A stretch of 64,000 nt of DNA, from contig JBLDXI010000073.1 of the NCBI GenBank assembly GCA_047495785.1, forward strand, positions 124,001-188,000. Reading direction: 5' to 3'. This document shows, piece by piece, positions 1 to 64,000 of the stretch. How positions within the stretch are numbered: position 1 is the stretch's first letter; every line of letters begins with the position of its first letter. Position numbers and translations under genes: made by a program. This DNA is from Lepidodermella squamata (lineage: Eukaryota > Animalia > Gastrotricha). The notes beneath the pieces were generated by a model that saw only the letters and a list, made by a program, of their open reading frames with translations, was not told the origin of the DNA and searched no databases.

Positions 1-3000
1 CGAACAAGCTCGGCTCATTCACGTACCTTGTTGACCTGTGGCTCCATCAGCGCCTGAATGGTTTCACAAAACAAGAGAAATCGTAACCAAGAGCCTGGAT
101 CCTAGCTTCAAAGCTCACCTGTCGCTCCAGTAGCGCCCTGCCCACCCAGTGGGCCTTCGGAACCTTGCACGCCTTGGGGACCTTGCGAACCAAGCGGACC
201 TTGCGGGCCTGGAAATCACGAATAAATTCATGCAAGCTTCAAACCTCAACTTCGAAGATCGCAACTGTACCTTGAGAACCTAGCGGGCCCTGATCTCCGG
301 TTGCACCAGTCACTCCCGTCGCACCTGCAGCGGGGCAAAACCGAAGTAGCTCAAAGTTTCGAACAAGCTCGGCTCATTCACGTACCTTGTTGACCTGTGG
401 CTCCATCAGCGCCTGAATGGTTTCACAAAACAAGAGAAATCGTAACCAAGAGCCTGGATCCTAGCTTCAAAGCTCACCTGTCGCTCCAGTAGCGCCCTGC
501 CCACCCAGTGGGCCTTCGGAACCTTGCACGCCTTGGGGACCTTGCGAACCAAGCGGACCTTGCGGGCCTGAAAATCACGAATAAATTCATGCAAGCTTCA
601 AACCTCAACTTCGAAGATCGCAACTGTACCTTGAGAACCTAGCGGGCCCTGATCTCCGGTTGCACCAGTCACTCCCGTCGCACCTGCAGCGGGGCAAAAC
701 CGAAGTAGCTCAAAGTTTCGAACAAGCTCGGCTCATTCACGTACCTTGTTGACCTGTGGCTCCATCAGCGCCTGAATGGTTTCACAAAACAAGAGAAATC
801 GTAACCAAGAGCCTGGATCCTAGCTTCAAAGCTCACCTGTCGCTCCAGTAGCGCCCTGCCCACCCAGTGGGCCTTCGGAACCTTGCACGCCTTGGGGACC
901 TTGCGAACCAAGCGGACCTTGCGGGCCTGAAAATCACGAATAAATTCATGCAAGCTTCAAACCTCAACTTCGAAGATCGCAACTGTACCTTGAGAACCTA
1001 GCGGGCCCTGATCTCCGGTTGCACCAGTCACTCCCGTCGCACCTGCAGCGGGGCAAAACCGAAGTAGCTCAAAGTTTCGAACAAGCTCGGCTCATTCACG
1101 TACCTTGTTGACCTGTGGCTCCATCAGCGCCTGAATGGTTTCACAAAACAAGAGAAATCGTAACCAAGAGCCTGGATCCTAGCTTCAAAGCTCACCTGTC
1201 GCTCCAGTAGCGCCCTGCCCACCCAGTGGGCCTTCGGAACCTTGCACGCCTTGGGGACCTTGCGAACCAAGCGGACCTTGCGGGCCTGAAAATCACGAAT
1301 AAATTCATGCAAGCTTCAAACCTCAACTTCGAAGATCGCAACTGTACCTTGAGAACCTAGCGGGCCCTGATCTCCGGTTGCACCAGTCACTCCCGTCGCA
1401 CCTGCAGCGGGGCAAAACCGAAGTAGCTCAAAGTTTCGAACAAGCTCGGCTCATTCACGTACCTTGTTGACCTGTGGCTCCATCAGCGCCTGAATGGTTT
1501 CACAAAACAAGAGAAATCGTAACCAAGAGCCTGGATCCTAGCTTCAAAGCTCACCTGTCGCTCCAGTAGCGCCCTGCCCACCCAGTGGGCCTTCGGAACC
1601 TTGCACGCCTTGGGGACCTTGCGAACCAAGCGGACCTTGCGGGCCTGAAAATCACGAATAAATTCATGCAAGCTTCAAACCTCAACTTCGAAGATCGCAA
1701 CTGTACCTTGAGAACCTAGCGGGCCCTGATCTCCGGTTGCACCAGTCACTCCCGTCGCACCTGCAGCGGGGCAAAACCGAAGTAGCTCAAAGTTTCGAAC
1801 AAGCTCGGCTCATTCACGTACCTTGTTGACCTGTGGCTCCATCAGCGCCTGAATGGTTTCACAAAACAAGAGAAATCGTAACCAAGAGCCTGGATCCTAG
1901 CTTCAAAGCTCACCTGTCGCTCCAGTAGCGCCCTGCCCACCCAGTGGGCCTTCGGAACCTTGCACGCCTTGGGGACCTTGCGAACCAAGCGGACCTTGCG
2001 GGCCTGAAAATCACGAATAAATTCATGCAAGCTTCAAACCTCAACTTCGAAGATCGCAACTGTACCTTGAGAACCTAGCGGGCCCTGATCTCCGGTTGCA
2101 CCAGTCACTCCCGTCGCACCTGCAGCGGGGCAAAACCGAAGTAGCTCAAAGTTTCGAACAAGCTCGGCTCATTCACGTACCTTGTTGACCTGTGGCTCCA
2201 TCAGCGCCTGAATGGTTTCACAAAACAAGAGAAATCGTAACCAAGAGCCTGGATCCTAGCTTCAAAGCTCACCTGTCGCTCCAGTAGCGCCCTGCCCACC
2301 CAGTGGGCCTTCGGAACCTTGCACGCCTTGGGGACCTTGCGAACCAAGCGGACCTTGCGGGCCTGAAAATCACGAATAAATTCATGCAAGCTTCAAACCT
2401 CAACTTCGAAGATCGCAACTGTACCTTGAGAACCTAGCGGGCCCTGATCTCCGGTTGCACCAGTCACTCCCGTCGCACCTGCAGCGGGGCAAAACCGAAG
2501 TAGCTCAAAGTTTCGAACAAGCTCGGCTCATTCACGTACCTTGTTGACCTGTGGCTCCATCAGCGCCTGAATGGTTTCACAAAACAAGAGAAATCGTAAC
2601 CAAGAGCCTGGATCCTAGCTTCAAAGCTCACCTGTCGCTCCAGTAGCGCCCTGCCCACCCAGTGGGCCTTCGGAACCTTGCACGCCTTGGGGACCTTGCG
2701 AACCAAGCGGACCTTGCGGGCCTGAAAATCACGAATAAATTCATGCAAGCTTCAAACCTCAACTTCGAAGATCGCAACTGTACCTTGAGAACCTAGCGGG
2801 CCCTGATCTCCGGTTGCACCAGTCACTCCCGTCGCACCTGCAGCGGGGCAAAACCGAAGTAGCTCAAAGTTTCGAACAAGCTCGGCTCATTCACGTACCT
2901 TGTTGACCTGTGGCTCCATCAGCGCCTGAATGGTTTCACAAAACAAGAGAAATCGTAACCAAGAGCCTGGATCCTAGCTTCAAAGCTCACCTGTCGCTCC

Positions 3001-3520
3001 AGTAGCGCCCTGCCCACCCAGTGGGCCTTCGGAACCTTGCACGCCTTGGGGACCTTGCGAACCAAGCGGACCTTGCGGGCCTGAAAATCACGAATAAATT
3101 CATGCAAGCTTCAAACCTCAACTTCGAAGATCGCAACTGTACCTTGAGAACCTAGCGGGCCCTGATCTCCGGTTGCACCAGTCACTCCCGTCGCACCTGC
3201 AGCGGGGCAAAACCGAAGTAGCTCAAAGTTTCGAACAAGCTCGGCTCATTCACGTACCTTGTTGACCTGTGGCTCCATCAGCGCCTGAATGGTTTCACAA
3301 AACAAGAGAAATCGTAACCAAGAGCCTGGATCCTAGCTTCAAAGCTCACCTGTCGCTCCAGTAGCGCCCTGCCCACCCAGTGGGCCTTCGGAACCTTGCA
3401 CGCCTTGGGGACCTTGCGAACCAAGCGGACCTTGCGGGCCTGAAAATCACGAATAAATTCATGCAAGCTTCAAACCTCAACTTCGAAGATCGCAACTGTA
3501 CCTTGAGAACCTAGCGGGCC
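1..3520 (-). repeat. Tandem array of about 9.8 near-identical 359-bp units, each 3 exons (90+27+54 bp) and 3 introns (65+61+62 bp)
   Basis: ORF track recurs every 359 bp. Example exons 478-567, 386-412 and 271-324 are bounded by GT/AG on the minus strand and encode [57 protein letters not shown]. Confidence 0.95.
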
Positions 3521-5269
3521 TTGAGGACCCTGCGCGCCTATCGGACCTTGCGATCCCGAAAATAAGGAAATTACATAATTTTTGATATTTTTTGTGATGC
3601 TCACCTTGAAGACCTGGCAATCCTTGCAACCCTTGACTGCCTTGAGTACCTGTAATGTTTTTAAGTGGAAATGCTAATGCTATCTACATAGTCATTTTCC
3701 AGTAATTTCACCAGTAGGTCCTTGGACCCCAACGTCGCCTGAAAATAAGCAAGCTATGAATCTTTTCAAATAGAAGTTCAAGTCATACCGTTAGCTCCCT
3801 TGTCACCAGTAGTGCCAGTTGCACCTTTTGAATTCAAGTCACTTTTGTATTTAATTCCTCGACAATCCGCTTACCATTCGAACCCTTATCACCTGCTGCC
3901 CCGGTTGGACCAGTTGGTCCCGTTTTTCCCAATGTTCCTGAACAATAAACAAAGTTTTTAAGATTCAACTGAATTGAACATTATCCCACCCTTTGCGCCT
4001 TGAGTTCCTGTTGTACCAGTTTGCCCTGTCGCGCCGGTCGGTCCAGTTGGCCCTAGCCTCCCTAGATGAATAACACGTTAATTATAGATTGAGGCATAGT
4101 TCATAGCCTTGCCTTGAGCTCCTTGAGGTCCTAAAAGACGAAATACGAACATGATCACAAACATTATTTTTCCAGAACCAGCAACTTACCATTCGCACCT
4201 GGAAAATTCAGAAATTAAACTCAGAGTTTGTGAGTCCTGAAAACACTCACCTTGAACTCCAGGTAGACCTTGTTCTCCAACAGGACCCGTGGGTCCTGTA
4301 GGTCCAAAAGATCCAATGGGTCCTGTTGGACCAGTTGGACCCGTAGGACCCGTCGGCCCGGTCGGTGCGCTAACTACGTCTCGCACTAAAATTCAGAACA
4401 ATTAAGAAACATATTGATGACGGAAATATTTGTATAAATATGCCTCATCACTAGGTAGTTTAAGGACCGAATAGATGGGGAAAAATTATCGAAAAAGCTA
4501 TTGCAAACACGCTTTGATTTATATTCCGAATTTTGAAATTTGGCAATAAAATAAATTCTTCCCATGGTAAATCCCATGAGCCGAGCGCGCGTGTTCTCGG
4601 TCGCAAGATCAAGTCCGAAGACCAGTGAGAAATAATTGTAAAAATAAAAAAATTACAAATGAAAATTTATGAATGAATAAATAATAAACGATTCATTAAT
4701 TCATTAATTAAAATCATAAAAAATAAAAAACTATAAATTAAAACAAATAAAAAAAAAAAATCTGTGAGTATTTTTTCGGCTATGAATTGATCAGGAACCT
4801 TTGCGATTTCGCAGATTTTTATCAAAAATTTTTGAAATTTGAAAGATTCGATTTTTTGAATTTTTTCTAAAATTCGAAATCTGAATCCGAAATTGCAAAG
4901 AGGATTGAGGAGGAATTATTGCTGAAAGTTCTATGTCCAAATGCATTTTTCCTAATAGAGAGAATTTTTAAGAAATAATTAATTCACAACTTTTGGATAA
5001 ATAATTTCCGCCCTAACCACGCACATTTTTTAGGAAATTGGTTTTGAATATGGGTAATTTAAGAACAAATTCTTTTAATATACGATAAATTGAAAAGCAT
5101 GAAAAATTGGTTCCAAAAAATTACAATGAATTTGCTACTGTTTGATGGTTGATTTTCGAAATTTTCCGAAATTTTCAGTAGGAAATAAAATCTGGCGATA
5201 GTGAAACTGACCAGACAGAAGAACCATGACTGAGAGCAAACCGGTCGACTGCAATCTTCCCCCAACCAT
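1..5269 (-). CDS. Collagen-like gene 1 (5' part; 3' end lies outside the window), secreted, Gly-X-Y cassette array
   Basis: ATG at 5269. Exon 5212-5269 encodes [19 protein letters not shown] (signal-like). Phase-1 exons 4251-4385, 4190-4198, 4113-4130, 3990-4061, 3875-3937, 3789-3824, 3712-3738, 3605-3649 and 3502-3555 are followed by repeating 90/27/54-bp exons. All join into continuous Gly-X-Y. Confidence 0.85.
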
Positions 5270-6981
5270 TGTTGTACACAACCAAAAATGGACCAGATAA
5301 AAAAAAACGCCGGTAACAAATAACCTAAAGAAGCCACGACAGAATAATCGCCTATCGATGAATCGAAATTTAAACTATAATCAAAGTGTTAAATTGAGAA
5401 TTATAAAACGAACAGTCTTATAAGATGAACCGGACCCACATCATTAGCTGGTACAAGTCCGTGCTGTTCACTGTACCATTCCATCATCTCGGCCTTAATT
5501 ATCGCGATCACGAGACTGAGCTAAAATAATCGAGAATTTTTTTTATAATTTTATGAACCAACAACTTAGAGAAGCCTCATTCTACATATAAGTATGTTTA
5601 TCAAATCAGAATTTAAATCTGTGAATTTTTTCAAAACCTCAAGGATTTTAGCTGAGCACTTCGCTCTATCATAGCAACGCTCGCAAAGGGGTAAATCTCG
5701 ATGGTCGGGGTATGCATGCTTAGCCTTTGACTAGAGTTGTTTTACAGTTTTGGATTCAACGCTTGAATTGCGCCAACCGAAATAAGCGGTTCGAAAAATT
5801 GACTTTCGTTGACAGTCGAATTGACATGACATGACCCACAAAAAGTGTTGTAATGATTTACATCTATCGATCAATTTTGTATTTCATTGAAAGAATGCCG
5901 CTCAGTGTAAAACGGCAAGAGAGGTTACAACGTCTGTCCAAGCGGGTCGACAATCGCAAGAATCTAGTCAACGCGTTTATGTTCGATGCTGCCCAGCAGA
6001 TGATTATGAGATTAGGCGAAGGCCTATTCAAATTACCAGTGTTTGACGGTTGGCGGGGAACTCCCTTTAGATGAGCGTTGATTAAAAAGATCGAATTCGG
6101 CTCCGTGACTTTGTCCAGCCTTATTAGGTTGAAGACAATTACTTCACCGTATGCATTGACAAACTAATGACGCAACTGAAGGCTTGTTACTAAGCTTCAC
6201 TCACTTTGGGACAATAACTTTAAGGCTCAAGAGCACGAAAAAATTACATCGAGGAACAACCTGCGACGTGCCTCAACGATGAGGAATGCTAAATGGCCCA
6301 TTTCTCATACTCCCAAGAAATTTGGAGGAATTTCAGAGTTTCGATGCCTGTTACTCGTATTAAGCCAATCTTTTGCAATGCAAACCGGACAGGGTTGGAT
6401 GCAATAGAATTGTTCCTACTTGACAGCAACTCCCCACGACCAATTTTTTCCCTAGACTCAGCGAATGTCTCTACTTCACTCCAGTAAGGCTAGGAAACCA
6501 TCGTAATAGTTTTGCGAATGTTAGGCCGTGTTCAGGAGATGCACCAAAAGATCAACAGGGGCAGTGACTTGTCAACCCGATGTAGGCAAGTGTTACAATC
6601 CGGTCGTTGAAGCTTCGAACGGGTATCGAGTGAGATTGTTTTCCTCGTCAACGACATTTTGATTCCAGTCAAGCGTGACTAGTTTTACAACCTTGCAGTG
6701 TCTTGTCGGGTCTCAGTCAAATTCTGCTACTGCTACGACTCCGTTCATCCAACTCTAGTCAGCTGCAAGCCTGATATTGAGGGTTGCGAACCTTCGAAGC
6801 CCATAAGTTAAAGAGACTGGATTTTAACTAGACTAAACCTTGCTTTTCAGCCTCGAGAATTCCGGAATTTCTCAAGCTCAGCAACATGCGCCAACTTCAA
6901 TGCGGTTCGGGATTTTTGATAATCGTCGTGAATTATGCAACCTATTTTAGGCTCCGTGGCATCAATGTTTCAATCCAAGGG

Positions 6982-7271
6982 CCAATGCCACCAAACAAGC
7001 CGATATGGACTTCTTAAAACCGGGGATAGCTGTTAAATTCTTGCCAAATGAATTTCCTAATATTCAAAGTTACCGTATTTCTCGAAAATATACACCAAGG
7101 CATATTTTTGACTGAACCAAACATTTTACGGGGTTGTTATCGGTGCGGTATATTTTCGAGAAATACGGTAACTTTGAATATTAGGAAATTCATTTGACAA
7201 GAATTTAAGAGCTATCCCCGGTTTTAAGAAGTCCATATCGGCTTGTTTGGTCTACAAAATGTGGCATTGGC
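6982..7271. mobile_element. Palindromic MITE-like / inverted-duplication element
   Basis: About 110-bp near-perfect inverted arms (6991-7103 vs 7148-7250). The core TACCGTATTTCTCGAAAATATA...TATATTTTCGAGAAATACGGTA (7071-7170) resembles Tc1/mariner-pogo MITE ends with TA flanks. Confidence 0.7.
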
Positions 7272-7667
7272 ACTTGAACACTTCCATTGAAAGAATAAGT
7301 CTTGGGGAGCCACGAGTTTTCGCAAGCAGGTAGGCGGGTTGATACAGGGGCGCCGGGGTATCGTCACAGCCCAGCTTCCAGATGCAAACAACAGAAAGCG
7401 TGAAAATTCCTCACTCCTCTTGGGAACCTTTTGATCTCTTTTCCTGGGCACTAACAGACACATCAGCTCCCAAATCCTATACGATCACAAAGTGGGACAG
7501 TGGGGAACTCTTCGCTCTCCGGTTCCGCAATTTATTTATTCTCACATAACATAACATTTTGCATCATTACCTACACGTTACAGTATCAACTCATCAGAGA
7601 TTTTCAGATCAAGAGAACCAGAAAACACTCAACCAGATATTAGCCACAGCTTGCCGCGAATCGTTCT

Positions 7668-10609
7668 TCATGGCAGATTCTCGCACAACGCGTTAGCGGA
7701 CGAATCGCACTTTTCATATTTTGTATTTTCCGTTGAATCCAACACAACGCCTGTGTGATATAAATTTAACAATAATGTCGCAGTAATTCCAAAAGAAAAT
7801 TGGCGACTTACAGTGACGTTGTTCGTAAAATGGACCATTACCCCAGACTAAATAAGTAGGCGGAGATGTGACAATGTCACCGTTTGACCACATAAACTCG
7901 GCCAAGTTGTTATTCTTCGAGGCGCCGACATACGCATACCGATTCAGTTCACCTTCGTAGTTGCGCAGGAGAGTCGCCGCTTCATCGAAAACAGCTCGTT
8001 CCCTTATGATAGGCAGCCGCATACCTTTCCCCGAGCAGAAAGCATCTTGCGCAGTGTAAATACCGTTATTTACGAACAGTGACAGAGCGCCCTAAAAACA
8101 AAAGGTCAACCTTTCGTGAAAACAGTTGAAATTTTACAGTGGTTGAGTCCTGGCATAGAGCAAAATTTTCTTCGTTACGACACGTTACAACCCGGAAGCC
8201 ATCCAGAGTGATTTCGATACCTATGATAGAAAACAAAAAGCGGTAAGAATCAAATCAAATCTGAGAATGTTCACATAGCCCTGCGCTGCCCGGTTCATCC
8301 GATTTCCATAGCGGCGATAGAAAGTCCACGATAACGCCGTCTGACCATCGGAAAGCAGCTGTCAGCCCAACGAAAGCCTTGGTTGTGACTTTCATGGCAG
8401 CGATTCTGTCTTCCTCGTTCAAGATTGAGGCAACGCGACTGCTGTTAGTTGTGCAGTTTGTCGCTGCATTTCGATATTGACTAACAACAGTGGATAGGTA
8501 GTACCGTTCTGTGGGAGAAATAAGAAGAATTGATTCCATTCTGTACAAAATGTTTAGAAAAAGGTCAATCTATTTTAGCTGGAAAACAAGGTCGAAAATC
8601 GCGGAAAACCTCAAAATTCCCATAAATCGGGGAAAATCAGAAAATGTTGCCTCAAAGCGCATTTTTTGACAAAAAACAAGAAACAAAAAAGTTATAAAAT
8701 TGAAAAGACAGACAAGCAAAAATTATTTCAGCCGCGATGAAATATTTCGAAAACATAATTTCAGAGCTCAGCTTGACAATTAGGTTCCGCTGTTAGCAAA
8801 TCCTTCAATCCCCTAGTTTGCCGAAGTTATTACGCTCTTCTCAGAAATTATTGTTCGTACCCATTGAGGAAGAAGCTTCTGAATTATGGTAGCTTTTAGC
8901 TCTTTTAAATTTAAAATTTTTGAAATTTTTGAAAAATTTCAATTTTAAATTCAATTTTAAATTTCAATTTTTTAATTCAATTTTCAATTCAATTTTTTAA
9001 TTCAATTTTCAATTCAATTTTTTAATTCAATTTTCAATTCAATTTTTCAATTTTTTTAAAATTTGGATTCTCAATTTTATTTCAGAGTGGTTATTTCAGA
9101 GTCAGGTAGTTAGTTGTGCAGGTCGTGTCGATATAGACTAAAAACAGTGAAGAGGTAGTACCGGCCTCTCAAAAGTCTCATTGCAGTATTGCAGTAAAAT
9201 AGTAGGAAGGTATCAGTTAGGGGAAAACTAGCCTTTCTCGCACAGCGTGCCAACGTGGGTAGCGGGACATTTGCACGTCCCTGCCGTTTTGTTGAACGTT
9301 CCTCCATTCAGACAAGGCGATTGTTCCTGTGAGAAAGAGAATAAGTCAGTTTATATTATAATATCGCAAAAAGGCAGGGAAAACGCTACCTTGTTCAGAT
9401 CGGCTTGACAATTGGCGTAGTTTTCAGAGAATTTCGTCGCATTGTTGAACAATTTGACCTGGACAAGTACCAACGGCAAATAATGTGTGTTTGTAAACGT
9501 TTAAGGAAACTACCAAATTTGACCCCGTGGGGCAATGGTTGAAACAAGTGATATTCCCTGAATTGCCACATTGAACAGCTTGCTGCGACGGAAAGAAAAC
9601 TCCATCAATAACAAAACGAATGAATGAAAACCCCTCACAAATGATTCGCAATTCTCCTTGAAGCGGTAACTGAGCAAAGAATAGGCGGCGGTTTCATTCG
9701 AGGCGCATTTGGTCGATTCAAGCCGACAAGCTACGAAATCACGCGTGTCCTTGTTGAAGCATCGAACTTGTGGCTTGAAATCATCCGGAACTTGCACTGA
9801 AAACAGTAATAAATAAGTACGGAATCTCTCCCCGCAAAGATAAAAAAGCTAACTCATCCCATTATAGATATGACTGATAGAGATGACTGTAAAAGTTAGC
9901 TAGAATCATGGAGAAATGATGGCGAGAATCTTACAGTATTTGTTGGGCAGGCGACTACTGAAGGTACGCAAGTGACGATTCCACTTCCAGCCGAGCATCG
10001 GGTGAATGGTTGATTCTGCAAGGAATTCAATTGCTTCAATTTGGCGACTTGGCGAAAAAAACTTACTGCAAACAAGTCAATAGCCTGTTGGCACAGAGCC
10101 AAATTCGGCCTCATGTAATATGAGGCATAGTTGAACCGTTTTATCTAGAGCAAATTTATGATGAGGTAGGAATATTTCCTTATTGTCCACTATCATACCT
10201 CGATTTCGTCAGCAGGAAGAGGGATGTTTCCTGGGCGGCAGATGGGAGTCAACGCCATGAACTTGTAAGCCAACCGGGCTGTCTGGAGCCAAAAATGTTG
10301 AAAGGCCAATCGAAAAATATCGAAAAGGTCATGAAATATTTACCCCTTGCAAGCACAATCGACTGGTGGTAAATTTAGAATTTCCAATCTATCAGAGATA
10401 GCAACGACTTTAGGGTATAGGAACAGCCGTGGAAAACTTACCCGGTGCTCCATGGTCTGACTACAACCGGCTGTTAGACTTCGGCAGTCTACGAAGCTGT
10501 TGTCGAACTGAGAGAAGCATCGGATGAAATCATCGCTGGCTTCAACTTCCGCCAAAAATACGGCGAGAAGAAATAAAAGAGATTCGACAGCAGCTTTGAA
10601 TGGCAGCAT
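7668..10609 (-). CDS. Secreted multi-exon protein: Cys-rich RCF modules + EGF + two C-type lectin domains
   Basis: Signal peptide MLPFKAAVESLLFLLAVFLAEVEA. Modules FIRCFSQFDNSFVDC and QVRCFNKDTRDFVAC. EGF exon CLNGGTFNKTAGTCKCPATHVGTLCE (about 9233-9325). CTL motifs AFVGLTAAFRWSDG and AYVGA..FMWSNG. Ends CDSSANALCENLP*. Confidence 0.75.
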
Positions 10610-11398
10610 CTTAACGATAAAATAAATGAAATTTGCGAATGAAACATTTCACACGTTAACGCGTTTCGTTGAAAATATAAACAGGCTCGTGCCTGAATGG
10701 CGCGTGTGAAAATATCTGTAAAAAAACAACTCTTGACTAGTAATCAATGCGGCTGCTTGGCGGATATTAAGCTGGGTCAACCAGGTCATCATGTCCTTTT
10801 TGAACCGAATATTAACGCCGCTAAAAGCCACCATACATAAAATGAACCGGATAATTCGCAATTATATCCATAACGATGAGCTTCGATTCTGCATTCTGGC
10901 TGAAAGACTCCCTCGGGTACAGGCTAAATAGAATCCGCTCGAAACTGCTGTTATCGGAAAAATCACAGATACATTAGATCGATATCTGGTCTAATCGCTC
11001 AAGTGTAACTCATCAAATCGCCTCAACCGGAAATTTTTATTGATGAATGTCTCAGCTAATAAGAGACCAAACAGCATTCTGGTCTCTTTGCATGCTTTGA
11101 TTTTGTTTCGAAACACCGTGAAATGTTGTGTTTTTCTGGTTTATTCTGGATATTTGCGCCTCGTTGTTGTTGCCACTTAGCAAGCACGTGCCCTCCGATT
11201 TTGTATTTTTCACACATTATAACAGGACGCATTGATCGTTTGTCAACAATGCGTTTTCCATGTTATTCTCGGCGATAACAATTTATTTATATCTAGCGAT
11301 TATTTTTAACTTCATCCTGAATCTTAGATTTATCTTCATATGTGAAAAACTATTTTTCGTTTCGATTTTCTCTATTTAGATTTAGGATTTATTAAATC

Positions 11399-11983
11399 AT
11401 GGAACCTTTGGATTTATCGGGGAAACCAAGAAGCAAGCCAACAATAATTTCGATCACAACACTCGCTCCATGGGCTCTTCATATATCAGACTCAGTTGCG
11501 CACGAAAACAGCAGATTTAATCCTCAGATTTTGAACAATTTTCCAGAGCTGAAATCGACAATGGAGCGAAGCAGCGGGTTACAATCAGTTAGCAGGACTA
11601 TTCAACGTTATTTCTTTTATCTTCAATTACTAATTAATTTTCAGGTTAAGCCCATCACCGGCAGTCTCAATCCTGAATTTCAGCGAATATCTACGAGGTT
11701 CAACTCTACGAGACGGCATAACTTGCGATTCGTGTGCCTGTACTGTCCGACGCCGCGATTCTATAGTTCTCGAAGCGGCCTGCGCCATCACGTGGCAACG
11801 CGCCACTTGGACAAATTCGCTGTTGAATGTCGCAATTGCGCGCAACGATTCGAAAACGAAGCCGAACTGATGAAGCATAATAACCGAAAGCGAAGCCAAT
11901 GCTCAATATCGACCAACAACTTTTACGAGTATGTGGCGAAATCTAGGGAAGATCAATTTTCTAACAGCCAAGCTTTGCCATAA
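11399..11983 (+). CDS. Small C2H2 zinc-finger protein with an N-terminal PLDLS (CtBP-binding) motif; probably contains short introns
   Basis: MEPLDLSGK; CLYC-x14-H-x4-H and CRNC..F..E.EL.KH fingers; intron-like stretch near 11580-11645 ending TTTTCAG. Confidence 0.65.
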   Translation: MEPLDLSGKPRSKPTIISITTLAPWALHISDSVAHENSRFNPQILNNFPELKSTMERSSGLQSVSRTIQRYFFYLQLLINFQVKPITGSLNPEFQRISTRFNSTRRHNLRFVCLYCPTPRFYSSRSGLRHHVATRHLDKFAVECRNCAQRFENEAELMKHNNRKRSQCSISTNNFYEYVAKSREDQFSNSQALP

Positions 11984-12887
11984 TCTGTGCTATCATCGGA
12001 TGAATTCATTGAGGTTGATTAGGAAACCTTAGTAGTTGAAAACCAGTGGATTCATAAATTATATGCTGCGAAGATACATTGCGATCAAATAAATGAGCAA
12101 TTTTCCGAGCTTTTCTACAAGTCAAAGTTCCAATTTAAATCGAATGAAATCGAAGGCAACACTTTGACAATCAAAGAATTGCCGTTCCTTCAAAACCTAA
12201 CTGCAACAAGATAACCCACTAAGTCTAAATTTGTCTCTGTTACCCCCTTTGCTGTTGAGATTACCAAGAGATGCAGACAAACCAAAAGACCTTTTAATGT
12301 TTCTAGGCTGAGTTGAACATGCTAAGTGCTAAGTAGCTGATGCATAGATCGAGCACAGTGGGGTCTTACTTCTTGAACTGAAAAAGGGACATAAGAATGA
12401 CCCAACAAAGTTTGACAGCTGCGACGACGCAAACTCAACAAATATTATCAGAGAGCTAGCATTTAGACTGTGAGAAAGGTCGGGGGAGCGTCATTCACTA
12501 CGGGGAAAATCTATAATATTAGAGTTTTTCAATTCATAATGAGATAACTGAAATAAAAATCAGAGGCTCACCAATATTGAAAATTCTCAAATTTTAAAAG
12601 CCATGAGAATTTTTCGAAGACAATTTACTAGAAACCATTGAGCGACAGCTGTCAGTCAGCTTAGGCCTCTTTAATCAATAGGATAAATTTATAATTTAGC
12701 CGTCCCAAGATTATATGTTATATTACAAGAAATATCTTTGAAAATACTTGTTTTTAAGCATACCAAAATATTTATTTGTGAAAATATATAGAGATGCATT
12801 TTTCCATTAATAAATAAATAAATAAATATATATATTTCAATTCATATATTTCACATTAGTTTTTGGTAGTTTTTGTAGCGATAAATG

Positions 12888-15800
12888 CTAAGCGTAGTTT
12901 GCCAGGCTTTCGAGCAGAATTTGTTGAACTGCGTTCCGGACTGTTTCGAGATCGAATGGGCCAGGAGGACCACGAGGGCCGGGAAGACCGATGCCGTTAC
13001 GACCAGCGGGACCAGAAGGACCAGCGGGACCAGTCGCGCCATCTCTACCAGAAGTACCAGGAAGGCCAACGCCAGTTGGACCAGGAAGGCCAACGCCAGT
13101 TGGACCAGGAAGGCCAACGCCAGTTGGACCAGGAAGGCCAACGCCAGTTGGACCAGTGGGACCAGTATCGCCGGCTCTTCCAGGGAGACCAACACCTGGT
13201 CGACCAGCAGAGCCCGTTGGGCCAGTCATGCCAATACCTGTCGGACCAGTAGGACCTGTGACACCATCCCTGCCATCTCGGCCAGCCGGACCAGCAGGGC
13301 CCATTGCGCCTGCAATACCGGTCGCACCATTGTTACCATTCCTACCGGTCGGACCAGTCGGACCAGTCACTCCTAGGTCACCTGAGAACACGTAAAATTA
13401 TTTTTAATAGTCAAAAGGCATTATCATCACCTTTCTGCCCCTTGTCTCCTTTAGGTGCCATATCTCCAGAAATGCCCTTGTCACCTAAAAACAAAAGGAA
13501 AGCACGCCATGAGACCATGATCTATCCGACGAAATTGGAAAAGATCCCTTGCGTACCGGCAATCATCGGACATTGATCGCAACTAAATAAAACTACGTTT
13601 TCCAACTCACCTTGCAGGCCTTGAGGACCTTGCGAACCAAGCGGACCTTGCGGGCCTGAAAATCACGAATAAATTCATGCAAGCTTCAAACCTCAACTTC
13701 GAAGATCGCAACTATACCTTGAGAACCTAGCGGGCCCTGATCTCCGGTTGCACCAGTCACTCCCGTCGCACCTGCAGCGGGGCAAAACCGAAGTAGCTCA
13801 AAGTTTCGAAGAAGCTCGGCTCATTCACGTACCTTGTTGACCTGTGGCTCCATCAGCGCCTGAATGGTTTCACAAAACAAGAGAAATCGTAACCAAGAGC
13901 CTGGATCCTAGCTTCAACGCTCACCTGTCGCTCCAGTAGCGCCCTGCCCACCCAGTGGGCCTTCGGAACCTTGCACGCCTTGGGGACCTTGAGCGCCAAC
14001 GACACCTTGCGGGCCTGAAAATCACGAATAAATTCATGCAAGCTTCAAACCTCAACTGCGAAGCTCAGAACTGTACCTTGAGAACCTAGCGGACCCTGTT
14101 CTCCAGTGGCACCAGTAACACCGGTCGCACCTGTAGCGGGGCGAAATCGGAACAAACGCCAGTTGAGAAGCTTGCTCTCGCTTCGAACCGAGCTCATTCA
14201 CGTACCTTGTTGACCTGTGGCTCCTTCAGCGCCTGCATGGTTTTACAAAACAAGAGAAATTCCAGTCAAGAGGCTTCATCATAGCTTCAATGCTCACCTG
14301 TCGATCCAGTAGGGCCTTGCGCACCCATGGGACCTTCGGAACCTGAAAGTGAGAGCAGAAATTTAGCATCCAGAATAATCGAATCTCGAAGCCCGAGATT
14401 CCCGAACTCACCAAGCACGCCTTGGGGACCTTGAGCGCCAACGACACCTTGCGGGCCTGAAAATCACGAATAAATTCATGCAAGCTTCAAACCTCAACTG
14501 CGAAGCTCAGAACTGTACCTTGAGAACCTAGCGGACCCTGTTCTCCAGTGGCACCAGGAACACCGGTCGCACCTGTAGCGGGGCGAAATCGGAACAAACG
14601 CCAGTTGAGAAGCTTGCTCTCGCTTCGAACCGAGCTCATTCACGTACCTTGTTGACCTGTGGCTCCTTCAGCGCCTGCATGGTTTTACAAAACAAGAGAA
14701 ATTCCAGTCAAGAGGCTTCATCATAGCTTCAATGCTCACCTGTCGATCCAGTAGGGCCTTGCGCACCCATGGGACCTTCGGAACCTGAAAGTGAGAGCAG
14801 AAAATTAGCATCCAGAATAATCGAATCTCGAAGCCCGAGATTCCCGAACTCACCAAGCACGCCTTGGGGACCTTGAGCGCCAACGACACCTTGCGGGCCT
14901 GAAAATCACGAATAAATTCATGCAAGCTTCAAACCTCAACTGCGAAGCTCAGAACTGTACCTTGAGAACCTAGCGGACCCTGTTCTCCAGTGGCACCAGT
15001 AACACCGGTCGCACCTGTAGCGGGGCGAAATCGGAACAAACGCCAGTTGAGAAGCTTGCTCTCGCTTCGAACCGAGCTCATTCACGTACCTTGTTGACCT
15101 GTGGCTCCTTCAGCGCCTGCATGGTTTTACAAAACAAGAGAAATTCCAGTCAAGAGGCTTCATCATAGCTTCAATGCTCACCTGTCGATCCAGTAGGGCC
15201 TTGCGCACCCATGGGACCTTCGGAACCTGAAAGTGAGAGCAGAAAATTAGCATCCAGAATAATCGAATCTCGAAACCCGAGATTCCCGAACTCACCAAGC
15301 ACGCCTTGGGGACCTTGAGCGCCAACGACACCTTGCGGGCCTGAAAATCACGAATAAATTCATGCAAGCTTCAAACCTCAACTGCGAAGCTCAGAACTGT
15401 ACCTTGAGAACCTAGCGGACCCTGTTCTCCAGTGGCACCAGGAACACCGGTCGCACCTGTAGCGGGGCGAAATCGGAACAAACGCCAGTTGAGAAGCTTG
15501 CTCTCGCTTCGAACCGAGCTCATTCACGTACCTTGTTGACCTGTGGCTCCTTCAGCGCCTGCATGGTTTTACAAAACAAGAGAAATTCCAGTCAAGAGGC
15601 TTCATCATAGCTTCAATGCTCACCTGTCGATCCAGTAGGGCCTTGCGCACCCATGGGACCTTCGGAACCTGAAAGTGAGAGCAGAAATTTAGCATCCAGA
15701 ATAATCGAATCTCGAAGCCCGAGATTCCCGAACTCACCAAGCACGCCTTGGGGACCTTGAGCGCCAACGACACCTTGCGGGCCTGAAAATCACGAATAAA

Positions 15801-18800
15801 TTCATGCAAGCTTCAAACCTCAACTGCGAAGCTCAGAACTGTACCTTGAGAACCTAGCGGACCCTGTTCTCCAGTGGCACCAGGAACACCGGTCGCACCT
15901 GTAGCGGGGCGAAATCGGAACAAACGCCAGTTGAGAAGCTTGCTCTCGCTTCGAACCGAGCTCATTCACGTACCTTGTTGACCTGTGGCTCCTTCAGCGC
16001 CTGCATGGTTTTACAAAACAAGAGAAATTCCAGTCAAGAGGCTTCATCATAGCTTCAATGCTCACCTGTCGATCCAGTAGGGCCTTGCGCACCCATGGGA
16101 CCTTCGGAACCTGAAAGTGAGAGCAGAAAATTAGCATCCAGAATAATCGAATCTCGAAGCCCGAGATTCCCGAACTCACCAAGCACGCCTTGGGGACCTT
16201 GAGCGCCAACGACACCTTGCGGGCCTGAAAATCACGAATAAATTCATGCAAGCTTCAAACCTCAACTGCGAAGCTCAGAACTGTACCTTGAGAACCTAGC
16301 GGACCCTGTTCTCCAGTGGCACCAGTAACACCGGTCGCACCTGTAGCGGGGCGAAATCGGAACAAACGCCAGTTGAGAAGCTTGCTCTCGCTTCGAACCG
16401 AGCTCATTCACGTACCTTGTTGACCTGTGGCTCCTTCAGCGCCTGCATGGTTTTACAAAACAAGAGAAATTCCAGTCAAGAGGCTTCATCATAGCTTCAA
16501 TGCTCACCTGTCGATCCAGTAGGGCCTTGCGCACCCATGGGACCTTCGGAACCTGAAAGTGAGAGCAGAAAATTAGCATCCAGAATAATCGAATCTCGAA
16601 ACCCGAGATTCCCGAACTCACCAAGCACGCCTTGGGGACCTTGAGCGCCAACGACACCTTGCGGGCCTGAAAATCACGAATAAATTCATGCAAGCTTCAA
16701 ACCTCAACTGCGAAGCTCAGAACTGTACCTTGAGAACCTAGCGGACCCTGTTCTCCAGTGGCACCAGTAACACCGGTCGCACCTGTAGCGGGGCGAAATC
16801 GGAACAAACGCCAGTTGAGAAGCTTGCTCTCGCTTCGAACCGAGCTCATTCACGTACCTTGTTGACCTGTGGCTCCTTCAGCGCCTGCATGGTTTTACAA
16901 AACAAGAGAAATTCCAGTCAAGAGGCTTCATCATAGCTTCAATGCTCACCTGTCGATCCAGTAGGGCCTTGCGCACCCATGGGACCTTCGGAACCTGAAA
17001 GTGAGAGCAGAAAATTAGCATCCAGAATAATCGAATCTCGAAGCCCGAGATTCCCGAACTCACCAAGCACGCCTTGGGGACCTTGAGCGCCAACGACACC
17101 TTGCGGGCCTGAAAATCACGAATAAATTCATGCAAGCTTCAAACCTCAACTGCGAAGCTCAGAACTGTACCTTGAGAACCTAGCGGACCCTGTTCTCCAG
17201 TGGCACCAGTAACACCGGTCGCACCTGTAGCGGGGCGAAATCGGAACAAACGCCAGTTGAGAAGCTTGCTCTCGCTTCGAACCGAGCTCATTCACGTACC
17301 TTGTTGACCTGTGGCTCCTTCAGCGCCTGCATGGTTTTACAAAACAAGAGAAATTCCAGTCAAGAGGCTTCATCATAGCTTCAATGCTCACCTGTCGATC
17401 CAGTAGGGCCTTGCGCACCCATGGGACCTTCGGAACCTGAAAGTGAGAGCAGAAATTTAGCATCCAGAATAATCGAATCTCGAAGCCCGAGATTCCCGAA
17501 CTCACCAAGCACGCCTTGGGGACCTTGAGCGCCAACGACACCTTGCGGGCCTGAAAATCACGAATAAATTCATGCAAGCTTCAAACCTCAACTGCGAAGC
17601 TCAGAACTGTACCTTGAGAACCTAGCGGACCCTGTTCTCCAGTGGCACCAGTAACACCGGTCGCACCTGTAGCGGGGCGAAATCGGAACAAACGCCAGTT
17701 GAGAAGCTTGCTCTCGCTTCGAACCGAGCTCATTCACGTACCTTGTTGACCTGTGGCTCCTTCAGCGCCTGCATGGTTTTACAAAACAAGAGAAATTCCA
17801 GTCAAGAGGCTTCATCATAGCTTCAATGCTCACCTGTCGATCCAGTAGGGCCTTGCGCACCCATGGGACCTTCGGAACCTGAAAGTGAGAGCAGAAAATT
17901 AGCATCCAGAATAATCGAATCTCGAAGCCCGAGATTCCCGAACTCACCAAGCACGCCTTGGGGACCTTGAGCGCCAACGACACCTTGCGGGCCTGAAAAT
18001 CACGAATAAATTCATGCAAGCTTCAAACCTCAACTGCGAAGCTCAGAACTGTACCTTGAGAACCTAGCGGACCCTGTTCTCCAGTGGCACCAGTAACACC
18101 GGTCGCACCTGTAGCGGGGCGAAATCGGAACAAACGCCAGTTGAGAAGCTTGCTCTCGCTTCGAACCGAGCTCATTCACGTACCTTGTTGACCTGTGGCT
18201 CCTTCAGCGCCTGCATGGTTTTACAAAACAAGAGAAATTCCAGTCAAGAGGCTTCATCATAGCTTCAATGCTCACCTGTCGATCCAGTAGGGCCTTGCGC
18301 ACCCATGGGACCTTCGGAACCTGAAAGTGAGAGCAGAAAATTAGCATCCAGAATAATCGAATCTCGAAGCCCGAGATTCCCGAACTCACCAAGCACGCCT
18401 TGGGGACCTTGAGCGCCAACGACACCTTGCGGGCCTGAAAATCACGAATAAATTCATGCAAGCTTCAAACCTCAACTGCGAAGCTCAGAACTGTACCTTG
18501 AGAACCTAGCGGACCCTGTTCTCCAGTGGCACCAGTAACACCGGTCGCACCTGTAGCGGGGCGAAATCGGAACAAACGCCAGTTGAGAAGCTTGCTCTCG
18601 CTTCGAACCGAGCTCATTCACGTACCTTGTTGACCTGTGGCTCCTTCAGCGCCTGCATGGTTTTACAAAACAAGAGAAATTCCAGTCAAGAGGCTTCATC
18701 ATAGCTTCAATGCTCACCTGTCGATCCAGTAGGGCCTTGCGCACCCATGGGACCTTCGGAACCTGAAAGTGAGAGCAGAAAATTAGCATCCAGAATAATC

Positions 18801-21800
18801 GAATCTCGAAGCCCGAGATTCCCGAACTCACCAAGCACGCCTTGGGGACCTTGAGCGCCAACGACACCTTGCGGGCCTGAAAATCACGAATAAATTCATG
18901 CAAGCTTCAAACCTCAACTGCGAAGCTCAGAACTGTACCTTGAGAACCTAGCGGACCCTGTTCTCCAGTGGCACCAGTAACACCGGTCGCACCTGTAGCG
19001 GGGCGAAATCGGAACAAACGCCAGTTGAGAAGCTTGCTCTCGCTTCGAACCGAGCTCATTCACGTACCTTGTTGACCTGTGGCTCCTTCAGCGCCTGCAT
19101 GGTTTTACAAAACAAGAGAAATTCCAGTCAAGAGGCTTCATCATAGCTTCAATGCTCACCTGTCGATCCAGTAGGGCCTTGCGCACCCATGGGACCTTCG
19201 GAACCTGAAAGTGAGAGCAGAAAATTAGCATCCAGAATAATCGAATCTCGAAGCCCGAGATTCCCGAACTCACCAAGCACGCCTTGGGGACCTTGAGCGC
19301 CAACGACACCTTGCGGGCCTGAAAATCACGAATAAATTCATGCAAGCTTCAAACCTCAACTGCGAAGCTCAGAACTGTACCTTGAGAACCTAGCGGACCC
19401 TGTTCTCCAGTGGCACCAGTAACACCGGTCGCACCTGTAGCGGGGCGAAATCGGAACAAACGCCAGTTGAGAAGCTTGCTCTCGCTTCGAACCGAGCTCA
19501 TTCACGTACCTTGTTGACCTGTGGCTCCTTCAGCGCCTGCATGGTTTTACAAAACAAGAGAAATTCCAGTCAAGAGGCTTCATCATAGCTTCAATGCTCA
19601 CCTGTCGATCCAGTAGGGCCTTGCGCACCCATGGGACCTTCGGAACCTGAAAGTGAGAGCAGAAAATTAGCATCCAGAATAATCGAATCTCGAAGCCCGA
19701 GATTCCCGAACTCACCAAGCACGCCTTGGGGACCTTGAGCGCCAACGACACCTTGCGGGCCTGAAAATCACGAATAAATTCATGCAAGCTTCAAACCTCA
19801 ACTGCGAAGCTCAGAACTGTACCTTGAGAACCTAGCGGACCCTGTTCTCCAGTGGCACCAGTAACACCGGTCGCACCTGTAGCGGGGCGAAATCGGAACA
19901 AACGCCAGTTGAGAAGCTTGCTCTCGCTTCGAACCGAGCTCATTCACGTACCTTGTTGACCTGTGGCTCCTTCAGCGCCTGCATGGTTTTACAAAACAAG
20001 AGAAATTCCAGTCAAGAGGCTTCATCATAGCTTCAATGCTCACCTGTCGATCCAGTAGGGCCTTGCGCACCCATGGGACCTTCGGAACCTGAAAGTGAGA
20101 GCAGAAAATTAGCATCCAGAATAATCGAATCTCGAAGCCCGAGATTCCCGAACTCACCAAGCACGCCTTGGGGACCTTGAGCGCCAACGACACCTTGCGG
20201 GCCTGAAAATCACGAATAAATTCATGCAAGCTTCAAACCTCAACTGCGAAGCTCAGAACTGTACCTTGAGAACCTAGCGGACCCTGTTCTCCAGTGGCAC
20301 CAGTAACACCGGTCGCACCTGTAGCGGGGCGAAATCGGAACAAACGCCAGTTGAGAAGCTTGCTCTCGCTTCGAACCGAGCTCATTCACGTACCTTGTTG
20401 ACCTGTGGCTCCTTCAGCGCCTGCATGGTTTTACAAAACAAGAGAAATTCCAGTCAAGAGGCTTCATCATAGCTTCAATGCTCACCTGTCGATCCAGTAG
20501 GGCCTTGCGCACCCATGGGACCTTCGGAACCTGAAAGTGAGAGCAGAAAATTAGCATCCAGAATAATCGAATCTCGAAGCCCGAGATTCCCGAACTCACC
20601 AAGCACGCCTTGGGGACCTTGAGCGCCAACGACACCTTGCGGGCCTGAAAATCACGAATAAATTCATGCAAGCTTCAAACCTCAACTGCGAAGCTCAGAA
20701 CTGTACCTTGAGAACCTAGCGGACCCTGTTCTCCAGTGGCACCAGTAACACCGGTCGCACCTGTAGCGGGGCGAAATCGGAACAAACGCCAGTTAAGAAG
20801 CTTGCTCTCGCTTCGAACCGAGCTCATTCACGTACCTTGTTGACCTGTGGCTCCTTCAGCGCCTGCATGGTTTTACAAAACAAGAGAAATTCCAGTCAAG
20901 AGGCTTCATCATAGCTTCAATGCTCACCTGTCGATCCAGTAGGGCCTTGCGCACCCATGGGACCTTCGGAACCTGAAAGTGAGAGCAGAAAATTAGCATC
21001 CAGAATAATCGAATCTCGAAGCCCGAGATTCCCGAACTCACCAAGCACGCCTTGGGGACCTTGAGCGCCAACGACACCTTGCGGGCCTGAAAATCACGAA
21101 TAAATTCATGCAAGCTTCAAACCTCAACTGCGAAGCTCAGAACTGTACCTTGAGAACCTAGCGGACCCTGTTCTCCAGTGGCACCAGTAACACCGGTCGC
21201 ACCTGTAGCGGGGCGAAATCGGAACAAACGCCAGTTGAGAAGCTTGCTCTCGCTTCGAACCGAGCTCATTCACGTACCTTGTTGACCTGTGGCTCCTTCA
21301 GCGCCTGCATGGTTTTACAAAACAAGAGAAATTCCAGTCAAGAGGCTTCATCATAGCTTCAATGCTCACCTGTCGATCCAGTAGGGCCTTGCGCACCCAT
21401 GGGACCTTCGGAACCTGAAAGTGAGAGCAGAAAATTAGCATCCAGAATAATCGAATCTCGAAGCCCGAGATTCCCGAACTCACCAAGCACGCCTTGGGGA
21501 CCTTGAGCGCCAACGACACCTTGCGGGCCTGAAAATCACGAATAAATTCATGCAAGCTTCAAACCTCAACTGCGAAGCTCAGAACTGTACCTTGAGAACC
21601 TAGCGGACCCTGTTCTCCAGTGGCACCAGTAACACCGGTCGCACCTGTAGCGGGGCGAAATCGGAACAAACGCCAGTTGAGAAGCTTGCTCTCGCTTCGA
21701 ACCGAGCTCATTCACGTACCTTGTTGACCTGTGGCTCCTTCAGCGCCTGCATGGTTTTACAAAACAAGAGAAATTCCAGTCAAGAGGCTTCATCATAGCT

Positions 21801-24800
21801 TCAATGCTCACCTGTCGATCCAGTAGGGCCTTGCGCACCCATGGGACCTTCGGAACCTGAAAGTGAGAGCAGAAAATTAGCATCCAGAATAATCGAATCT
21901 CGAAGCCCGAGATTCCCGAACTCACCAAGCACGCCTTGGGGACCTTGAGCGCCAACGACACCTTGCGGGCCTGAAAATCACGAATAAATTCATGCAAGCT
22001 TCAAACCTCAACTGCGAAGCTCAGAACTGTACCTTGAGAACCTAGCGGACCCTGTTCTCCAGTGGCACCAGTAACACCGGTCGCACCTGTAGCGGGGCGA
22101 AATCGGAACAAACGCCAGTTGAGAAGCTTGCTCTCGCTTCGAACCGAGCTCATTCACGTACCTTGTTGACCTGTGGCTCCTTCAGCGCCTGCATGGTTTT
22201 ACAAAACAAGAGAAATTCCAGTCAAGAGGCTTCATCATAGCTTCAATGCTCACCTGTCGATCCAGTAGGGCCTTGCGCACCCATGGGACCTTCGGAACCT
22301 GAAAGTGAGAGCAGAAATTTAGCATCCAGAATAATCGAATCTCGAAGCCCGAGATTCCCGAACTCACCAAGCACGCCTTGGGGACCTTGAGCGCCAACGA
22401 CACCTTGCGGGCCTGAAAATCACGAATAAATTCATGCAAGCTTCAAACCTCAACTGCGAAGCTCAGAACTGTACCTTGAGAACCTAGCGGACCCTGTTCT
22501 CCAGTGGCACCAGTAACACCGGTCGCACCTGTAGCGGGGCGAAATCGGAACAAACGCCAGTTGAGAAGCTTGCTCTCGCTTCGAACCGAGCTCATTCACG
22601 TACCTTGTTGACCTGTGGCTCCTTCAGCGCCTGCATGGTTTTACAAAACAAGAGAAATTCCAGTCAAGAGGCTTCATCATAGCTTCAATGCTCACCTGTC
22701 GATCCAGTAGGGCCTTGCGCACCCATGGGACCTTCGGAACCTGAAAGTGAGAGCAGAAATTTAGCATCCAGAATAATCGAATCTCGAAGCCCGAGATTCC
22801 CGAACTCACCAAGCACGCCTTGGGGACCTTGAGCGCCAACGACACCTTGCGGGCCTGAAAATCACGAATAAATTCATGCAAGCTTCAAACCTCAACTGCG
22901 AAGCTCAGAACTGTACCTTGAGAACCTAGCGGACCCTGTTCTCCAGTGGCACCAGTAACACCGGTCGCACCTGTAGCGGGGCGAAATCGGAACAAACGCC
23001 AGTTAAGAAGCTTGCTCTCGCTTCGAACCGAGCTCATTCACGTACCTTGTTGACCTGTGGCTCCTTCAGCGCCTGCATGGTTTTACAAAACAAGAGAAAT
23101 TCCAGTCAAGAGGCTTCATCATAGCTTCAATGCTCACCTGTCGATCCAGTAGGGCCTTGCGCACCCATGGGACCTTCGGAACCTGAAAGTGAGAGCAGAA
23201 AATTAGCATCCAGAATAATCGAATCTCGAAGCCCGAGATTCCCGAACTCACCAAGCACGCCTTGGGGACCTTGAGCGCCAACGACACCTTGCGGGCCTGA
23301 AAATCACGAATAAATTCATGCAAGCTTCAAACCTCAACTGCGAAGCTCAGAACTGTACCTTGAGAACCTAGCGGACCCTGTTCTCCAGTGGCACCAGTAA
23401 CACCGGTCGCACCTGTAGCGGGGCGAAATCGGAACAAACGCCAGTTGAGAAGCTTGCTCTCGCTTCGAACCGAGCTCATTCACGTACCTTGTTGACCTGT
23501 GGCTCCTTCAGCGCCTGCATGGTTTTACAAAACAAGAGAAATTCCAGTCAAGAGGCTTCATCATAGCTTCAATGCTCACCTGTCGATCCAGTAGGGCCTT
23601 GCGCACCCATGGGACCTTCGGAACCTGAAAGTGAGAGCAGAAAATTAGCATCCAGAATAATCGAATCTCGAAGCCCGAGATTCCCGAACTCACCAAGCAC
23701 GCCTTGGGGACCTTGAGCGCCAACGACACCTTGCGGGCCTGAAAATCACGAATAAATTCATGCAAGCTTCAAACCTCAACTGCGAAGCTCAGAACTGTAC
23801 CTTGAGAACCTAGCGGACCCTGTTCTCCAGTGGCACCAGTAACACCGGTCGCACCTGTAGCGGGGCGAAATCGGAACAAACGCCAGTTGAGAAGCTTGCT
23901 CTCGCTTCGAACCGAGCTCATTCACGTACCTTGTTGACCTGTGGCTCCTTCAGCGCCTGCATGGTTTTACAAAACAAGAGAAATTCCAGTCAAGAGGCTT
24001 CATCATAGCTTCAATGCTCACCTGTCGATCCAGTAGGGCCTTGCGCACCCATGGGACCTTCGGAACCTGAAAGTGAGAGCAGAAAATTAGCATCCAGAAT
24101 AATCGAATCTCGAAGCCCGAGATTCCCGAACTCACCAAGCACGCCTTGGGGACCTTGAGCGCCAACGACACCTTGCGGGCCTGAAAATCACGAATAAATT
24201 CATGCAAGCTTCAAACCTCAACTGCGAAGCTCAGAACTGTACCTTGAGAACCTAGCGGACCCTGTTCTCCAGTGGCACCAGTAACACCGGTCGCACCTGT
24301 AGCGGGGCGAAATCGGAACAAACGCCAGTTGAGAAGCTTGCTCTCGCTTCGAACCGAGCTCATTCACGTACCTTGTTGACCTGTGGCTCCTTCAGCGCCT
24401 GCATGGTTTTACAAAACAAGAGAAATTCCAGTCAAGAGGCTTCATCATAGCTTCAATGCTCACCTGTCGATCCAGTAGGGCCTTGCGCACCCATGGGACC
24501 TTCGGAACCTGAAAGTGAGAGCAGAAAATTAGCATCCAGAATAATCGAATCTCGAAGCCCGAGATTCCCGAACTCACCAAGCACGCCTTGGGGACCTTGA
24601 GCGCCAACGACACCTTGCGGGCCTGAAAATCACGAATAAATTCATGCAAGCTTCAAACCTCAACTGCGAAGCTCAGAACTGTACCTTGAGAACCTAGCGG
24701 ACCCTGTTCTCCAGTGGCACCAGTAACACCGGTCGCACCTGTAGCGGGGCGAAATCGGAACAAACGCCAGTTGAGAAGCTTGCTCTCGCTTCGAACCGAG

Positions 24801-27800
24801 CTCATTCACGTACCTTGTTGACCTGTGGCTCCTTCAGCGCCTGCATGGTTTTACAAAACAAGAGAAATTCCAGTCAAGAGGCTTCATCATAGCTTCAATG
24901 CTCACCTGTCGATCCAGTAGGGCCTTGCGCACCCATGGGACCTTCGGAACCTGAAAGTGAGAGCAGAAAATTAGCATCCAGAATAATCGAATCTCGAAGC
25001 CCGAGATTCCCGAACTCACCAAGCACGCCTTGGGGACCTTGAGCGCCAACGACACCTTGCGGGCCTGAAAATCACGAATAAATTCATGCAAGCTTCAAAC
25101 CTCAACTGCGAAGCTCAGAACTGTACCTTGAGAACCTAGCGGACCCTGTTCTCCAGTGGCACCAGTAACACCGGTCGCACCTGTAGCGGGGCGAAATCGG
25201 AACAAACGCCAGTTGAGAAGCTTGCTCTCGCTTCGAACCGAGCTCATTCACGTACCTTGTTGACCTGTGGCTCCTTCAGCGCCTGCATGGTTTTACAAAA
25301 CAAGAGAAATTCCAGTCAAGAGGCTTCATCATAGCTTCAATGCTCACCTGTCGATCCAGTAGGGCCTTGCGCACCCATGGGACCTTCGGAACCTGAAAGT
25401 GAGAGCAGAAAATTAGCATCCAGAATAATCGAATCTCGAAGCCCGAGATTCCCGAACTCACCAAGCACGCCTTGGGGACCTTGAGCGCCAACGACACCTT
25501 GCGGGCCTGAAAATCACGAATAAATTCATGCAAGCTTCAAACCTCAACTGCGAAGCTCAGAACTGTACCTTGAGAACCTAGCGGACCCTGTTCTCCAGTG
25601 GCACCAGTAACACCGGTCGCACCTGTAGCGGGGCGAAATCGGAACAAACGCCAGTTGAGAAGCTTGCTCTCGCTTCGAACCGAGCTCATTCACGTACCTT
25701 GTTGACCTGTGGCTCCTTCAGCGCCTGCATGGTTTTACAAAACAAGAGAAATTCCAGTCAAGAGGCTTCATCATAGCTTCAATGCTCACCTGTCGATCCA
25801 GTAGGGCCTTGCGCACCCATGGGACCTTCGGAACCTGAAAGTGAGAGCAGAAAATTAGCATCCAGAATAATCGAATCTCGAAGCCCGAGATTCCCGAACT
25901 CACCAAGCACGCCTTGGGGACCTTGAGCGCCAACGACACCTTGCGGGCCTGAAAATCACGAATAAATTCATGCAAGCTTCAAACCTCAACTGCGAAGCTC
26001 AGAACTGTACCTTGAGAACCTAGCGGACCCTGTTCTCCAGTGGCACCAGTAACACCGGTCGCACCTGTAGCGGGGCGAAATCGGAACAAACGCCAGTTGA
26101 GAAGCTTGCTCTCGCTTCGAACCGAGCTCATTCACGTACCTTGTTGACCTGTGGCTCCTTCAGCGCCTGCATGGTTTTACAAAACAAGAGAAATTCCAGT
26201 CAAGAGGCTTCATCATAGCTTCAATGCTCACCTGTCGATCCAGTAGGGCCTTGCGCACCCATGGGACCTTCGGAACCTGAAAGTGAGAGCAGAAAATTAG
26301 CATCCAGAATAATCGAATCTCGAAGCCCGAGATTCCCGAACTCACCAAGCACGCCTTGGGGACCTTGAGCGCCAACGACACCTTGCGGGCCTGAAAATCA
26401 CGAATAAATTCATGCAAGCTTCAAACCTCAACTGCGAAGCTCAGAACTGTACCTTGAGAACCTAGCGGACCCTGTTCTCCAGTGGCACCAGTAACACCGG
26501 TCGCACCTGTAGCGGGGCGAAATCGGAACAAACGCCAGTTGAGAAGCTTGCTCTCGCTTCGAACCGAGCTCATTCACGTACCTTGTTGACCTGTGGCTCC
26601 TTCAGCGCCTGCATGGTTTTACAAAACAAGAGAAATTCCAGTCAAGAGGCTTCATCATAGCTTCAATGCTCACCTGTCGATCCAGTAGGGCCTTGCGCAC
26701 CCATGGGACCTTCGGAACCTGAAAGTGAGAGCAGAAAATTAGCATCCAGAATAATCGAATCTCGAAGCCCGAGATTCCCGAACTCACCAAGCACGCCTTG
26801 GGGACCTTGAGCGCCAACGACACCTTGCGGGCCTGAAAATCACGAATAAATTCATGCAAGCTTCAAACCTCAACTGCGAAGCTCAGAACTGTACCTTGAG
26901 AACCTAGCGGACCCTGTTCTCCAGTGGCACCAGTAACACCGGTCGCACCTGTAGCGGGGCGAAATCGGAACAAACGCCAGTTGAGAAGCTTGCTCTCGCT
27001 TCGAACCGAGCTCATTCACGTACCTTGTTGACCTGTGGCTCCTTCAGCGCCTGCATGGTTTTACAAAACAAGAGAAATTCCAGTCAAGAGGCTTCATCAT
27101 AGCTTCAATGCTCACCTGTCGATCCAGTAGGGCCTTGCGCACCCATGGGACCTTCGGAACCTGAAAGTGAGAGCAGAAAATTAGCATCCAGAATAATCGA
27201 ATCTCGAAGCCCGAGATTCCCGAACTCACCAAGCACGCCTTGGGGACCTTGAGCGCCAACGACACCTTGCGGGCCTGAAAATCACGAATAAATTCATGCA
27301 AGCTTCAAACCTCAACTGCGAAGCTCAGAACTGTACCTTGAGAACCTAGCGGACCCTGTTCTCCAGTGGCACCAGTAACACCGGTCGCACCTGTAGCGGG
27401 GCGAAATCGGAACAAACGCCAGTTGAGAAGCTTGCTCTCGCTTCGAACCGAGCTCATTCACGTACCTTGTTGACCTGTGGCTCCTTCAGCGCCTGCATGG
27501 TTTTACAAAACAAGAGAAATTCCAGTCAAGAGGCTTCATCATAGCTTCAATGCTCACCTGTCGATCCAGTAGGGCCTTGCGCACCCATGGGACCTTCGGA
27601 ACCTGAAAGTGAGAGCAGAAAATTAGCATCCAGAATAATCGAATCTCGAAGCCCGTGATTCCCGAACTCACCAAGCACGCCTTGGGGACCTTGAGCGCCA
27701 ACGACACCTTGCGGGCCTGAAAATCACGAATAAATTCATGCAAGCTTCAAACCTCAACTGCGAAGCTCAGAACTGTACCTTGAGAACCTAGCGGACCCTG

Positions 27801-30800
27801 TTCTCCAGTGGCACCAGGAACACCGGTCGCACCTGTAGCGGGGCGAAATCGGAACAAACGCCAGTTGAGAAGCTTGCTCTCGCTTCGAACCGAGCTCATT
27901 CACGTACCTTGTTGACCTGTGGCTCCTTCAGCGCCTGCATGGTTTTACAAAACAAGAGAAATTCCAGTCAAGAGGCTTCATCATAGCTTCAATGCTCACC
28001 TGTCGATCCAGTAGGGCCTTGCGCACCCATGGGACCTTCGGAACCTGAAAGTGAGAGCAGAAATATAGCATCCAGAATAATCGAATCTCGAAGCCCGAGA
28101 TTCCCGAACTCACCAAGCACGCCTTGGGGACCTTGAGCGCCAACGACACCTTGCGGGCCTGAAAATCACGAATAAATTCATGCAAGCTTCAAACCTCAAC
28201 TGCGAAGCTCAGAACTGTACCTTGAGAACCTAGCGGACCCTGTTCTCCAGTGGCACCAGTAACACCGGTCGCACCTGTAGCGGGGCGAAATCGGAACAAA
28301 CGCCAGTTGAGAAGCTTGCTCTCGCTTCGAACCGAGCTCATTCACGTACCTTGTTGACCTGTGGCTCCTTCAGCGCCTGCATGGTTTTACAAAACAAGAG
28401 AAATTCCAGTCAAGAGGCTTCATCATAGCTTCAATGCTCACCTGTCGATCCAGTAGGGCCTTGCGCACCCATGGGACCTTCGGAACCTGAAAGTGAGAGC
28501 AGAAAATTAGCATCCAGAATAATCGAATCTCGAAGCCCGAGATTCCCGAACTCACCAAGCACGCCTTGGGGACCTTGAGCGCCAACGACACCTTGCGGGC
28601 CTGAAAATCACGAATAAATTCATGCAAGCTTCAAACCTCAACTGCGAAGCTCAGAACTGTACCTTGAGAACCTAGCGGACCCTGTTCTCCAGTGGCACCA
28701 GTAACACCGGTCGCACCTGTAGCGGGGCGAAATCGGAACAAACGCCAGTTGAGAAGCTTGCTCTCGCTTCGAACCGAGCTCATTCACGTACCTTGTTGAC
28801 CTGTGGCTCCTTCAGCGCCTGCATGGTTTTACAAAACAAGAGAAATTCCAGTCAAGAGGCTTCATCATAGCTTCAATGCTCACCTGTCGATCCAGTAGGG
28901 CCTTGCGCACCCATGGGACCTTCGGAACCTGAAAGTGAGAGCAGAAAATTAGCATCCAGAATAATCGAATCTCGAAGCCCGAGATTCCCGAACTCACCAA
29001 GCACGCCTTGGGGACCTTGAGCGCCAACGACACCTTGCGGGCCTGAAAATCACGAATAAATTCATGCAAGCTTCAAACCTCAACTGCGAAGCTCAGAACT
29101 GTACCTTGAGAACCTAGCGGACCCTGTTCTCCAGTGGCACCAGTAACACCGGTCGCACCTGTAGCGGGGCGAAATCGGAACAAACGCCAGTTGAGAAGCT
29201 TGCTCTCGCTTCGAACCGAGCTCATTCACGTACCTTGTTGACCTGTGGCTCCTTCAGCGCCTGCATGGTTTTACAAAACAAGAGAAATTCCAGTCAAGAG
29301 GCTTCATCATAGCTTCAATGCTCACCTGTCGATCCAGTAGGGCCTTGCGCACCCATGGGACCTTCGGAACCTGAAAGTGAGAGCAGAAATTTAGCATCCA
29401 GAATAATCGAATCTCGAAGCCCGAGATTCCCGAACTCACCAAGCACGCCTTGGGGACCTTGAGCGCCAACGACACCTTGCGGGCCTGAAAATCACGAATA
29501 AATTCATGCAAGCTTCAAACCTCAACTGCGAAGCTCAGAACTGTACCTTGAGAACCTAGCGGACCCTGTTCTCCAGTGGCACCAGTAACACCGGTCGCAC
29601 CTGTAGCGGGGCGAAATCGGAACAAACGCCAGTTGAGAAGCTTGCTCTCGCTTCGAACCGAGCTCATTCACGTACCTTGTTGACCTGTGGCTCCTTCAGC
29701 GCCTGCATGGTTTTACAAAACAAGAGAAATTCCAGTCAAGAGGCTTCATCATAGCTTCAATGCTCACCTGTCGATCCAGTAGGGCCTTGCGCACCCATGG
29801 GACCTTCGGAACCTGAAAGTGAGAGCAGAAAATTAGCATCCAGAATAATCGAATCTCGAAGCCCGAGATTCCCGAACTCACCAAGCACGCCTTGGGGACC
29901 TTGAGCGCCAACGACACCTTGCGGGCCTGAAAATCACGAATAAATTCATGCAAGCTTCAAACCTCAACTGCGAAGCTCAGAACTGTACCTTGAGAACCTA
30001 GCGGACCCTGTTCTCCAGTGGCACCAGTAACACCGGTCGCACCTGTAGCGGGGCGAAATCGGAACAAACGCCAGTTGAGAAGCTTGCTCTCGCTTCGAAC
30101 CGAGCTCATTCACGTACCTTGTTGACCTGTGGCTCCTTCAGCGCCTGCATGGTTTTACAAAACAAGAGAAATTCCAGTCAAGAGGCTTCATCATAGCTTC
30201 AATGCTCACCTGTCGATCCAGTAGGGCCTTGCGCACCCATGGGACCTTCGGAACCTGAAAGTGAGAGCAGAAAATTAGCATCCAGAATAATCGAATCTCG
30301 AAGCCCGAGATTCCCGAACTCACCAAGCACGCCTTGGGGACCTTGAGCGCCAACGACACCTTGCGGGCCTGAAAATCACGAATAAATTCATGCAAGCTTC
30401 AAACCTCAACTGCGAAGCTCAGAACTGTACCTTGAGAACCTAGCGGACCCTGTTCTCCAGTGGCACCAGTAACACCGGTCGCACCTGTAGCGGGGCGAAA
30501 TCGGAACAAACGCCAGTTGAGAAGCTTGCTCTCGCTTCGAACCGAGCTCATTCACGTACCTTGTTGACCTGTGGCTCCTTCAGCGCCTGCATGGTTTTAC
30601 AAAACAAGAGAAATTCCAGTCAAGAGGCTTCATCATAGCTTCAATGCTCACCTGTCGATCCAGTAGGGCCTTGCGCACCCATGGGACCTTCGGAACCTGA
30701 AAGTGAGAGCAGAAATTTAGCATCCAGAATAATCGAATCTCGAAGCCCGAGATTCCCGAACTCACCAAGCACGCCTTGGGGACCTTGAGCGCCAACGACA

Positions 30801-33779
30801 CCTTGCGGGCCTGAAAATCACGAATAAATTCATGCAAGCTTCAAACCTCAACTGCGAAGCTCAGAACTGTACCTTGAGAACCTAGCGGACCCTGTTCTCC
30901 AGTTGCACCAGTAACACCGGTCGGACCCGTCGGACCTGTCAGACCCTGAGGTCCAATTGAACCTAGTGATCCTGATAATACGAAAAACATATAATATTTG
31001 ATATCCTTGAAAAGGAAGCTAACCTTGTAGTCCTGGCAATCCCTGCAACCCTTGATTCCCTTGAATGCCTATGTTTTTGTGTAAAACGTTGCAATCCATA
31101 ATGTGATTTTTCATCAGTCTCACCAGTTGACCCTTGCACCCCAACATCGCCTAAAAATATCCAAGCTTCATGAATTTATTCTTTTTGATAAATAAAATAA
31201 TGTAACCTTTAGTTCCCTTGTCACCGGTAGGGCCAGTAGCGCCTGTTCAATAAAAGTTGTAATCCAGACATTCTTCCTTCGTAATTCGCTTACCATTCGA
31301 ACCCTTAGTACCTGCTGTACCAGTCGGGCCTGTCGGTCCAGTATTACCCAATGTTCCTGAAAAGTAAACAAGGGATTTAGGATTAAATCGATTTGAGCTC
31401 AATCTCCACCTTTCGAGCCTTGAATTCCTGTTGAACCAGTTGGCCCTGTCGGTCCAGTTGCCCCTAGCCTCCCTACATTTGCAATGCTTCAACTAAATAT
31501 TGAGATACAATATAAAGCCTTGCCTTGAGCTCCTTGAGGACCTTAAATAAAGAAACATGACTATGAATACAAAGAATATTTTTCACTTCCAGCAACTTAC
31601 CACTCGCGCCTAGAAAATTCAGAAATCAACGAAGATTTTGTCGAGTCCTGAAAACGCTTACCTTGAACTCCAGGTAGACCTTGTTCGCCAATAGGTCCAG
31701 TTGGCCCTGTTGGTCCTAAAGGTCCAGTAGGTCCTGTTGGGCCAGTCGGTCCGGTCGGTCCAGTTGGCGCGTCTGGCACAGGAGGAGCAGCAGCTGCTGG
31801 GTCTAATGCAATAAGACGATTAAAATGCAATATAAAAAAATGAAAAAAATGAAATTTAGCAATTCGAAAATTTTAAATTAGCTATAAATTTCATAAAAAT
31901 TATATTGAATATGAAAAATTGATAAAATTAGTTCACTTTTGGGAATTAGGAATTTGTTATATTAATATTAAAACTAAATTAATTTATTTGAAAAATTGAG
32001 ATTTTAAAACGAAATTTCAAGTTTCAATTTCAATTCTAAATTGAAAACTAAAAAATTGAAAATATATATTAAAATTAAAATTAATAATAAAATCGAAAAA
32101 TTCAGATTTTAAAACGAAATTTTTATTTTTCAATTTTGAAATTAAAAAATTAGGTTTTATTTGACCTACTAAAAAAAATGAAAAAATCTTACCAACAACC
32201 GGCCCAGCATCGCTAGGCGGATTCGTCGCTGTAGGATCAACCGCGTTAGGATCATCTATCGATAGGTCATTAGCACAATCACATTGACAACACTCTGAAT
32301 CATCCTCAATCTTGCCTGTAATATCACGCTTGCTACGACCGCCCCGGCCGCTCTGCAGATGTGCATTCACCAAATCCGTCCGAGCACAGTAGTGAATCGA
32401 CTGCTGACAGCACGTCACGCTTGTTTGCTTACAATCACCCGGGCACGCCGTGTTACCATCCAACAGAACAATCGAAGTGTAACCAGGCGAGCAGCTCGTA
32501 GCGCCAGTTATCGGGTTCGGAACGTTCAAATTCGAATCGGTACTCGACGAGAAGAACCCGGAAATTTCGCCATTTGCCACCGACGCGTTCCAGCACGCGA
32601 TTAAGCGGCAGGTTGACTTCAAATCGGCGGGGCTTTTCGGTTCGGAATTGCCGAGAATTCGAAACTCAACACCGTGGAAGCTACGGCAAAAGTGCGGCAT
32701 GGCCAGCGATGCGTCACAGGTCGTGAAAATTCCGCCGAAATTCGACGTTGGCTTCACGGCATTTGACACACATTGAGCGATGTAATGGCCGCATGTTGGC
32801 GTGTTGGGTTTCATCGGTTGTAGTAGGTAGTGGTCGTTTTGCGACGTGACGGCGCTTGGTTCGAAGCCGGTTGGGCACGATTTTTCGCCCGTGTGGCCGT
32901 TGATTTGACCGGGCGATTGGCACGGGCCGATTGTGTCCGTGAAAAAACCGCCGAATGCCATGAGCCGAGCGCGCGTGTTATCAGTCGCGAGGCCAAATTC
33001 GAACACCGCTGGAAAAATATTAGAAAATTATAAAAAAATAGTAAAAATAGCTTGAGAATTGAAAATTAAATTACAGGAATTAAATTAACGAATGAAAATT
33101 TATTGAAAATTTTTCCATATTTGGAATATTTTTCCACTGATTCAATAATTTTTTAATATTTCAATAAATTTCAAAAATTTCTCGAAAAATTGTTTATAAA
33201 AATCCGAACACATTTTTCGAATAATGTCTGTCAAACGAAAAAATTTTGTAAAATTGAAAATACTTCTGAATTTTTTCTTTTCAATTTTTCCTCAATTTAA
33301 TATTCATTTGACTCAATTCCTTTATTCAGAATTTTTTAATTTTTTCAATTTATTATTCCCTTTTTGGAAATTGAAAGGAAAGAAATTCTAGAAAGCTTGA
33401 TATTCGAATGACTAGTTCTAGGAATTTTTGAAATTTTGATTAAAAAATGTCCTCCAAGAAATCAATGTTTGTAACCCTGGATGATTCAGGTAAAATTTGC
33501 TAGAGAAAAATTCACGGCAAATCGCAAAAGCTTGAATCAATTGAAGCTATGAATCGCTTTCAAAGATTTTAAAAATTTAAATTAAATTATTTTCGGTTAT
33601 CATTTATTTTCGAAAAAATACCATGTGAAAAAGGAAATGTTTTTGAATTTTTTAGTTATCGAAAAAATATGCGGAAAAATCATTAAAATTCCTTATAGAG
33701 AGGTTTGATAGCAAAACTGACCACATAGAAGAACGGCGACTGAGAGCAAGCCGGTAGGCAGCAAACTTCCCCCAGCCAT
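12888..33779 (-). CDS. Giant collagen-like gene 2 (about 169 coding exons, about 2878 aa): signal peptide, MPEG1/Perforin-2 P2-like domain, RSKR, CCQCDC, about 2400-aa uninterrupted Gly-X-Y, short helical tail
   Basis: Exons 33722-33779 ([19 protein letters not shown]), 32193-33008, 31662-31802, 31601-31609, 31524-31541, 31410-31472, 31294-31356, 31207-31242, 31124-31150, 31024-31068, 30873-30971, 38 x (45+45+27+54), 13925-14014, 13833-13859, 13718-13771, 13611-13655, 13431-13484, 12888-13381. All introns are phase 1 and the summed CDS of 8637 nt is in frame. Confidence 0.9.
13063..13156 (-). repeat. 24-bp coding repeat (GPTGVGLP) x about 4 in the last collagen exon
   Basis: Direct repeats of ccaggaaggccaacgccagttgga give periodic G-X-G interruptions. 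Confidence 0.85.
14015..30920 (-). repeat. Tandem array of 38 near-identical 442-bp units, each 4 exons (45+45+27+54 bp) and 4 introns (69+65+75+62 bp)
   Basis: ORF track recurs every 442 bp from 14226 to 30580. Example exons 14412-14456, 14298-14342, 14206-14232 and 14077-14130 encode [57 protein letters not shown]. Confidence 0.97.
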
Positions 33780-34496
33780 TATTGTACGAAACCAAATAAG
33801 GACCTGATAAAAAGCCGGTATAAATTAACCTAAAGAATCCGCGACAGGGTAAACTATCAACTATAGTAAGGAAGTATCGAAATTCAGACAATAATCAAAG
33901 CGTTAAATTGAGAGTTCTAACCGACTGTTGCTGATTGTGCCCTTAAACAAACAGTCTTATAAGATGAACCGGAACCACATCATTAACTGCTACGAGTCCG
34001 CGCTGTTCAGTACACGATTCCATCATCTCGGCATTAATTATCGCGATCACGAGACCAAGCTCATCAATAAACGCATCGTATCAGTATTTTTCGATTCATT
34101 AAATAATAAATAATTGAATTTTCGAGAATTTATAAAAATAAATACCCGATTGATAAAACTCTCAATTTTTTGACCTAGTCTTCGATAATTATTCAAGATG
34201 CAAATTATTCGTCCTTTGATTTTTTTTCAAGTTTTTTTGAATTTTTAATTAGTTTTGAAATTTTTGAAAAATTTGGAATTCAAAATTTCATTTTTTCAAT
34301 TTTTTCGAATTTTTCATTTGTTTGAGATTATAACCATCTCCTTTTGTACAAAAAATCTCGCTCATGTTATATCATGCTGATGGCTTTGACTGGTTCTGAG
34401 TTGAAATCATTGGAGCGTGACTATTTTGAATAATTTAGCTCCCACCCATAGTTTCAAAACTTAGTTCCCATGCAGTACAAACTTGTTTTTCTGAAA

Positions 34497-36144
34497 ATGC
34501 TTCCGCCTCAATTTTTCGTGATTTTCGTCATTTTTTTGAAATCAATTAATAGCGAAGAAATTGTCGAACATAATTGTACACATGCCGTGGTTGAACCTGA
34601 ACCAAGTCCGCCTTTCAGCCTCGAATTACTCCAAGCAGCTTTTGCCGGGAATTCGGCTGAAATCACGCGAATTGTGAAAGAGCATGGCAGGGTTGTTGTT
34701 AATTCGCCAAATCAAGACGACGAGGGCGTGACTGCGTTGATGATCGCGGCTGAGAATGGGCAAGTCGAGGCGGCAAGGTTGCTGCTGAGCTACGGCGCCA
34801 GGGTGAATGCGAGAGATCGAAATGGATATTCGGCTCTGATGCGAGCGACTCGGGTTCTGGACCAAAAATCGACCATTGTTCGGCTGCTTCTCAATAAAGG
34901 TACAAGAAATATCAATTCTGTCCCGAATTCACGTTTTACCACCATCGATTGGTCTTTTCTGAAATTTAAAAAAATATTTCAAAATTAAAATTGAAAATTA
35001 AAATTAAAATTTTTACCCACTTTTATCTCTGTTTTCGATCGATAAAGTTCAATTTTTTATTTTTCAAGCTCAAGCAATTAATTTGAAGATGGATTTTAAT
35101 TTTGATTTATTATTTTTTCAAAATATCAAAATTTTCAAAATTTATTTTTCAAAAATTGGATTAAAAAAAATATTTTTAGCGATTTCAGCTTCTTGCTCAC
35201 GATTCTTGATCGTTTCTCACCCCGCTGTGCAAAGACTTTTTATTTTAGCTCCAGATACCATTGTAGCTAGGTTGAATCATTTGATGATGGCTTCGAAAAC
35301 TGCTGAGATCGGAAAAATCACTGAATTTGAAAATCGATATCGACTCTGCTGGCTGAAGTAAAACTCGAAGGGAACTTTTCAAGTTGACATTGATTTTAGC
35401 GAAATAGCTCCAAAAATTAAGACGATCGAAAGTTTACGATTATTTTAGGACGGTTAACTTCCCAAATTCATATCGGTTTAAAATCCATCAAAACAATTTT
35501 TGAAAATTTTCAGAAAAATATAGGATATAGGATAGGATAGGAAAAATATATTCAGGGGGAAATAATCTCTTGCGCTCGGTCAGATTCAACTCATGGAATT
35601 AGAAACAGTTCAAAATTTATTATTTTAGTTTTCAAATTTGAAATTGAAACTTTTTTAAAAATTTAAAAATTTAAAAATAAATGAAGATGATTCCTGATTT
35701 TTGTATTTATTTTTTTACTTTATTTTAGGCGCAATTTCGACGTTTAAAGGCATCGATGGGTGGTCTGCGTTGACTCTAGCCGCTCGTAACGCCCGTTCGG
35801 ACCTGGTTCGCCTGCTCATCGAACAGGGCGGGTGTTACGTTGACGACCGTACGAACAACGGCTGGACGGCCCTAACGTGGGCTTCGTACCACGGCCTCAA
35901 CGATTCTGTCGAGCTGCTACTGGACAACGGCGCCCGGGTGAACGCGCGCACCCATTTGGGTGACACGCCGTTGAGTTGGGCGGCTGCCAAGTGCCACCCT
36001 GAGGTTGTGGAAACCCTGATTCGGCATGGCGCCGATGTGAATGCTAGGCACTACCTAGCGCCGGGTCGGACGGCGTTAACATGGTCGTTTTTGGTGCACT
36101 GCAAGGCTGTTAGGCTCATTTTACTTGATAACGGCGCTGAATAA
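34497..36144 (+). CDS. Ankyrin-repeat protein with an N-terminal signal-peptide-like segment (2 exons: 34497-34899, 35729-36144)
   Basis: MLPPQFFVIFVIFLKSINSEE; ankyrin motifs GVTALMIAA, GYSALMRA, GWSALTLAA, GWTALTWA, GDTPLSWAA; phase-1 GT-AG intron; AATAAA after the stop. Confidence 0.85.
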
Positions 36145-37345
36145 ATCTGTTTGTGTTGTGATGGAAGTTGAGATTATTGAGCTGCTAAATTCCCTGAGTT
36201 GAATAAAATTTGTTGAATATTTCAATTCATTTTTCAGTATCAAGTCGAACTTGAATCTAGGTGAAAGGTTCCGGGAATTCCGGGATAGCTAGTTTTTTCC
36301 TCATTTCGAACTTCGCTGATTTCCGCATTTGAATTTAAATGAAATTATTTTAATTTTAAAAACCTATCCAGAATAATTTTGCATTATTTCTTCGAAAATA
36401 TGAGCTCTTTAAATTTCGATTTTTTTCTCGGATCTTGATTTCTATTGTTCCAAATCGAAATAGTTGTTAGATTTTGCTCTGAAAATATTGACCTAGTCAG
36501 CTAAGTTTTTGAATCACCCTGCTGAACCACAAAGGCAGACCGATATTCGAAAATAAATCAGTAAATATGCCGGTTTCCATTAGAATTTCGGCAAGCCTGT
36601 AATAAGATTTGTTTAAGGAGATATTTTTTTATTTTTTATTTTACTATCGATTATCGATTCGCTTCGATTTTTCGAAAATACCGACAAGTTTGAAGCGGGA
36701 AAAAGTTTCCGGCGATTTTCTGATTTCTATTTAATTTTTCGGAATATTCAGCAATTTTTTCGGATTTCGCTCGGCATATTTTCTAGACGATCGATTTTCC
36801 AATCTTGCCATTCGAGTAACTGAAAAAAATTGAAAAATAATAGAAACTGAAAAATTCCATTCAGCATTATCTCCAGAAAACCAGGAATTAATTGTTATCT
36901 TGTTCGAATCGATCGAAAATTCTATCATCGAATTGGAGAAAACACACGTTGAATAAACAGTGATCAACAACAAAGGTCTGATTTCGAAAGATTTCGCTAT
37001 TTTCCTTTGGCTAGCCGTTTATTGAATGCTGCAAAAATATTGATGATGAAACAACTCAATCAATTATACAATTATAATACCAAGTAAAAAATCGGATGGT
37101 TAACATATAGTAAATATCATCAATTCTACTAATATAGGTCAAGAACACAATGAAAGATTCTGGTATCAATTCTCAACATTTTTCCAATCATCGGACTGAG
37201 TGATCAATGCTTTACTCTACAGTATTACACGGCAGTGTGGCTCGACATAAGAATAAATAGCCGCTACTATTTTGAAGGTCAAAAGAAGAGTAGAAAAAGC
37301 GCTAATTTGATGACCTCATTGAAAAGGCAGCAAAGTCACAATATA

Positions 37346-37666
37346 TTGCGCGCAACTATGTCAAAGGGCTACTTTCGAATAATCTGTCGGTTTTTATACC
37401 GAAATGAAGCTAAATAAATTCCCTATCGATTGCATATTAGGATGTAGGTCAAAATAATTATGGTGGCATTTTTAAATGCGCACTCCAAATTTTTAGTAAT
37501 TAGCGTGAACGCCTTGATAAAATATGCGTGCGAATTTAAAAATCCACCTTAATTATTTTGACCTACATCCTTATATTCAATCGATAGGGAATTTTTTTAA
37601 ATTCATTTTGGTATAAAAACCGACAGATTATTCGAAAGTAGCCCTTTGACATTGTTGCGCACAATG
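37346..37666. mobile_element. MITE-like palindrome
   Basis: About 140-bp imperfect inverted arms (atgtcaaagggctactttcgaataatctgtcgg... vs ...ccgacagattattcgaaagtagccctttgacat) around a short spacer. Confidence 0.75.
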
Positions 37667-37773
37667 CAAAATATCTTTCCTTTGCGAGTGCACTCTTGGC
37701 GCACTTTTGAAGCCTTTTCAAGGAAGTCTACAAATGAGCAAATAAAATCAAGAAAATTATTGCTCTCTAGCTT

Positions 37774-39785
37774 CTAGCTGTCCGGAACATGGCTGAACAA
37801 AAATTTCACCGATTCGTTGTTATGCGTGCGTCGTATCGCCTCGGCAATTATAGGCGCAATATCGATGACCTGAATCTTGGAGCACTGGCGTTGATGCTCG
37901 GCCTGCGGAATGGAATTCGTCACTACAACAGCTTCGACAGGCGATGCGAATAAATCACTAGCCGCATCGCCGGACAAGATGCCATGCGAAGCTATGACGT
38001 AGACCTTGGACGCGCCGTGTTCCAACAAATTTTCAGTAGCAGACACAATGTTGATACAAGTATCAGCAATATCGTCTAGGATTATACAAATTCGATCGCG
38101 AACCTCGCCGACAAGCACCATTTCGTCACGCAGCGTGACTGAGCCGTTTGAATTTCGACTTTTTTGTATCAGCAGCGCGAAATCAACCTTCAACGCATCG
38201 GCTAGGGATGTAACCCGTTTCGCGTTATCAGCCCCTGGCGCGACTACAACGCATTTTGACCAGTCTTTAACGTTGGCCTTGACCCATTTAACGACCAAGG
38301 GTTCCGAGTAGAGATTGTCGACGGTTACGTCGAAGAAGCCTTGGATTTGCGAGGCGTGTAAATCCATGGTTAGGATTCTGTCTGCCCCGGCGACTGATAG
38401 CATGTTCGCGACGAGTTTAGCGCTGATTGGACAGCCGATTTTGCCGCGCGTGTTGCCGTCGAAGCGAGAGTATGGGAACAGCGGCATGACGGCGGTGATG
38501 CGATCGGCGGATGCGTTGCGGCACGAGTCGATCATGATTAGCAGATCCATAAGCGCGTCGTTGACTTCACCGCAGCCACTCTGGATGATGAACACGTCCT
38601 CGCCACGCACCGAGTCGTTGATTTCGATTCTAAATACAAGGGGAAGTTAGCATTGTATCAAAGTCACCAGAACTTTTTTCGAATGCGCATTGAGGTTTCT
38701 GAAAAAGTTCCTGATGCAATGCCCTGTAAAGAAAAGCTGTACCTTTCGCCTTTTGGGTATAAGTTAGCTATTATTTTTTAATCCCGCATTTATACGCAAT
38801 GGATCCGTTCATTAGGAATTAAGGAATCATGATTGTTCACGGGTTTGATTGTCTTTCTCAGCAAAACGATTATTAGGAGTTGGGGTTAGGGTTAGGGCTT
38901 GGTTCATGTCTAGGGCTAAGGTTACGTCTATAGGGTTGGGTCGATATTCGAGTTTTCACAGAAGTTCAATTTTAGTGCCTTTGCACTTCAAAAATCCATA
39001 CGGCACAAACTTACTACGTTTTGGGAACTATTATTGCTTCATTTCCATTTTTACTTCACATTTTACCGAAATCCTATCGCTGTTGTAATTTGGAATTCTT
39101 CTTGAAATTTCAATTAATTTGTTGTTTTTAAAAAATTAATATAAACTTAGCCCTGAACCCGAACCAAGCCGACCCTAACCCTAACCCTAACCCTAACCCT
39201 AAATTCTTACCCTAAATCCTAACCCCAACCTTAATCCTCGTTTTGCTGCGTTTGGATTGGACTTGGATCCATGTTTGGATTAAAATTTGGAAGCGAAACA
39301 TTATTTCTCTTTTCCACGAAACGTGAAAACACGTGAAGATTTTTTTATGGGTTCAAAGTACAATTTGTAAGAAATGACTCATCTACTACCTGTACTCAAA
39401 TTAAGGTTAAAAATCTCATCAGAATTATGAATTTAAGCTTTTTCCTGTGCGATTTTGACCATTTTTCACGCGCAAGTTTCTTTCATGAAGTTGTGATTTT
39501 TCCAGAATTTTCATAATAATAAGAATTTTCAAAATTTGAATTATCGAGAATAAAACAGTCATTAAAATCTTTCCCAGGCTTGAAATTTTACAAAATTATT
39601 TGGTTTAAAATGTTTGATAATTCCTAAAATGACTTCAGACTTCAGGCTTTTGCTCTCACTCACCTTGATTCGTCATTGCAGAATTTAGACACCACAGATT
39701 TAGCAAGAGGTATACCCAGGTTGCCGCATATCAGTTGAGCCAGTTCTGGATGCGAGCCGCCTGAAAAGACTTTGATATTTCGCAT
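37774..39785 (-). CDS. PRPS: Ribose-phosphate pyrophosphokinase (PRPP synthetase) family, divergent; exons 39664-39785 and 37774-38629 (325 aa)
   Basis: [54 protein letters not shown] and [13 protein letters not shown] are PRPS1/2-like motifs; phase-2 GT-AG intron. Confidence 0.92.
38859..39248. mobile_element. Intronic inverted-repeat element whose arms contain telomeric TTAGGG/CCCTAA units
   Basis: Left arm cagcaaaacg...ggggttagggttagggcttggttc...agggctaag (38859-38920) is the reverse complement of the right arm cttagccct...gaaccaagc.(ccctaa)5...aacccc...cgttttgctg (39145-39249). Confidence 0.7.
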
Positions 39786-41755
39786 CGTTTATTATTGCAG
39801 ACTGCAGGCTGCACGACAGCACAGCTTAACAATACGTAAAAACAGGCTACAGACTACTATAATAACAATTTAACTCGACCATCTCCTATATATGATAGAA
39901 CACAGAGGGAAAAATATATACAGAGATCACAGCAATATTAGAGATGCAAATTCAGCGCCAAATTTAACGGCGTTAAAACATTGAAAAAAATGAATAAATT
40001 ATTGATTTTTTTCTCGCACTATGGCGCATGCTTGAGCACACAAACCCCGAGCCAAAAGAGCGATTTTCGCACGCTAAAGTTGAATTTACTCAAGAGGTCG
40101 TTAAAACAGCTCTGCCGTCTGAACTTTGAATAAGAAAAGCCTATAGCACAGGTGTATACTGTGTTGTAGTAGTAGTAGCATGGGATAAGCATCAAAACAT
40201 ATATTATGCGTATATATCGAGCGGCGTAGACACGCAACACAAGTAATTATATTACGCATCAATAATACACGTGCATGCACCGCCTCACACACCTTTTAAC
40301 CACATTATACCTGAGTACTGCATACAATCTGTATAGCAGGGTTTTTTGGCTATAGGAGGAAAACCATTTAACACGGCTTTGTTTGAAGCCAAAAAGCTAT
40401 AGGCTGTGGTAATGCTACCTGTCAATAAAATCGACCAGCTGCTTGTATTTGTTATACGCAGGGCTGTAAAACCCTGAGATAGATGCACTAAGCTACTATA
40501 GCGTTGTTTGCTGCCTGGTTTGAGGACGCCCTTTGTTATCTCCATTGATACGCGAGTGTAAATAAGGGCCTAATAAACGTTATTACACTGCGGTATGGTT
40601 TGGTTATCTTATCTGCCGGTGGTTGCTAAGGACGCTGGACTTCTTTAACCGACAATTTATGCCCAGTCCAGGGTTCAGATTTACGATAGCAAAAAAACAC
40701 AAAAAACAGCACAAAAACATCAGAAACTAGGAAGAAACAAGACAAATGATATTTGATTACAGTCTTCAATGTTTTTACTCTATGCACCGAATTACGCGAT
40801 CAAATTAGAACTAGTGAAATCGACAGGAATTCATTAACGCCTTATACGAAGTAAACATCCTGGTCGCTTGTGCTCATAAATTTTCAGTATCGATTAGCGG
40901 CGTAAAAAAGTGGGACACACACGGAAATGTTGTGGGTTCATTTTTTCGTGTACTATCAAAAGCTTGCCGGAAGCTAACGGTACCTCGAATCTGTAGGGTG
41001 CAATCTCAAATGTCCTATTAAAAGATTAATAATTCATCAGGCTCAAAAAGTCTTGAAGCCTTGAAGCTCCAATACTATGTCGATTTGAGTACTAGCCCAA
41101 TCTGTACTAGTAAAAATTGGAAAAATCTTTTTGATGGCGAAAACCTCTGCTGGAAAATGGCATTACCCAAGCCAATTACCCTAATGACGAGCCAATTTTG
41201 GATCTCTGATTAAAAAGGTATCAGTGTCCGCTTTTTTGTCGCTTTTTATTCACCATTTCTTATGAAGTTTTACGCTCGGACATAGTTGTGCACTTTAATT
41301 AATGATTCTTCGAACTTCAAACTCAAAAATCCGAAAATATATCAATGTCGTAGGTGAATCGAATTATGCAAGAACACGATTGTTTGAGGTTTATCCGTGA
41401 ACCACACTCCGCATCCTGTTATGCTTCCTTAATTGAGAACAAGTCGAGAATATCTGAGTATGAGGTCGAGTGGTTTTTTTCTGCCGTAGCTAAGGACGCT
41501 AATTGCTCCGCATCGATTTTCGCCAAGCTCTGACGTCATTCGCCTCACCCTCAAACATCTTATTCGCAGTAATTAAAAAACTACAATTTACAAAAAACAC
41601 CTTTGCCCTAGAAAGCTTAGTTCAAACCAATTCAAACAGGTAATTGCCCTCTATTAATAAATAGCCGGCTCAATTAACAGGTAATCGATTAATGGGACGA
41701 ACGTATTTAACCCCTTTTTATTCTGTTTTTTTTCTATCAAATTTATTAATTAATC

Positions 41756-42993
41756 ATGGAAACTTTAAAAGAAGTTGACGAATCTTTCGAATCAGGGCAG
41801 AAAGAAGGCGAACTGGCTGAAATGGTTTCGAGGCAAGTTGGAACTTTGGATTACTTCAAAGCTTTACTTTCAGGCATTTCAGGCAAGAATCCACCCTAAA
41901 ATACGTATCCGGAATCAGAAAGCACTTGATGGTCGTTAAAACAATGGGCCGAGTCGGGGATAACAAAGCAAGGTTCAAGTTATCAAATCTTCCAAGATCT
42001 CTATCGACGAATGACGTAAATGCGGATCGGGAAAACATGGAAAGCCCACAGCCAAAAAAATCAGCAATGAAAAAGAAGAAACTACCCCAAGTTGAGGAGA
42101 ACGAAGAAACATTGGTGAGTGTCAGCAATCTATTCGAAACAGCTGATGGCTCTTTGATGAAATGTCCCGAGGAGGAGAAAGCCCTTGCTAACGCGAAACT
42201 CTTCCGTTTGAAGTTATTAAGCCAAAAACATGCGACATACCTAGCTCCAACTTTAGAGTCGTTCAAATCCCATCGAAGGGCGACTTACGTTAATGTCCTA
42301 ACTACCAGCCCGACTGATATTCAGGAAAAGGTCGGAAATAGCCAGAAGCAGTTTCAAAACGCGTTGAATCGAGCGAAAATTGTTCAGAAAATCGGCCCGA
42401 CTTTACTCGGGCAACAGGCCAGTCAGCAATTCTTAGCAGTGCCTCCGTCGAATTTCATACCCGAGGGAGTTGTGAAGAAAGGAATTTTACCCCAGTCTGG
42501 CATATCGAAAATCAAAATAGCGGCGAGGATCTTATCGAAGAGCCCGAGTAAAGAAACAGTCTCCTCCCAAGAGCCAAATGAAGACGCGAATTCGAAATCT
42601 CCAGTCGGGAAGAAATTACTCAAAAGCGTGAAACTTATCGAGCCCTTCATGAACGAGCGGAAGAAGAAGACCCCTGTGCCGAGAGAACCCCGTGAGACGG
42701 ATAAATACGACACTTATTTAATGAAAGTCTTCCTCCAGGATATTTTGAATGGGAAATACACGCCTGAGCTTGAGTTGAACAATCGAAACCTAGCCGAGAC
42801 GAGCTCTTTGGCTAAATCGAGAATCAGCACCCATTTTCGACCTTTCACCCTCTACAGCGATGGCGGTAGCCGGCGTGCAAGTCCAGACTGGATGCCAGAT
42901 GGGGATGAAATTGGGGGTTTCATCATCGGAACTCGCTGCTCTGAAGACTTTAAAATATGCCTGAATGATATTACTCATGAGAATGAAAATTGA
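41756..42993 (+). CDS. Unknown-family protein, tandem copy 1 (exon 1 41756-41832, GC-AG intron)
   Basis: METLKEVDES...; shared motifs RQESTLKYVSGIRKHL, FRLKLLSQ..LAPTLESF, IGTRCSEDFK; AATAAA downstream. Confidence 0.75.
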
Positions 42994-43377
42994 CCTGGCC
43001 TACTTTTTCGAAAAAATGAATGGCAATAAATAAGTTGTGACGCAGATTTTTGTGTTTATTCAGCCGGACATGTCACGGAAATGTATTTACTCAATTTTTA
43101 TTGCGTTTATGATGTAATTCGGACAACCATCCGGGAATTTTCTAAACGGAAACACTTTAATGCTAATTCACCCTTCGCGGCTATTTCTGTTTTAAACGAG
43201 GATCCGGGTGTGTCTTGAAGTGCGAAAAAACTTGCGTTGAAGGGCTCTTAATTGCGTAATTAAAATTGCCCATGTGACACAAGTCAATTGTGAGGGAACA
43301 ATCTCGACCCCCCACTTTATAAATTGCCCTGTCGTCTTCAAAATTCTTGAATTAGTCCACATTCAACTCAAAACGCT

Positions 43378-44221
43378 ATGTTCCTGCCAGGTGCTGGGAG
43401 AAAGCCAAAGCCAGAACCCGTCGCTAGACTCGAAATAAGGTAAAATTACTAAAATATGCAAAATTAATTATTAAATTAATCTAATTTGCATAATTCCATA
43501 CTAATTAATCTGTTTTGCATAATTTTATATTAATTACCCTAATTTGCATAATTAATATTTATTGTCTGCTCATTTGCATATGCATAATTTTCTGACTTGA
43601 ATTTATTTTTATTTCAGGCAAAAAAAGACTCTGGAATACACAACGGCAATTCGGCAGCATCTCCACACCGTTAAAACTATGAGCATTATGGATCACCGGC
43701 AAATCAACCTCTCGTCCCTGCCCAAGATCGAAATTGAGGAGGACGCTTCTGGCAATACAACGATCCATGTTGAAGAGATCGATGAAGAAGTGACGCGGAG
43801 TCGTATTCAGGCCAAATTTTTCCAAGTCCCACTTCTAAGCCAGGACGTTGTAGTTTGGTCACCGTCCGTCGAGTCATTCAAATTACGAAAAAATCGAGAT
43901 TTAACCATCAAATTACTGGAAGAAAACGACGACCCCTTGCCTATTGACGAGGCTTTAGCTGGGGTGGCTAAAGCGAATTTATTGGTCCTACCGAAGCAGG
44001 ATGTAAACCCAAACGCGAGATTACCTTTGCGGCGATCTTCCTCAAACGGCCAGAATGCAACGAAAATCCCGGTTCGGCCCACTCTAAGCCACGAAATTGT
44101 AATCGACGAAGAGCCGAAAAACCCTGATTACGTCATTGGCACAAAGTGCTCGGACGAATTCAAGAAAACTCTTGAAGAGTTTGCTAACGCCAATGTTGTT
44201 CTGAATTCCAAGACAAAGTGA
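43378..44221 (+). CDS. Unknown-family protein, tandem copy 2 (exons 43378-43439, 43618-44221)
   Basis: TATAAA at about 43318; motifs RQKKTLEYTTAIRQHL, FQVPLLSQDVVVWSPSVESF, IGTKCSDEFKKTLEE. Confidence 0.8.
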
Positions 44222-44449
44222 CATGGATTTTTTTCTATAACGCTCCCACGAGAATTTCCCCGTGCCTTGTGTGCGATAATTGAATTTTGTTAATTAATAA
44301 AACACAAAACCGTGAGTATTTTGCCGGATGTGTTGGTGAAGTTGTAATTAGCTTCCGCTCTTTTCATTGATTGAAAGTTCTAGATTAGCGGAAGTTTTCC
44401 TGTTTCTGAGAAAAATAAGCCAGGCCAAGTTATTTAGCGAAATTCAAGA

Positions 44450-45176
44450 ATGGAGGTTTATCGAAAACGACCTGTTCGCGAACGAAGGGAGTTCATCATT
44501 GCCAAAGTGGAAGAAAGGTAGGCTTCTAAACCTCCGAAAAACACGTTTATCAATCATTTTTAACAGGCAAAAGCAGACTATCGAATATGTGAATGCAATG
44601 CGGCGCCATATCCATGCTGTTCGAGCTGCTTCAGCCTCGATTAACAAACGAATCTCCCTTTCTCACCTGCCCAAAGTTGAATCTAGCGATGACGAGGATG
44701 ATGATCGGAAAACTACGACTCAATTCAGCCAAAGTCGTAGTAAGACATCGATTTCGTTCAATCTGGACGATAAGAAGGCGTGTAAAGAGGCGGGGATTTT
44801 TCGATTGAAGCTCCTGAGCCAAGACTACCACGTCTGGTCGCCTTCCGTTGAGACGTTTCAGCTGAGGCGCTTCAAAAAAGCGGCTGTCAGCACGTTTTGC
44901 CCGGATGGGGATGAAATCGGTGCGGCTACAACTCGGCGGGGTGAATTGTTGGCTACGATTTTGACGGATTACAGCGATATCGATGAGGTTCCTAACAGAA
45001 CGCCAGATAGCCTGGCTGATATTGATGAGCAAGTGTTTGAAGGCGACAGGCTCCTTGTTGAGCACACGTGTTCGGATGAATTTCTGCGAACTCTGGAGGA
45101 ATTTGCGCCTGTTGTCGTGAAACCGTGCTCTGCCCCTGTCAAACCACGAGAAGTTTTTGATAAAGACAGAATTTGA
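44450..45176 (+). CDS. Unknown-family protein, tandem copy 3 (exons 44450-44517, 44567-45176)
   Basis: MEVYRKRPVR...; motifs RQKQTIEYVNAMRRHI, FRLKLLSQDYHVWSPSVETF, HTCSDEFLRTLEE. Confidence 0.8.
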
Positions 45177-45451
45177 CATTGACGATACTCAATGAAAACC
45201 GGTGATTTGGCCCGAATATTCTGAATAAATTCATCATGGGTTTCGGGTTCAAAATGATCGTATTTATATTCCGATTTTTCATGTGTCTTCTTGGCAAAGC
45301 TACCAAGTTAAATGCCGGGTTTTTCCAGTTTCATTCAACTAAATCGCGGATAATTAGAAGACCGAAATTACTCTTGCAGCTTCGATTTTGGGAAAATACA
45401 TGAATCGCTAGGGAATAGTTTAATTGCTGCACAATGATGGGACAATTTGAT

Positions 45452-46760
45452 TTATTTATTTATTTATTTATAAGCTTTAACGCCCAGAAGAGGGCAGCTT
45501 GACAAGAGGTAATTCAGTTTTATGGGCATTTACTTTATCAGTCGAGCGATCGAGTTTCCTTCTATGCAGCTAATTTGAATTTGAATTTGACTGTAAAGCA
45601 AAATTCGGACATTGAGGCTGTATGCGAGAGAAAAGGGAAACCTTGAAAAGGCGATATGCGATGGCTCACATTCGAACACGCGTTCAAGTTGAACTACCCG
45701 AAACTTCCTCGCCTTCCTTGTGGACAAACAAGGGTCTATTGTTCCCACCTACCTCCCATACTCGGACACCCGATAAACTCTTTTTTTATCGACAAGTATG
45801 TAATAATTTGACACAATACCAGAGGCTAGGCATACCCAGCACCAATTATGTTATTACCCAGACGAAAATCAGCAGACCGAGAGCTCAGTAGATCGTACGT
45901 AGATCCAAAAGGCAAAATATCCGTCCAAAATTGTTGTTTTTCCGACCTATTGTCGATCTATTAAACTGGATCTACGGGCATCGATCCTGTGTAGGCCCTA
46001 ATTTTACCATTCGATCTACGTAGGGTCGAACCCTTACGATCTACCCCAGTGTCAAATTTAGACCGAGCCATGGTCTACTTTTTTTCGACTAGGTATTATC
46101 CTAGTTCAAATACCCTTGGCAACTCTAGTCGAAGACCATGATCAGAAAATTCGCTCAGTCGTATCGCCGCCCATCTCGGCTCTTCTGATCCGATTCGAAC
46201 GCGTTGATCAGCAGTGGTAGTTGCTACGTCGGTGCCAGCCACCACGCCAATCTTCGACTTCGCGCCATCCCGGGCGCCCAGTATCCAGCAGGGGAAGCAG
46301 TTGGCCAGTGACAGGCCGACAGGCCAACTTCGGTAAAAAATCGAACAGGTGTTGAATTTAATTGCTCAGCCTGAGCTGCTCATCTTCGAGAGCCCTGTTC
46401 TTGCTAGGACAGCTCTAGGTTGCGCCAGCCTCTACCGCCGTTGGCGCCTGGACTCGATTGCATCCGCCATTCGGCTGGCCTGTGTGGAAGTAGGATCCTG
46501 GAGCTGATGTGTTTTCTAGCACCCATAGTCGAAGAAACCAAAGGGTCCCCTGTGCGGTTTTTTCAGCCCTCCTCTAGTTGGAATCCCAGAGCTGGGCTTT
46601 TGCGAAACCCCAGCACCCCTGTACTTCGAACTTAGCACCCTGCGGCTGGCGGTATTACGGTTCACCGCCTAGACCAGCTTCCGCCTAGCTGCGGGGTCAA
46701 CTGGCTGCTGGAGGTTTCGCTGTGGTTGTTCTTCTCGTATCCAAATAGTTGATTTATTGA
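45452..46760 (-). mobile_element. Degenerate non-LTR retrotransposon fragments with a (TAAA)n 3' tail
   Basis: (ttta)n-taagctttaacgccc.aagagggcagcttgacaagaggtaatt is near-identical to 58720-58775, and 46590-46632 resembles 60391-60432. Confidence 0.55.
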
Positions 46761-47242
46761 ATTCAGATCTAGTTTTTGAAGGGAAACCAGGAGAGTCTGT
46801 CAGGCGCAGACCAAGCGTGCCTTGTTAGGCACGCGCTACACATATGGCGACCAGGGCAAATGCCGAAGGTTGCTTGCCCCTTGCCTCAGGTTGTAAAAAG
46901 CAAATGCTTATTAAATATCAATTTAGTTCTGATTCTTTTCCTTTTAATCAAGCAGAATGCACGGTGAGTAATAATTCAGAGTAGAGTAGTAGAAACCATG
47001 CCATTTGCTGAGCCGGCGCCGCTGCGCAGTGATTTTAGTAATCTGACCAGCGACACGTGCCGTATCGATTCGAACCGGATACCACTTAGCGCGCGACGCA
47101 ACATCACCGCACTCGAAAGTCATGCACCTCTTTTAGCCCCGCGGCACTTTAATTACTATACGCTGTATTGCTTATAAATAATAAAAACCGCAAGTCACAC
47201 AGAAAAAAAATCACTAGTACACAAAATTGCTGCGCGACAAAA

Positions 47243-47996
47243 ATGAGCACTGGAAAAGCGGCGAGACGAGAAATGGAGGCGAGGTATGTTTTTCGAGAAA
47301 AAAAACAGCTTAATAAATTAAATTTTTAATTACAGGCAAAAATCGACCCTGGAATACGTAAAAGCGATAAGACGGCATTTACATGTTGTTCGATCTCTGA
47401 GCTCAACTGGGAATCACTTTTCTAGAAATTCGCTACCACGACTTTCACTGACCCAGTTGCCGAAAGTTGAGAATGAGGCGAAACAAGATGAGGAAAGACG
47501 AGCTTCTCTCAAGGCTGAAGGCTATTTTCGAGTTCGGCTTCTCAGCAATGATTTTCAAGTTTGGTCCCCATCTTTAGCGACTTTCAGCCGATTGGGGCGA
47601 AGGTCAAATTCGTTTGCTGAAACTACCCCCTCCCCGTCGAGAAAACGGCCGATCGAGTCTTCCTACAGCAGTAAAACAAGTAGCCGGAAATCGAGCCTGG
47701 ATGCAAGGAGCTTGGCGAGTTCTGAGGATGTTTTCACCTCTCGCCCGATTGCTACAGCAATGGATTTCGCTGCGATTTGCAACAGTGAATTTGCTAGCCC
47801 GCATCTCGGCATGGAGACGATTTGCGACTCGCCAGAGCTAGCGACTCAGTCGTGCTCGCCGGAATTTCGGCGCGTACTCGATGAACTGGCTGCGTTGTCC
47901 TTACTCGCGTACGATTCATCATCGCAGCACGCCAGTCCTACCCTTGATACTGACAGTGAATCTGTGGATAATAACAGCATTAGCAGCAGCAAGTGA
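47243..47996 (+). CDS. Unknown-family protein, tandem copy 4 (exons 47243-47283, 47336-47996)
   Basis: TATAAA at about 47173; motifs RQKSTLEYVKAIRRHL, FRVRLLSNDFQVWSPSLATF, QSCSPEFRRVLDE. Confidence 0.8.
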
Positions 47997-48385
47997 TTAT
48001 GATGAAACGTTTTGTGATGCATACGCTTTTTCATGCGTGTTTTCACTCATCGGTATTGTTAGCTCATGCGGAACGCAACGAGTAAAAATTCGCAGTAAAA
48101 ATTGAACAATCGTGTTTTAAGCTTGTGAAATATTGAAACAAGTCCGTTTTGATACTTTAACTTGAAATTTCACCCAACTATAGCAATCACCATCTTAAGG
48201 AAACCTAATCGATCCTCGGCCCAGATCCATAACACAGGTCTTGTACTTCGTAATCAGGTCTCAACCGCTTGGGTTGAAGCCTCCATACCAAGATGATCTC
48301 TTACAAAATTGGCATGACCTATCGAGATTGGTCTGCCCTAAATTCGATGATTTGTTCGTTTCGATTTGTCTTAGATTTCAAAGTA

Positions 48386-50324
48386 ATGTCCGGCGAACAC
48401 GAAGCAGATCAAGCGTTGAAGTCTTACTACGGCAGTGGCCCTCTTCGCCACTACTACTCCTCCCTTCACCACCACGAGGCTGTCGAAGATTATTTCGCAC
48501 CCCATCAATCAATGGATACGAAGGGTGCAGCTTGCGAAGCCGGTCAGCAAGACTCACCCTACACGGTAGTCGAGAGATTTCGCCAGGGCGTCGAATTCCG
48601 AGGCAAGCTCATCGGCTCTCACAGCGTCTCTGCAGCAACTGGAGAGGAAATGTGTAGATCCCAATTGGCCTTGTTACGAGCCCAGGTCCGAGCTAGTAAG
48701 AAGCATAAACCCAGGGTTATCATCCGTATCACTAACAAAGAGGTTAACATCATTGATCAAGACGCTGAGGTAATTATTGAAACTCCTCTATTTTTCGCTG
48801 AATCCCACAATTATTCAAAGAAAACGCTGCATAGCATCAAGCTGCATACGATTTCCTATATTTTACCCGATCCTGGGGATCAATATGCGTTTGGATTTGT
48901 CTGCGGGGAAAAACAAGGGCCATGGACATTTTTCGGCCTCAAAACAGTTTCTCCCGTATGATTTCGAGAAAACATCCAAATTTTCCATTATATTTTCGTA
49001 ATTTGTAGTCGATAGCTCCTATTGTAGCTGTGAAAGAGCTTTTCGAAGCTCTATCAGCGATTGCTAAGGGAAATGTTGGCAAGAACTGGGACCATTCTCA
49101 GCATGTTTTGGAACGCTACAAGCACGGGATCGAATTTCGCGGGAAATTTATTGGTTATCAAAACGTTCCGCACCCTAACGGGGATGAAATGTGTTATCAA
49201 ACTTTGGCAAAATTACGAGCGGATGTTCTGGCTAGCAAGAAGCATAAAACACGCGTTGTGCTTCATATCACTGATAGAAGCATCTACATTATCGATCAGG
49301 ACATTGGGGCAAGTATTCTAGAGTGAAAGGTGGCGAGATGTAATTTTGACCTTATTTCAGGCAACTTTGAATGTCGTGCATTTGGATACTATTTCCTACG
49401 TTATTCCTGATCCTAATGATGAACATGCTTTTGGCAAGTCTTCTTTCTTTTTTTATCTATCAAATTGAACTTTGATTTCCAATCAGGATTCATCACCGGT
49501 GATAAGTCCGGACCATGGATGTTCTTCGGCTTCAAATCTGTGCTTCCGGTTATTTTCTTATTTTCTCTAAAACTTCCTTCGAAAATTGTGATTTTAGAGT
49601 ATGGCTCCTATTTCCGTTATAGCCGAGCTTTTATCAGCTCAGGGTGGGCACTTGAAAACTCACGATAACAGCCTGAAAGATGGGGACAAACTGATTGAAC
49701 GATACAGCCATGGTGGCTTCGAATTTCGAGGGAAATTGATTGGTCATGAAATGGTGCCGGCTCCTACAGGGCACGAGATGTGCCTAGCCTCCCTTGGCCG
49801 GCTCAGAGCAGCTGTTTTGATTAGCCGTGTTCACAAAGTCAAGGTTGTGATTCATATCAACGATCACAATATCCGAATTAAGCAACAAGATAATGGGGTG
49901 AGGTTTTTGTACAAAAGTGAAACATTGTGACATTCAAAATATTCACAGACAATTTTGCACGCTGTCAAAATAAAAAATATTTCCTTCGTCGCCTCAGATC
50001 CTAACGATCAACATGCATTTGGTGAGGAAATTATACGCAGAAAATTGAATTTTCAAGTAAATCTTTTTCGCAGGATTCATTTGTGGCGAGAAAACTGGTC
50101 CATGGTACTTTTATGGCTTCAAAACTGTTCTTCCAGTTTGTTGGATTTTTTGAGGATTACAACAATTTTAGCAATTTTTTGACGATTTCCAGAGTATAGC
50201 CGTTATTGGATCGATAAGGGAGCTATCTGAGGCTTTGACTGAACTAGCAAAAAGAGGATTACGGCGCTTGTCCGACGATCAATCTGTCGAATCGAGCGAA
50301 GTCAGCATGAACATTCATCTTTAG
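48386..50324 (+). CDS. Protein with three tandem Disabled-like PTB/PID domains, multi-exon
   Basis: Three copies of ER[FY]..G.EFRGK.IG...V....G.EMC...L..LRA.V..S..HK..V...I, then I.[YF]...DP.D..AFGF..G...GPW.F.G.K, similar to Dab1/Dab2 PTB; intron positions are homologous between repeats. Confidence 0.85.
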
Positions 50325-50437
50325 TCTTTAGTCCACAAATTTACGTTCTAACCTCAAAATGAGAATTGGCCAGTTCGAGATTGTCCCTTTTATTGAAACA
50401 AACCCTATCCTCGCAATATTAATTTGAATAAAGCGAT

Positions 50438-50991
50438 TTAGTCCTTCTGAATCTTTTTGGCCAGCTTCGATATTTTCGTGGTTGATTTCTTAGCAGAGCG
50501 ATTCGCATTTTTCTGAGGCTTTCCGTTTTTCTTCGAAATCTTAAATTTTGTGGTTGCCTTGACGCCAGCTCTCCCAGCAGTTAGTTTCGAAGTCGAGGCC
50601 TTCGACTTGCCCGAAGATGTAGTATGGGCTTTCTTCTTCTTTTTCGAAACAGCAGTTAGCTTTCTGCGTCGATTATCATTTTTTTCAGGCTTCAACATCG
50701 AAGAATTCATTCGCATTAGAATCTCGAGGTACTTCTCCCTAGATTCGAGAAGGTATGGCCGTTTGAAACAATGGACACCAGCGACCTTTTTCCGAACAAT
50801 GAAAAATGATTAACAATCACAACTTTGGAGCTTACTGTTTCAGTTTTTTCAGCATCGCATTTAGCCAGCGCATCAGCTTGATCTTTACCGATAAACGTTT
50901 TGATGTATTCCTGTCCATCTGGGCACCATTTGACGTCTTCGTTGCAGGAATGAACTTTATGGACACAGTCGTAGCACAAGACAGCCGCCTA
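50438..50991 (-). CDS. Partial gene: Cys/His-containing exon followed by a Lys-rich basic C-terminal exon; 5' end not located
   Basis: Acceptor tttag near 50992, VLCYDCVHKVHSC...KTET|gtaag, then aag|VAGVHCFKRPYLLESREKYLEILMRMNSS... in frame with the Lys-rich ORF 50438-50716. Confidence 0.45.
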
Positions 50992-51095
50992 AAGGATTAT
51001 TGGAATGACTTAAAGTAATTTATCAAGAAATTCCTAATTCGAAGTAGTCAGGGGTCTTAGAGCTCTAGAAATGAGAATTGCGCCTAACTGATTAG

Positions 51096-51716
51096 TCATG
51101 AACCTAACCGCTCTGTGCAACTAACCTTGTAATCCAAGCAGCCTTTCTTGGTCAAAAACTTCTGGCCGCGTGGAGCTTGGTGTTCGCCCAGATTAGCCAA
51201 GCAATCGATACCAGGCGACTTACAAAACGCTTCATTCCCATTGACACACCGCACCCGGGCTCGTTTCTCAGTCATTGTTTCATTGATCAGCTTGACAATT
51301 TTCGTCATGTTAGCGTCCTTCGCTACAACCAACGGGCATCGCCATTTGTTATCATGAGCCGTTAGAGTGTCCCCTGAATGTACCAAGTACTTCGCCAGGT
51401 CGTAATGGCCAAGTTGAGCCGCGATCATTAAAGGGGTCAGCCCGTGTTGGCCCTCATGAACTTCGATGACTGCGCCGTGTTTTACCAGAAATTTCGCGAG
51501 TTCGTCGTTGTTATGAGCAGCAGCATAGTGTAGGATGTGCTTGCCGTGGTTCGTCTTGGCATTCACGTTAACCGACGAGGCTTTCATGAACTTTTGAATC
51601 GCTGATTTGTCGTTACGCATGGCGGCTTCCAGGAGATTTCTGGGGTCTCGAGCTTCTACGGCCCGACCTATAACCATCAGAAGAAGCAAAGTAACTGGGA
51701 GGATTCTATTTGCCAT
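51096..51716 (-). CDS. Intronless secreted ankyrin-repeat protein with a Cys-rich C-terminus
   Basis: Signal peptide MANRILPVTLLLLMVIGRAVEA; ankyrin motifs GKHILHYAA and GLTPLMIAAQLGH; five C-terminal Cys. Confidence 0.85.
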   Translation of the reverse strand: MANRILPVTLLLLMVIGRAVEARDPRNLLEAAMRNDKSAIQKFMKASSVNVNAKTNHGKHILHYAAAHNNDELAKFLVKHGAVIEVHEGQHGLTPLMIAAQLGHYDLAKYLVHSGDTLTAHDNKWRCPLVVAKDANMTKIVKLINETMTEKRARVRCVNGNEAFCKSPGIDCLANLGEHQAPRGQKFLTKKGCLDYKVSCTERLGS

Positions 51717-51779
51717 GCTTGTAAAATTACGGAAAAAGCCGGAGATGAGAAAAACGGCTATGCTAGCTCTCCGGGAGTA

Positions 51780-53606
51780 CAGTGCTCCCTCGTTAGTGGC
51801 ACCCTCGTTAAAAGAACTCCCTCGTTAATAGACCGTAATTTTGGACCCTGCTAAATAAATTAGTTGTAAATTTTTAATTAAACAAACAATAATTATTGGA
51901 TGAATAACCAAAATTAAGTGTGAAAAATTAGCGTTCCTAGAAACCTAGCGGCGTGTTGTCGTGGTTTTGAGAGATCTAGTTATTTCCAGTTCAGTTAAAA
52001 CGAGTTGAAAGATCATCAGTGCATTAGGCTGTTCTTGTGGCTTTGAAATGACTGTGATTATGCAACAGAGTGTGTGGATTAGCTGCCACTCAAGTCGTGC
52101 TGCGAGTCGTCCCGCTTTTTTAGTTGAAATTCCACCAGAAATTACGCCAGTTCATCAGAAAACAATTAATAATTCGTTTCAACATCTATAAAAATGCCCG
52201 TCTATCTTCAATCTTCTTGATTTGCTGATTTTTCTGAAATCAATAGCTGATCAATTATACACCCATTGAATTGCCCTGATTTATCATGTTTTAGCAGTTT
52301 TCCCGGCCAGAAAAGCTTCTTAAATTTATCAACATGATCGAATTAGGATTAGAAATCGTGACTTTTGTCAGGAAAAATTGAAACATCGTGGTATTTGTTA
52401 ACGATTCTGTAGTTATTTCTCCAATTTTGGAAGAACCCCGCTGGAATAAACCGTGAGCCGTGGGAAATGACTAGCAAAATCCAGGTATTTCTAGTCGAAA
52501 ATTATTGAATTTTCAACACTATAGTGATGATTTTTTTCCAGTTTTTCCAAAACTATTTCCCAGCTGTGTTGCGTCATCAAGCGAAGAATTAAGTCCTTGT
52601 TTTCAGATTTAATTGAATTTAGATACACAGATTAATTCTCATAATAAACCGATTTCATCGTTCGAGTTGTCCTGAGTCATTGGAATTATTAGCCGATTTT
52701 TGATAGTCTATAGGCCTGATCTAAGCATGAAACTGGCTGCCACTACTCTACGATTTCAATGCTCAACGCCCTGGCAATTTTCCGGGTTTTTTCACAACTG
52801 TTAATCATTCGATTTTGACTTTGAAAATCGCAACATCCCGAGGAGGGGCGGCGGGAGCTTCTGCCCGATTTTTTACCTTGCTATGATCTTAATAGGTCAG
52901 TCGAATGAAAATCAGATCGCCTGAGAAGATATAAATTTATTCCATGCAATCAAAACACCTATCGAATCGTTCCTTGTTGACGGAACCACACGTCTTATGC
53001 CTTGAAATTGGTCCGTGATTGCTCAATGCCATTGATTCGATGAATTTAAAAAAGAAAAAGTCAGGTTAGCCGCGAAGAAATTATCGAGAATACATCTTAA
53101 TTGTTTCAAATTTCATATTAATTATTTCAAATTATTTAAATAATTGTACGAATTTTAGGCGAAGCATGAGTTCTGAATTGAACACTGCATTGTCTTGAGA
53201 ATGTTAGGCTGAATTTGCTGGTAATTTATTCAGAAGTATTCTGGTCAATCTTGACCAAGGTGATTGATTTTTGATTGAGCTGTTATTTCATGAAATGAAA
53301 TTTTATTGCGAAATCGGACGAGCTGGGCTAATCAGTCAAATCAAAACCGCCCTGGCAAATAAGAATAAAAACTTGGCGACGAACTTATGATTCAGTGTTA
53401 TTGTTTCACAGCCTTCAGCGAGCGAAAATTGTAATGACACGTAATCCGTGTCCGTCTCTTTCTGCGCGTTGGCATGGCAACTGTCCTGAGGCGTAGAAAC
53501 GGTCTATTTTTAGCTTCTGCATTCAATTACAGCCCTCGTTATAGCTTTCCCTTGTTAAAAGACCGCGTCTGGCTCCCGACTCAGTGCTTTTATCGAGGGA
53601 GCACTG
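51780..53606. mobile_element. pogo/Tigger-like (Tc1/mariner superfamily) DNA transposon, degenerate
   Basis: TA|CAGTGCTCCCTCG ... CGAGGGAGCACTG|TA terminal inverted repeats with TA target duplication; subterminal CCCTCGTTA repeats at both ends; no intact ORF. Confidence 0.85.
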
Positions 53607-55823
53607 TATTCAGCTCACGTTTCATGTACATATTTCAGCTAATCCGCTGAGCATCGCACGTTGAGTCCACCTTCAATTTGAGCTGATTATTGTGTTGGCA
53701 GGTGAAACCAAAAAAGCCTTGAGGTCTTGATGAATCTTCAAAATTTTCTACAATTTTACCTGATTGGCAAAAACGGCAAAAATGTTTTACCATCTCTGGC
53801 CGCTCCGGGATCCAAGATCGCACCCTGCCTCGGCAAACGTGGATACGAACGTTCAGAAGAGAAAGAAAGTAATAAGTAATTCGTCCACAAATGAGGTCAA
53901 AAGCTGCTGCAGCAACGGTTTTGCACTCGAAACTAAGAATAACTGTCAGGCCAGCTGCGAAATGTCTTCCAATTCGCACTGGCAGCCTATACAGTAATGC
54001 TCGAGTTATGTTATGAATAAAATTATGAATAATATTTCCTATGATATGGTACTTATTATGATCAGTTTTATTATTATTATTTTACCACTGGTGCCAGCTT
54101 ATACCCTATTATACCCTACCGGAAGCAAAACTGATTTCGCGATATCTTCGTTATTATGATAGATAGAGGCTTGAAACTTTGCTTTCAGGGGTAACTTTTG
54201 CCGCTGAACAAGCTGGTGACATCAGCTTCACAGCATTCCACGCCCATTATCGATTATCGATTATCGGTTATTGGTGATCAGCTGACTGATTGACATTAGC
54301 TCAGCTATTTTCGATTGTTTCTTGAGAGCTTAGAGCTTATATCTACAATCGGCTACATCATAAGCATGTGTTAGGGAACCCTGATCTATATTTTTTATTC
54401 TCCGATATGCCATTTATGTTAAATCGTGGTATAAACACTGTTCGACCTGTGTAAACCCTGTTTTTTCAATTTTTTCGAATCTGTTTAAACAGCTGTTTAA
54501 ACAAGTCCAACCCTGGTTGTGCTGCATTGGTGAAAATTACATGAAACTTTAAACATTTAATCGAGCGAAGCGCGGAAATTTTGAGGATTCTCCACTTGAA
54601 AAGGCTTGGAAACCTCTAAAAAACGAGGTTACAGCAGCCTTTTCCAGGCCTTACTTTGATTTTGATTGTTACATTTGTGCCGATTGGTTGCTGCATTGTA
54701 ACATGTGTAACATGCTTAAAAAACTATGAACAAGATATATCTCTATAAAGTATTTCGATTATTTAGTAAAAGCATCGTTTCGGATATGTTAACAAAGGCT
54801 AGAAAAGCTTCAATTGCCTTAGCGTGCCTTAGCTTCCTGCTGCTAATCCTGCTGTTAATCTCTCGTTGTGGTGATCGGTTTCCAGCCAAATCACTACCAA
54901 GATTACGGTCAACTGTCACCATATCCTTATCTGAGCTTCTGTTTTCGATCCGAGTCCGAGGTCCGAGTGCGAAGCCACTTTTGATTTTTCTTCGTTCGTT
55001 GAATCCTATCTTTGAGGCCTATCGGGGTAGTTTGGAAGGTGGAAGGAAGCTTATTCAATCTTTATTTTTATTGATATCGAAATACTGGCAATAGTATTCG
55101 AAATTTGCTAATGCAGCTGATTTCGCTGAACCGATGGTTGAGCCTCGGTAGAAGACAGCAAAAGACGACGGCATCGATCAGGATTACATGGATTCAATTT
55201 AGGCGGCGAGCTTGGCCTCTCCTTGTTATCGCAAGGTAGAACCACCTTAAATCCTTTCGTTGCCTCATTCGGCATTTTGAGAGTTGACTGGGTAACTTGG
55301 TCAAGTTTAATTTTATTGAGAATTTCAACTGGAGGATGAATCATTTATGTATCTGATAAGTCTCTTTCCCACTTTATCATCCAACTCAATTCACGATCAC
55401 AGAAACTGCTCGCAAAGACTTTCTCCTTATTTCCTTATCCATATAAGTCATTTTCCTTATGTTTCCAGCTGGGCTCACTGGTGCGGGAAGCGAAGTTATA
55501 TTTATTTATTTATCTATTTATTATATGTTTCTACCTTAAATATATTTATTTTCAAAAGCTCCATCCAGGCGTCGCATTAAATAGTCGTAAGAGCTGAGAG
55601 ATGAGCCCCTAATGTGGCGAATCTATCAGAAAAAACTTCTGTTGTGTAGTCCGCTTGATGTTTCATTTCTTAATTGTAACCAATGATATATTAATTGATT
55701 GATAATATGAAGTTCATTTTATTGAGACTTCCAACTGGAACATGAATCATTCTTGTATCAGGTAAATCTTTTTCCCATTCTATCATCCAACTCACTTCAC
55801 AAAACACTTCTCCGAGATAGCAA

Positions 55824-57915
55824 TTACGCAAACCACTCGCATAAGACTTGAAATACACTGGCTTCACAAGGCATTGCTGAATAGGCATAGGCGAGGCTCA
55901 CATAGTTGATAACAGCGCAGTCACCGCCAGATGGCCTAAACCAATACGTTCCGGCCAAAATTAAATCCGAGCCATCTTCCCATTTGAACACTCCTTGCTG
56001 CAGAGTCAGACCGATCCACGCGTATGTGCCCCGATAAGTGAACAGCGCTACATCGGCCGCGGCCAGCTCATCTGCTGATTTAATCGTGCCTATCGTGGCA
56101 TTGTTTTCGACGCATTTCGACGCGGCAGTGGTCTTATTGGTGTTAACATACAGCACCAAGTACTTCTTGACCACAGCCTTGCACGTGTCCTCGTTCGGAT
56201 AGTCGACATTGGGTGGAGTTCGAACCTGTGTTTCCGCATCACAGCCTGTCGACTCGGTTACGCAGTGAGCCGTCCCGTCAGATTTATCGACGCAGCGGAC
56301 ATAAGACTAGAAAACAGCGCAACATTTTATTTCGACACTATACAAAACCTATCGAAGCGCTATTTGATATCACGAAATTATTTGTTATGCATATTACCAA
56401 ACATGAGATATCGGGAATCGAAAAATTGAACTTACAGGAGGCGATATATCATTGATGCACTTGTCGTGGTTCAGTTGGAAGCTCTGCGAGTCCGAGAACA
56501 GCTTAGCCTGCCACAGAAAAAACTTAGGTTTTACTTAAAACATTAACTGAGCCGCGTTACTTGAGATTGGTCTTGAGGACAGGCTGCGTAGCAAGACAAA
56601 CGGTTGGATGAATCTTCGCACGACACGGCATTCTGTTGGGCAAGCGAAACCGTATTATTAGGTGCGAAAACAGACTTGATAACTTACCCCAAGCAGGCAT
56701 GTTGCACGGTTGATGTAAACTTTGTTCGAGTATTGCTGAGTTTCATTGCTGGCTGAACAGCCGGGGCTTTGCGGTCGGCAGTCGTTGAACTTGCCCGTTG
56801 TCGAATCGAAGCAGCGGATGTGCGGCTTCTCGCTTACAGGGACTGAGACTGGAATCCACATAAAACACATTCGGAAGTGATAATTAATTTTGGAAGCTCT
56901 TTTTACGGCTTCAATTTATTACCGCTTTACTATAAGTATTACGGCTTCAATTTATTACCGCTTTACTATAAGTATTACGGCTTCAATTTATTACCGCTTT
57001 ACTATAAGTATTACACAATATCAACGCACCCGTTCCATTGACACAAGACGTGAGATTGGGAAACAAAGTTGAATCGGTAACCTGTAGATAAAGAATAACC
57101 AAGATTCACAAAACGAACTATTTGAGGCAGAAACACAAGACTACAACTTTGATTAATAGAAAATCACTCACCCAGTTCTCGGGGCAGGAAAACGGGTCGG
57201 GAACACATGTCATAATGGCGTTGCTCGAGGTGCAGCGCCTGAATGCCAAAGTCTTCAGTAAAAAATGTATATCACTAAACAAAATGCTCAAGATTCCCAA
57301 CAGTCCTCACGTCGAATACAGCTTTCTTTTTCTCGCATTCGTTGAGGTTGAAATTCAGGCTCAAAGTGGGCTGCTGGTCGTCGAACCAGAACGTCTGAGA
57401 CAGAGGTAATCATTTTAAAATAATTATATCTCAGGATTTTAGCCCCTATCTTTGATTCTCTAGATTGTACTTGTACGAATTATATGGAATGATGCTTACA
57501 TTCATATCACCCGGATTGTTGCATCCAACGTTTCCGGGAACGCAGAACGGGGTCAGAGCCGCGTATTTGTAGCACATTCGGGCGTTCTGAAAAGAAATCA
57601 GAATGAAATTACTAAAATATAAATTAGCCGATGAATAAACAGACCCCGGTGTTGCAGACGCCGATTGTTCGGAACGTTCCTCCCCACTGACGGAATAGAC
57701 ACACTTGAATTGGCAAGGCTATGTTTTACGATTGAATTGAAACGAACCTGGAATTCTTTCAGTGGATCACAGCCATTGGCAGCTTCAACACAGCTGGTGA
57801 ATCGGTTGCTCTGCCGCGAGAAGCAGCGAACCCAGTTCAACGGCTTGCTGCCCCAAGCAACGTCGCTCGAAGCAAGCATCAGCGCCAACAATACAGCGAA
57901 GTAATAAGCCGTCAT
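55824..57915 (-). CDS. Secreted multi-exon protein: Cys-rich RCF modules + one C-type lectin domain (paralog of 7668-10609)
   Basis: Signal peptide MTAYYFAVLLALMLASSDVAWG. Modules WVRCFSRQSNRFTSC and HIRCFDSTTGKFNDC. Exon NARMCYKYAALTPFCVPGN matches TARLAYKFMALTPICRPGN of the paralog. CTL motifs AWIGL..FKWEDG..DCAV..PCE...VLCE. Confidence 0.8.
56903..57014. repeat. Intronic minisatellite, 36 bp x 3
   Basis: ttacggcttcaatttattaccgctttactataagta is repeated three times. Confidence 0.9.
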
Positions 57916-58707
57916 TTAATTAGGCAAATTTCAATTTTAAAGCTACAAAAAATTGAATTCGGCGAATTAAGGATTTTAACCGCTGAAAAATATCCCTAAA
58001 TTCAACTATTATAAACTATGAAACTATTTTCATTAAAAAATATAAGGTTTGAAGTATAGATAAATTTTGATTTAAATTAATTTGTTTCATCTTTTACTGA
58101 ATACAAATAAAAATTAATTTTCATAAATTAAGAAAAATTCGAAGCCCTAAATTCAAGGGCCGCTTTGTTAATCGCTGGTACGACTTTGTAGTAGATAGCA
58201 GAATTGTTAAAAGCATAACCTGTAGCCATCGCCAGCCGCTAAATTAGTTGAAACCGCGATCATTAGCAAATGAAAACCATATTGGTAAAGGAATTACGCG
58301 AAAAATTCAAAATTTCTAATAGTTGCAAATTGAAAATGAATGTTTATGAGCTCGCCTCGAATCGCGTGGTCACGGCAACTTCTGAAAACGTGTCCGAAAA
58401 CAATGCTTTTCCAATCACGTGTTCATCAAAAACATGTTTGTTGATTGATGCTGTCTTTTCACAGAATAATATCCCACTTTTTGCGCAGCGCTGAAACCAA
58501 ATTTAACATGAGCGTAAACAATAATATTTTATTATTTTATTTTTTACGCAAGATCTCTCCATTCAATTGATATAGAATTGATTGCATTTTTCCTAATGGT
58601 TAGTAAAACAGCCACGAAATTCGAAAATAGGATCATCAGCCATAAAACTGCGGGCTTGAATTTTAATAGCATTTACTTGGAATATTCGAAATTCTTATTG
58701 ACATTCT

Positions 58708-58776
58708 TATTTATTTATTTATTATTTATTTATAAGCTTTAACGCCCAAAAGAGGGCAGCTTGACAAGAGGTAATT
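58708..58776 (-). mobile_element. 3' tail of the same non-LTR element family as at 45452
   Basis: (TTTA)n followed by about 45 bp near-identical to 45470-45513. Confidence 0.55.
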
Positions 58777-59589
58777 TAAAAGTGAAACATGTAATTGCAG
58801 GACAGTTTACAGATGAATAGGACATGAATAGGAGCTTCAGCCAACGCTGTATCTGAAGAGGAGTGACTAAAACTGAACCAAATTTTCGCAATATTCAAGC
58901 TTTATGGAATCGGCGACCCACGGAAAAAGGTCCCGGAATCAAAAAGTCGCTATTACAATTCAAGTTGACAGTTGGGTGTGGCATGTTTAAACCGGTTTGT
59001 CGAAACAAATCAGACAGATTACGACTGCGGTCAGCAGTGGGCGTCTTCCGGGTTCCGGGCAGCCAATTGGCAGTCGCTGCTTGTCTGTATGATTTCGGAC
59101 ATTTTTGCAATTTTTTTGGACAGTTTTTTCTAGCCCTGGCTCTCAGATGCTGTCGGGTTACTTTGTGATTGTGATTGATACCTGCGGCGCTTCAGATAAA
59201 ATAGCGTGAGAAATTGTTCATTAACCCGGGCCGAGAAATCGTTAAAATCTGCGAACATCTCTTTCCTTTTATATTTATCAAATCAGCTGTTAAAAAAACA
59301 GAATGTTGAGCTATCGACGTCACCTCAGCAGAATATGTCGATGCAAGCTCTTGCAGAAAATCTGATCAACAACGAGCAATTTAAAGCTTTGATCTCGAAG
59401 ATTGTCTGCGAAGCTATCACGGCCGCCCTGTCCACGCACTTCAGCATAGCTTTGGAAAATACGAACCCCGCAGGTATTATCAATGGGTTAACAACTATCC
59501 TTTCGGCAGCATCTGCTGCGCACCCGCCCCGCTCGGCCTAGCCCATGGCCGAACCTACCAAGGCAGTCGACGTCGGAGACTGGGGCCTA

Positions 59590-59910
59590 CCTGAATCCTA
59601 TCGACCAGTCGCCCTGCTGCCATCACTTGGCAAGTGTCTAGAACTGCTCTTCATAAAAGTTCTCTTCGATTTTCTGGTAAGCAAAAACCTGCTGCCGCAA
59701 CGTCAGTTCGGCTTTTGGCAAGGTCGCAGTGCCTAAGACTCCACCTTCAGGCTCGTCAACGACGTTGCCATGGACATTGGAAGCTCGTCACAGCTGCCTT
59801 AGACTTCAAGAGTGCCTTCGATATCGTCTGGCACAATGACATAAGCTGATTGTCCTCGAGCCTAAAATTCGTTGGGTGGCCGACTTTTGCGCGGCCGTTG
59901 CTTCAAGCTT
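59590..59910 (+). pseudogene. LINE reverse transcriptase fragment (stop and frameshift)
   Basis: SYRPVALLPSLGKCLE, QFGF..GRS* and ALDFKSAFDIVWH are non-LTR RT motifs split across frames. Confidence 0.85.
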
Positions 59911-60720
59911 ATTTGAAAATAAGCAAAAGAATTGATCAATTTGAAAATCGAAAATCGAAAAACATCAAGAAAATCATCAAGAAAAGCCAGGAATTCAAGA
60001 ATTTGAATGTCTTGAAATGAAAACACTTTTTGCGTTTTGCTGCAAAATACAAAAAATTCGCCAAACCTCACATTTGACCCTTGTTATCGGTCACGTTTCC
60101 TCAGTCGAAAAACAACGTTTGAAGCGACAAAAGCTTGAGACTTTCCTCGCTTGCGAATCGCAAATTTTTCGGAGTAAGGCAACTGTGAGCTCGTCGTCCA
60201 ACTAATTGTCGCCAAGCCCTACGCGATCGTGCAAATTAGAGGTAAATATCCGCATTGCCATGATGCGGCAGTGTGCGAAGTAGAATCCGGGAACGGAGGT
60301 TTTCCTCGGTTTCTACGGCATCCAGCCGAAGAAACCACAGACCCCCCTCCATCTTGTGGTTTTTTCATACCGGAGTCCCACGGGTCCCGAAGCTGGGATG
60401 TTGTGACACCCCAGCAACCCTGTACTTCGCAACCTGATCCTCCCGGTGAATCTACACAGGTATGTGTCTAAAAATAAGCCCATCACGCATTTGAGTTAGA
60501 GTTTAGCAATTAAATTGCCCTGATCGAATATTGCAGCACCATGCACCATTATTCTTTTTCTTCAGCTGTCCTTGAGCCTTGAGCAAGGCTGCAATTTTCA
60601 TATAGCTTCATTGCGAAATTCTCACTGACGCAATACGAGCGAATTTTCCTTAAGCTAATTACTCAGGGCTCGATTCTATATTAAAGAAATCAATCATTGC
60701 ATTTCCAGTCACTGTCAAAA

Positions 60721-63351
60721 ATGACTTTCTCGAACGTTTTCTTATTACTTGCCATCCCGCTTACTACCTTCATCAATGCTCAAATCATTAAGAAATACAA
60801 CATCTCAATGCTGCAGGTATTCCCAGTTAATCATGTAGGATGCCCGCCAGCTGTGAAAATCGCGATAGATACGGCTAACAGCCGAAGTGACGTTCTGCCA
60901 GACTACAACATCGTACCAGACTATCGCGATGAAGAGGGCTTCGCGCAAGGCTACGCACCCGTACGTGAGCTCGTGAGATACGGACGAGCTTGGGAAAACA
61001 GACCAGATGACGGTTTAATTCGTTCGCCGATTTTTCTCGGACCTTTCTTCTCCGTCGGCTGCAAACCCTACGGGAAGCCGCTGAAATATTTCAACATGGT
61101 CGGACTTGCTATCTCCTGTACAGCGCCGTTTCTCGCTGATCACGTGACCTATCCGAATCTCTATAGCGTTCAGTCAAATGGAGAGCTAACCGCGATATCC
61201 TTGGTTCACTTTTTTAAAGACGTTGGAAAGTGGTCGACGATAGGGATTCTAACGCTGGCCAGCTCTCAAAACGACTATATATCAGCAACATACGTCAACA
61301 GATACGCCTTGGATAGTGGCATTCGGGTTCCAACTTTCAACATCGTCTTGGACATAACTGACGACGTGATCACTGAGCTTCAATTTCACGACGTTCGAGT
61401 CATTGTTGTCTACATCAACAGCGAGCCTCTTTTGTGGCGTTTTCTCTGCAAAGCTTATTACGCCGGAATCACCGGTCAACGATATATTTTTTTCTTGTCA
61501 AACTCCTTGGCAGCGGAACCAAACAACATCAGGCCAGAAAACTTGTGGGACATTTGGTGCACAAAAGAAATATTGCGAATCCAGTTCAATTTCGCTTTGT
61601 TTGTCGGGCCGATAACTCAGGTCATGGATGATAGCAGAGTCAGCGAGTTTGGTTACAATACTACCTATTTCGAGGAGAAAATGACCGAAATTTTGAAGAG
61701 ACCTCGCTCTGCAACTAAAGGATCGCTGAAATATGTCTGCCATGATGCTACCATGATGGGGATATACGCCATGCATGACGCTGAAAATCGACTGAAGCGA
61801 GAATTCAACATGTCACTGCGAGACATGAACACAAACCCTGAAACTGTTATGAAAGTCGTGAATCAATCTGTTTTGACTGTAAACATCTCCGGCCTGAGAG
61901 GCCAGCTTCGTTTCAGCAAGCGAGGATACGCTGAAAATGATTTGATTCTCTACTCCTACTACGATTCTGATGGATATCGCAACAAGTTCGCTTCAGCCGA
62001 GGTGGATACTAGTCGAAATTACATGTTCTATGGTCGATATAAAATTTCCTCCCTGGAACCAATGGATTGGGCTGCTTGGAATAATGGCGGCAAACCTCCT
62101 AGAGATTCAGCATTTCTGATCTCCATCACTGACGACGTATCAGATAGCATTTCAACTTGCGTTATAGTGATTGCAAGCATTTCTTCTGCAATTCATCTTT
62201 TTATGATTCTGTTTACAATGAAAAGCGGAAGCAGCCCTGAAATAGTAACTTCTCCTCAAGTGAAAGTGGTTGGGTATGCAGGTTGCATCTTGTTAAATGG
62301 AGCTGGCGTAGCCTACTCATTGAAAACCAGCACAAATGCCTACATGATAGCAATTGTCCGGCTTTGCTTACTTGTTGGGGCCTTGTCTATCATAATTGGA
62401 GTAATTTCACTCCGGGCTTACTTTCTCGCCAAAAAACTTCCACCCCCACCGAAACGATTCAAAGTCAATCGAGGTGGTAAAGTTGTTGACACGATTACAG
62501 TCGTTTCTCATACAAAGCTGAAGTTTGTTGAACCAAGAGAAGGAGAAGCCTCTCGCTCTTTTTCCCCGACTGGGGGCAATGTACCCCCACCGGAAAATAA
62601 GCAAATCTCAGTACGATGGGTGTCTGGCAAGCATCAAATAAGCAATCATACAGCCCAGCCAAATCTACTTTCGACTGACGCAGTAGCGAAACCCCTGATG
62701 GCTCGAAAGGCGAGTCATACACCAGTCATTCACACAACCTCAGACCATAGCCTGCGATTTGCTGCCAGCACTCAAGTACCTCATGTGAACACTCTTCACC
62801 CAATCGAATTTGAAGACGGAATTCAAGAGAAGACGTTGGGTTTCACTGTTGGTTTCGTGGCGATTAATGCTTTTCTAGTTACGATCTGGCTGCTTTTCGA
62901 TTCATTCAATTGCCAAACAATCACCGCCCCTCGCGACAAAAATTATGACCCAGTTACGGATACAAATTATGACATCTCAGTCGTGATTTGCTCATCAGCA
63001 CATGGAATCTTTTGGATGATGGCTCTCGCGCTTTTCCACGTTGCAGTCTTAGCTTTTTGCACGCTCCAAGCCTACAGGCTGAAACAAGGCATGAAGCTGC
63101 TCGTTAGTAATTGCTGCCGAGAAATGGGTGGGATCATGCTCGGCCCACTGAATGCGCTCTCGCTGCTGCTCTGCTCGATTATGATCGTCTTCACTCTCCG
63201 TGATCAAGCCAGTCAACATACTGCAGTAGCTTTCTCAGCTTTGCTAATTTCGCTGACGACGAGCCTTAGCCTGGGGTATTCGGCGATAAAAGGCGCGGTC
63301 GAACAGCGTGGAGGACGGTTCATTGTCGGTCTGAAAAATATGTTCAAGTGA
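60721..63351 (+). CDS. Intronless class C GPCR, GABA-B-receptor-like (Venus flytrap + 7TM, no Cys-rich domain)
   Basis: Signal peptide MTFSNVFLLLAIPLTTFINA; AVKIAIDTAN..DVLPDY, LGPFFSVGC, L.DHVTYPN, W..IGIL and G.RGQLRF ANF-receptor motifs; GGKPPRD leads directly into TM1; seven hydrophobic segments. Confidence 0.88.
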   Translation: MTFSNVFLLLAIPLTTFINAQIIKKYNISMLQVFPVNHVGCPPAVKIAIDTANSRSDVLPDYNIVPDYRDEEGFAQGYAPVRELVRYGRAWENRPDDGLIRSPIFLGPFFSVGCKPYGKPLKYFNMVGLAISCTAPFLADHVTYPNLYSVQSNGELTAISLVHFFKDVGKWSTIGILTLASSQNDYISATYVNRYALDSGIRVPTFNIVLDITDDVITELQFHDVRVIVVYINSEPLLWRFLCKAYYAGITGQRYIFFLSNSLAAEPNNIRPENLWDIWCTKEILRIQFNFALFVGPITQVMDDSRVSEFGYNTTYFEEKMTEILKRPRSATKGSLKYVCHDATMMGIYAMHDAENRLKREFNMSLRDMNTNPETVMKVVNQSVLTVNISGLRGQLRFSKRGYAENDLILYSYYDSDGYRNKFASAEVDTSRNYMFYGRYKISSLEPMDWAAWNNGGKPPRDSAFLISITDDVSDSISTCVIVIASISSAIHLFMILFTMKSGSSPEIVTSPQVKVVGYAGCILLNGAGVAYSLKTSTNAYMIAIVRLCLLVGALSIIIGVISLRAYFLAKKLPPPPKRFKVNRGGKVVDTITVVSHTKLKFVEPREGEASRSFSPTGGNVPPPENKQISVRWVSGKHQISNHTAQPNLLSTDAVAKPLMARKASHTPVIHTTSDHSLRFAASTQVPHVNTLHPIEFEDGIQEKTLGFTVGFVAINAFLVTIWLLFDSFNCQTITAPRDKNYDPVTDTNYDISVVICSSAHGIFWMMALALFHVAVLAFCTLQAYRLKQGMKLLVSNCCREMGGIMLGPLNALSLLLCSIMIVFTLRDQASQHTAVAFSALLISLTTSLSLGYSAIKGAVEQRGGRFIVGLKNMFK

Positions 63352-64000
63352 CAATTTCGAATATTGTTGTTTCGGAGTGGGTGTTGGGATGCTTATGTAG
63401 AGTATTTGCACACACAGATATCTTTAGCATGGATGAATAACTCGGATTTAAGCTTTTTACGTCACTTCAAAGGCAACATTTGTCAAGTGGGAATTTAGTT
63501 AATTTTGCCACTTCATAAACACAACTTTTTACCTCAATCTTAAAATTAATATGGTTTCATGAACCACAAATTTGTCGCGGCATGAAAGAAGGTTTTTATG
63601 ATTGTGCACAACAATTTCTATTCGATGGGTTTTGATCGCCCTATTGAGAAATAATACTTTTCTATGCCGCCTACAAGAATTCGGAATAGTCTCATTGGAG
63701 AATGCCAAGATTTTCAGTGTAATAAAAATGGCGATGATAGATGATATTTGAACGTAAATTCAGATTACGGTAAGTACGCTCAGTGCTGGAATAAGCCGAA
63801 CGTATTCCTTCTTTACGTTCGTGTCGTCAAAGTACGATTGAACGATTCATCAAAGTGGTTGTTTGGGCGCGTCGCTAACGATAGGGACATTTCGGCTACT
63901 TTTCGCATCGATGATAGATAGAGACAGACAGGCAAGCCCTCGTAACAGACGAAAAATAATGATCGCAGCTAATGAGGACATTTATAGCAACAAAAATCTG

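Follow-up and report, generated by a model that had tools for sequence, protein, structure and literature searches.

An apparent satellite in Lepidodermella squamata is the body of a protein-coding collagen gene. The gene (gene 2) lies on the reverse strand between positions 12888 and 33779 of the window, the 64-kb stretch of DNA analyzed here, and an exon model built from the genomic sequence gives it 169 exons, a CDS of 8,637 nt, and a product of 2,878 amino acids. Gly-X-Y runs and a match of the last exon to Pfam Collagen (PF01391, E value 1.1e−12) place the predicted product in the collagen superfamily. In our judgment the gene is probably functional and encodes a non-fibrillar collagen that is secreted. 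Its helix would have grown very recently, as unequal crossing-over multiplied a 442-bp unit, with its four exons and four introns, until about 38 copies were present.

A collagen gene built from a 442-bp cassette

The coding sequence runs from an ATG at 33779 to a stop codon at 12888-12890, is divisible by three, and contains no stop other than the terminal one. All 168 introns are predicted to be in phase 1, splitting a Gly codon. Acceptors are AG in 168 of 168 cases, and donors are GT with a single GC exception (GCAAGG, after exon 31541-31524). Every internal collagen exon has a length that is a multiple of 9 nt. Exons were recovered by a finder whose only criteria were an open Gly-X-Y reading frame and borders of the form AG|G..G|GT. 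An earlier note had counted the exons, the CDS length, and 800 uninterrupted triplets by hand, and these counts were exact, as was its placement of the first imperfection, a Gly-to-Ala change (GDM-APK) in the reverse-strand exon 13431-13484. The 800 triplets span residues 306 to 2705, and further runs follow.

Outside the array the gene is unique sequence, all on the reverse strand. Exon 1 (33722-33779; donor GTCAGT) holds the start codon and a hydrophobic N terminus that resembles a signal peptide by inspection only. An 816-nt exon 2 follows (32193-33008), and exon 3 (31662-31802) encodes an Ala/Pro-rich linker, after which the triple-helix region begins with GPT repeats. The unique 5′ collagen exons (30873-31609) measure 9, 18 (the one with the GC donor), 63, 63, 36, 27, 45, and 99 nt, and the end of the 99-nt exon is the sequence of the cassette 54-nt exon. 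Conservation in a paralog is the sole basis for the 9- and 18-nt micro-exons, and the frame is kept if they are skipped. The last exon (12888-13381) comprises interrupted collagen, a perfect 24-nt repeat in 4.2 copies (13056-13156, GPTGVGLP four times), a GPRGPPGP motif, a 22-residue non-collagen C-terminal tail (12891-12956), and the stop codon. A candidate polyadenylation signal, AATAAA, can be read at 12771-12776, about 110 nt past the stop. No Rfam family or tRNA was found in the window. Of two other genes compared with known sequences, a PRPP synthetase gene matched, among named sequences, metazoan ones only (at most 63 to 67% identity), and a family-C receptor was closest to clusters labelled diatom.

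Tandem Repeats Finder reported the array at 13973-30927 (reverse strand) with a period of 442 bp, 38.4 copies, 99% matches, and 0% indels, and each of four anchor motifs occurs 38 times at a spacing of exactly 442 bp. The exon finder returned 38 sets of the four exons that the earlier note had described (45, 45, 27, and 54 nt), separated by introns of 69, 65, 75, and 62 nt, so that one unit codes for 57 amino acids, or 19 triplets. The proposal that exons and introns were amplified together is upheld by the similarity of the units, which are 99.9% alike with introns included; 24 of the 38 equal the consensus, and the remainder carry one to three differences each. The last unit (13611-14014, reverse strand) is chimeric, being of the paralog's 359-bp type with exons of 90, 27, 54, and 45 nt and without the 69-nt intron.

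Collagen genes are classically held to have originated when a unit containing exons was amplified (Yamada 1980; Exposito 1993, with a 54+45-bp unit; reviewed in PMC2852846), and gene 2 is a present-day example of this model. As the model proposes, tandem duplication and unequal crossing-over would have multiplied exons of 54, 45, and 27 nt and the introns between them, but here the event is recent. Amplification is visible almost as it happened in 38 near-identical units. In known collagen genes, to our knowledge, the unit duplications are old enough that their introns can no longer be recognized as related. Literature searches, whose coverage was incomplete, found no other recently amplified collagen exon cassette. 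Gene 2 also shows how phase-1 exons in multiples of 9 nt make a structural protein freely extensible. Repeat masking is expected to hide such genes from annotation, so that genome surveys of the extracellular matrix may miss some of their kind.

We rejected a fibrillar collagen as the identity of gene 2. There is no COLFI domain, the only Pfam family is Collagen, the C-terminal non-collagen part has 22 residues, the helix has 800 rather than about 338 triplets, and the introns are in phase 1. Fibrillar helix exons are 54, 45, 99, or 108 bp long and start at an intact Gly codon (PMC2852846); the exon sizes of gene 2 are similar (54, 45, 27, and 99 nt), but its introns instead split the Gly codon.

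Unit number and splicing of the array

The number of units is less secure than their structure. In the assembly, the 38 copies counted in the earlier note stand. When a public DNA run was assembled independently from k-mers, the tandem join of the array and its high k-mer depth were seen again, but there 442-type unitigs have depths of 859 to 949 versus 36.5 for the unique flank (a 6.5-kb contig), which corresponds to roughly 24 to 26 unit-equivalents; this ratio is rough, coming from one run of unspecified library type, and the material sequenced may not be that used for the genome assembly. Tracts matching these unitigs occur 34 to 39 times within the window. There is thus a serious possibility, which we rate somewhat below even, that the gene is real but that 38 is not its unit number, or not its only one, either because the assembly is mis-sized or because haplotypes or individuals are polymorphic around a mean of about 24 to 26. 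Near-identical unit arrays are prone to unequal exchange, as this would require. On the other hand, single long reads can span a 17-kb array, and the unit variants in the assembly fall at unitig breaks (gap 30689-30716), which indicates that the assembly mirrors real variation among reads. With 24 to 26 units the uninterrupted helix would shrink to some 530 to 570 triplets and the rod to about 0.46 to 0.49 μm.

A protein whose size is set by the copy number of an intragenic multi-exon unit, introns included, has a precedent in the tandem kringle IV-2 units of human LPA, for which copy-number polymorphism is established. The fold and the unit size are different there, and for gene 2 polymorphism is only hinted at by the contrast of 24 to 26 with 38.

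Even a full-length array might be transcribed with many cassette exons skipped or alternatively spliced, giving a shorter, heterogeneous protein instead of a single 2,878-residue chain. Any cassette exon can be skipped in frame, since each has phase-1 borders and a length divisible by 9. Splice sites that recur identically 38 times could be paired in many equivalent ways, and one cassette donor (GTACAG) is weak, without the usual G at +5. Against this, the introns are short (62 to 75 nt), and short introns favor intron-definition splicing between neighboring sites. Full-length sequences of long, repetitive annelid collagens have, moreover, been obtained from transcriptomes (PMC12403961). We regard extensive skipping as unlikely.

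Paralog comparison and constraint on the reading frame

A tandem paralog, gene 1, lies downstream of gene 2 at positions 1-4400 on the reverse strand and shares with it the unique 5′ collagen exons. The unit of gene 1 is 359 bp long with three exons (54, 90, and 27 nt), is present in at least 9.8 copies, and continues past the edge of the window. Between gene 1 and gene 2 units, one intron is exactly present or absent. The unique exons of the two genes differ by 8.3%, 6.7%, and 32.8% at codon positions 1, 2, and 3, and their introns differ by 33%. The cassette differs from the paralog at 24 sites, distributed 6/3/15 over the three codon positions. Within exons the alignment shows a single internal indel, an in-frame 9-nt insertion, and splice positions are conserved. 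This pattern bears out the claim that the apparent satellite encodes protein, and we conclude from the codon-position divergence that the modeled frame of gene 2 is under purifying selection.

Because the units are so nearly identical, the intactness of the array is uninformative about selection on the array itself. An open frame in 99.9% identical units would be expected without selection, as in a young pseudogene, where the array would be a satellite-like expansion within a collagen gene from which protein is no longer made. The one run publicly available consists of DNA, its contigs following the genome without a break across introns and into upstream sequence, and no P2-like head domain of the kind encoded by gene 2 was seen upstream of gene 1 within the window. 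Loss of the head from the neighboring paralog means either that at least one copy can do without it or that the paralog is decaying. The evidence outside the array nevertheless makes a pseudogene very improbable for gene 2: the unique coding sequence, some 2.1 kb with the 816-nt single-exon head among it, is intact; third positions diverge as introns do, while positions 1 and 2 are slower by 4 to 5 times; and the architecture is conserved in distant homologs. A functional collagen gene thus remains the favored reading.

The N-terminal head and a model for the protein

The predicted protein consists, in order, of a putative signal peptide, a P2-like head, an RSKR furin-type site (residues 244 to 247), a CCxCxC cluster (CCQCDC) just ahead of the helix, the helix, and the 22-residue tail. 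A search with the head domain gave nine matches among 1.84 billion representatives. On two environmental eukaryotic contigs (L001 and L002) the same head is directly followed downstream by Gly-X-Y runs, and L001, which is complete downstream, has a tail resembling that of gene 2 immediately after its final triplet. A word-indexed search with the last exon returned only generic collagen-like matches of at most 68% identity and no self-match; the predicted product is thus absent from the protein collections searched.

The head, a Cys-rich three-module domain, belongs to the MPEG1 P2/MABP type of beta-prism, as judged from profile searches and a structure model. Pfam contained no family matching it at an E value of ≤0.1, and a word-indexed protein search found no match; an ESM Atlas feature search was uninformative (best score 0.61). 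A profile of only the three closest sequences (A1) matched MPEG1 alone in the PDB (E value 1e−3), as did profile A2 (E value 6.6e−12). A first AF2 model from a 3-sequence alignment was discarded (pLDDT 47), and a 15-row alignment of three-module units gave a pLDDT of 72.5. For this model the top 16 Foldseek hits and the top 8 VIA hits were all MPEG1 P2 (Z 6.3 to 8.2), and the next structural match was the MABP domain of MVB12B (Z 4.7). The head has the three-fold repeat, the FGG...NPxTGxxSCPxG signature, and the beta-prism fold, although module 2 is without NPxTG..SCP. The MPEG1/perforin-2 P2 domain (PDB 6sb1, 6u2k; PMC7593815) shares the three FGG...NPxTGxxSCPxG modules, whereas the collagen head comes without MACPF, has a degenerate second module, and is joined to collagen across a furin-type site. 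The reported function of MPEG1 P2 is binding of acidic phospholipids via a beta-hairpin (PMC7593815); the loop matching this hairpin in the head model has a pLDDT below 50. An MPEG1-type P2/MABP head on a collagen is a new domain combination, and it recurs in uncultured eukaryotes.

These features suggest how the protein may be assembled. The putative signal peptide would direct secretion, and three chains would find register and nucleate at the C-terminal end through the only GPP-type triplets and the 22-residue amphipathic tail. The trimer would then zip toward the N terminus into a rod of about 0.7 μm. The CCxCxC cluster just before the helix could provide interchain disulfides. Cleavage by a furin-type convertase at RSKR would free the P2-like head as a propeptide; an uncut head, alternatively, might tether the rod by one end to a membrane or other surface. 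Cuticle collagens of Caenorhabditis elegans and MACIT collagens are known to undergo furin-type cleavage on the N-terminal side (PMC10538796). The C. elegans proteins, processed by the convertase BLI-4 (PMC10538796), resemble gene 2 in a dibasic furin-type site N-terminal of the collagen and in Cys clusters by the Gly-X-Y region, but they are short with interrupted Gly-X-Y blocks, in contrast to a 2,878-residue chain with a beta-prism head. A nematode cuticle collagen (about 300 residues) was accordingly rejected as the identity of gene 2 on length and on continuity (2,400 uninterrupted residues), despite RSKR and the Cys cluster.

Since exons in multiples of 9 nt with phase-1 borders keep the frame when units are gained, lost, or skipped, unit number presumably sets rod length. 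A more tentative proposal combines these points: a length-tunable rod whose unit number varies between alleles or individuals, with a membrane- or surface-binding MABP/P2 head removable by a convertase, in a collagen family not yet described. If so, a single locus would yield rods of about 0.45 to 0.75 μm, with the two unit counts as a first hint; a family of P2 head, helix, and short conserved tail would be shared with uncultured eukaryotes, and its growth would have been caught while under way, through the mechanism from which, according to the 1980 proposal, all collagen genes arose.

At 0.286 nm per residue, 2,400 residues give 686 nm, and the rod estimate of about 0.69 to 0.73 μm agrees with the length proposed in the earlier note. 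The 338-triplet fibrillar helix used there for comparison, however, understates known lengths. Genome and transcriptome data include a collagen of 8,859 residues in Alvinella pompejana and collagens of 7,719 to 8,689 residues in Paralvinella (PMC12403961), and biochemical work established decades ago that annelid cuticle collagens can be micrometers long (PMC11766948). Gene 2 therefore sets no record for length. Its predicted product resembles these proteins in having globular ends and a helix far longer than those of fibrillar collagens, but its chain is about one-third as long, and a P2-like head and near-identical exon cassettes are not described for them.

The helix is acidic and poor in proline. 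Gene 2 has 123 Asp plus Glu versus 6 Lys plus Arg, a pI of 4.05, and 9% Pro, and the Y position over the 800 triplets holds Gln in 291 (36%), Thr in 251 (31%), and Pro in 6. With so little Pro, almost none of it in Y, the helix might have only marginal stability if left unmodified. Because Y-position Pro is nearly absent, hydroxyproline is probably absent too, and stability might come from Gln and from Thr, possibly O-glycosylated as in vent-worm cuticle collagen. The cuticle collagen of Riftia (Mann et al. 1996, cited in PMC11766948) carries glycosylated Thr and likewise has Thr, not hydroxyproline, in the stabilizing Y positions. Alvinellid chains, in contrast to gene 2, have Pro at 22 to 33% of the counted G-X-P positions.

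Repeat array, gene model and coding constraint

Tandem Repeats Finder placed a 442-bp period at 13973-30927 (38.4 copies, 99% matches, no indels), and the 442-bp spacing was exact for four different anchor motifs with 38 occurrences each. On the minus strand of the array, short G+C-rich segments in Gly-X-Y frame alternate with A+T-richer segments bounded by GT...AG. An exon finder based solely on AG/G...G/GT borders and an open Gly-X-Y frame recovered the unit proposed in the earlier note 38 times, each time as four exons (45, 45, 27, and 54 nt) and four introns (69, 65, 75, and 62 nt). Combining these sets with unique exons placed by hand gave a 169-exon gene model with an 8,637-nt CDS, running on the minus strand from an ATG at 33779 to a single terminal stop at 12888-12890 and encoding 2,878 amino acids. 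All 168 introns are in phase 1, every acceptor is AG, and every donor is GT except for a GC after the 18-nt exon 31541-31524. The longest uninterrupted Gly-X-Y run is exactly 800 triplets (amino acids 306 to 2705), and the first break, GDM-APK, lies in exon 13484-13431. The exon number, CDS length, copy number, triplet count, and endpoint counted by hand in the earlier note were all matched exactly by this independent model.

Consensus-identical units make up 24 of the 38, and the others differ at one to three positions. With units this similar, an intact array frame is expected with or without selection, and the array alone cannot decide between a coding gene and a satellite. A tandem paralog at the window start (1 to ~4400-4650, minus strand) lies downstream of the collagen gene on the same strand. 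Its 359-bp unit has three exons (54, 90, and 27 nt) and is present in at least 9.8 copies, continuing past the window edge. The unique 5′ collagen exons that can be aligned between the two genes have identical splice positions and one 9-nt in-frame insertion. Divergence is 8.3% at codon position 1, 6.7% at position 2, 32.8% at position 3, and 33% in introns. Because position 3 diverges at the intron rate while positions 1 and 2 are four to five times slower, we conclude that the predicted frame and exon borders are under purifying selection. The claim that this is a coding collagen rather than a satellite thus stands on codon-position bias, the intactness of the array being itself uninformative. 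Two micro-exons (9 and 18 nt), the omission of which would also preserve the frame, are kept in the paralog.

The 442-bp and 359-bp units differ at 24 exonic positions, 15 of them third positions; every Gly is retained, and 10 of 57 residues are altered. The 359-bp unit precisely lacks a 69-nt intron and carries a 14-nt deletion in another. Since the collagen gene itself ends its array with a 359-type unit (13611-14014), the two arrays have either exchanged sequence or descended from a common ancestral unit. The 69-nt intron (14343-14411 and equivalents) separates the two 45-nt exons and is exactly missing from the paralog's 90-nt exon (1914-2003), so that its presence or absence is multiplied over entire arrays; the difference may be a gain or a loss. 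The paralog also has a CG instead of AG at the acceptor at ~3552, with the site apparently moved 9 nt downstream, and at the place of the N-terminal head domain it shows only a short remnant, near ~4600, that resembles the head's first residues.

Amplification and unit number

The four-exon/four-intron unit was multiplied through unequal exchange, and so recently that its introns and exons are equally uniform. As all its exons are in phase 1 and multiples of 9 nt, gain, loss, or skipping of a unit would always be in frame. We take the LPA kringle IV-2 repeat to be the closest mechanistic parallel. The growth of collagen genes by amplification of an exon unit is outlined in Yamada 1980 and Exposito 1993 (PMC2852846); exon sizes and growth mode agree with that outline, but here the event is present-day.

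Only one public run contained sequence of the collagen locus. Over 30500-34300 it behaves as DNA, giving one 6.5-kb contig (depth, 36.5) that stays colinear across introns and the upstream region, with zero differences. The 442-type unitigs have depths of 859 to 949 and a tandem join (“goes back 428”). A variant unitig (depth, 588 to 599) continues into paralog intron sequence and therefore represents the 359-type unit. Unitig breaks coincide with the assembly's commonest unit variant, indicating that the small differences between units are present in the reads too. These data establish the 442-bp array as real and large but leave its unit number uncertain: 38 is the exact count in the assembly, but the depth ratio to the flank corresponds to ~24 to 26 442-type unit equivalents, for tracts present 34 to 39 times in the window. 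The count of 38 may be allele specific, polymorphic, mis-sized, or affected by library bias. A hypothetical 24 units would give an unbroken run of 534 triplets, or ~0.46 µm.

The length is less exceptional than the earlier note implied, as annelid collagens known from a genome and transcriptomes reach 7,719 to 8,859 amino acids (PMC12403961), longer than the 2,878 predicted here. Annelid cuticle collagens are known to pair helices of great length with globular domains (PMC11766948). A fibrillar collagen was ruled out by the absent C-propeptide and the phase-1 introns, and a nematode-type cuticle collagen by length and continuity. The reading of the locus as coding and cassette amplified is retained, with copy number uncertain and length less exceptional, and we conclude that it is a predicted collagen gene that is selected, coding, and cassette amplified and has a new head domain.

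Head domain, helix, and relatives

By inspection only, exon 1 encodes a hydrophobic, signal-peptide-like N terminus. Exon 2 (816 nt) encodes the Cys-rich head, which had no match in Pfam. A complete HMMER search against 1.84 billion representatives returned nine matches, among them two proteins with the same head domain (P0001 and P0002), a MACPF protein with six similar modules after it (P0005), and two bacterial proteins composed of many head-like modules (P0004 and P0009). Aligned as three-module units, the matches have the common signature FGG...NPxTGxxSCPxG...C, and the profile of this alignment matched solely MPEG1/perforin-2 in the PDB (E = 6.6e-12). MPEG1 was again the top match for a profile of the head and its two closest relatives (E = 1e-3). 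An AlphaFold2 model of the head (pLDDT, 72.5; pTM, 0.72) retrieved the MPEG1 P2 domain in all top 16 Foldseek matches, and MPEG1 ranked first in an ESM Atlas shape search. The top eight matches in a VIA comparison were also MPEG1 P2 (Z, 6.3 to 8.2; 25 to 30% identity), followed by the MVB12B MABP domain (Z, 4.7) and a MACPF protein (Z, 4.6) matched through residues C-terminal in its chain. The fold match is partial because global TM-scores are low (0.25 to 0.40). In combination, these results identify the head as a P2/MABP-type beta-prism. The P2 domain of MPEG1 binds acidic phospholipids via a hairpin (PMC7593815), a property that the head might share.

C-terminal to the head come the furin-type site RSKR, a CCQCDC cluster, an Ala/Pro linker, and then the helix. 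Pro makes up 9% of the helix and is nearly confined to X; Y positions hold Q (291), T (251), L, E, V, and M, and just six Pro. Acidic residues outnumber basic ones 123 to 6 (calculated pI, 4.05), and a composition count found neither Cys nor Tyr in the helix. The last exon encodes interrupted collagen, a perfect (GPTGVGLP)x4 repeat, a 22-amino-acid tail, and all GPP-type triplets.

P0002 and P0001 are encoded by environmental contigs L001 and L002, respectively, both from metagenome assemblies with eukaryote-type neighbors. Gly-X-Y runs directly follow the head-domain open reading frame (ORF) in both, so head plus collagen is a conserved architecture, of which few members are known. L002 ends ~200 nt into its collagen region, and the tail comparison therefore covers L001 only. 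The L001 homolog (L001:6001-9686) encodes a head, a charged, Cys-containing collagen, and, immediately after the final triplet, a tail similar to that of the collagen gene (pairwise E = 8e-4; PG-x-[FI]-D-[LI]-[ED]-x-[VI]-[RK]...IL-x-E-[SA]-[LM]-x-N). The predicted tail is thus common to the only homolog readable to its end. The cassette array is peculiar to the collagen locus in the window; the L001 collagen exons are larger and nonrepeated. Introns of this homolog are ~40 to 50 nt, and 4 kb upstream of it is a gene for a furin-type protease.

Predicted assembly and neighboring features

The product would be a secreted homotrimeric collagen. Its folding probably starts at the GPP-type triplets and amphipathic tail and zips toward the N terminus, by analogy with the general C- to N-terminal direction of collagen folding (PMC11923368). 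The Cys cluster probably joins the chains, and a convertase probably cuts off the head, as demonstrated for Caenorhabditis elegans cuticle collagens and MACIT collagens (PMC10538796). Stability without hydroxyproline would require Thr glycosylation or similar; Thr glycosylation is attributed to vent-worm cuticle collagen (Mann et al. 1996, as cited in PMC11766948 and PMC11923368).

Elsewhere in the window, an imperfect interstitial telomere-like (ACCCTA)n tract of ~11 copies (39172-39238) sits between the two exons of the PRPP synthetase gene (39666-39785 and 37783-38628). Ankyrin-repeat ORFs at 34470-36144 and 51096-51716 have hydrophobic, signal-peptide-like N termini that are atypical for ankyrin proteins. 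Four tandem plus-strand ORFs at 41926-47996 (355, 180, 269, and 179 amino acids) form a divergent family (21 to 27% identity) with the motifs FRLKLLSQD..VWSPSLESF and, C-terminally, CS.EF..L.EFA. An intronless family-C receptor of 884 amino acids with an ANF_receptor domain (60697-63351, plus strand) has diatom-labeled nearest ESM Atlas clusters (score, 0.97), which is odd beside the metazoan-like PRPP synthetase. A perfect tandem repeat of 36 bp (3.1 copies, 100% identical) lies at 56903-57014.

Follow-up and report, generated by a model that had tools for sequence, protein, structure and literature searches.

A single, precisely placed intron distinguishes the amplified exon-intron cassettes of two tandem collagen genes in Lepidodermella squamata

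Two paralogous collagen genes, here called A and B, lie in tandem on the minus strand of the window analyzed in this study, a stretch of 64,000 nucleotides from the 121-Mb, short-intron genome of the gastrotrich L. squamata. Each gene contains an array of nearly identical exon-intron cassettes, and the two cassette types differ at the same codon position by the presence or absence of one 69-nt intron (i69): all 38 units of the 442-bp type (alpha) carry it, and none of the 46 units of the 359-bp type (beta) does. These uniform states, together with the near identity of the copies, support the proposal of an earlier sequence-only reading of this DNA that a single event was spread to every unit by amplification. 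With regard to the direction of that event, we consider that i69 is probably ancestral and was precisely lost in the 359-bp lineage, and we favor this interpretation over a gain.

Results

The coordinates of the two genes, together with one example copy of each cassette segment, are given in Table 1. The signal-peptide exon of gene B is homologous to that of gene A, and the lead mini-exons of both genes are collinear, but the N-terminal domain exon of gene A, which comprises 271 codons, has no counterpart in gene B. The last lead exon of gene A already has an E54-like end. The last exon of the gene matches the Pfam family Collagen (PF01391; E value of 1.1e-12, 47.9 bits against a cut-off of 27.2), and the cassette exons are read strictly as Gly-X-Y. 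The lead region of both genes has kept an apparent 9-nt micro-exon and a GC-AG intron (5' site GCAAGG) after an 18-nt exon, located at 31601-31609 and 31522-31523 in gene A and near 4190-4200 and 4100 in gene B. In the intergenic DNA of the window, about 11 degenerate telomere-type repeats (ACCCTA) form an interstitial tract at 39172-39238.

Table 1. Coordinates of the collagen genes A and B, of example cassette segments, and of the related cassette copy outside the window (window coordinates unless a locus is named)
Feature	Position	Strand	Remark
Gene A	33779->12888	minus	stop codon at 12888
Gene A, 5' part	30811..33779	minus	signal-peptide exon (near 33779), N-terminal domain exon (33006-32194), lead collagen mini-exons
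Gene A, alpha array	14015..30810	minus	38 units of 442 bp, 17 kb
E45a, first half-exon (example copy)	14456-14412	minus	
i69, 69-nt phase-1 GT-AG intron (example copy)	14411-14343	minus	38 copies at 442-bp spacing, 5' ends 30765 ... 14411
E45b, second half-exon (example copy)	14342-14298	minus	
i65 (example copy)	14297-14233	minus	
E27 (example copy)	14232-14206	minus	
i75 (example copy)	14205-14131	minus	
E54 (example copy)	14130-14077	minus	
i62 (example copy)	14076-14015	minus	
Beta-type relic unit in gene A	14014-13656	minus	full unit, plus beta-like terminal exon
Hybrid fused 90-nt exon, gene A	13925..14014	minus	5' part alpha E45a, 3' part beta E45b, no intron
Remainder of beta relic in gene A	13656..13924	minus	i65, E27, 61-nt intron, E54, i62
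Terminal lone E45a, gene A	13611..13655	minus	ends at the i69 site
Terminal intron of gene A (iT_A)	13485..13610	minus	126 nt, starts gtgagtt, same site as i69
Gene A, C-terminal exons	12888..13484	minus	54-nt exon 13484-13431 and last exon 13381-12888 with stop codon
Gene B	~5270 to beyond window base 1	minus	46 units of 359 bp in all
Gene B, 5' part	3440..5270	minus	signal-peptide exon and lead mini-exons, no N-terminal domain exon
Gene B, beta array	1..3439 inside the window	minus	extends 13 kb further, beyond base 1, as far as window coordinate about -13100 (loci L035 and L036)
Fused 90-nt exon of beta unit (example)	567-478	minus	
C61 cassette copy with adjoining tract	L032:4520-5010 = G000:C61:127519-128009		

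The alpha unit, for which the copy at 14456->14015 on the minus strand serves as the example, is composed of exons of 45, 45, 27, and 54 nt and introns of 69, 65, 75, and 62 nt; the beta unit is composed of exons of 90, 27, and 54 nt and introns of 65, 61, and 62 nt. All cassette introns in both types are of the GT-AG type and in phase 1, each interrupting a Gly codon between its first and second bases. The difference of 83 bp in unit length is the sum of the 69 nt of i69 and of 14 nt, the latter being the net result of a complex indel inside the 75/61-nt intron. The split of 45 + 45 nt against a fused 90-nt exon and the 83-bp difference had been described in the sequence-only reading, and every coordinate and number given there was borne out. 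We counted 38 instances of the intron-bearing junction motif and 46 of the fused junction, 45 of the latter being in gene B and one in gene A.

Within each array the identity is 99.5 to 100%, and the exact copy numbers are therefore assembly-dependent. Across the 38 alpha copies 6 columns are variable, 4 of which are within i69, and across 45 copies of the beta unit 14 columns are variable. The alpha and beta consensus sequences are 82 to 96% identical, segment by segment, with values of 82 to 94% for the cassette introns overall (94% for i62) and 83 to 84% for the two half-exons. Between the cassette types, intron conservation thus equals or exceeds exon conservation, for example, in i62 (14015-14076), which suggests either a fast change of the collagen sequence or patchy conversion. 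It is also worth mentioning that the coding sequence of the last lead exon at 30925-30945, just upstream of its E54-like part, bears some resemblance to the last ~10 nt of the 75-nt intron (e.g., 14131-14142). From this slight resemblance, the array may have been founded by a duplication whose junction is now the 75-nt intron, the 3' splice site of which would then derive from exon sequence.

i69 carries a GTGAGT 5' splice site, a CTCAC branch-like motif, a pyrimidine run, and a TTTCAG 3' end. When it is excised in silico, the frame stays intact and each unit reads as 19 unbroken Gly-X-Y triplets, in the same register as the fused 90-nt exon of the paralog. We infer from these signals that i69 is spliced and is most likely an ordinary short U2-type GT-AG spliceosomal intron. 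The hairpin that had been reported in it is present, with 8-bp arms and a 5-nt loop, as an internal inverted repeat at intron positions 11-31, and a perfect 8-bp hairpin was found in only 0.3% of i69 shuffles (P of about 0.003). For the intron as a whole, folding prediction gives a different minimum-energy structure (−21 to −22 kcal/mol, z of −2.6), with GUGAG of the 5' splice site paired to CUCAC close to the 3' end.

The two arrays end alike. In gene A, a 45-nt exon at the terminus (13655-13611) ends at the i69 site and is then followed by gtgagtt, in agreement with the earlier description. Gene B has the same arrangement: an E45a standing alone (L036, about 6900-6874, minus strand), with 18 nt missing through a deletion between direct repeats, closes the array and precedes a 145-nt intron at the identical site. 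The exon after this terminal intron is homologous to the 54-nt exon 13484-13431 of gene A. The fact that both arrays end in the first half-exon followed by an intron at the i69 site indicates that this structure predates the split of genes A and B. The terminal introns of the two genes could not be aligned with each other, and neither of them showed significant similarity to i69 beyond the first 7 nt.

Near their 3' ends, the arrays also contain sequences of each other's type. The beta relic in gene A has 98.7% identity to the consensus of the gene B array, and reciprocally, an alpha relic in gene B has 99.6% identity to the alpha consensus. The last unit of gene B is 387 bp long and contains a nonhomologous junction inside i65 at which beta sequence passes into alpha sequence. 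At this junction (L036:7140-7165, minus strand), about 14 extra nt lie inside the 65-nt intron, and the junction is a recombination scar at the edge of the alpha relic. In the hybrid exon of gene A, the switch point between the two types is located within a 19-nt stretch that is identical in both. The hybrid exon is direct evidence for the removal of i69 from an alpha unit by recombination with an intron-less paralogous unit. Together, the hybrid exon and the reciprocal relics show exchange between paralogs A and B. A comparison of introns points the same way: the lead introns of genes A and B are roughly 65 to 70% identical, as judged by eye in the alignment, compared with the 82 to 94% of the cassette introns, so that the arrays share a more recent ancestor than the genes that contain them.

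One further copy of the cassette was found outside the window, at C61. This copy spans about 1.06 units of alpha-like cassette, including both exons and introns (L032:4520-4990), and is alpha-like over most of its length (95%). Its i69 shows 82% identity over 60 matching nt, with both hairpin arms intact and the 3' splice site lost. The second half-exon differs from that of alpha at 9 of 45 positions; about half of these differences are synonymous, and Gly is always kept. This pattern suggests descent of the copy from a third unit variant that was functional and likewise contained i69, and the intron thus existed in at least two diverged unit types. The copy sits alone in an intron of ~650 nt of a kinase-ankyrin gene on the opposite strand, and a degenerate TTAGGG tract lies directly after it; it looks like a piece of an array that was captured, through break repair or by way of a circular intermediate, and to which telomere repeats were joined.

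The sequence-only reading had also proposed a genome-wide check of i69 for introner-like copies. A search of this kind at E<=10 matched only the 38 array copies and one further place, C61:127838-127897, and revealed no dispersed copies. Whole-unit DNA searches of the genome likewise returned the C61 fragment as the only additional match. An introner or introner-like element was rejected as the source of i69, since the sole extra copy is a cassette fragment with its flanking exons, and since i69 possesses neither terminal inverted repeats nor a target-site duplication, the shared ends being only AG/GT. Aligned locally with the remainder of the unit in both orientations, i69 scored no better than shuffles did, which argues against an origin by tandem duplication as modeled previously (PMC3265369; PMC4974935). 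The birth of i69 by tandem duplication of an AGGT-containing exon segment is likewise not supported, as the intron has no likeness to the adjacent exon sequence.

Searches for relatives gave few matches. With the N-terminal exon of gene A as the query, a word search gave no match and an exhaustive representative search gave a best match of 34% identity, and no relative exceeded this value across the libraries searched. The C-terminal exon yielded generic collagen-like matches only, and no close protein or transcript of gene A was found with single-exon queries in the libraries searched. A metagenome protein scan and a metagenome DNA pattern scan for an outgroup were both blank. Within the genome, the C-terminal exon is common to genes A and B only, and the N-terminal domain occurs elsewhere only at C34:456172-456855 (33% identity), in a gene for a short collagen with large exons and no cassette. 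A metagenomic eukaryote contig (ENA ERZ27333047 k141_386085; L041:10001-12414) encodes a 30%-identical N-terminal domain followed by collagen. The arrangement of domain plus collagen is the same in this relative, and the C-terminal tail is similar; its collagen exons are large, it has no cassette, and it indicates that the domain-plus-collagen family exists outside this genome.

Discussion

We suggest that the ancestral cassette carried i69 after E45a and that its precise loss took place in the founder of the beta unit. The likely route of this loss would be a deletion between the AG/GT microhomologies at the ends of the small intron; alternatively, a spliced template would have been copied. 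Unequal crossing-over and gene conversion would then have multiplied and homogenized the alpha unit 38-fold in gene A and the beta unit 46-fold in gene B. Exchange or conversion of units between the two genes would still be ongoing at the 3' ends of the arrays, and one such exchange erased i69 from an alpha unit, leaving the hybrid exon 14014-13925. Taken as a whole, an ancestral intron, its precise loss in the beta founder, and subsequent amplification and conversion are in our judgment the best explanation of the locus, and we hold it with moderate confidence.

The sequence-only reading had leaned weakly toward loss in the 359-bp type on the basis of the terminal exon of gene A. This lean is strengthened, although not proven, by the terminus of gene B, by the C61 copy, and by the fact that no source for i69 was found elsewhere in the genome or in the unit. 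The consensus of the beta unit contains 7 unoccupied AG/G phase-1 sites, so that a later insertion would match the i69 site by chance in about 1 case in 7. In animals, small introns with microhomology at their junctions are preferentially lost (PMC3698931), and in duplicated genes intron loss outnumbers gain (PMC1779517). There are also arguments against a loss. No outgroup or third close paralog was found, and the direction is accordingly argued from the internal logic of the locus only. The terminal introns match i69 in position, a match that is not backed by sequence similarity beyond 7 nt, and AG/G microhomology is common to all cassette introns, so that this feature does not single out i69. 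If the alpha unit and the C61 copy belong to one clade, as they may, a single gain would suffice, and the large collagen exons of the distant family members at C34 and L041 mean that the A/B lineage may have gained introns.

A gain is, in our view, the less likely alternative. According to this explanation, the fused 90-nt exon would be ancestral, and 69 nt of filler DNA with a hairpin would have entered an AG/GT proto-splice site in alpha and been multiplied 38 times; as part of the same scenario, the inserted 69 nt would have been spliced from the start, and the hairpin would be of the kind that break repair can leave. The site is indeed a perfect proto-splice site (CAAG/GT in beta), but it is only one of ~7, and a coincidence would be needed for the new intron to appear at the very site where both arrays already end with an intron. 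The perfect 8-bp hairpin is unusual, as would fit filler DNA, but the genome holds neither a donor sequence nor dispersed copies, and the similarity to the flanking exon that is required by a tandem-duplication origin (PMC3265369) is lacking. A gain would also be in line with the small number of introns in the collagen part of the distant relatives and with the confinement of i69 to alpha-type sequences, namely, alpha and the C61 copy; however, the i69 of the latter is already 18% diverged, and the intron is hence not very young. We consequently prefer an ancestral i69 that was lost in the beta lineage.

It is very unlikely that i69 is not an obligatory intron and that its 23 codons are retained, always or facultatively, as a 23-residue break of the triple helix in each repeat. 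The frame of i69 is open in 38 of 38 copies, whereas the other three cassette introns have stops or a frameshift, but about 40% of shuffles are expected to have an open frame of this length, and one length in three is divisible by 3, giving a chance of about 0.13. The first nine codons of i69 read Gly-X-Y three times, yet the variation among the alpha units, with 4 of the 6 variable sites falling within i69, is as expected if the intron is unconstrained, and the paralog does without the 69 nt. The stable predicted fold, in which the 5' splice site pairs with the branch-like motif, could modulate splicing, although the splice signals are near-perfect. More improbable still is the special case in which i69 would be a facultative "exitron" whose regulated retention could insert a 23-residue nonhelical hinge at any of 38 places. 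If this were true, the protein would switch from a rigid collagen rod without breaks to a segmented, flexible form and back, and the paralog without i69 would be fixed in the rigid form.

Hardly any weight can be given to an assembly artifact, in which the arrays or their uniformity would stem from collapsed or mis-joined near-identical repeats, for although units that are at least 99.5% identical over 17 kb are hard to assemble and one 357-bp unit is distinct only by its homopolymer lengths, the flanks are unique, the hybrid boundary units differ by type, scattered private variants occur in a fixed order, and the difference in intron state is independent of copy number.

Fibrillar collagen genes contain amplified short Gly-X-Y exon units of 54, 45, and 27 nt, among other lengths. 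The exons found here, of 27, 45, 54, and 90 nt, are likewise multiples of 9, and in both cases the helix domain comes from exon-unit duplication. The two systems differ in other respects. In vertebrate fibrillar collagen genes the exons start with a whole Gly codon, whereas the introns described here split the Gly codon in phase 1. Moreover, the copies at this locus are almost identical, introns included, unlike those of fibrillar collagen genes, which indicates that the amplification is recent.

Iterated, homogenized introns, with differences between paralogs and intergenic conversion, have been described in the flagelliform and Argiope MaSp2 spidroin genes of spiders (Baker, Corvelo and Hayashi 2022, PMC9779670). 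The arrays of genes A and B fit this iterated and homogenized cassette architecture, since both tandem near-identical units and exchange between paralogs were found. As in the spidroins, a single gene holds tandem exon-intron cassettes whose introns are almost the same from copy to copy and about as conserved as the exons or more so, and the paralogs, between which there is evidence of conversion, differ in the repeated introns that they carry (PMC9779670). However, the product here is a collagen rather than a silk and is known from sequence alone, each cassette has four (or three) introns of different sequence, and the paralogs differ by one precise intron at an otherwise identical site.

The locus can also be compared with known modes of intron loss and gain. 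It resembles cases of microhomology-mediated intron loss (van Schendel and Tijsterman 2013, PMC3698931) in the small size of the intron, in AG/GT at both junctions, and in the scarless absence from a close paralog; it differs from them in that direction and mechanism are inferred here and in that the intron-less state would later have been multiplied 46 times. With introners and introns born by tandem duplication (Hellsten et al. 2011, PMC3265369; PMC4974935), it shares the many near-identical introns and the AG/GT site. Unlike in these systems, the copies of i69, apart from the one in the C61 fragment, are all confined to a single tandem array, where they were amplified along with the neighboring exons, and i69 shows no dispersed copies, terminal repeats, or likeness to the neighboring exon.

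Arrays of this kind are thus already known, and the locus opens no new class of mechanism. What it adds is one precise intron difference multiplied 38-fold, together with a hybrid unit that documents the erasure of an intron. A single intron gain or loss can shift the intron count of a gene by dozens through cassette amplification, and a genome may contain many near-identical introns that are not introners. The hybrid exon illustrates how recombination between paralogs can erase an intron, and the pair formed by genes A and B provides a built-in comparison within a collagen family, in which the same repeat occurs with and without an in-frame, structured intron.

Follow-up and report, generated by a model that had tools for sequence, protein, structure and literature searches.

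A predicted giant collagen of the gastrotrich Lepidodermella squamata with an N-terminal perforin-2 P2-like domain

Results

Layout of the collagen gene

The window analyzed comprises 64,000 nucleotides of the L. squamata genome (assembly GCA_047495785.1, contig JBLDXI010000073.1, positions 124,001 to 188,000; all positions given below are those of the window) and contains, on the minus strand, a predicted gene that as assembled has 169 exons and encodes 2878 residues. Exon 1 (33722-33779) was read directly and contains the start codon; its 19 codons plus one base encode a signal-like hydrophobic peptide and end at a GT donor in phase 1. Exon 2, running from 33008 to 32193, is an open frame of 271 whole codons and two split codons between an AG acceptor (33010-33009) and a GT donor (32192-32191), with phase 1 at both borders. 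It encodes a P2-type three-repeat β-prism domain (32371-32964, about residues 35-232 of the model), assigned by PDB profile matches, hhalign, AlphaFold and structure searches as detailed below. The domain is followed by the sequence RSKR (32326-32337), an R-X-K/R-R proprotein-convertase-type site within GRGGRSKR that is succeeded by DITG, by the Cys cluster ECCQCDC (32275-32295, four Cys per chain), and by an acidic, Pro-rich linker. The spacer that contains ECCQCDC has a pI of 4.05 and lies immediately before the helix. All motifs quoted for exon 2 in the first-pass annotation (AFGGFF..., ISGFFS..., RGGRSKR and ECCQCDC) were found at the positions it gave.

Exon 3 (31662-31802) is in phase with exon 2 and carries the end of a Pro/Ala linker and the start of the Gly-X-Y repeat. 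The repeat continues through 164 mini-exons (13611-31609), all in phase 1, which were delineated by a tandem repeat finder, an exon scan and a chained exon model. In the chained model, a stop-free frame leads from the P2-like domain into Gly-X-Y, and exon 3 together with the mini-exons gives 780 uninterrupted triplets; one GC donor is used, at 31524. Most of the mini-exon region is occupied by a 99%-identical array (13973-30927) of a 442-bp unit, each unit comprising four exons and encoding 57 residues; its copy number of 38.4 may reflect misassembly. The last two exons (12888-13484) encode interrupted Gly-X-Y with (GVGLPGPT)x4 and a 24-residue amphipathic C-terminal tail before a TAG stop; the last exon matched the Pfam Collagen family with an E value of 4.9e-13. 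Similar short C-terminal tails also close the collagens at two further loci, L002 and L005. A read-derived contig (public run X1), which may be the assembly's own source, spans 31500-34000 with zero differences. When sequence runs were searched for the locus, no RNA run was found, and the sole match was to DNA contigs that are probably the assembly's own source.

Sequence similarity of the exon 2 product to the P2 domain of MPEG1

The first-pass annotation had assigned the exon 2 product to the P2 domain of perforin-2/MPEG1, and PDB profiles, hhalign, AlphaFold and structure searches all pointed to MPEG1. In PDB profile searches, MPEG1 was matched with E values of 0.039 (single sequence), 0.0036 (two sequences), 1.8e-4 (four sequences) and 3e-4 (six sequences; next match 0.39), and MPEG1 entries were the only matches with E below 0.1. 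A hhalign comparison of the collagen-linked family with MACPF-linked domains, defined as those located after a MACPF domain and including one from this genome, gave a probability of 98.7% and an E value of 4.2e-16, collinear over 156 columns. Used as a PDB query, the MACPF-linked set matched MPEG1 only. Among 1.84 billion representatives searched with HMMER, the MACPF proteins P0008, P0009 and P0011 were matched in their post-MACPF regions.

In an alignment of 10 sequences, the three repeats were collinear with those of MACPF-linked P2 domains, and each repeat showed the same set of recurring residues: a Gly, an Asn and two Cys. The exception was repeat 2, in which the Asn column was unconserved and C138 nearly invariant; in the exon 2 product itself, the NPxTG half of this repeat is degenerate. 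All 10 sequences, or nearly all, have Cys at the columns C44/C79, C107/C138 and C172/C200 (exon 2 numbering); in total, the pro-region (residues 20-239) contains 14 Cys. The P2 domain of MPEG1 has pseudo-threefold symmetry, each repeat containing a single conserved disulfide (PMC6989145), and the recurring Gly/Asn/Cys pattern would fit such an arrangement. Other searches yielded no relatives: an ESM Atlas feature search with the domain gave no usable match, two scans with family patterns across JGI metagenome contigs found none, and protein homologue searches with the single sequence or the six-sequence alignment were blank. Both blanks are regarded as uninformative, the second search having missed even P0001 and P0002, which are present in the collection.

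Structural comparison of the domain

The AlphaFold model of the domain had a pLDDT of 78.8 and a pTM of 0.80, with five of five models in agreement; with only two input sequences, the pLDDT was 39 and the model unusable. MPEG1 P2 ranked first in three structure libraries when the comparison proposed at the outset was carried out. With Foldseek, the top 15 matches were all MPEG1 (probability up to 0.99, next 0.03) at a TM score of just 0.27-0.29, and an Atlas structure search likewise ranked MPEG1 at the top. The best MPEG1 match in VIA-align had a Z score of 8.8 (3.9 Å, 114 residues, 26% identity), and a further one reached 8.6. Of 48,161 chains compared in an unbiased scan, only 10 had a Z of 2 or more; MPEG1 came first (Z 7.8 and 6.2), followed by other ancillary β domains of MACPF proteins and the MABP domain of MVB12B. 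The superposition on MPEG1 P2 is partial, with Z scores of 7.8-8.8 over about 110 residues, roughly half of the domain. As modelled, the exon 2 domain thus shares the fold class of MPEG1 P2 (6SB1/6U23).

Linkage to collagen and absence of MACPF

That the domain is joined to a collagen helix, as had been claimed, was borne out by the stop-free frame over 169 exons and by three paralogues, one on contig C34 and two on C10, in which domain and Gly-X-Y lie within a single open exon. At least four P2-domain collagen genes are present in this genome, and a metagenome organism closely related to it adds two to the family. In one of these two (P0013), the domain ORF ends with two triplets (GAKGEKG) and long Gly-X-Y ORFs begin within about 100 bases; in the other (P0012), Gly-X-Y ORFs stand immediately downstream of the domain ORF. 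It would be conceivable that the fusion is an artefact of the gene model and that exon 2 represents a separate small gene for a secreted P2-like protein upstream of an independent collagen gene. Such a reading could draw on the lack of a matching RNA run among those searched and on P0001 and P0002, which a prokaryotic gene caller predicted as independent proteins some 300 residues long. However, exon 2 is free of stops up to its GT donor, its phase fits exon 3, which lacks a start codon, and the seemingly stand-alone metagenome ORFs terminate in Gly-X-Y or directly precede it. Together with the single-exon arrangement of the paralogues, this makes an artefact highly improbable.

The claimed absence of a MACPF domain was upheld: no Pfam family matched exon 2 at E values up to 10, exon 1 encodes only the signal-like peptide, and the MACPF genes of the genome lie elsewhere. 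An identity as MPEG1 orthologue was rejected, as the gene has no MACPF domain. By profile search, one gene of the genome, on contig C30, combines MACPF and P2; no P2 motif was found when the top ten MACPF loci were scanned with the strict motif. Neither a Pfam model nor a published description was found for P2 joined to collagen, in line with the earlier suggestion of an undescribed architecture.

Other P2-type proteins and a neighbouring collagen lacking the domain

P2-type repeats occur without MACPF in further proteins. L021 and L022 consist of a signal peptide, a P2-like domain and a transmembrane helix, L024 combines Sushi with P2 repeats, and the Myxococcota proteins P0003 and P0010 contain tandem P2-type arrays. 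These five proteins share the repeat unit with the gene described here but have no collagen helix, and they matched the collagen-family profile at E values of 1e-8 to 6e-5 versus 1e-43 or better within the family.

A tandem neighbour, referred to as gene B, has an exon 1 (5212-5269) with 83% mean column identity to exon 1 of the P2-domain collagen and an identical donor. DNA alignment located a remnant of the P2 exon, corresponding to its initial ~50 bases, in intron 1 of gene B (4574-4623, minus strand); the remnant no longer has the acceptor AG, and the homology does not extend beyond it. The helix begins at about 4392 and is encoded by an open series of Gly-X-Y exons without P2-like domain. 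The gene B collagen has lost its P2 exon. Because its Gly-X-Y series stays open, the domain would be unnecessary for making such a collagen, provided that gene B is functional.

Distribution of the convertase-type site and the Cys cluster

The combination of RSKR and CCQCDC is no rule of the family but is confined to this gene: the three paralogues pass straight from the domain into Gly-X-Y, and a search for the spacer across the genome found no second copy. In the two metagenome relatives, an RxRR sequence sits N-terminal to the domain rather than behind it. By our rough estimate, R-x-[KR]-R would be expected by chance in 271 residues with a probability of a few percent. The genome contains at least 10 matches to the P_proprotein domain of kexin/furin-type convertases.

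Discussion

The locus described here is probably an intact gene whose product is a giant secreted collagen with a P2-homologous N-terminal domain, and it is part of a small family that evolves rapidly. Starting at the N terminus, the chain would consist of a signal-like peptide, a disulfide-rich P2-type β-prism, RSKR, an acidic spacer with CCxCxC, the helix and a short amphipathic tail; the uninterrupted triple helix would be ~0.67 μm long. The P2 domain on a collagen is a new domain architecture for both protein classes and defines a lineage-restricted family.

The domain resembles P2 of perforin-2/MPEG1 (MABP-type; PDB 6SB1, 6SB4, 6U23; PMC6989145, PMC6753088) in its three tandem repeats with two conserved or nearly conserved Cys each and in the common repeat pattern of FGGx[FY], NPxTGxxSCPxG[YF] and a later Cys. 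In contrast to MPEG1, the protein described here lacks the MACPF domain, the EGF-like linker, the C-terminal tail/L-domain, the transmembrane helix and the 45-Å basic hairpin by which MPEG1 attaches to anionic lipid; it has extra Cys in repeat 3 and a collagen helix after the domain.

What becomes of the domain may differ among family members. In most of them, it would stay attached, yielding a trimer with three N-terminal heads. For the member studied here, we regard it as an evenly balanced proposition that a kexin/furin-type convertase cuts after RSKR, so that the domain is freed or serves as an N-propeptide, with the Cys cluster cross-linking the trimer at its newly formed N terminus; ECCQCDC might then serve as an interchain knot. 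It is also quite conceivable, at a little below even chance, that the domain is never removed and that RSKR is fortuitous or unused, leaving a recognition or anchoring collagen whose stalk permanently bears three P2-like heads. A permanently headed stalk is favoured by the absence of a basic site between domain and helix in the three paralogues and both metagenome relatives, and by the restriction of the spacer to this gene. It is harder to reconcile with the many kexin/furin-type convertases encoded in the genome and with the site itself, a full R-X-K-R in a Gly/Arg-rich stretch placed exactly between the last Cys of the domain and the Cys cluster.

Cuticle collagens of nematodes consist of a pro-region, an RX(K/R)R site cut by the kexin-like BLI-4, a Cys cluster and Gly-X-Y, and are recognized by the Pfam model Col_cuticle_N. 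The succession of pro-region, dibasic site, Cys cluster and Gly-X-Y is the same in the gene described here, which differs in lacking Col_cuticle_N, in having a folded domain of about 220 residues as pro-region, in its 169 exons, and in its 780 uninterrupted triplets as opposed to short interrupted blocks. An assignment to the nematode-type cuticle collagens was rejected, as there was no Col_cuticle_N match.

With regard to function, it had been suggested that the domain acts as a cleavable pro-domain or as a released lipid/glycan-binding module. MPEG1 binds anionic lipid via a long basic hairpin (PMC6989145). In the alignment and in the AlphaFold model of the exon 2 domain, this extended hairpin is absent, repeat 1 lacking any long insertion, and the domain is slightly acidic overall (pI 6.1; 12 K+R versus 15 D+E). 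Lipid binding is therefore not transferable from MPEG1, and this part of the suggestion is weakened. By analogy with the ancillary domains of pore-formers, the domain may recognize a surface (membrane, glycan or microbe), a role that we propose only tentatively and consider rather doubtful. An N-terminal domain that binds no ligand and functions as a propeptide for folding, registration or prevention of assembly, comparable to the N-propeptide of fibrillar procollagens or to the pro-region of cuticle collagens in nematodes, appears unlikely too. A propeptide would be in keeping with the nematode-like order of elements, with the missing hairpin and with the domain-free Gly-X-Y series of gene B. 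Against it stand the lack of a match to Col_cuticle_N or any other Pfam family, the other family members, from which the domain is not removable at that location, and the pattern of Cys and Gly/Asn common to the collagen-linked and MACPF-linked forms; conservation of this pattern in both argues that the fold is conserved and has a surface function.

Collectins, ficolins and C1q carry C-terminal heads with C-type lectin, fibrinogen and C1q folds, respectively, on stalks of tens of triplets. The present collagen resembles these defence collagens in that its stalk carries a globular domain of the recognition type, so that heads would be multiplied through trimerization; it differs in the N-terminal position and P2 fold of the head and in the 780-triplet stalk. 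An independently evolved defence collagen, in which a perforin-2-derived recognition module is trimerized on a stalk and binds microbial or membrane surfaces, and in which a convertase would here release a soluble head while the 0.67-μm rod enters the matrix or cuticle, is a speculative scenario that we consider decidedly unlikely.

In the perforin-2 literature covered here (PMC6989145, PMC6753088), P2 is described only as the ancillary, membrane-binding part of perforin-2. The findings presented here place P2 as a mobile module in four settings: in collagens, in a small membrane-anchored protein, beside Sushi and in myxobacterial tandem arrays; no Pfam model covering this type of domain was found. 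The uncuttable heads of the paralogues, the head in front of a convertase-type site in this gene and the headless tandem sister collagen form a natural comparison set. Should the heads bind surfaces, this scarcely studied group of animals would possess a recognition collagen of a new kind; should they bind none, the domain would represent a new type of collagen propeptide.

Gene model of the giant collagen

The focal collagen gene is encoded on the minus strand and starts with an exon (33779–33722) that carries the ATG, encodes a short hydrophobic, signal-like peptide, and runs up to a GT donor placed after the first base of a codon (phase 1). Exon 2 (33008–32193, minus), encoding the P2-like domain, is open throughout from its AG acceptor to a GT donor likewise in phase 1; exon 3 (31802–31662, minus) follows an AG acceptor in the same phase and leads via a Pro/Ala linker into Gly-X-Y. 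A reading of the sequence recovered all exon-2 motifs quoted in the first-pass annotation, including RSKR (32326–32337, minus) and ECCQCDC (32275–32295, minus). Between 31500 and 34000, the window showed no differences from a contig obtained from public reads of the sole run holding this DNA, which is possibly the source of the assembly rather than an independent data set.

A chain of Gly-X-Y exons bounded by AG and GT in phase 1 gave a gene model of 169 exons and 2878 codons without in-frame stops and with only one GC donor (31524). The 18-base Gly-X-Y exon using this donor is kept in both tandem collagen genes (31524–31541 and 4113–4130, minus), in each case adjoined by a 9-base micro-exon (31601–31609 in the focal gene). 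The predicted protein contains 780 Gly-X-Y triplets without interruption (residues 306–2645), and with the usual triple-helix rise of 0.286 nm per residue a helix length of ~0.67 μm was calculated. The bulk of the helix derives from a 442-bp unit (four exons, 57 residues) present in 38.4 copies at 99% identity, the copy number being assembly-dependent. Its composition is acidic, with Lys, Arg, and Y-position Pro nearly absent and the Y position taken by Thr and Gln. The last two exons encode interrupted Gly-X-Y followed by a 24-residue amphipathic tail and a TAG stop (12888–12890, minus). Amphipathic, helix-like tails directly after the last Gly-X-Y were found in the window (12891–12962) and at loci L002 (~3100–3229) and L005 (~5830–5902 and 7100–7171); the short-tailed collagens are members of the P2-collagen family plus one neighboring collagen in L005. 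This short C-terminal tail may be a trimerization signal.

Assignment of the N-terminal domain to the P2 class

Pfam contains no model for the N-terminal domain. In sequence searches of the PDB, MPEG1 entries ranked top every time, with best E values of 0.039 for the single sequence, 0.0036 after addition of one paralogue, 1.8e-4 for four family members, and 3e-4 for six (next match 0.39). A HMMER search against 1.84 billion cluster representatives identified close relatives on metagenome contigs (proteins P0001, E 1e-17, and P0002, E 4e-15), and the post-MACPF regions of the MACPF proteins P0008, P0009, and P0011, the last from a nematode, matched at E 1e-4 to 1e-3; bacterial tandem-repeat proteins were also matched. 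Within the window's own genome, profile searching revealed a MACPF gene with a P2-like domain behind the MACPF on contig C30. Profile–profile comparison of six collagen-linked with four MACPF-linked domains gave a collinear match over 156 columns (98.7% probability, E 4.2e-16), and the MACPF-linked set itself had MPEG1 as its sole PDB match. When both sets are aligned together, each repeat contains one recurrent Gly, one Asn, and two Cys, except repeat 2, whose Asn column is unconserved and in which one Cys is only nearly invariant. This pattern fits P2 as published (PMC6989145), a pseudo-threefold arrangement in which each repeat contributes three strands and a single conserved disulfide.

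AlphaFold prediction gave a pLDDT of 39 with two-sequence input, and of 78.8 with ten-sequence input (pTM 0.80, all five models in agreement). Foldseek analysis against the PDB placed 15 MPEG1 entries in front, with E values starting at 2e-4 and probabilities reaching 0.99, followed by a drop to a probability of 0.03; the TM-scores versus MPEG1 were just 0.27–0.29. VIA-align yielded Z values of 8.8 (3.9 Å, 114 residues, 26% identity), 8.6, 7.8, and 7.5 for MPEG1 chains. In a Foldseek-independent scan, 10 of 48,161 representative chains reached Z 2; the best two were MPEG1 (Z 7.8 and 6.2), followed by the pore-former beta domains of TgPLP1 (APC-beta), a Photorhabdus MACPF protein, and Mpf2Ba1, and by the MABP domain of MVB12B. 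MPEG1 also ranked first in an ESM Atlas search. Around half of the model could be superposed on solved structures at one time, in part because the threefold repeats permit several registers. Profile matches, predicted structure, and fold searches, all with MPEG1 first, bear out the proposed P2 likeness, and on sequence profiles and predicted structure the domain is a true but divergent P2-class member.

The focal gene differs from MPEG1 in lacking a MACPF domain, the EGF-like linker, the C-terminal tail, and a membrane anchor. Repeat 1 of MPEG1 P2 has a 45-Å basic hairpin with a hydrophobic tip, deletion of which abolishes anionic-lipid binding (PMC6989145, PMC6753088). Alignment and model both indicate that this hairpin is missing from the focal domain, which is slightly acidic (pI 6.1); the lipid binding of MPEG1 is therefore not simply transferable to it.

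A small family of P2-collagens

A search of public runs found no RNA run with the locus, and the exon joins are predicted. In three paralogues, one on contig C34 and two on C10, the domain and Gly-X-Y lie within a single continuous exon. The domain ORF of the metagenome gene P0013 terminates in two Gly-X-Y triplets, with long Gly-X-Y ORFs starting at most ~100 bases away, and Gly-X-Y ORFs also lie downstream of P0012. At the level of gene sequence, these relatives settle the combination of P2 domain and collagen, as the first-pass annotation had proposed. The neighboring kinesin of the metagenome organism shares 96% (motor) and 76% (tail) identity with that of the window's organism, identifying the two by sequence as close relatives. 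The P2-like domains of the same organisms are only ~30% identical, and the P2-collagen family therefore evolves fast.

No further family members emerged from two scans of JGI metagenomes. In the searchable literature, P2 is described solely within perforin-2, none of the perforin-2 papers listed that name P2 also mentions collagen, and the sole co-occurrence of "MABP domain" and "collagen" was unrelated. The focal gene encodes a collagen of secretory type whose N-terminal domain is of the P2 class. It belongs to a small family, and together with its relatives it adds a new subfamily to the collagens and places P2 in a new context.

Other P2-type genes and neighboring ORFs

The perforin-2-like gene L023 (G000:C30:653501–656893, minus) encodes MACPF followed by a P2-like domain, its MACPF part being broken by one in-frame TGA (intron or read-through). 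The near-identical genes L021 and L022 (G000:C29:3791419–3794814 and C46:432596–435991, minus) each code for a three-repeat P2-like domain between a signal peptide and a transmembrane helix, the latter followed by a short tail; they contain neither MACPF nor any Pfam match. The long open frame L024 (G000:C46:1797724–1801047) contains a Sushi domain, DUF7587, and two terminal P2-type repeats. Proteins P0003, P0004, P0007, and P0010 (Myxococcota and metagenome) consist of many tandem ~45-residue FGGxY...NPxTGxxSCPxGY units, for which Pfam has no model; the P2 repeat therefore exists free in bacteria. Between the two collagen genes of the window lie a weak C-type-lectin-like ORF (7717–8091, minus; Pfam E 0.008, below cut-off) and an EGF-like Cys pattern (~9231–9350, minus). 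Upstream of the focal gene, on the opposite strand, ankyrin-repeat ORFs were found (34470–36141, plus), the first with a signal-like N-terminus.

Convertase site and possible role of the domain

The RSKR motif matches R-X-K-R in full and lies in a Gly/Arg-rich stretch that separates the domain's last Cys from the CCxCxC cluster, and the genome encodes at least ten kexin/furin-type P domains. The spacer with RSKR and Cys cluster occurs in this gene alone in the genome; in the paralogues the domain passes directly into the helix. In the two metagenome relatives, RARR or RNRR precedes the domain, a position at which cleavage would leave it on the collagen. The suggested furin site and Cys cluster are present in the focal gene, where release of the domain is plausible from the sequence as a special feature of this member rather than a family property. 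A furin/kexin-type convertase gene (Peptidase_S8 and P_proprotein; L006 2091–4061) lies ~4 kb from the P2-collagen gene P0013, probably by coincidence.

The collagen chains would trimerize, possibly nucleated by the C-terminal amphipathic tail that the focal chain has in common with the L002 and L005 collagens, so that most family members would carry three P2-like heads at the N-terminal end. In the focal member, a convertase would remove the head, and the Cys cluster would then cross-link the new end. By analogy to ancillary domains of pore formers, surface recognition would be the likeliest function of the head; that it serves purely as a propeptide is a serious rival explanation.

A paralogue without the P2 domain

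The focal gene is followed downstream, on its own strand, by gene B (window 1–5269, minus), a collagen gene with a 359-bp array. Its signal-peptide exon (5212–5269, minus) is paralogous to exon 1 of the focal gene (83% mean column identity), as are its early helix exons to those of the focal gene. Of the P2 exon, a relic of only the first ~50 bases persists (~4574–4623, minus); its acceptor AG is lost, and homology stops beyond it. In our reading, exon 1 of gene B would join a Gly-X-Y exon directly in the right phase. Judged from its sequence, gene B is a natural domain-loss paralogue of the focal gene, and if it is functional, the P2-like domain would be dispensable for making such a collagen.
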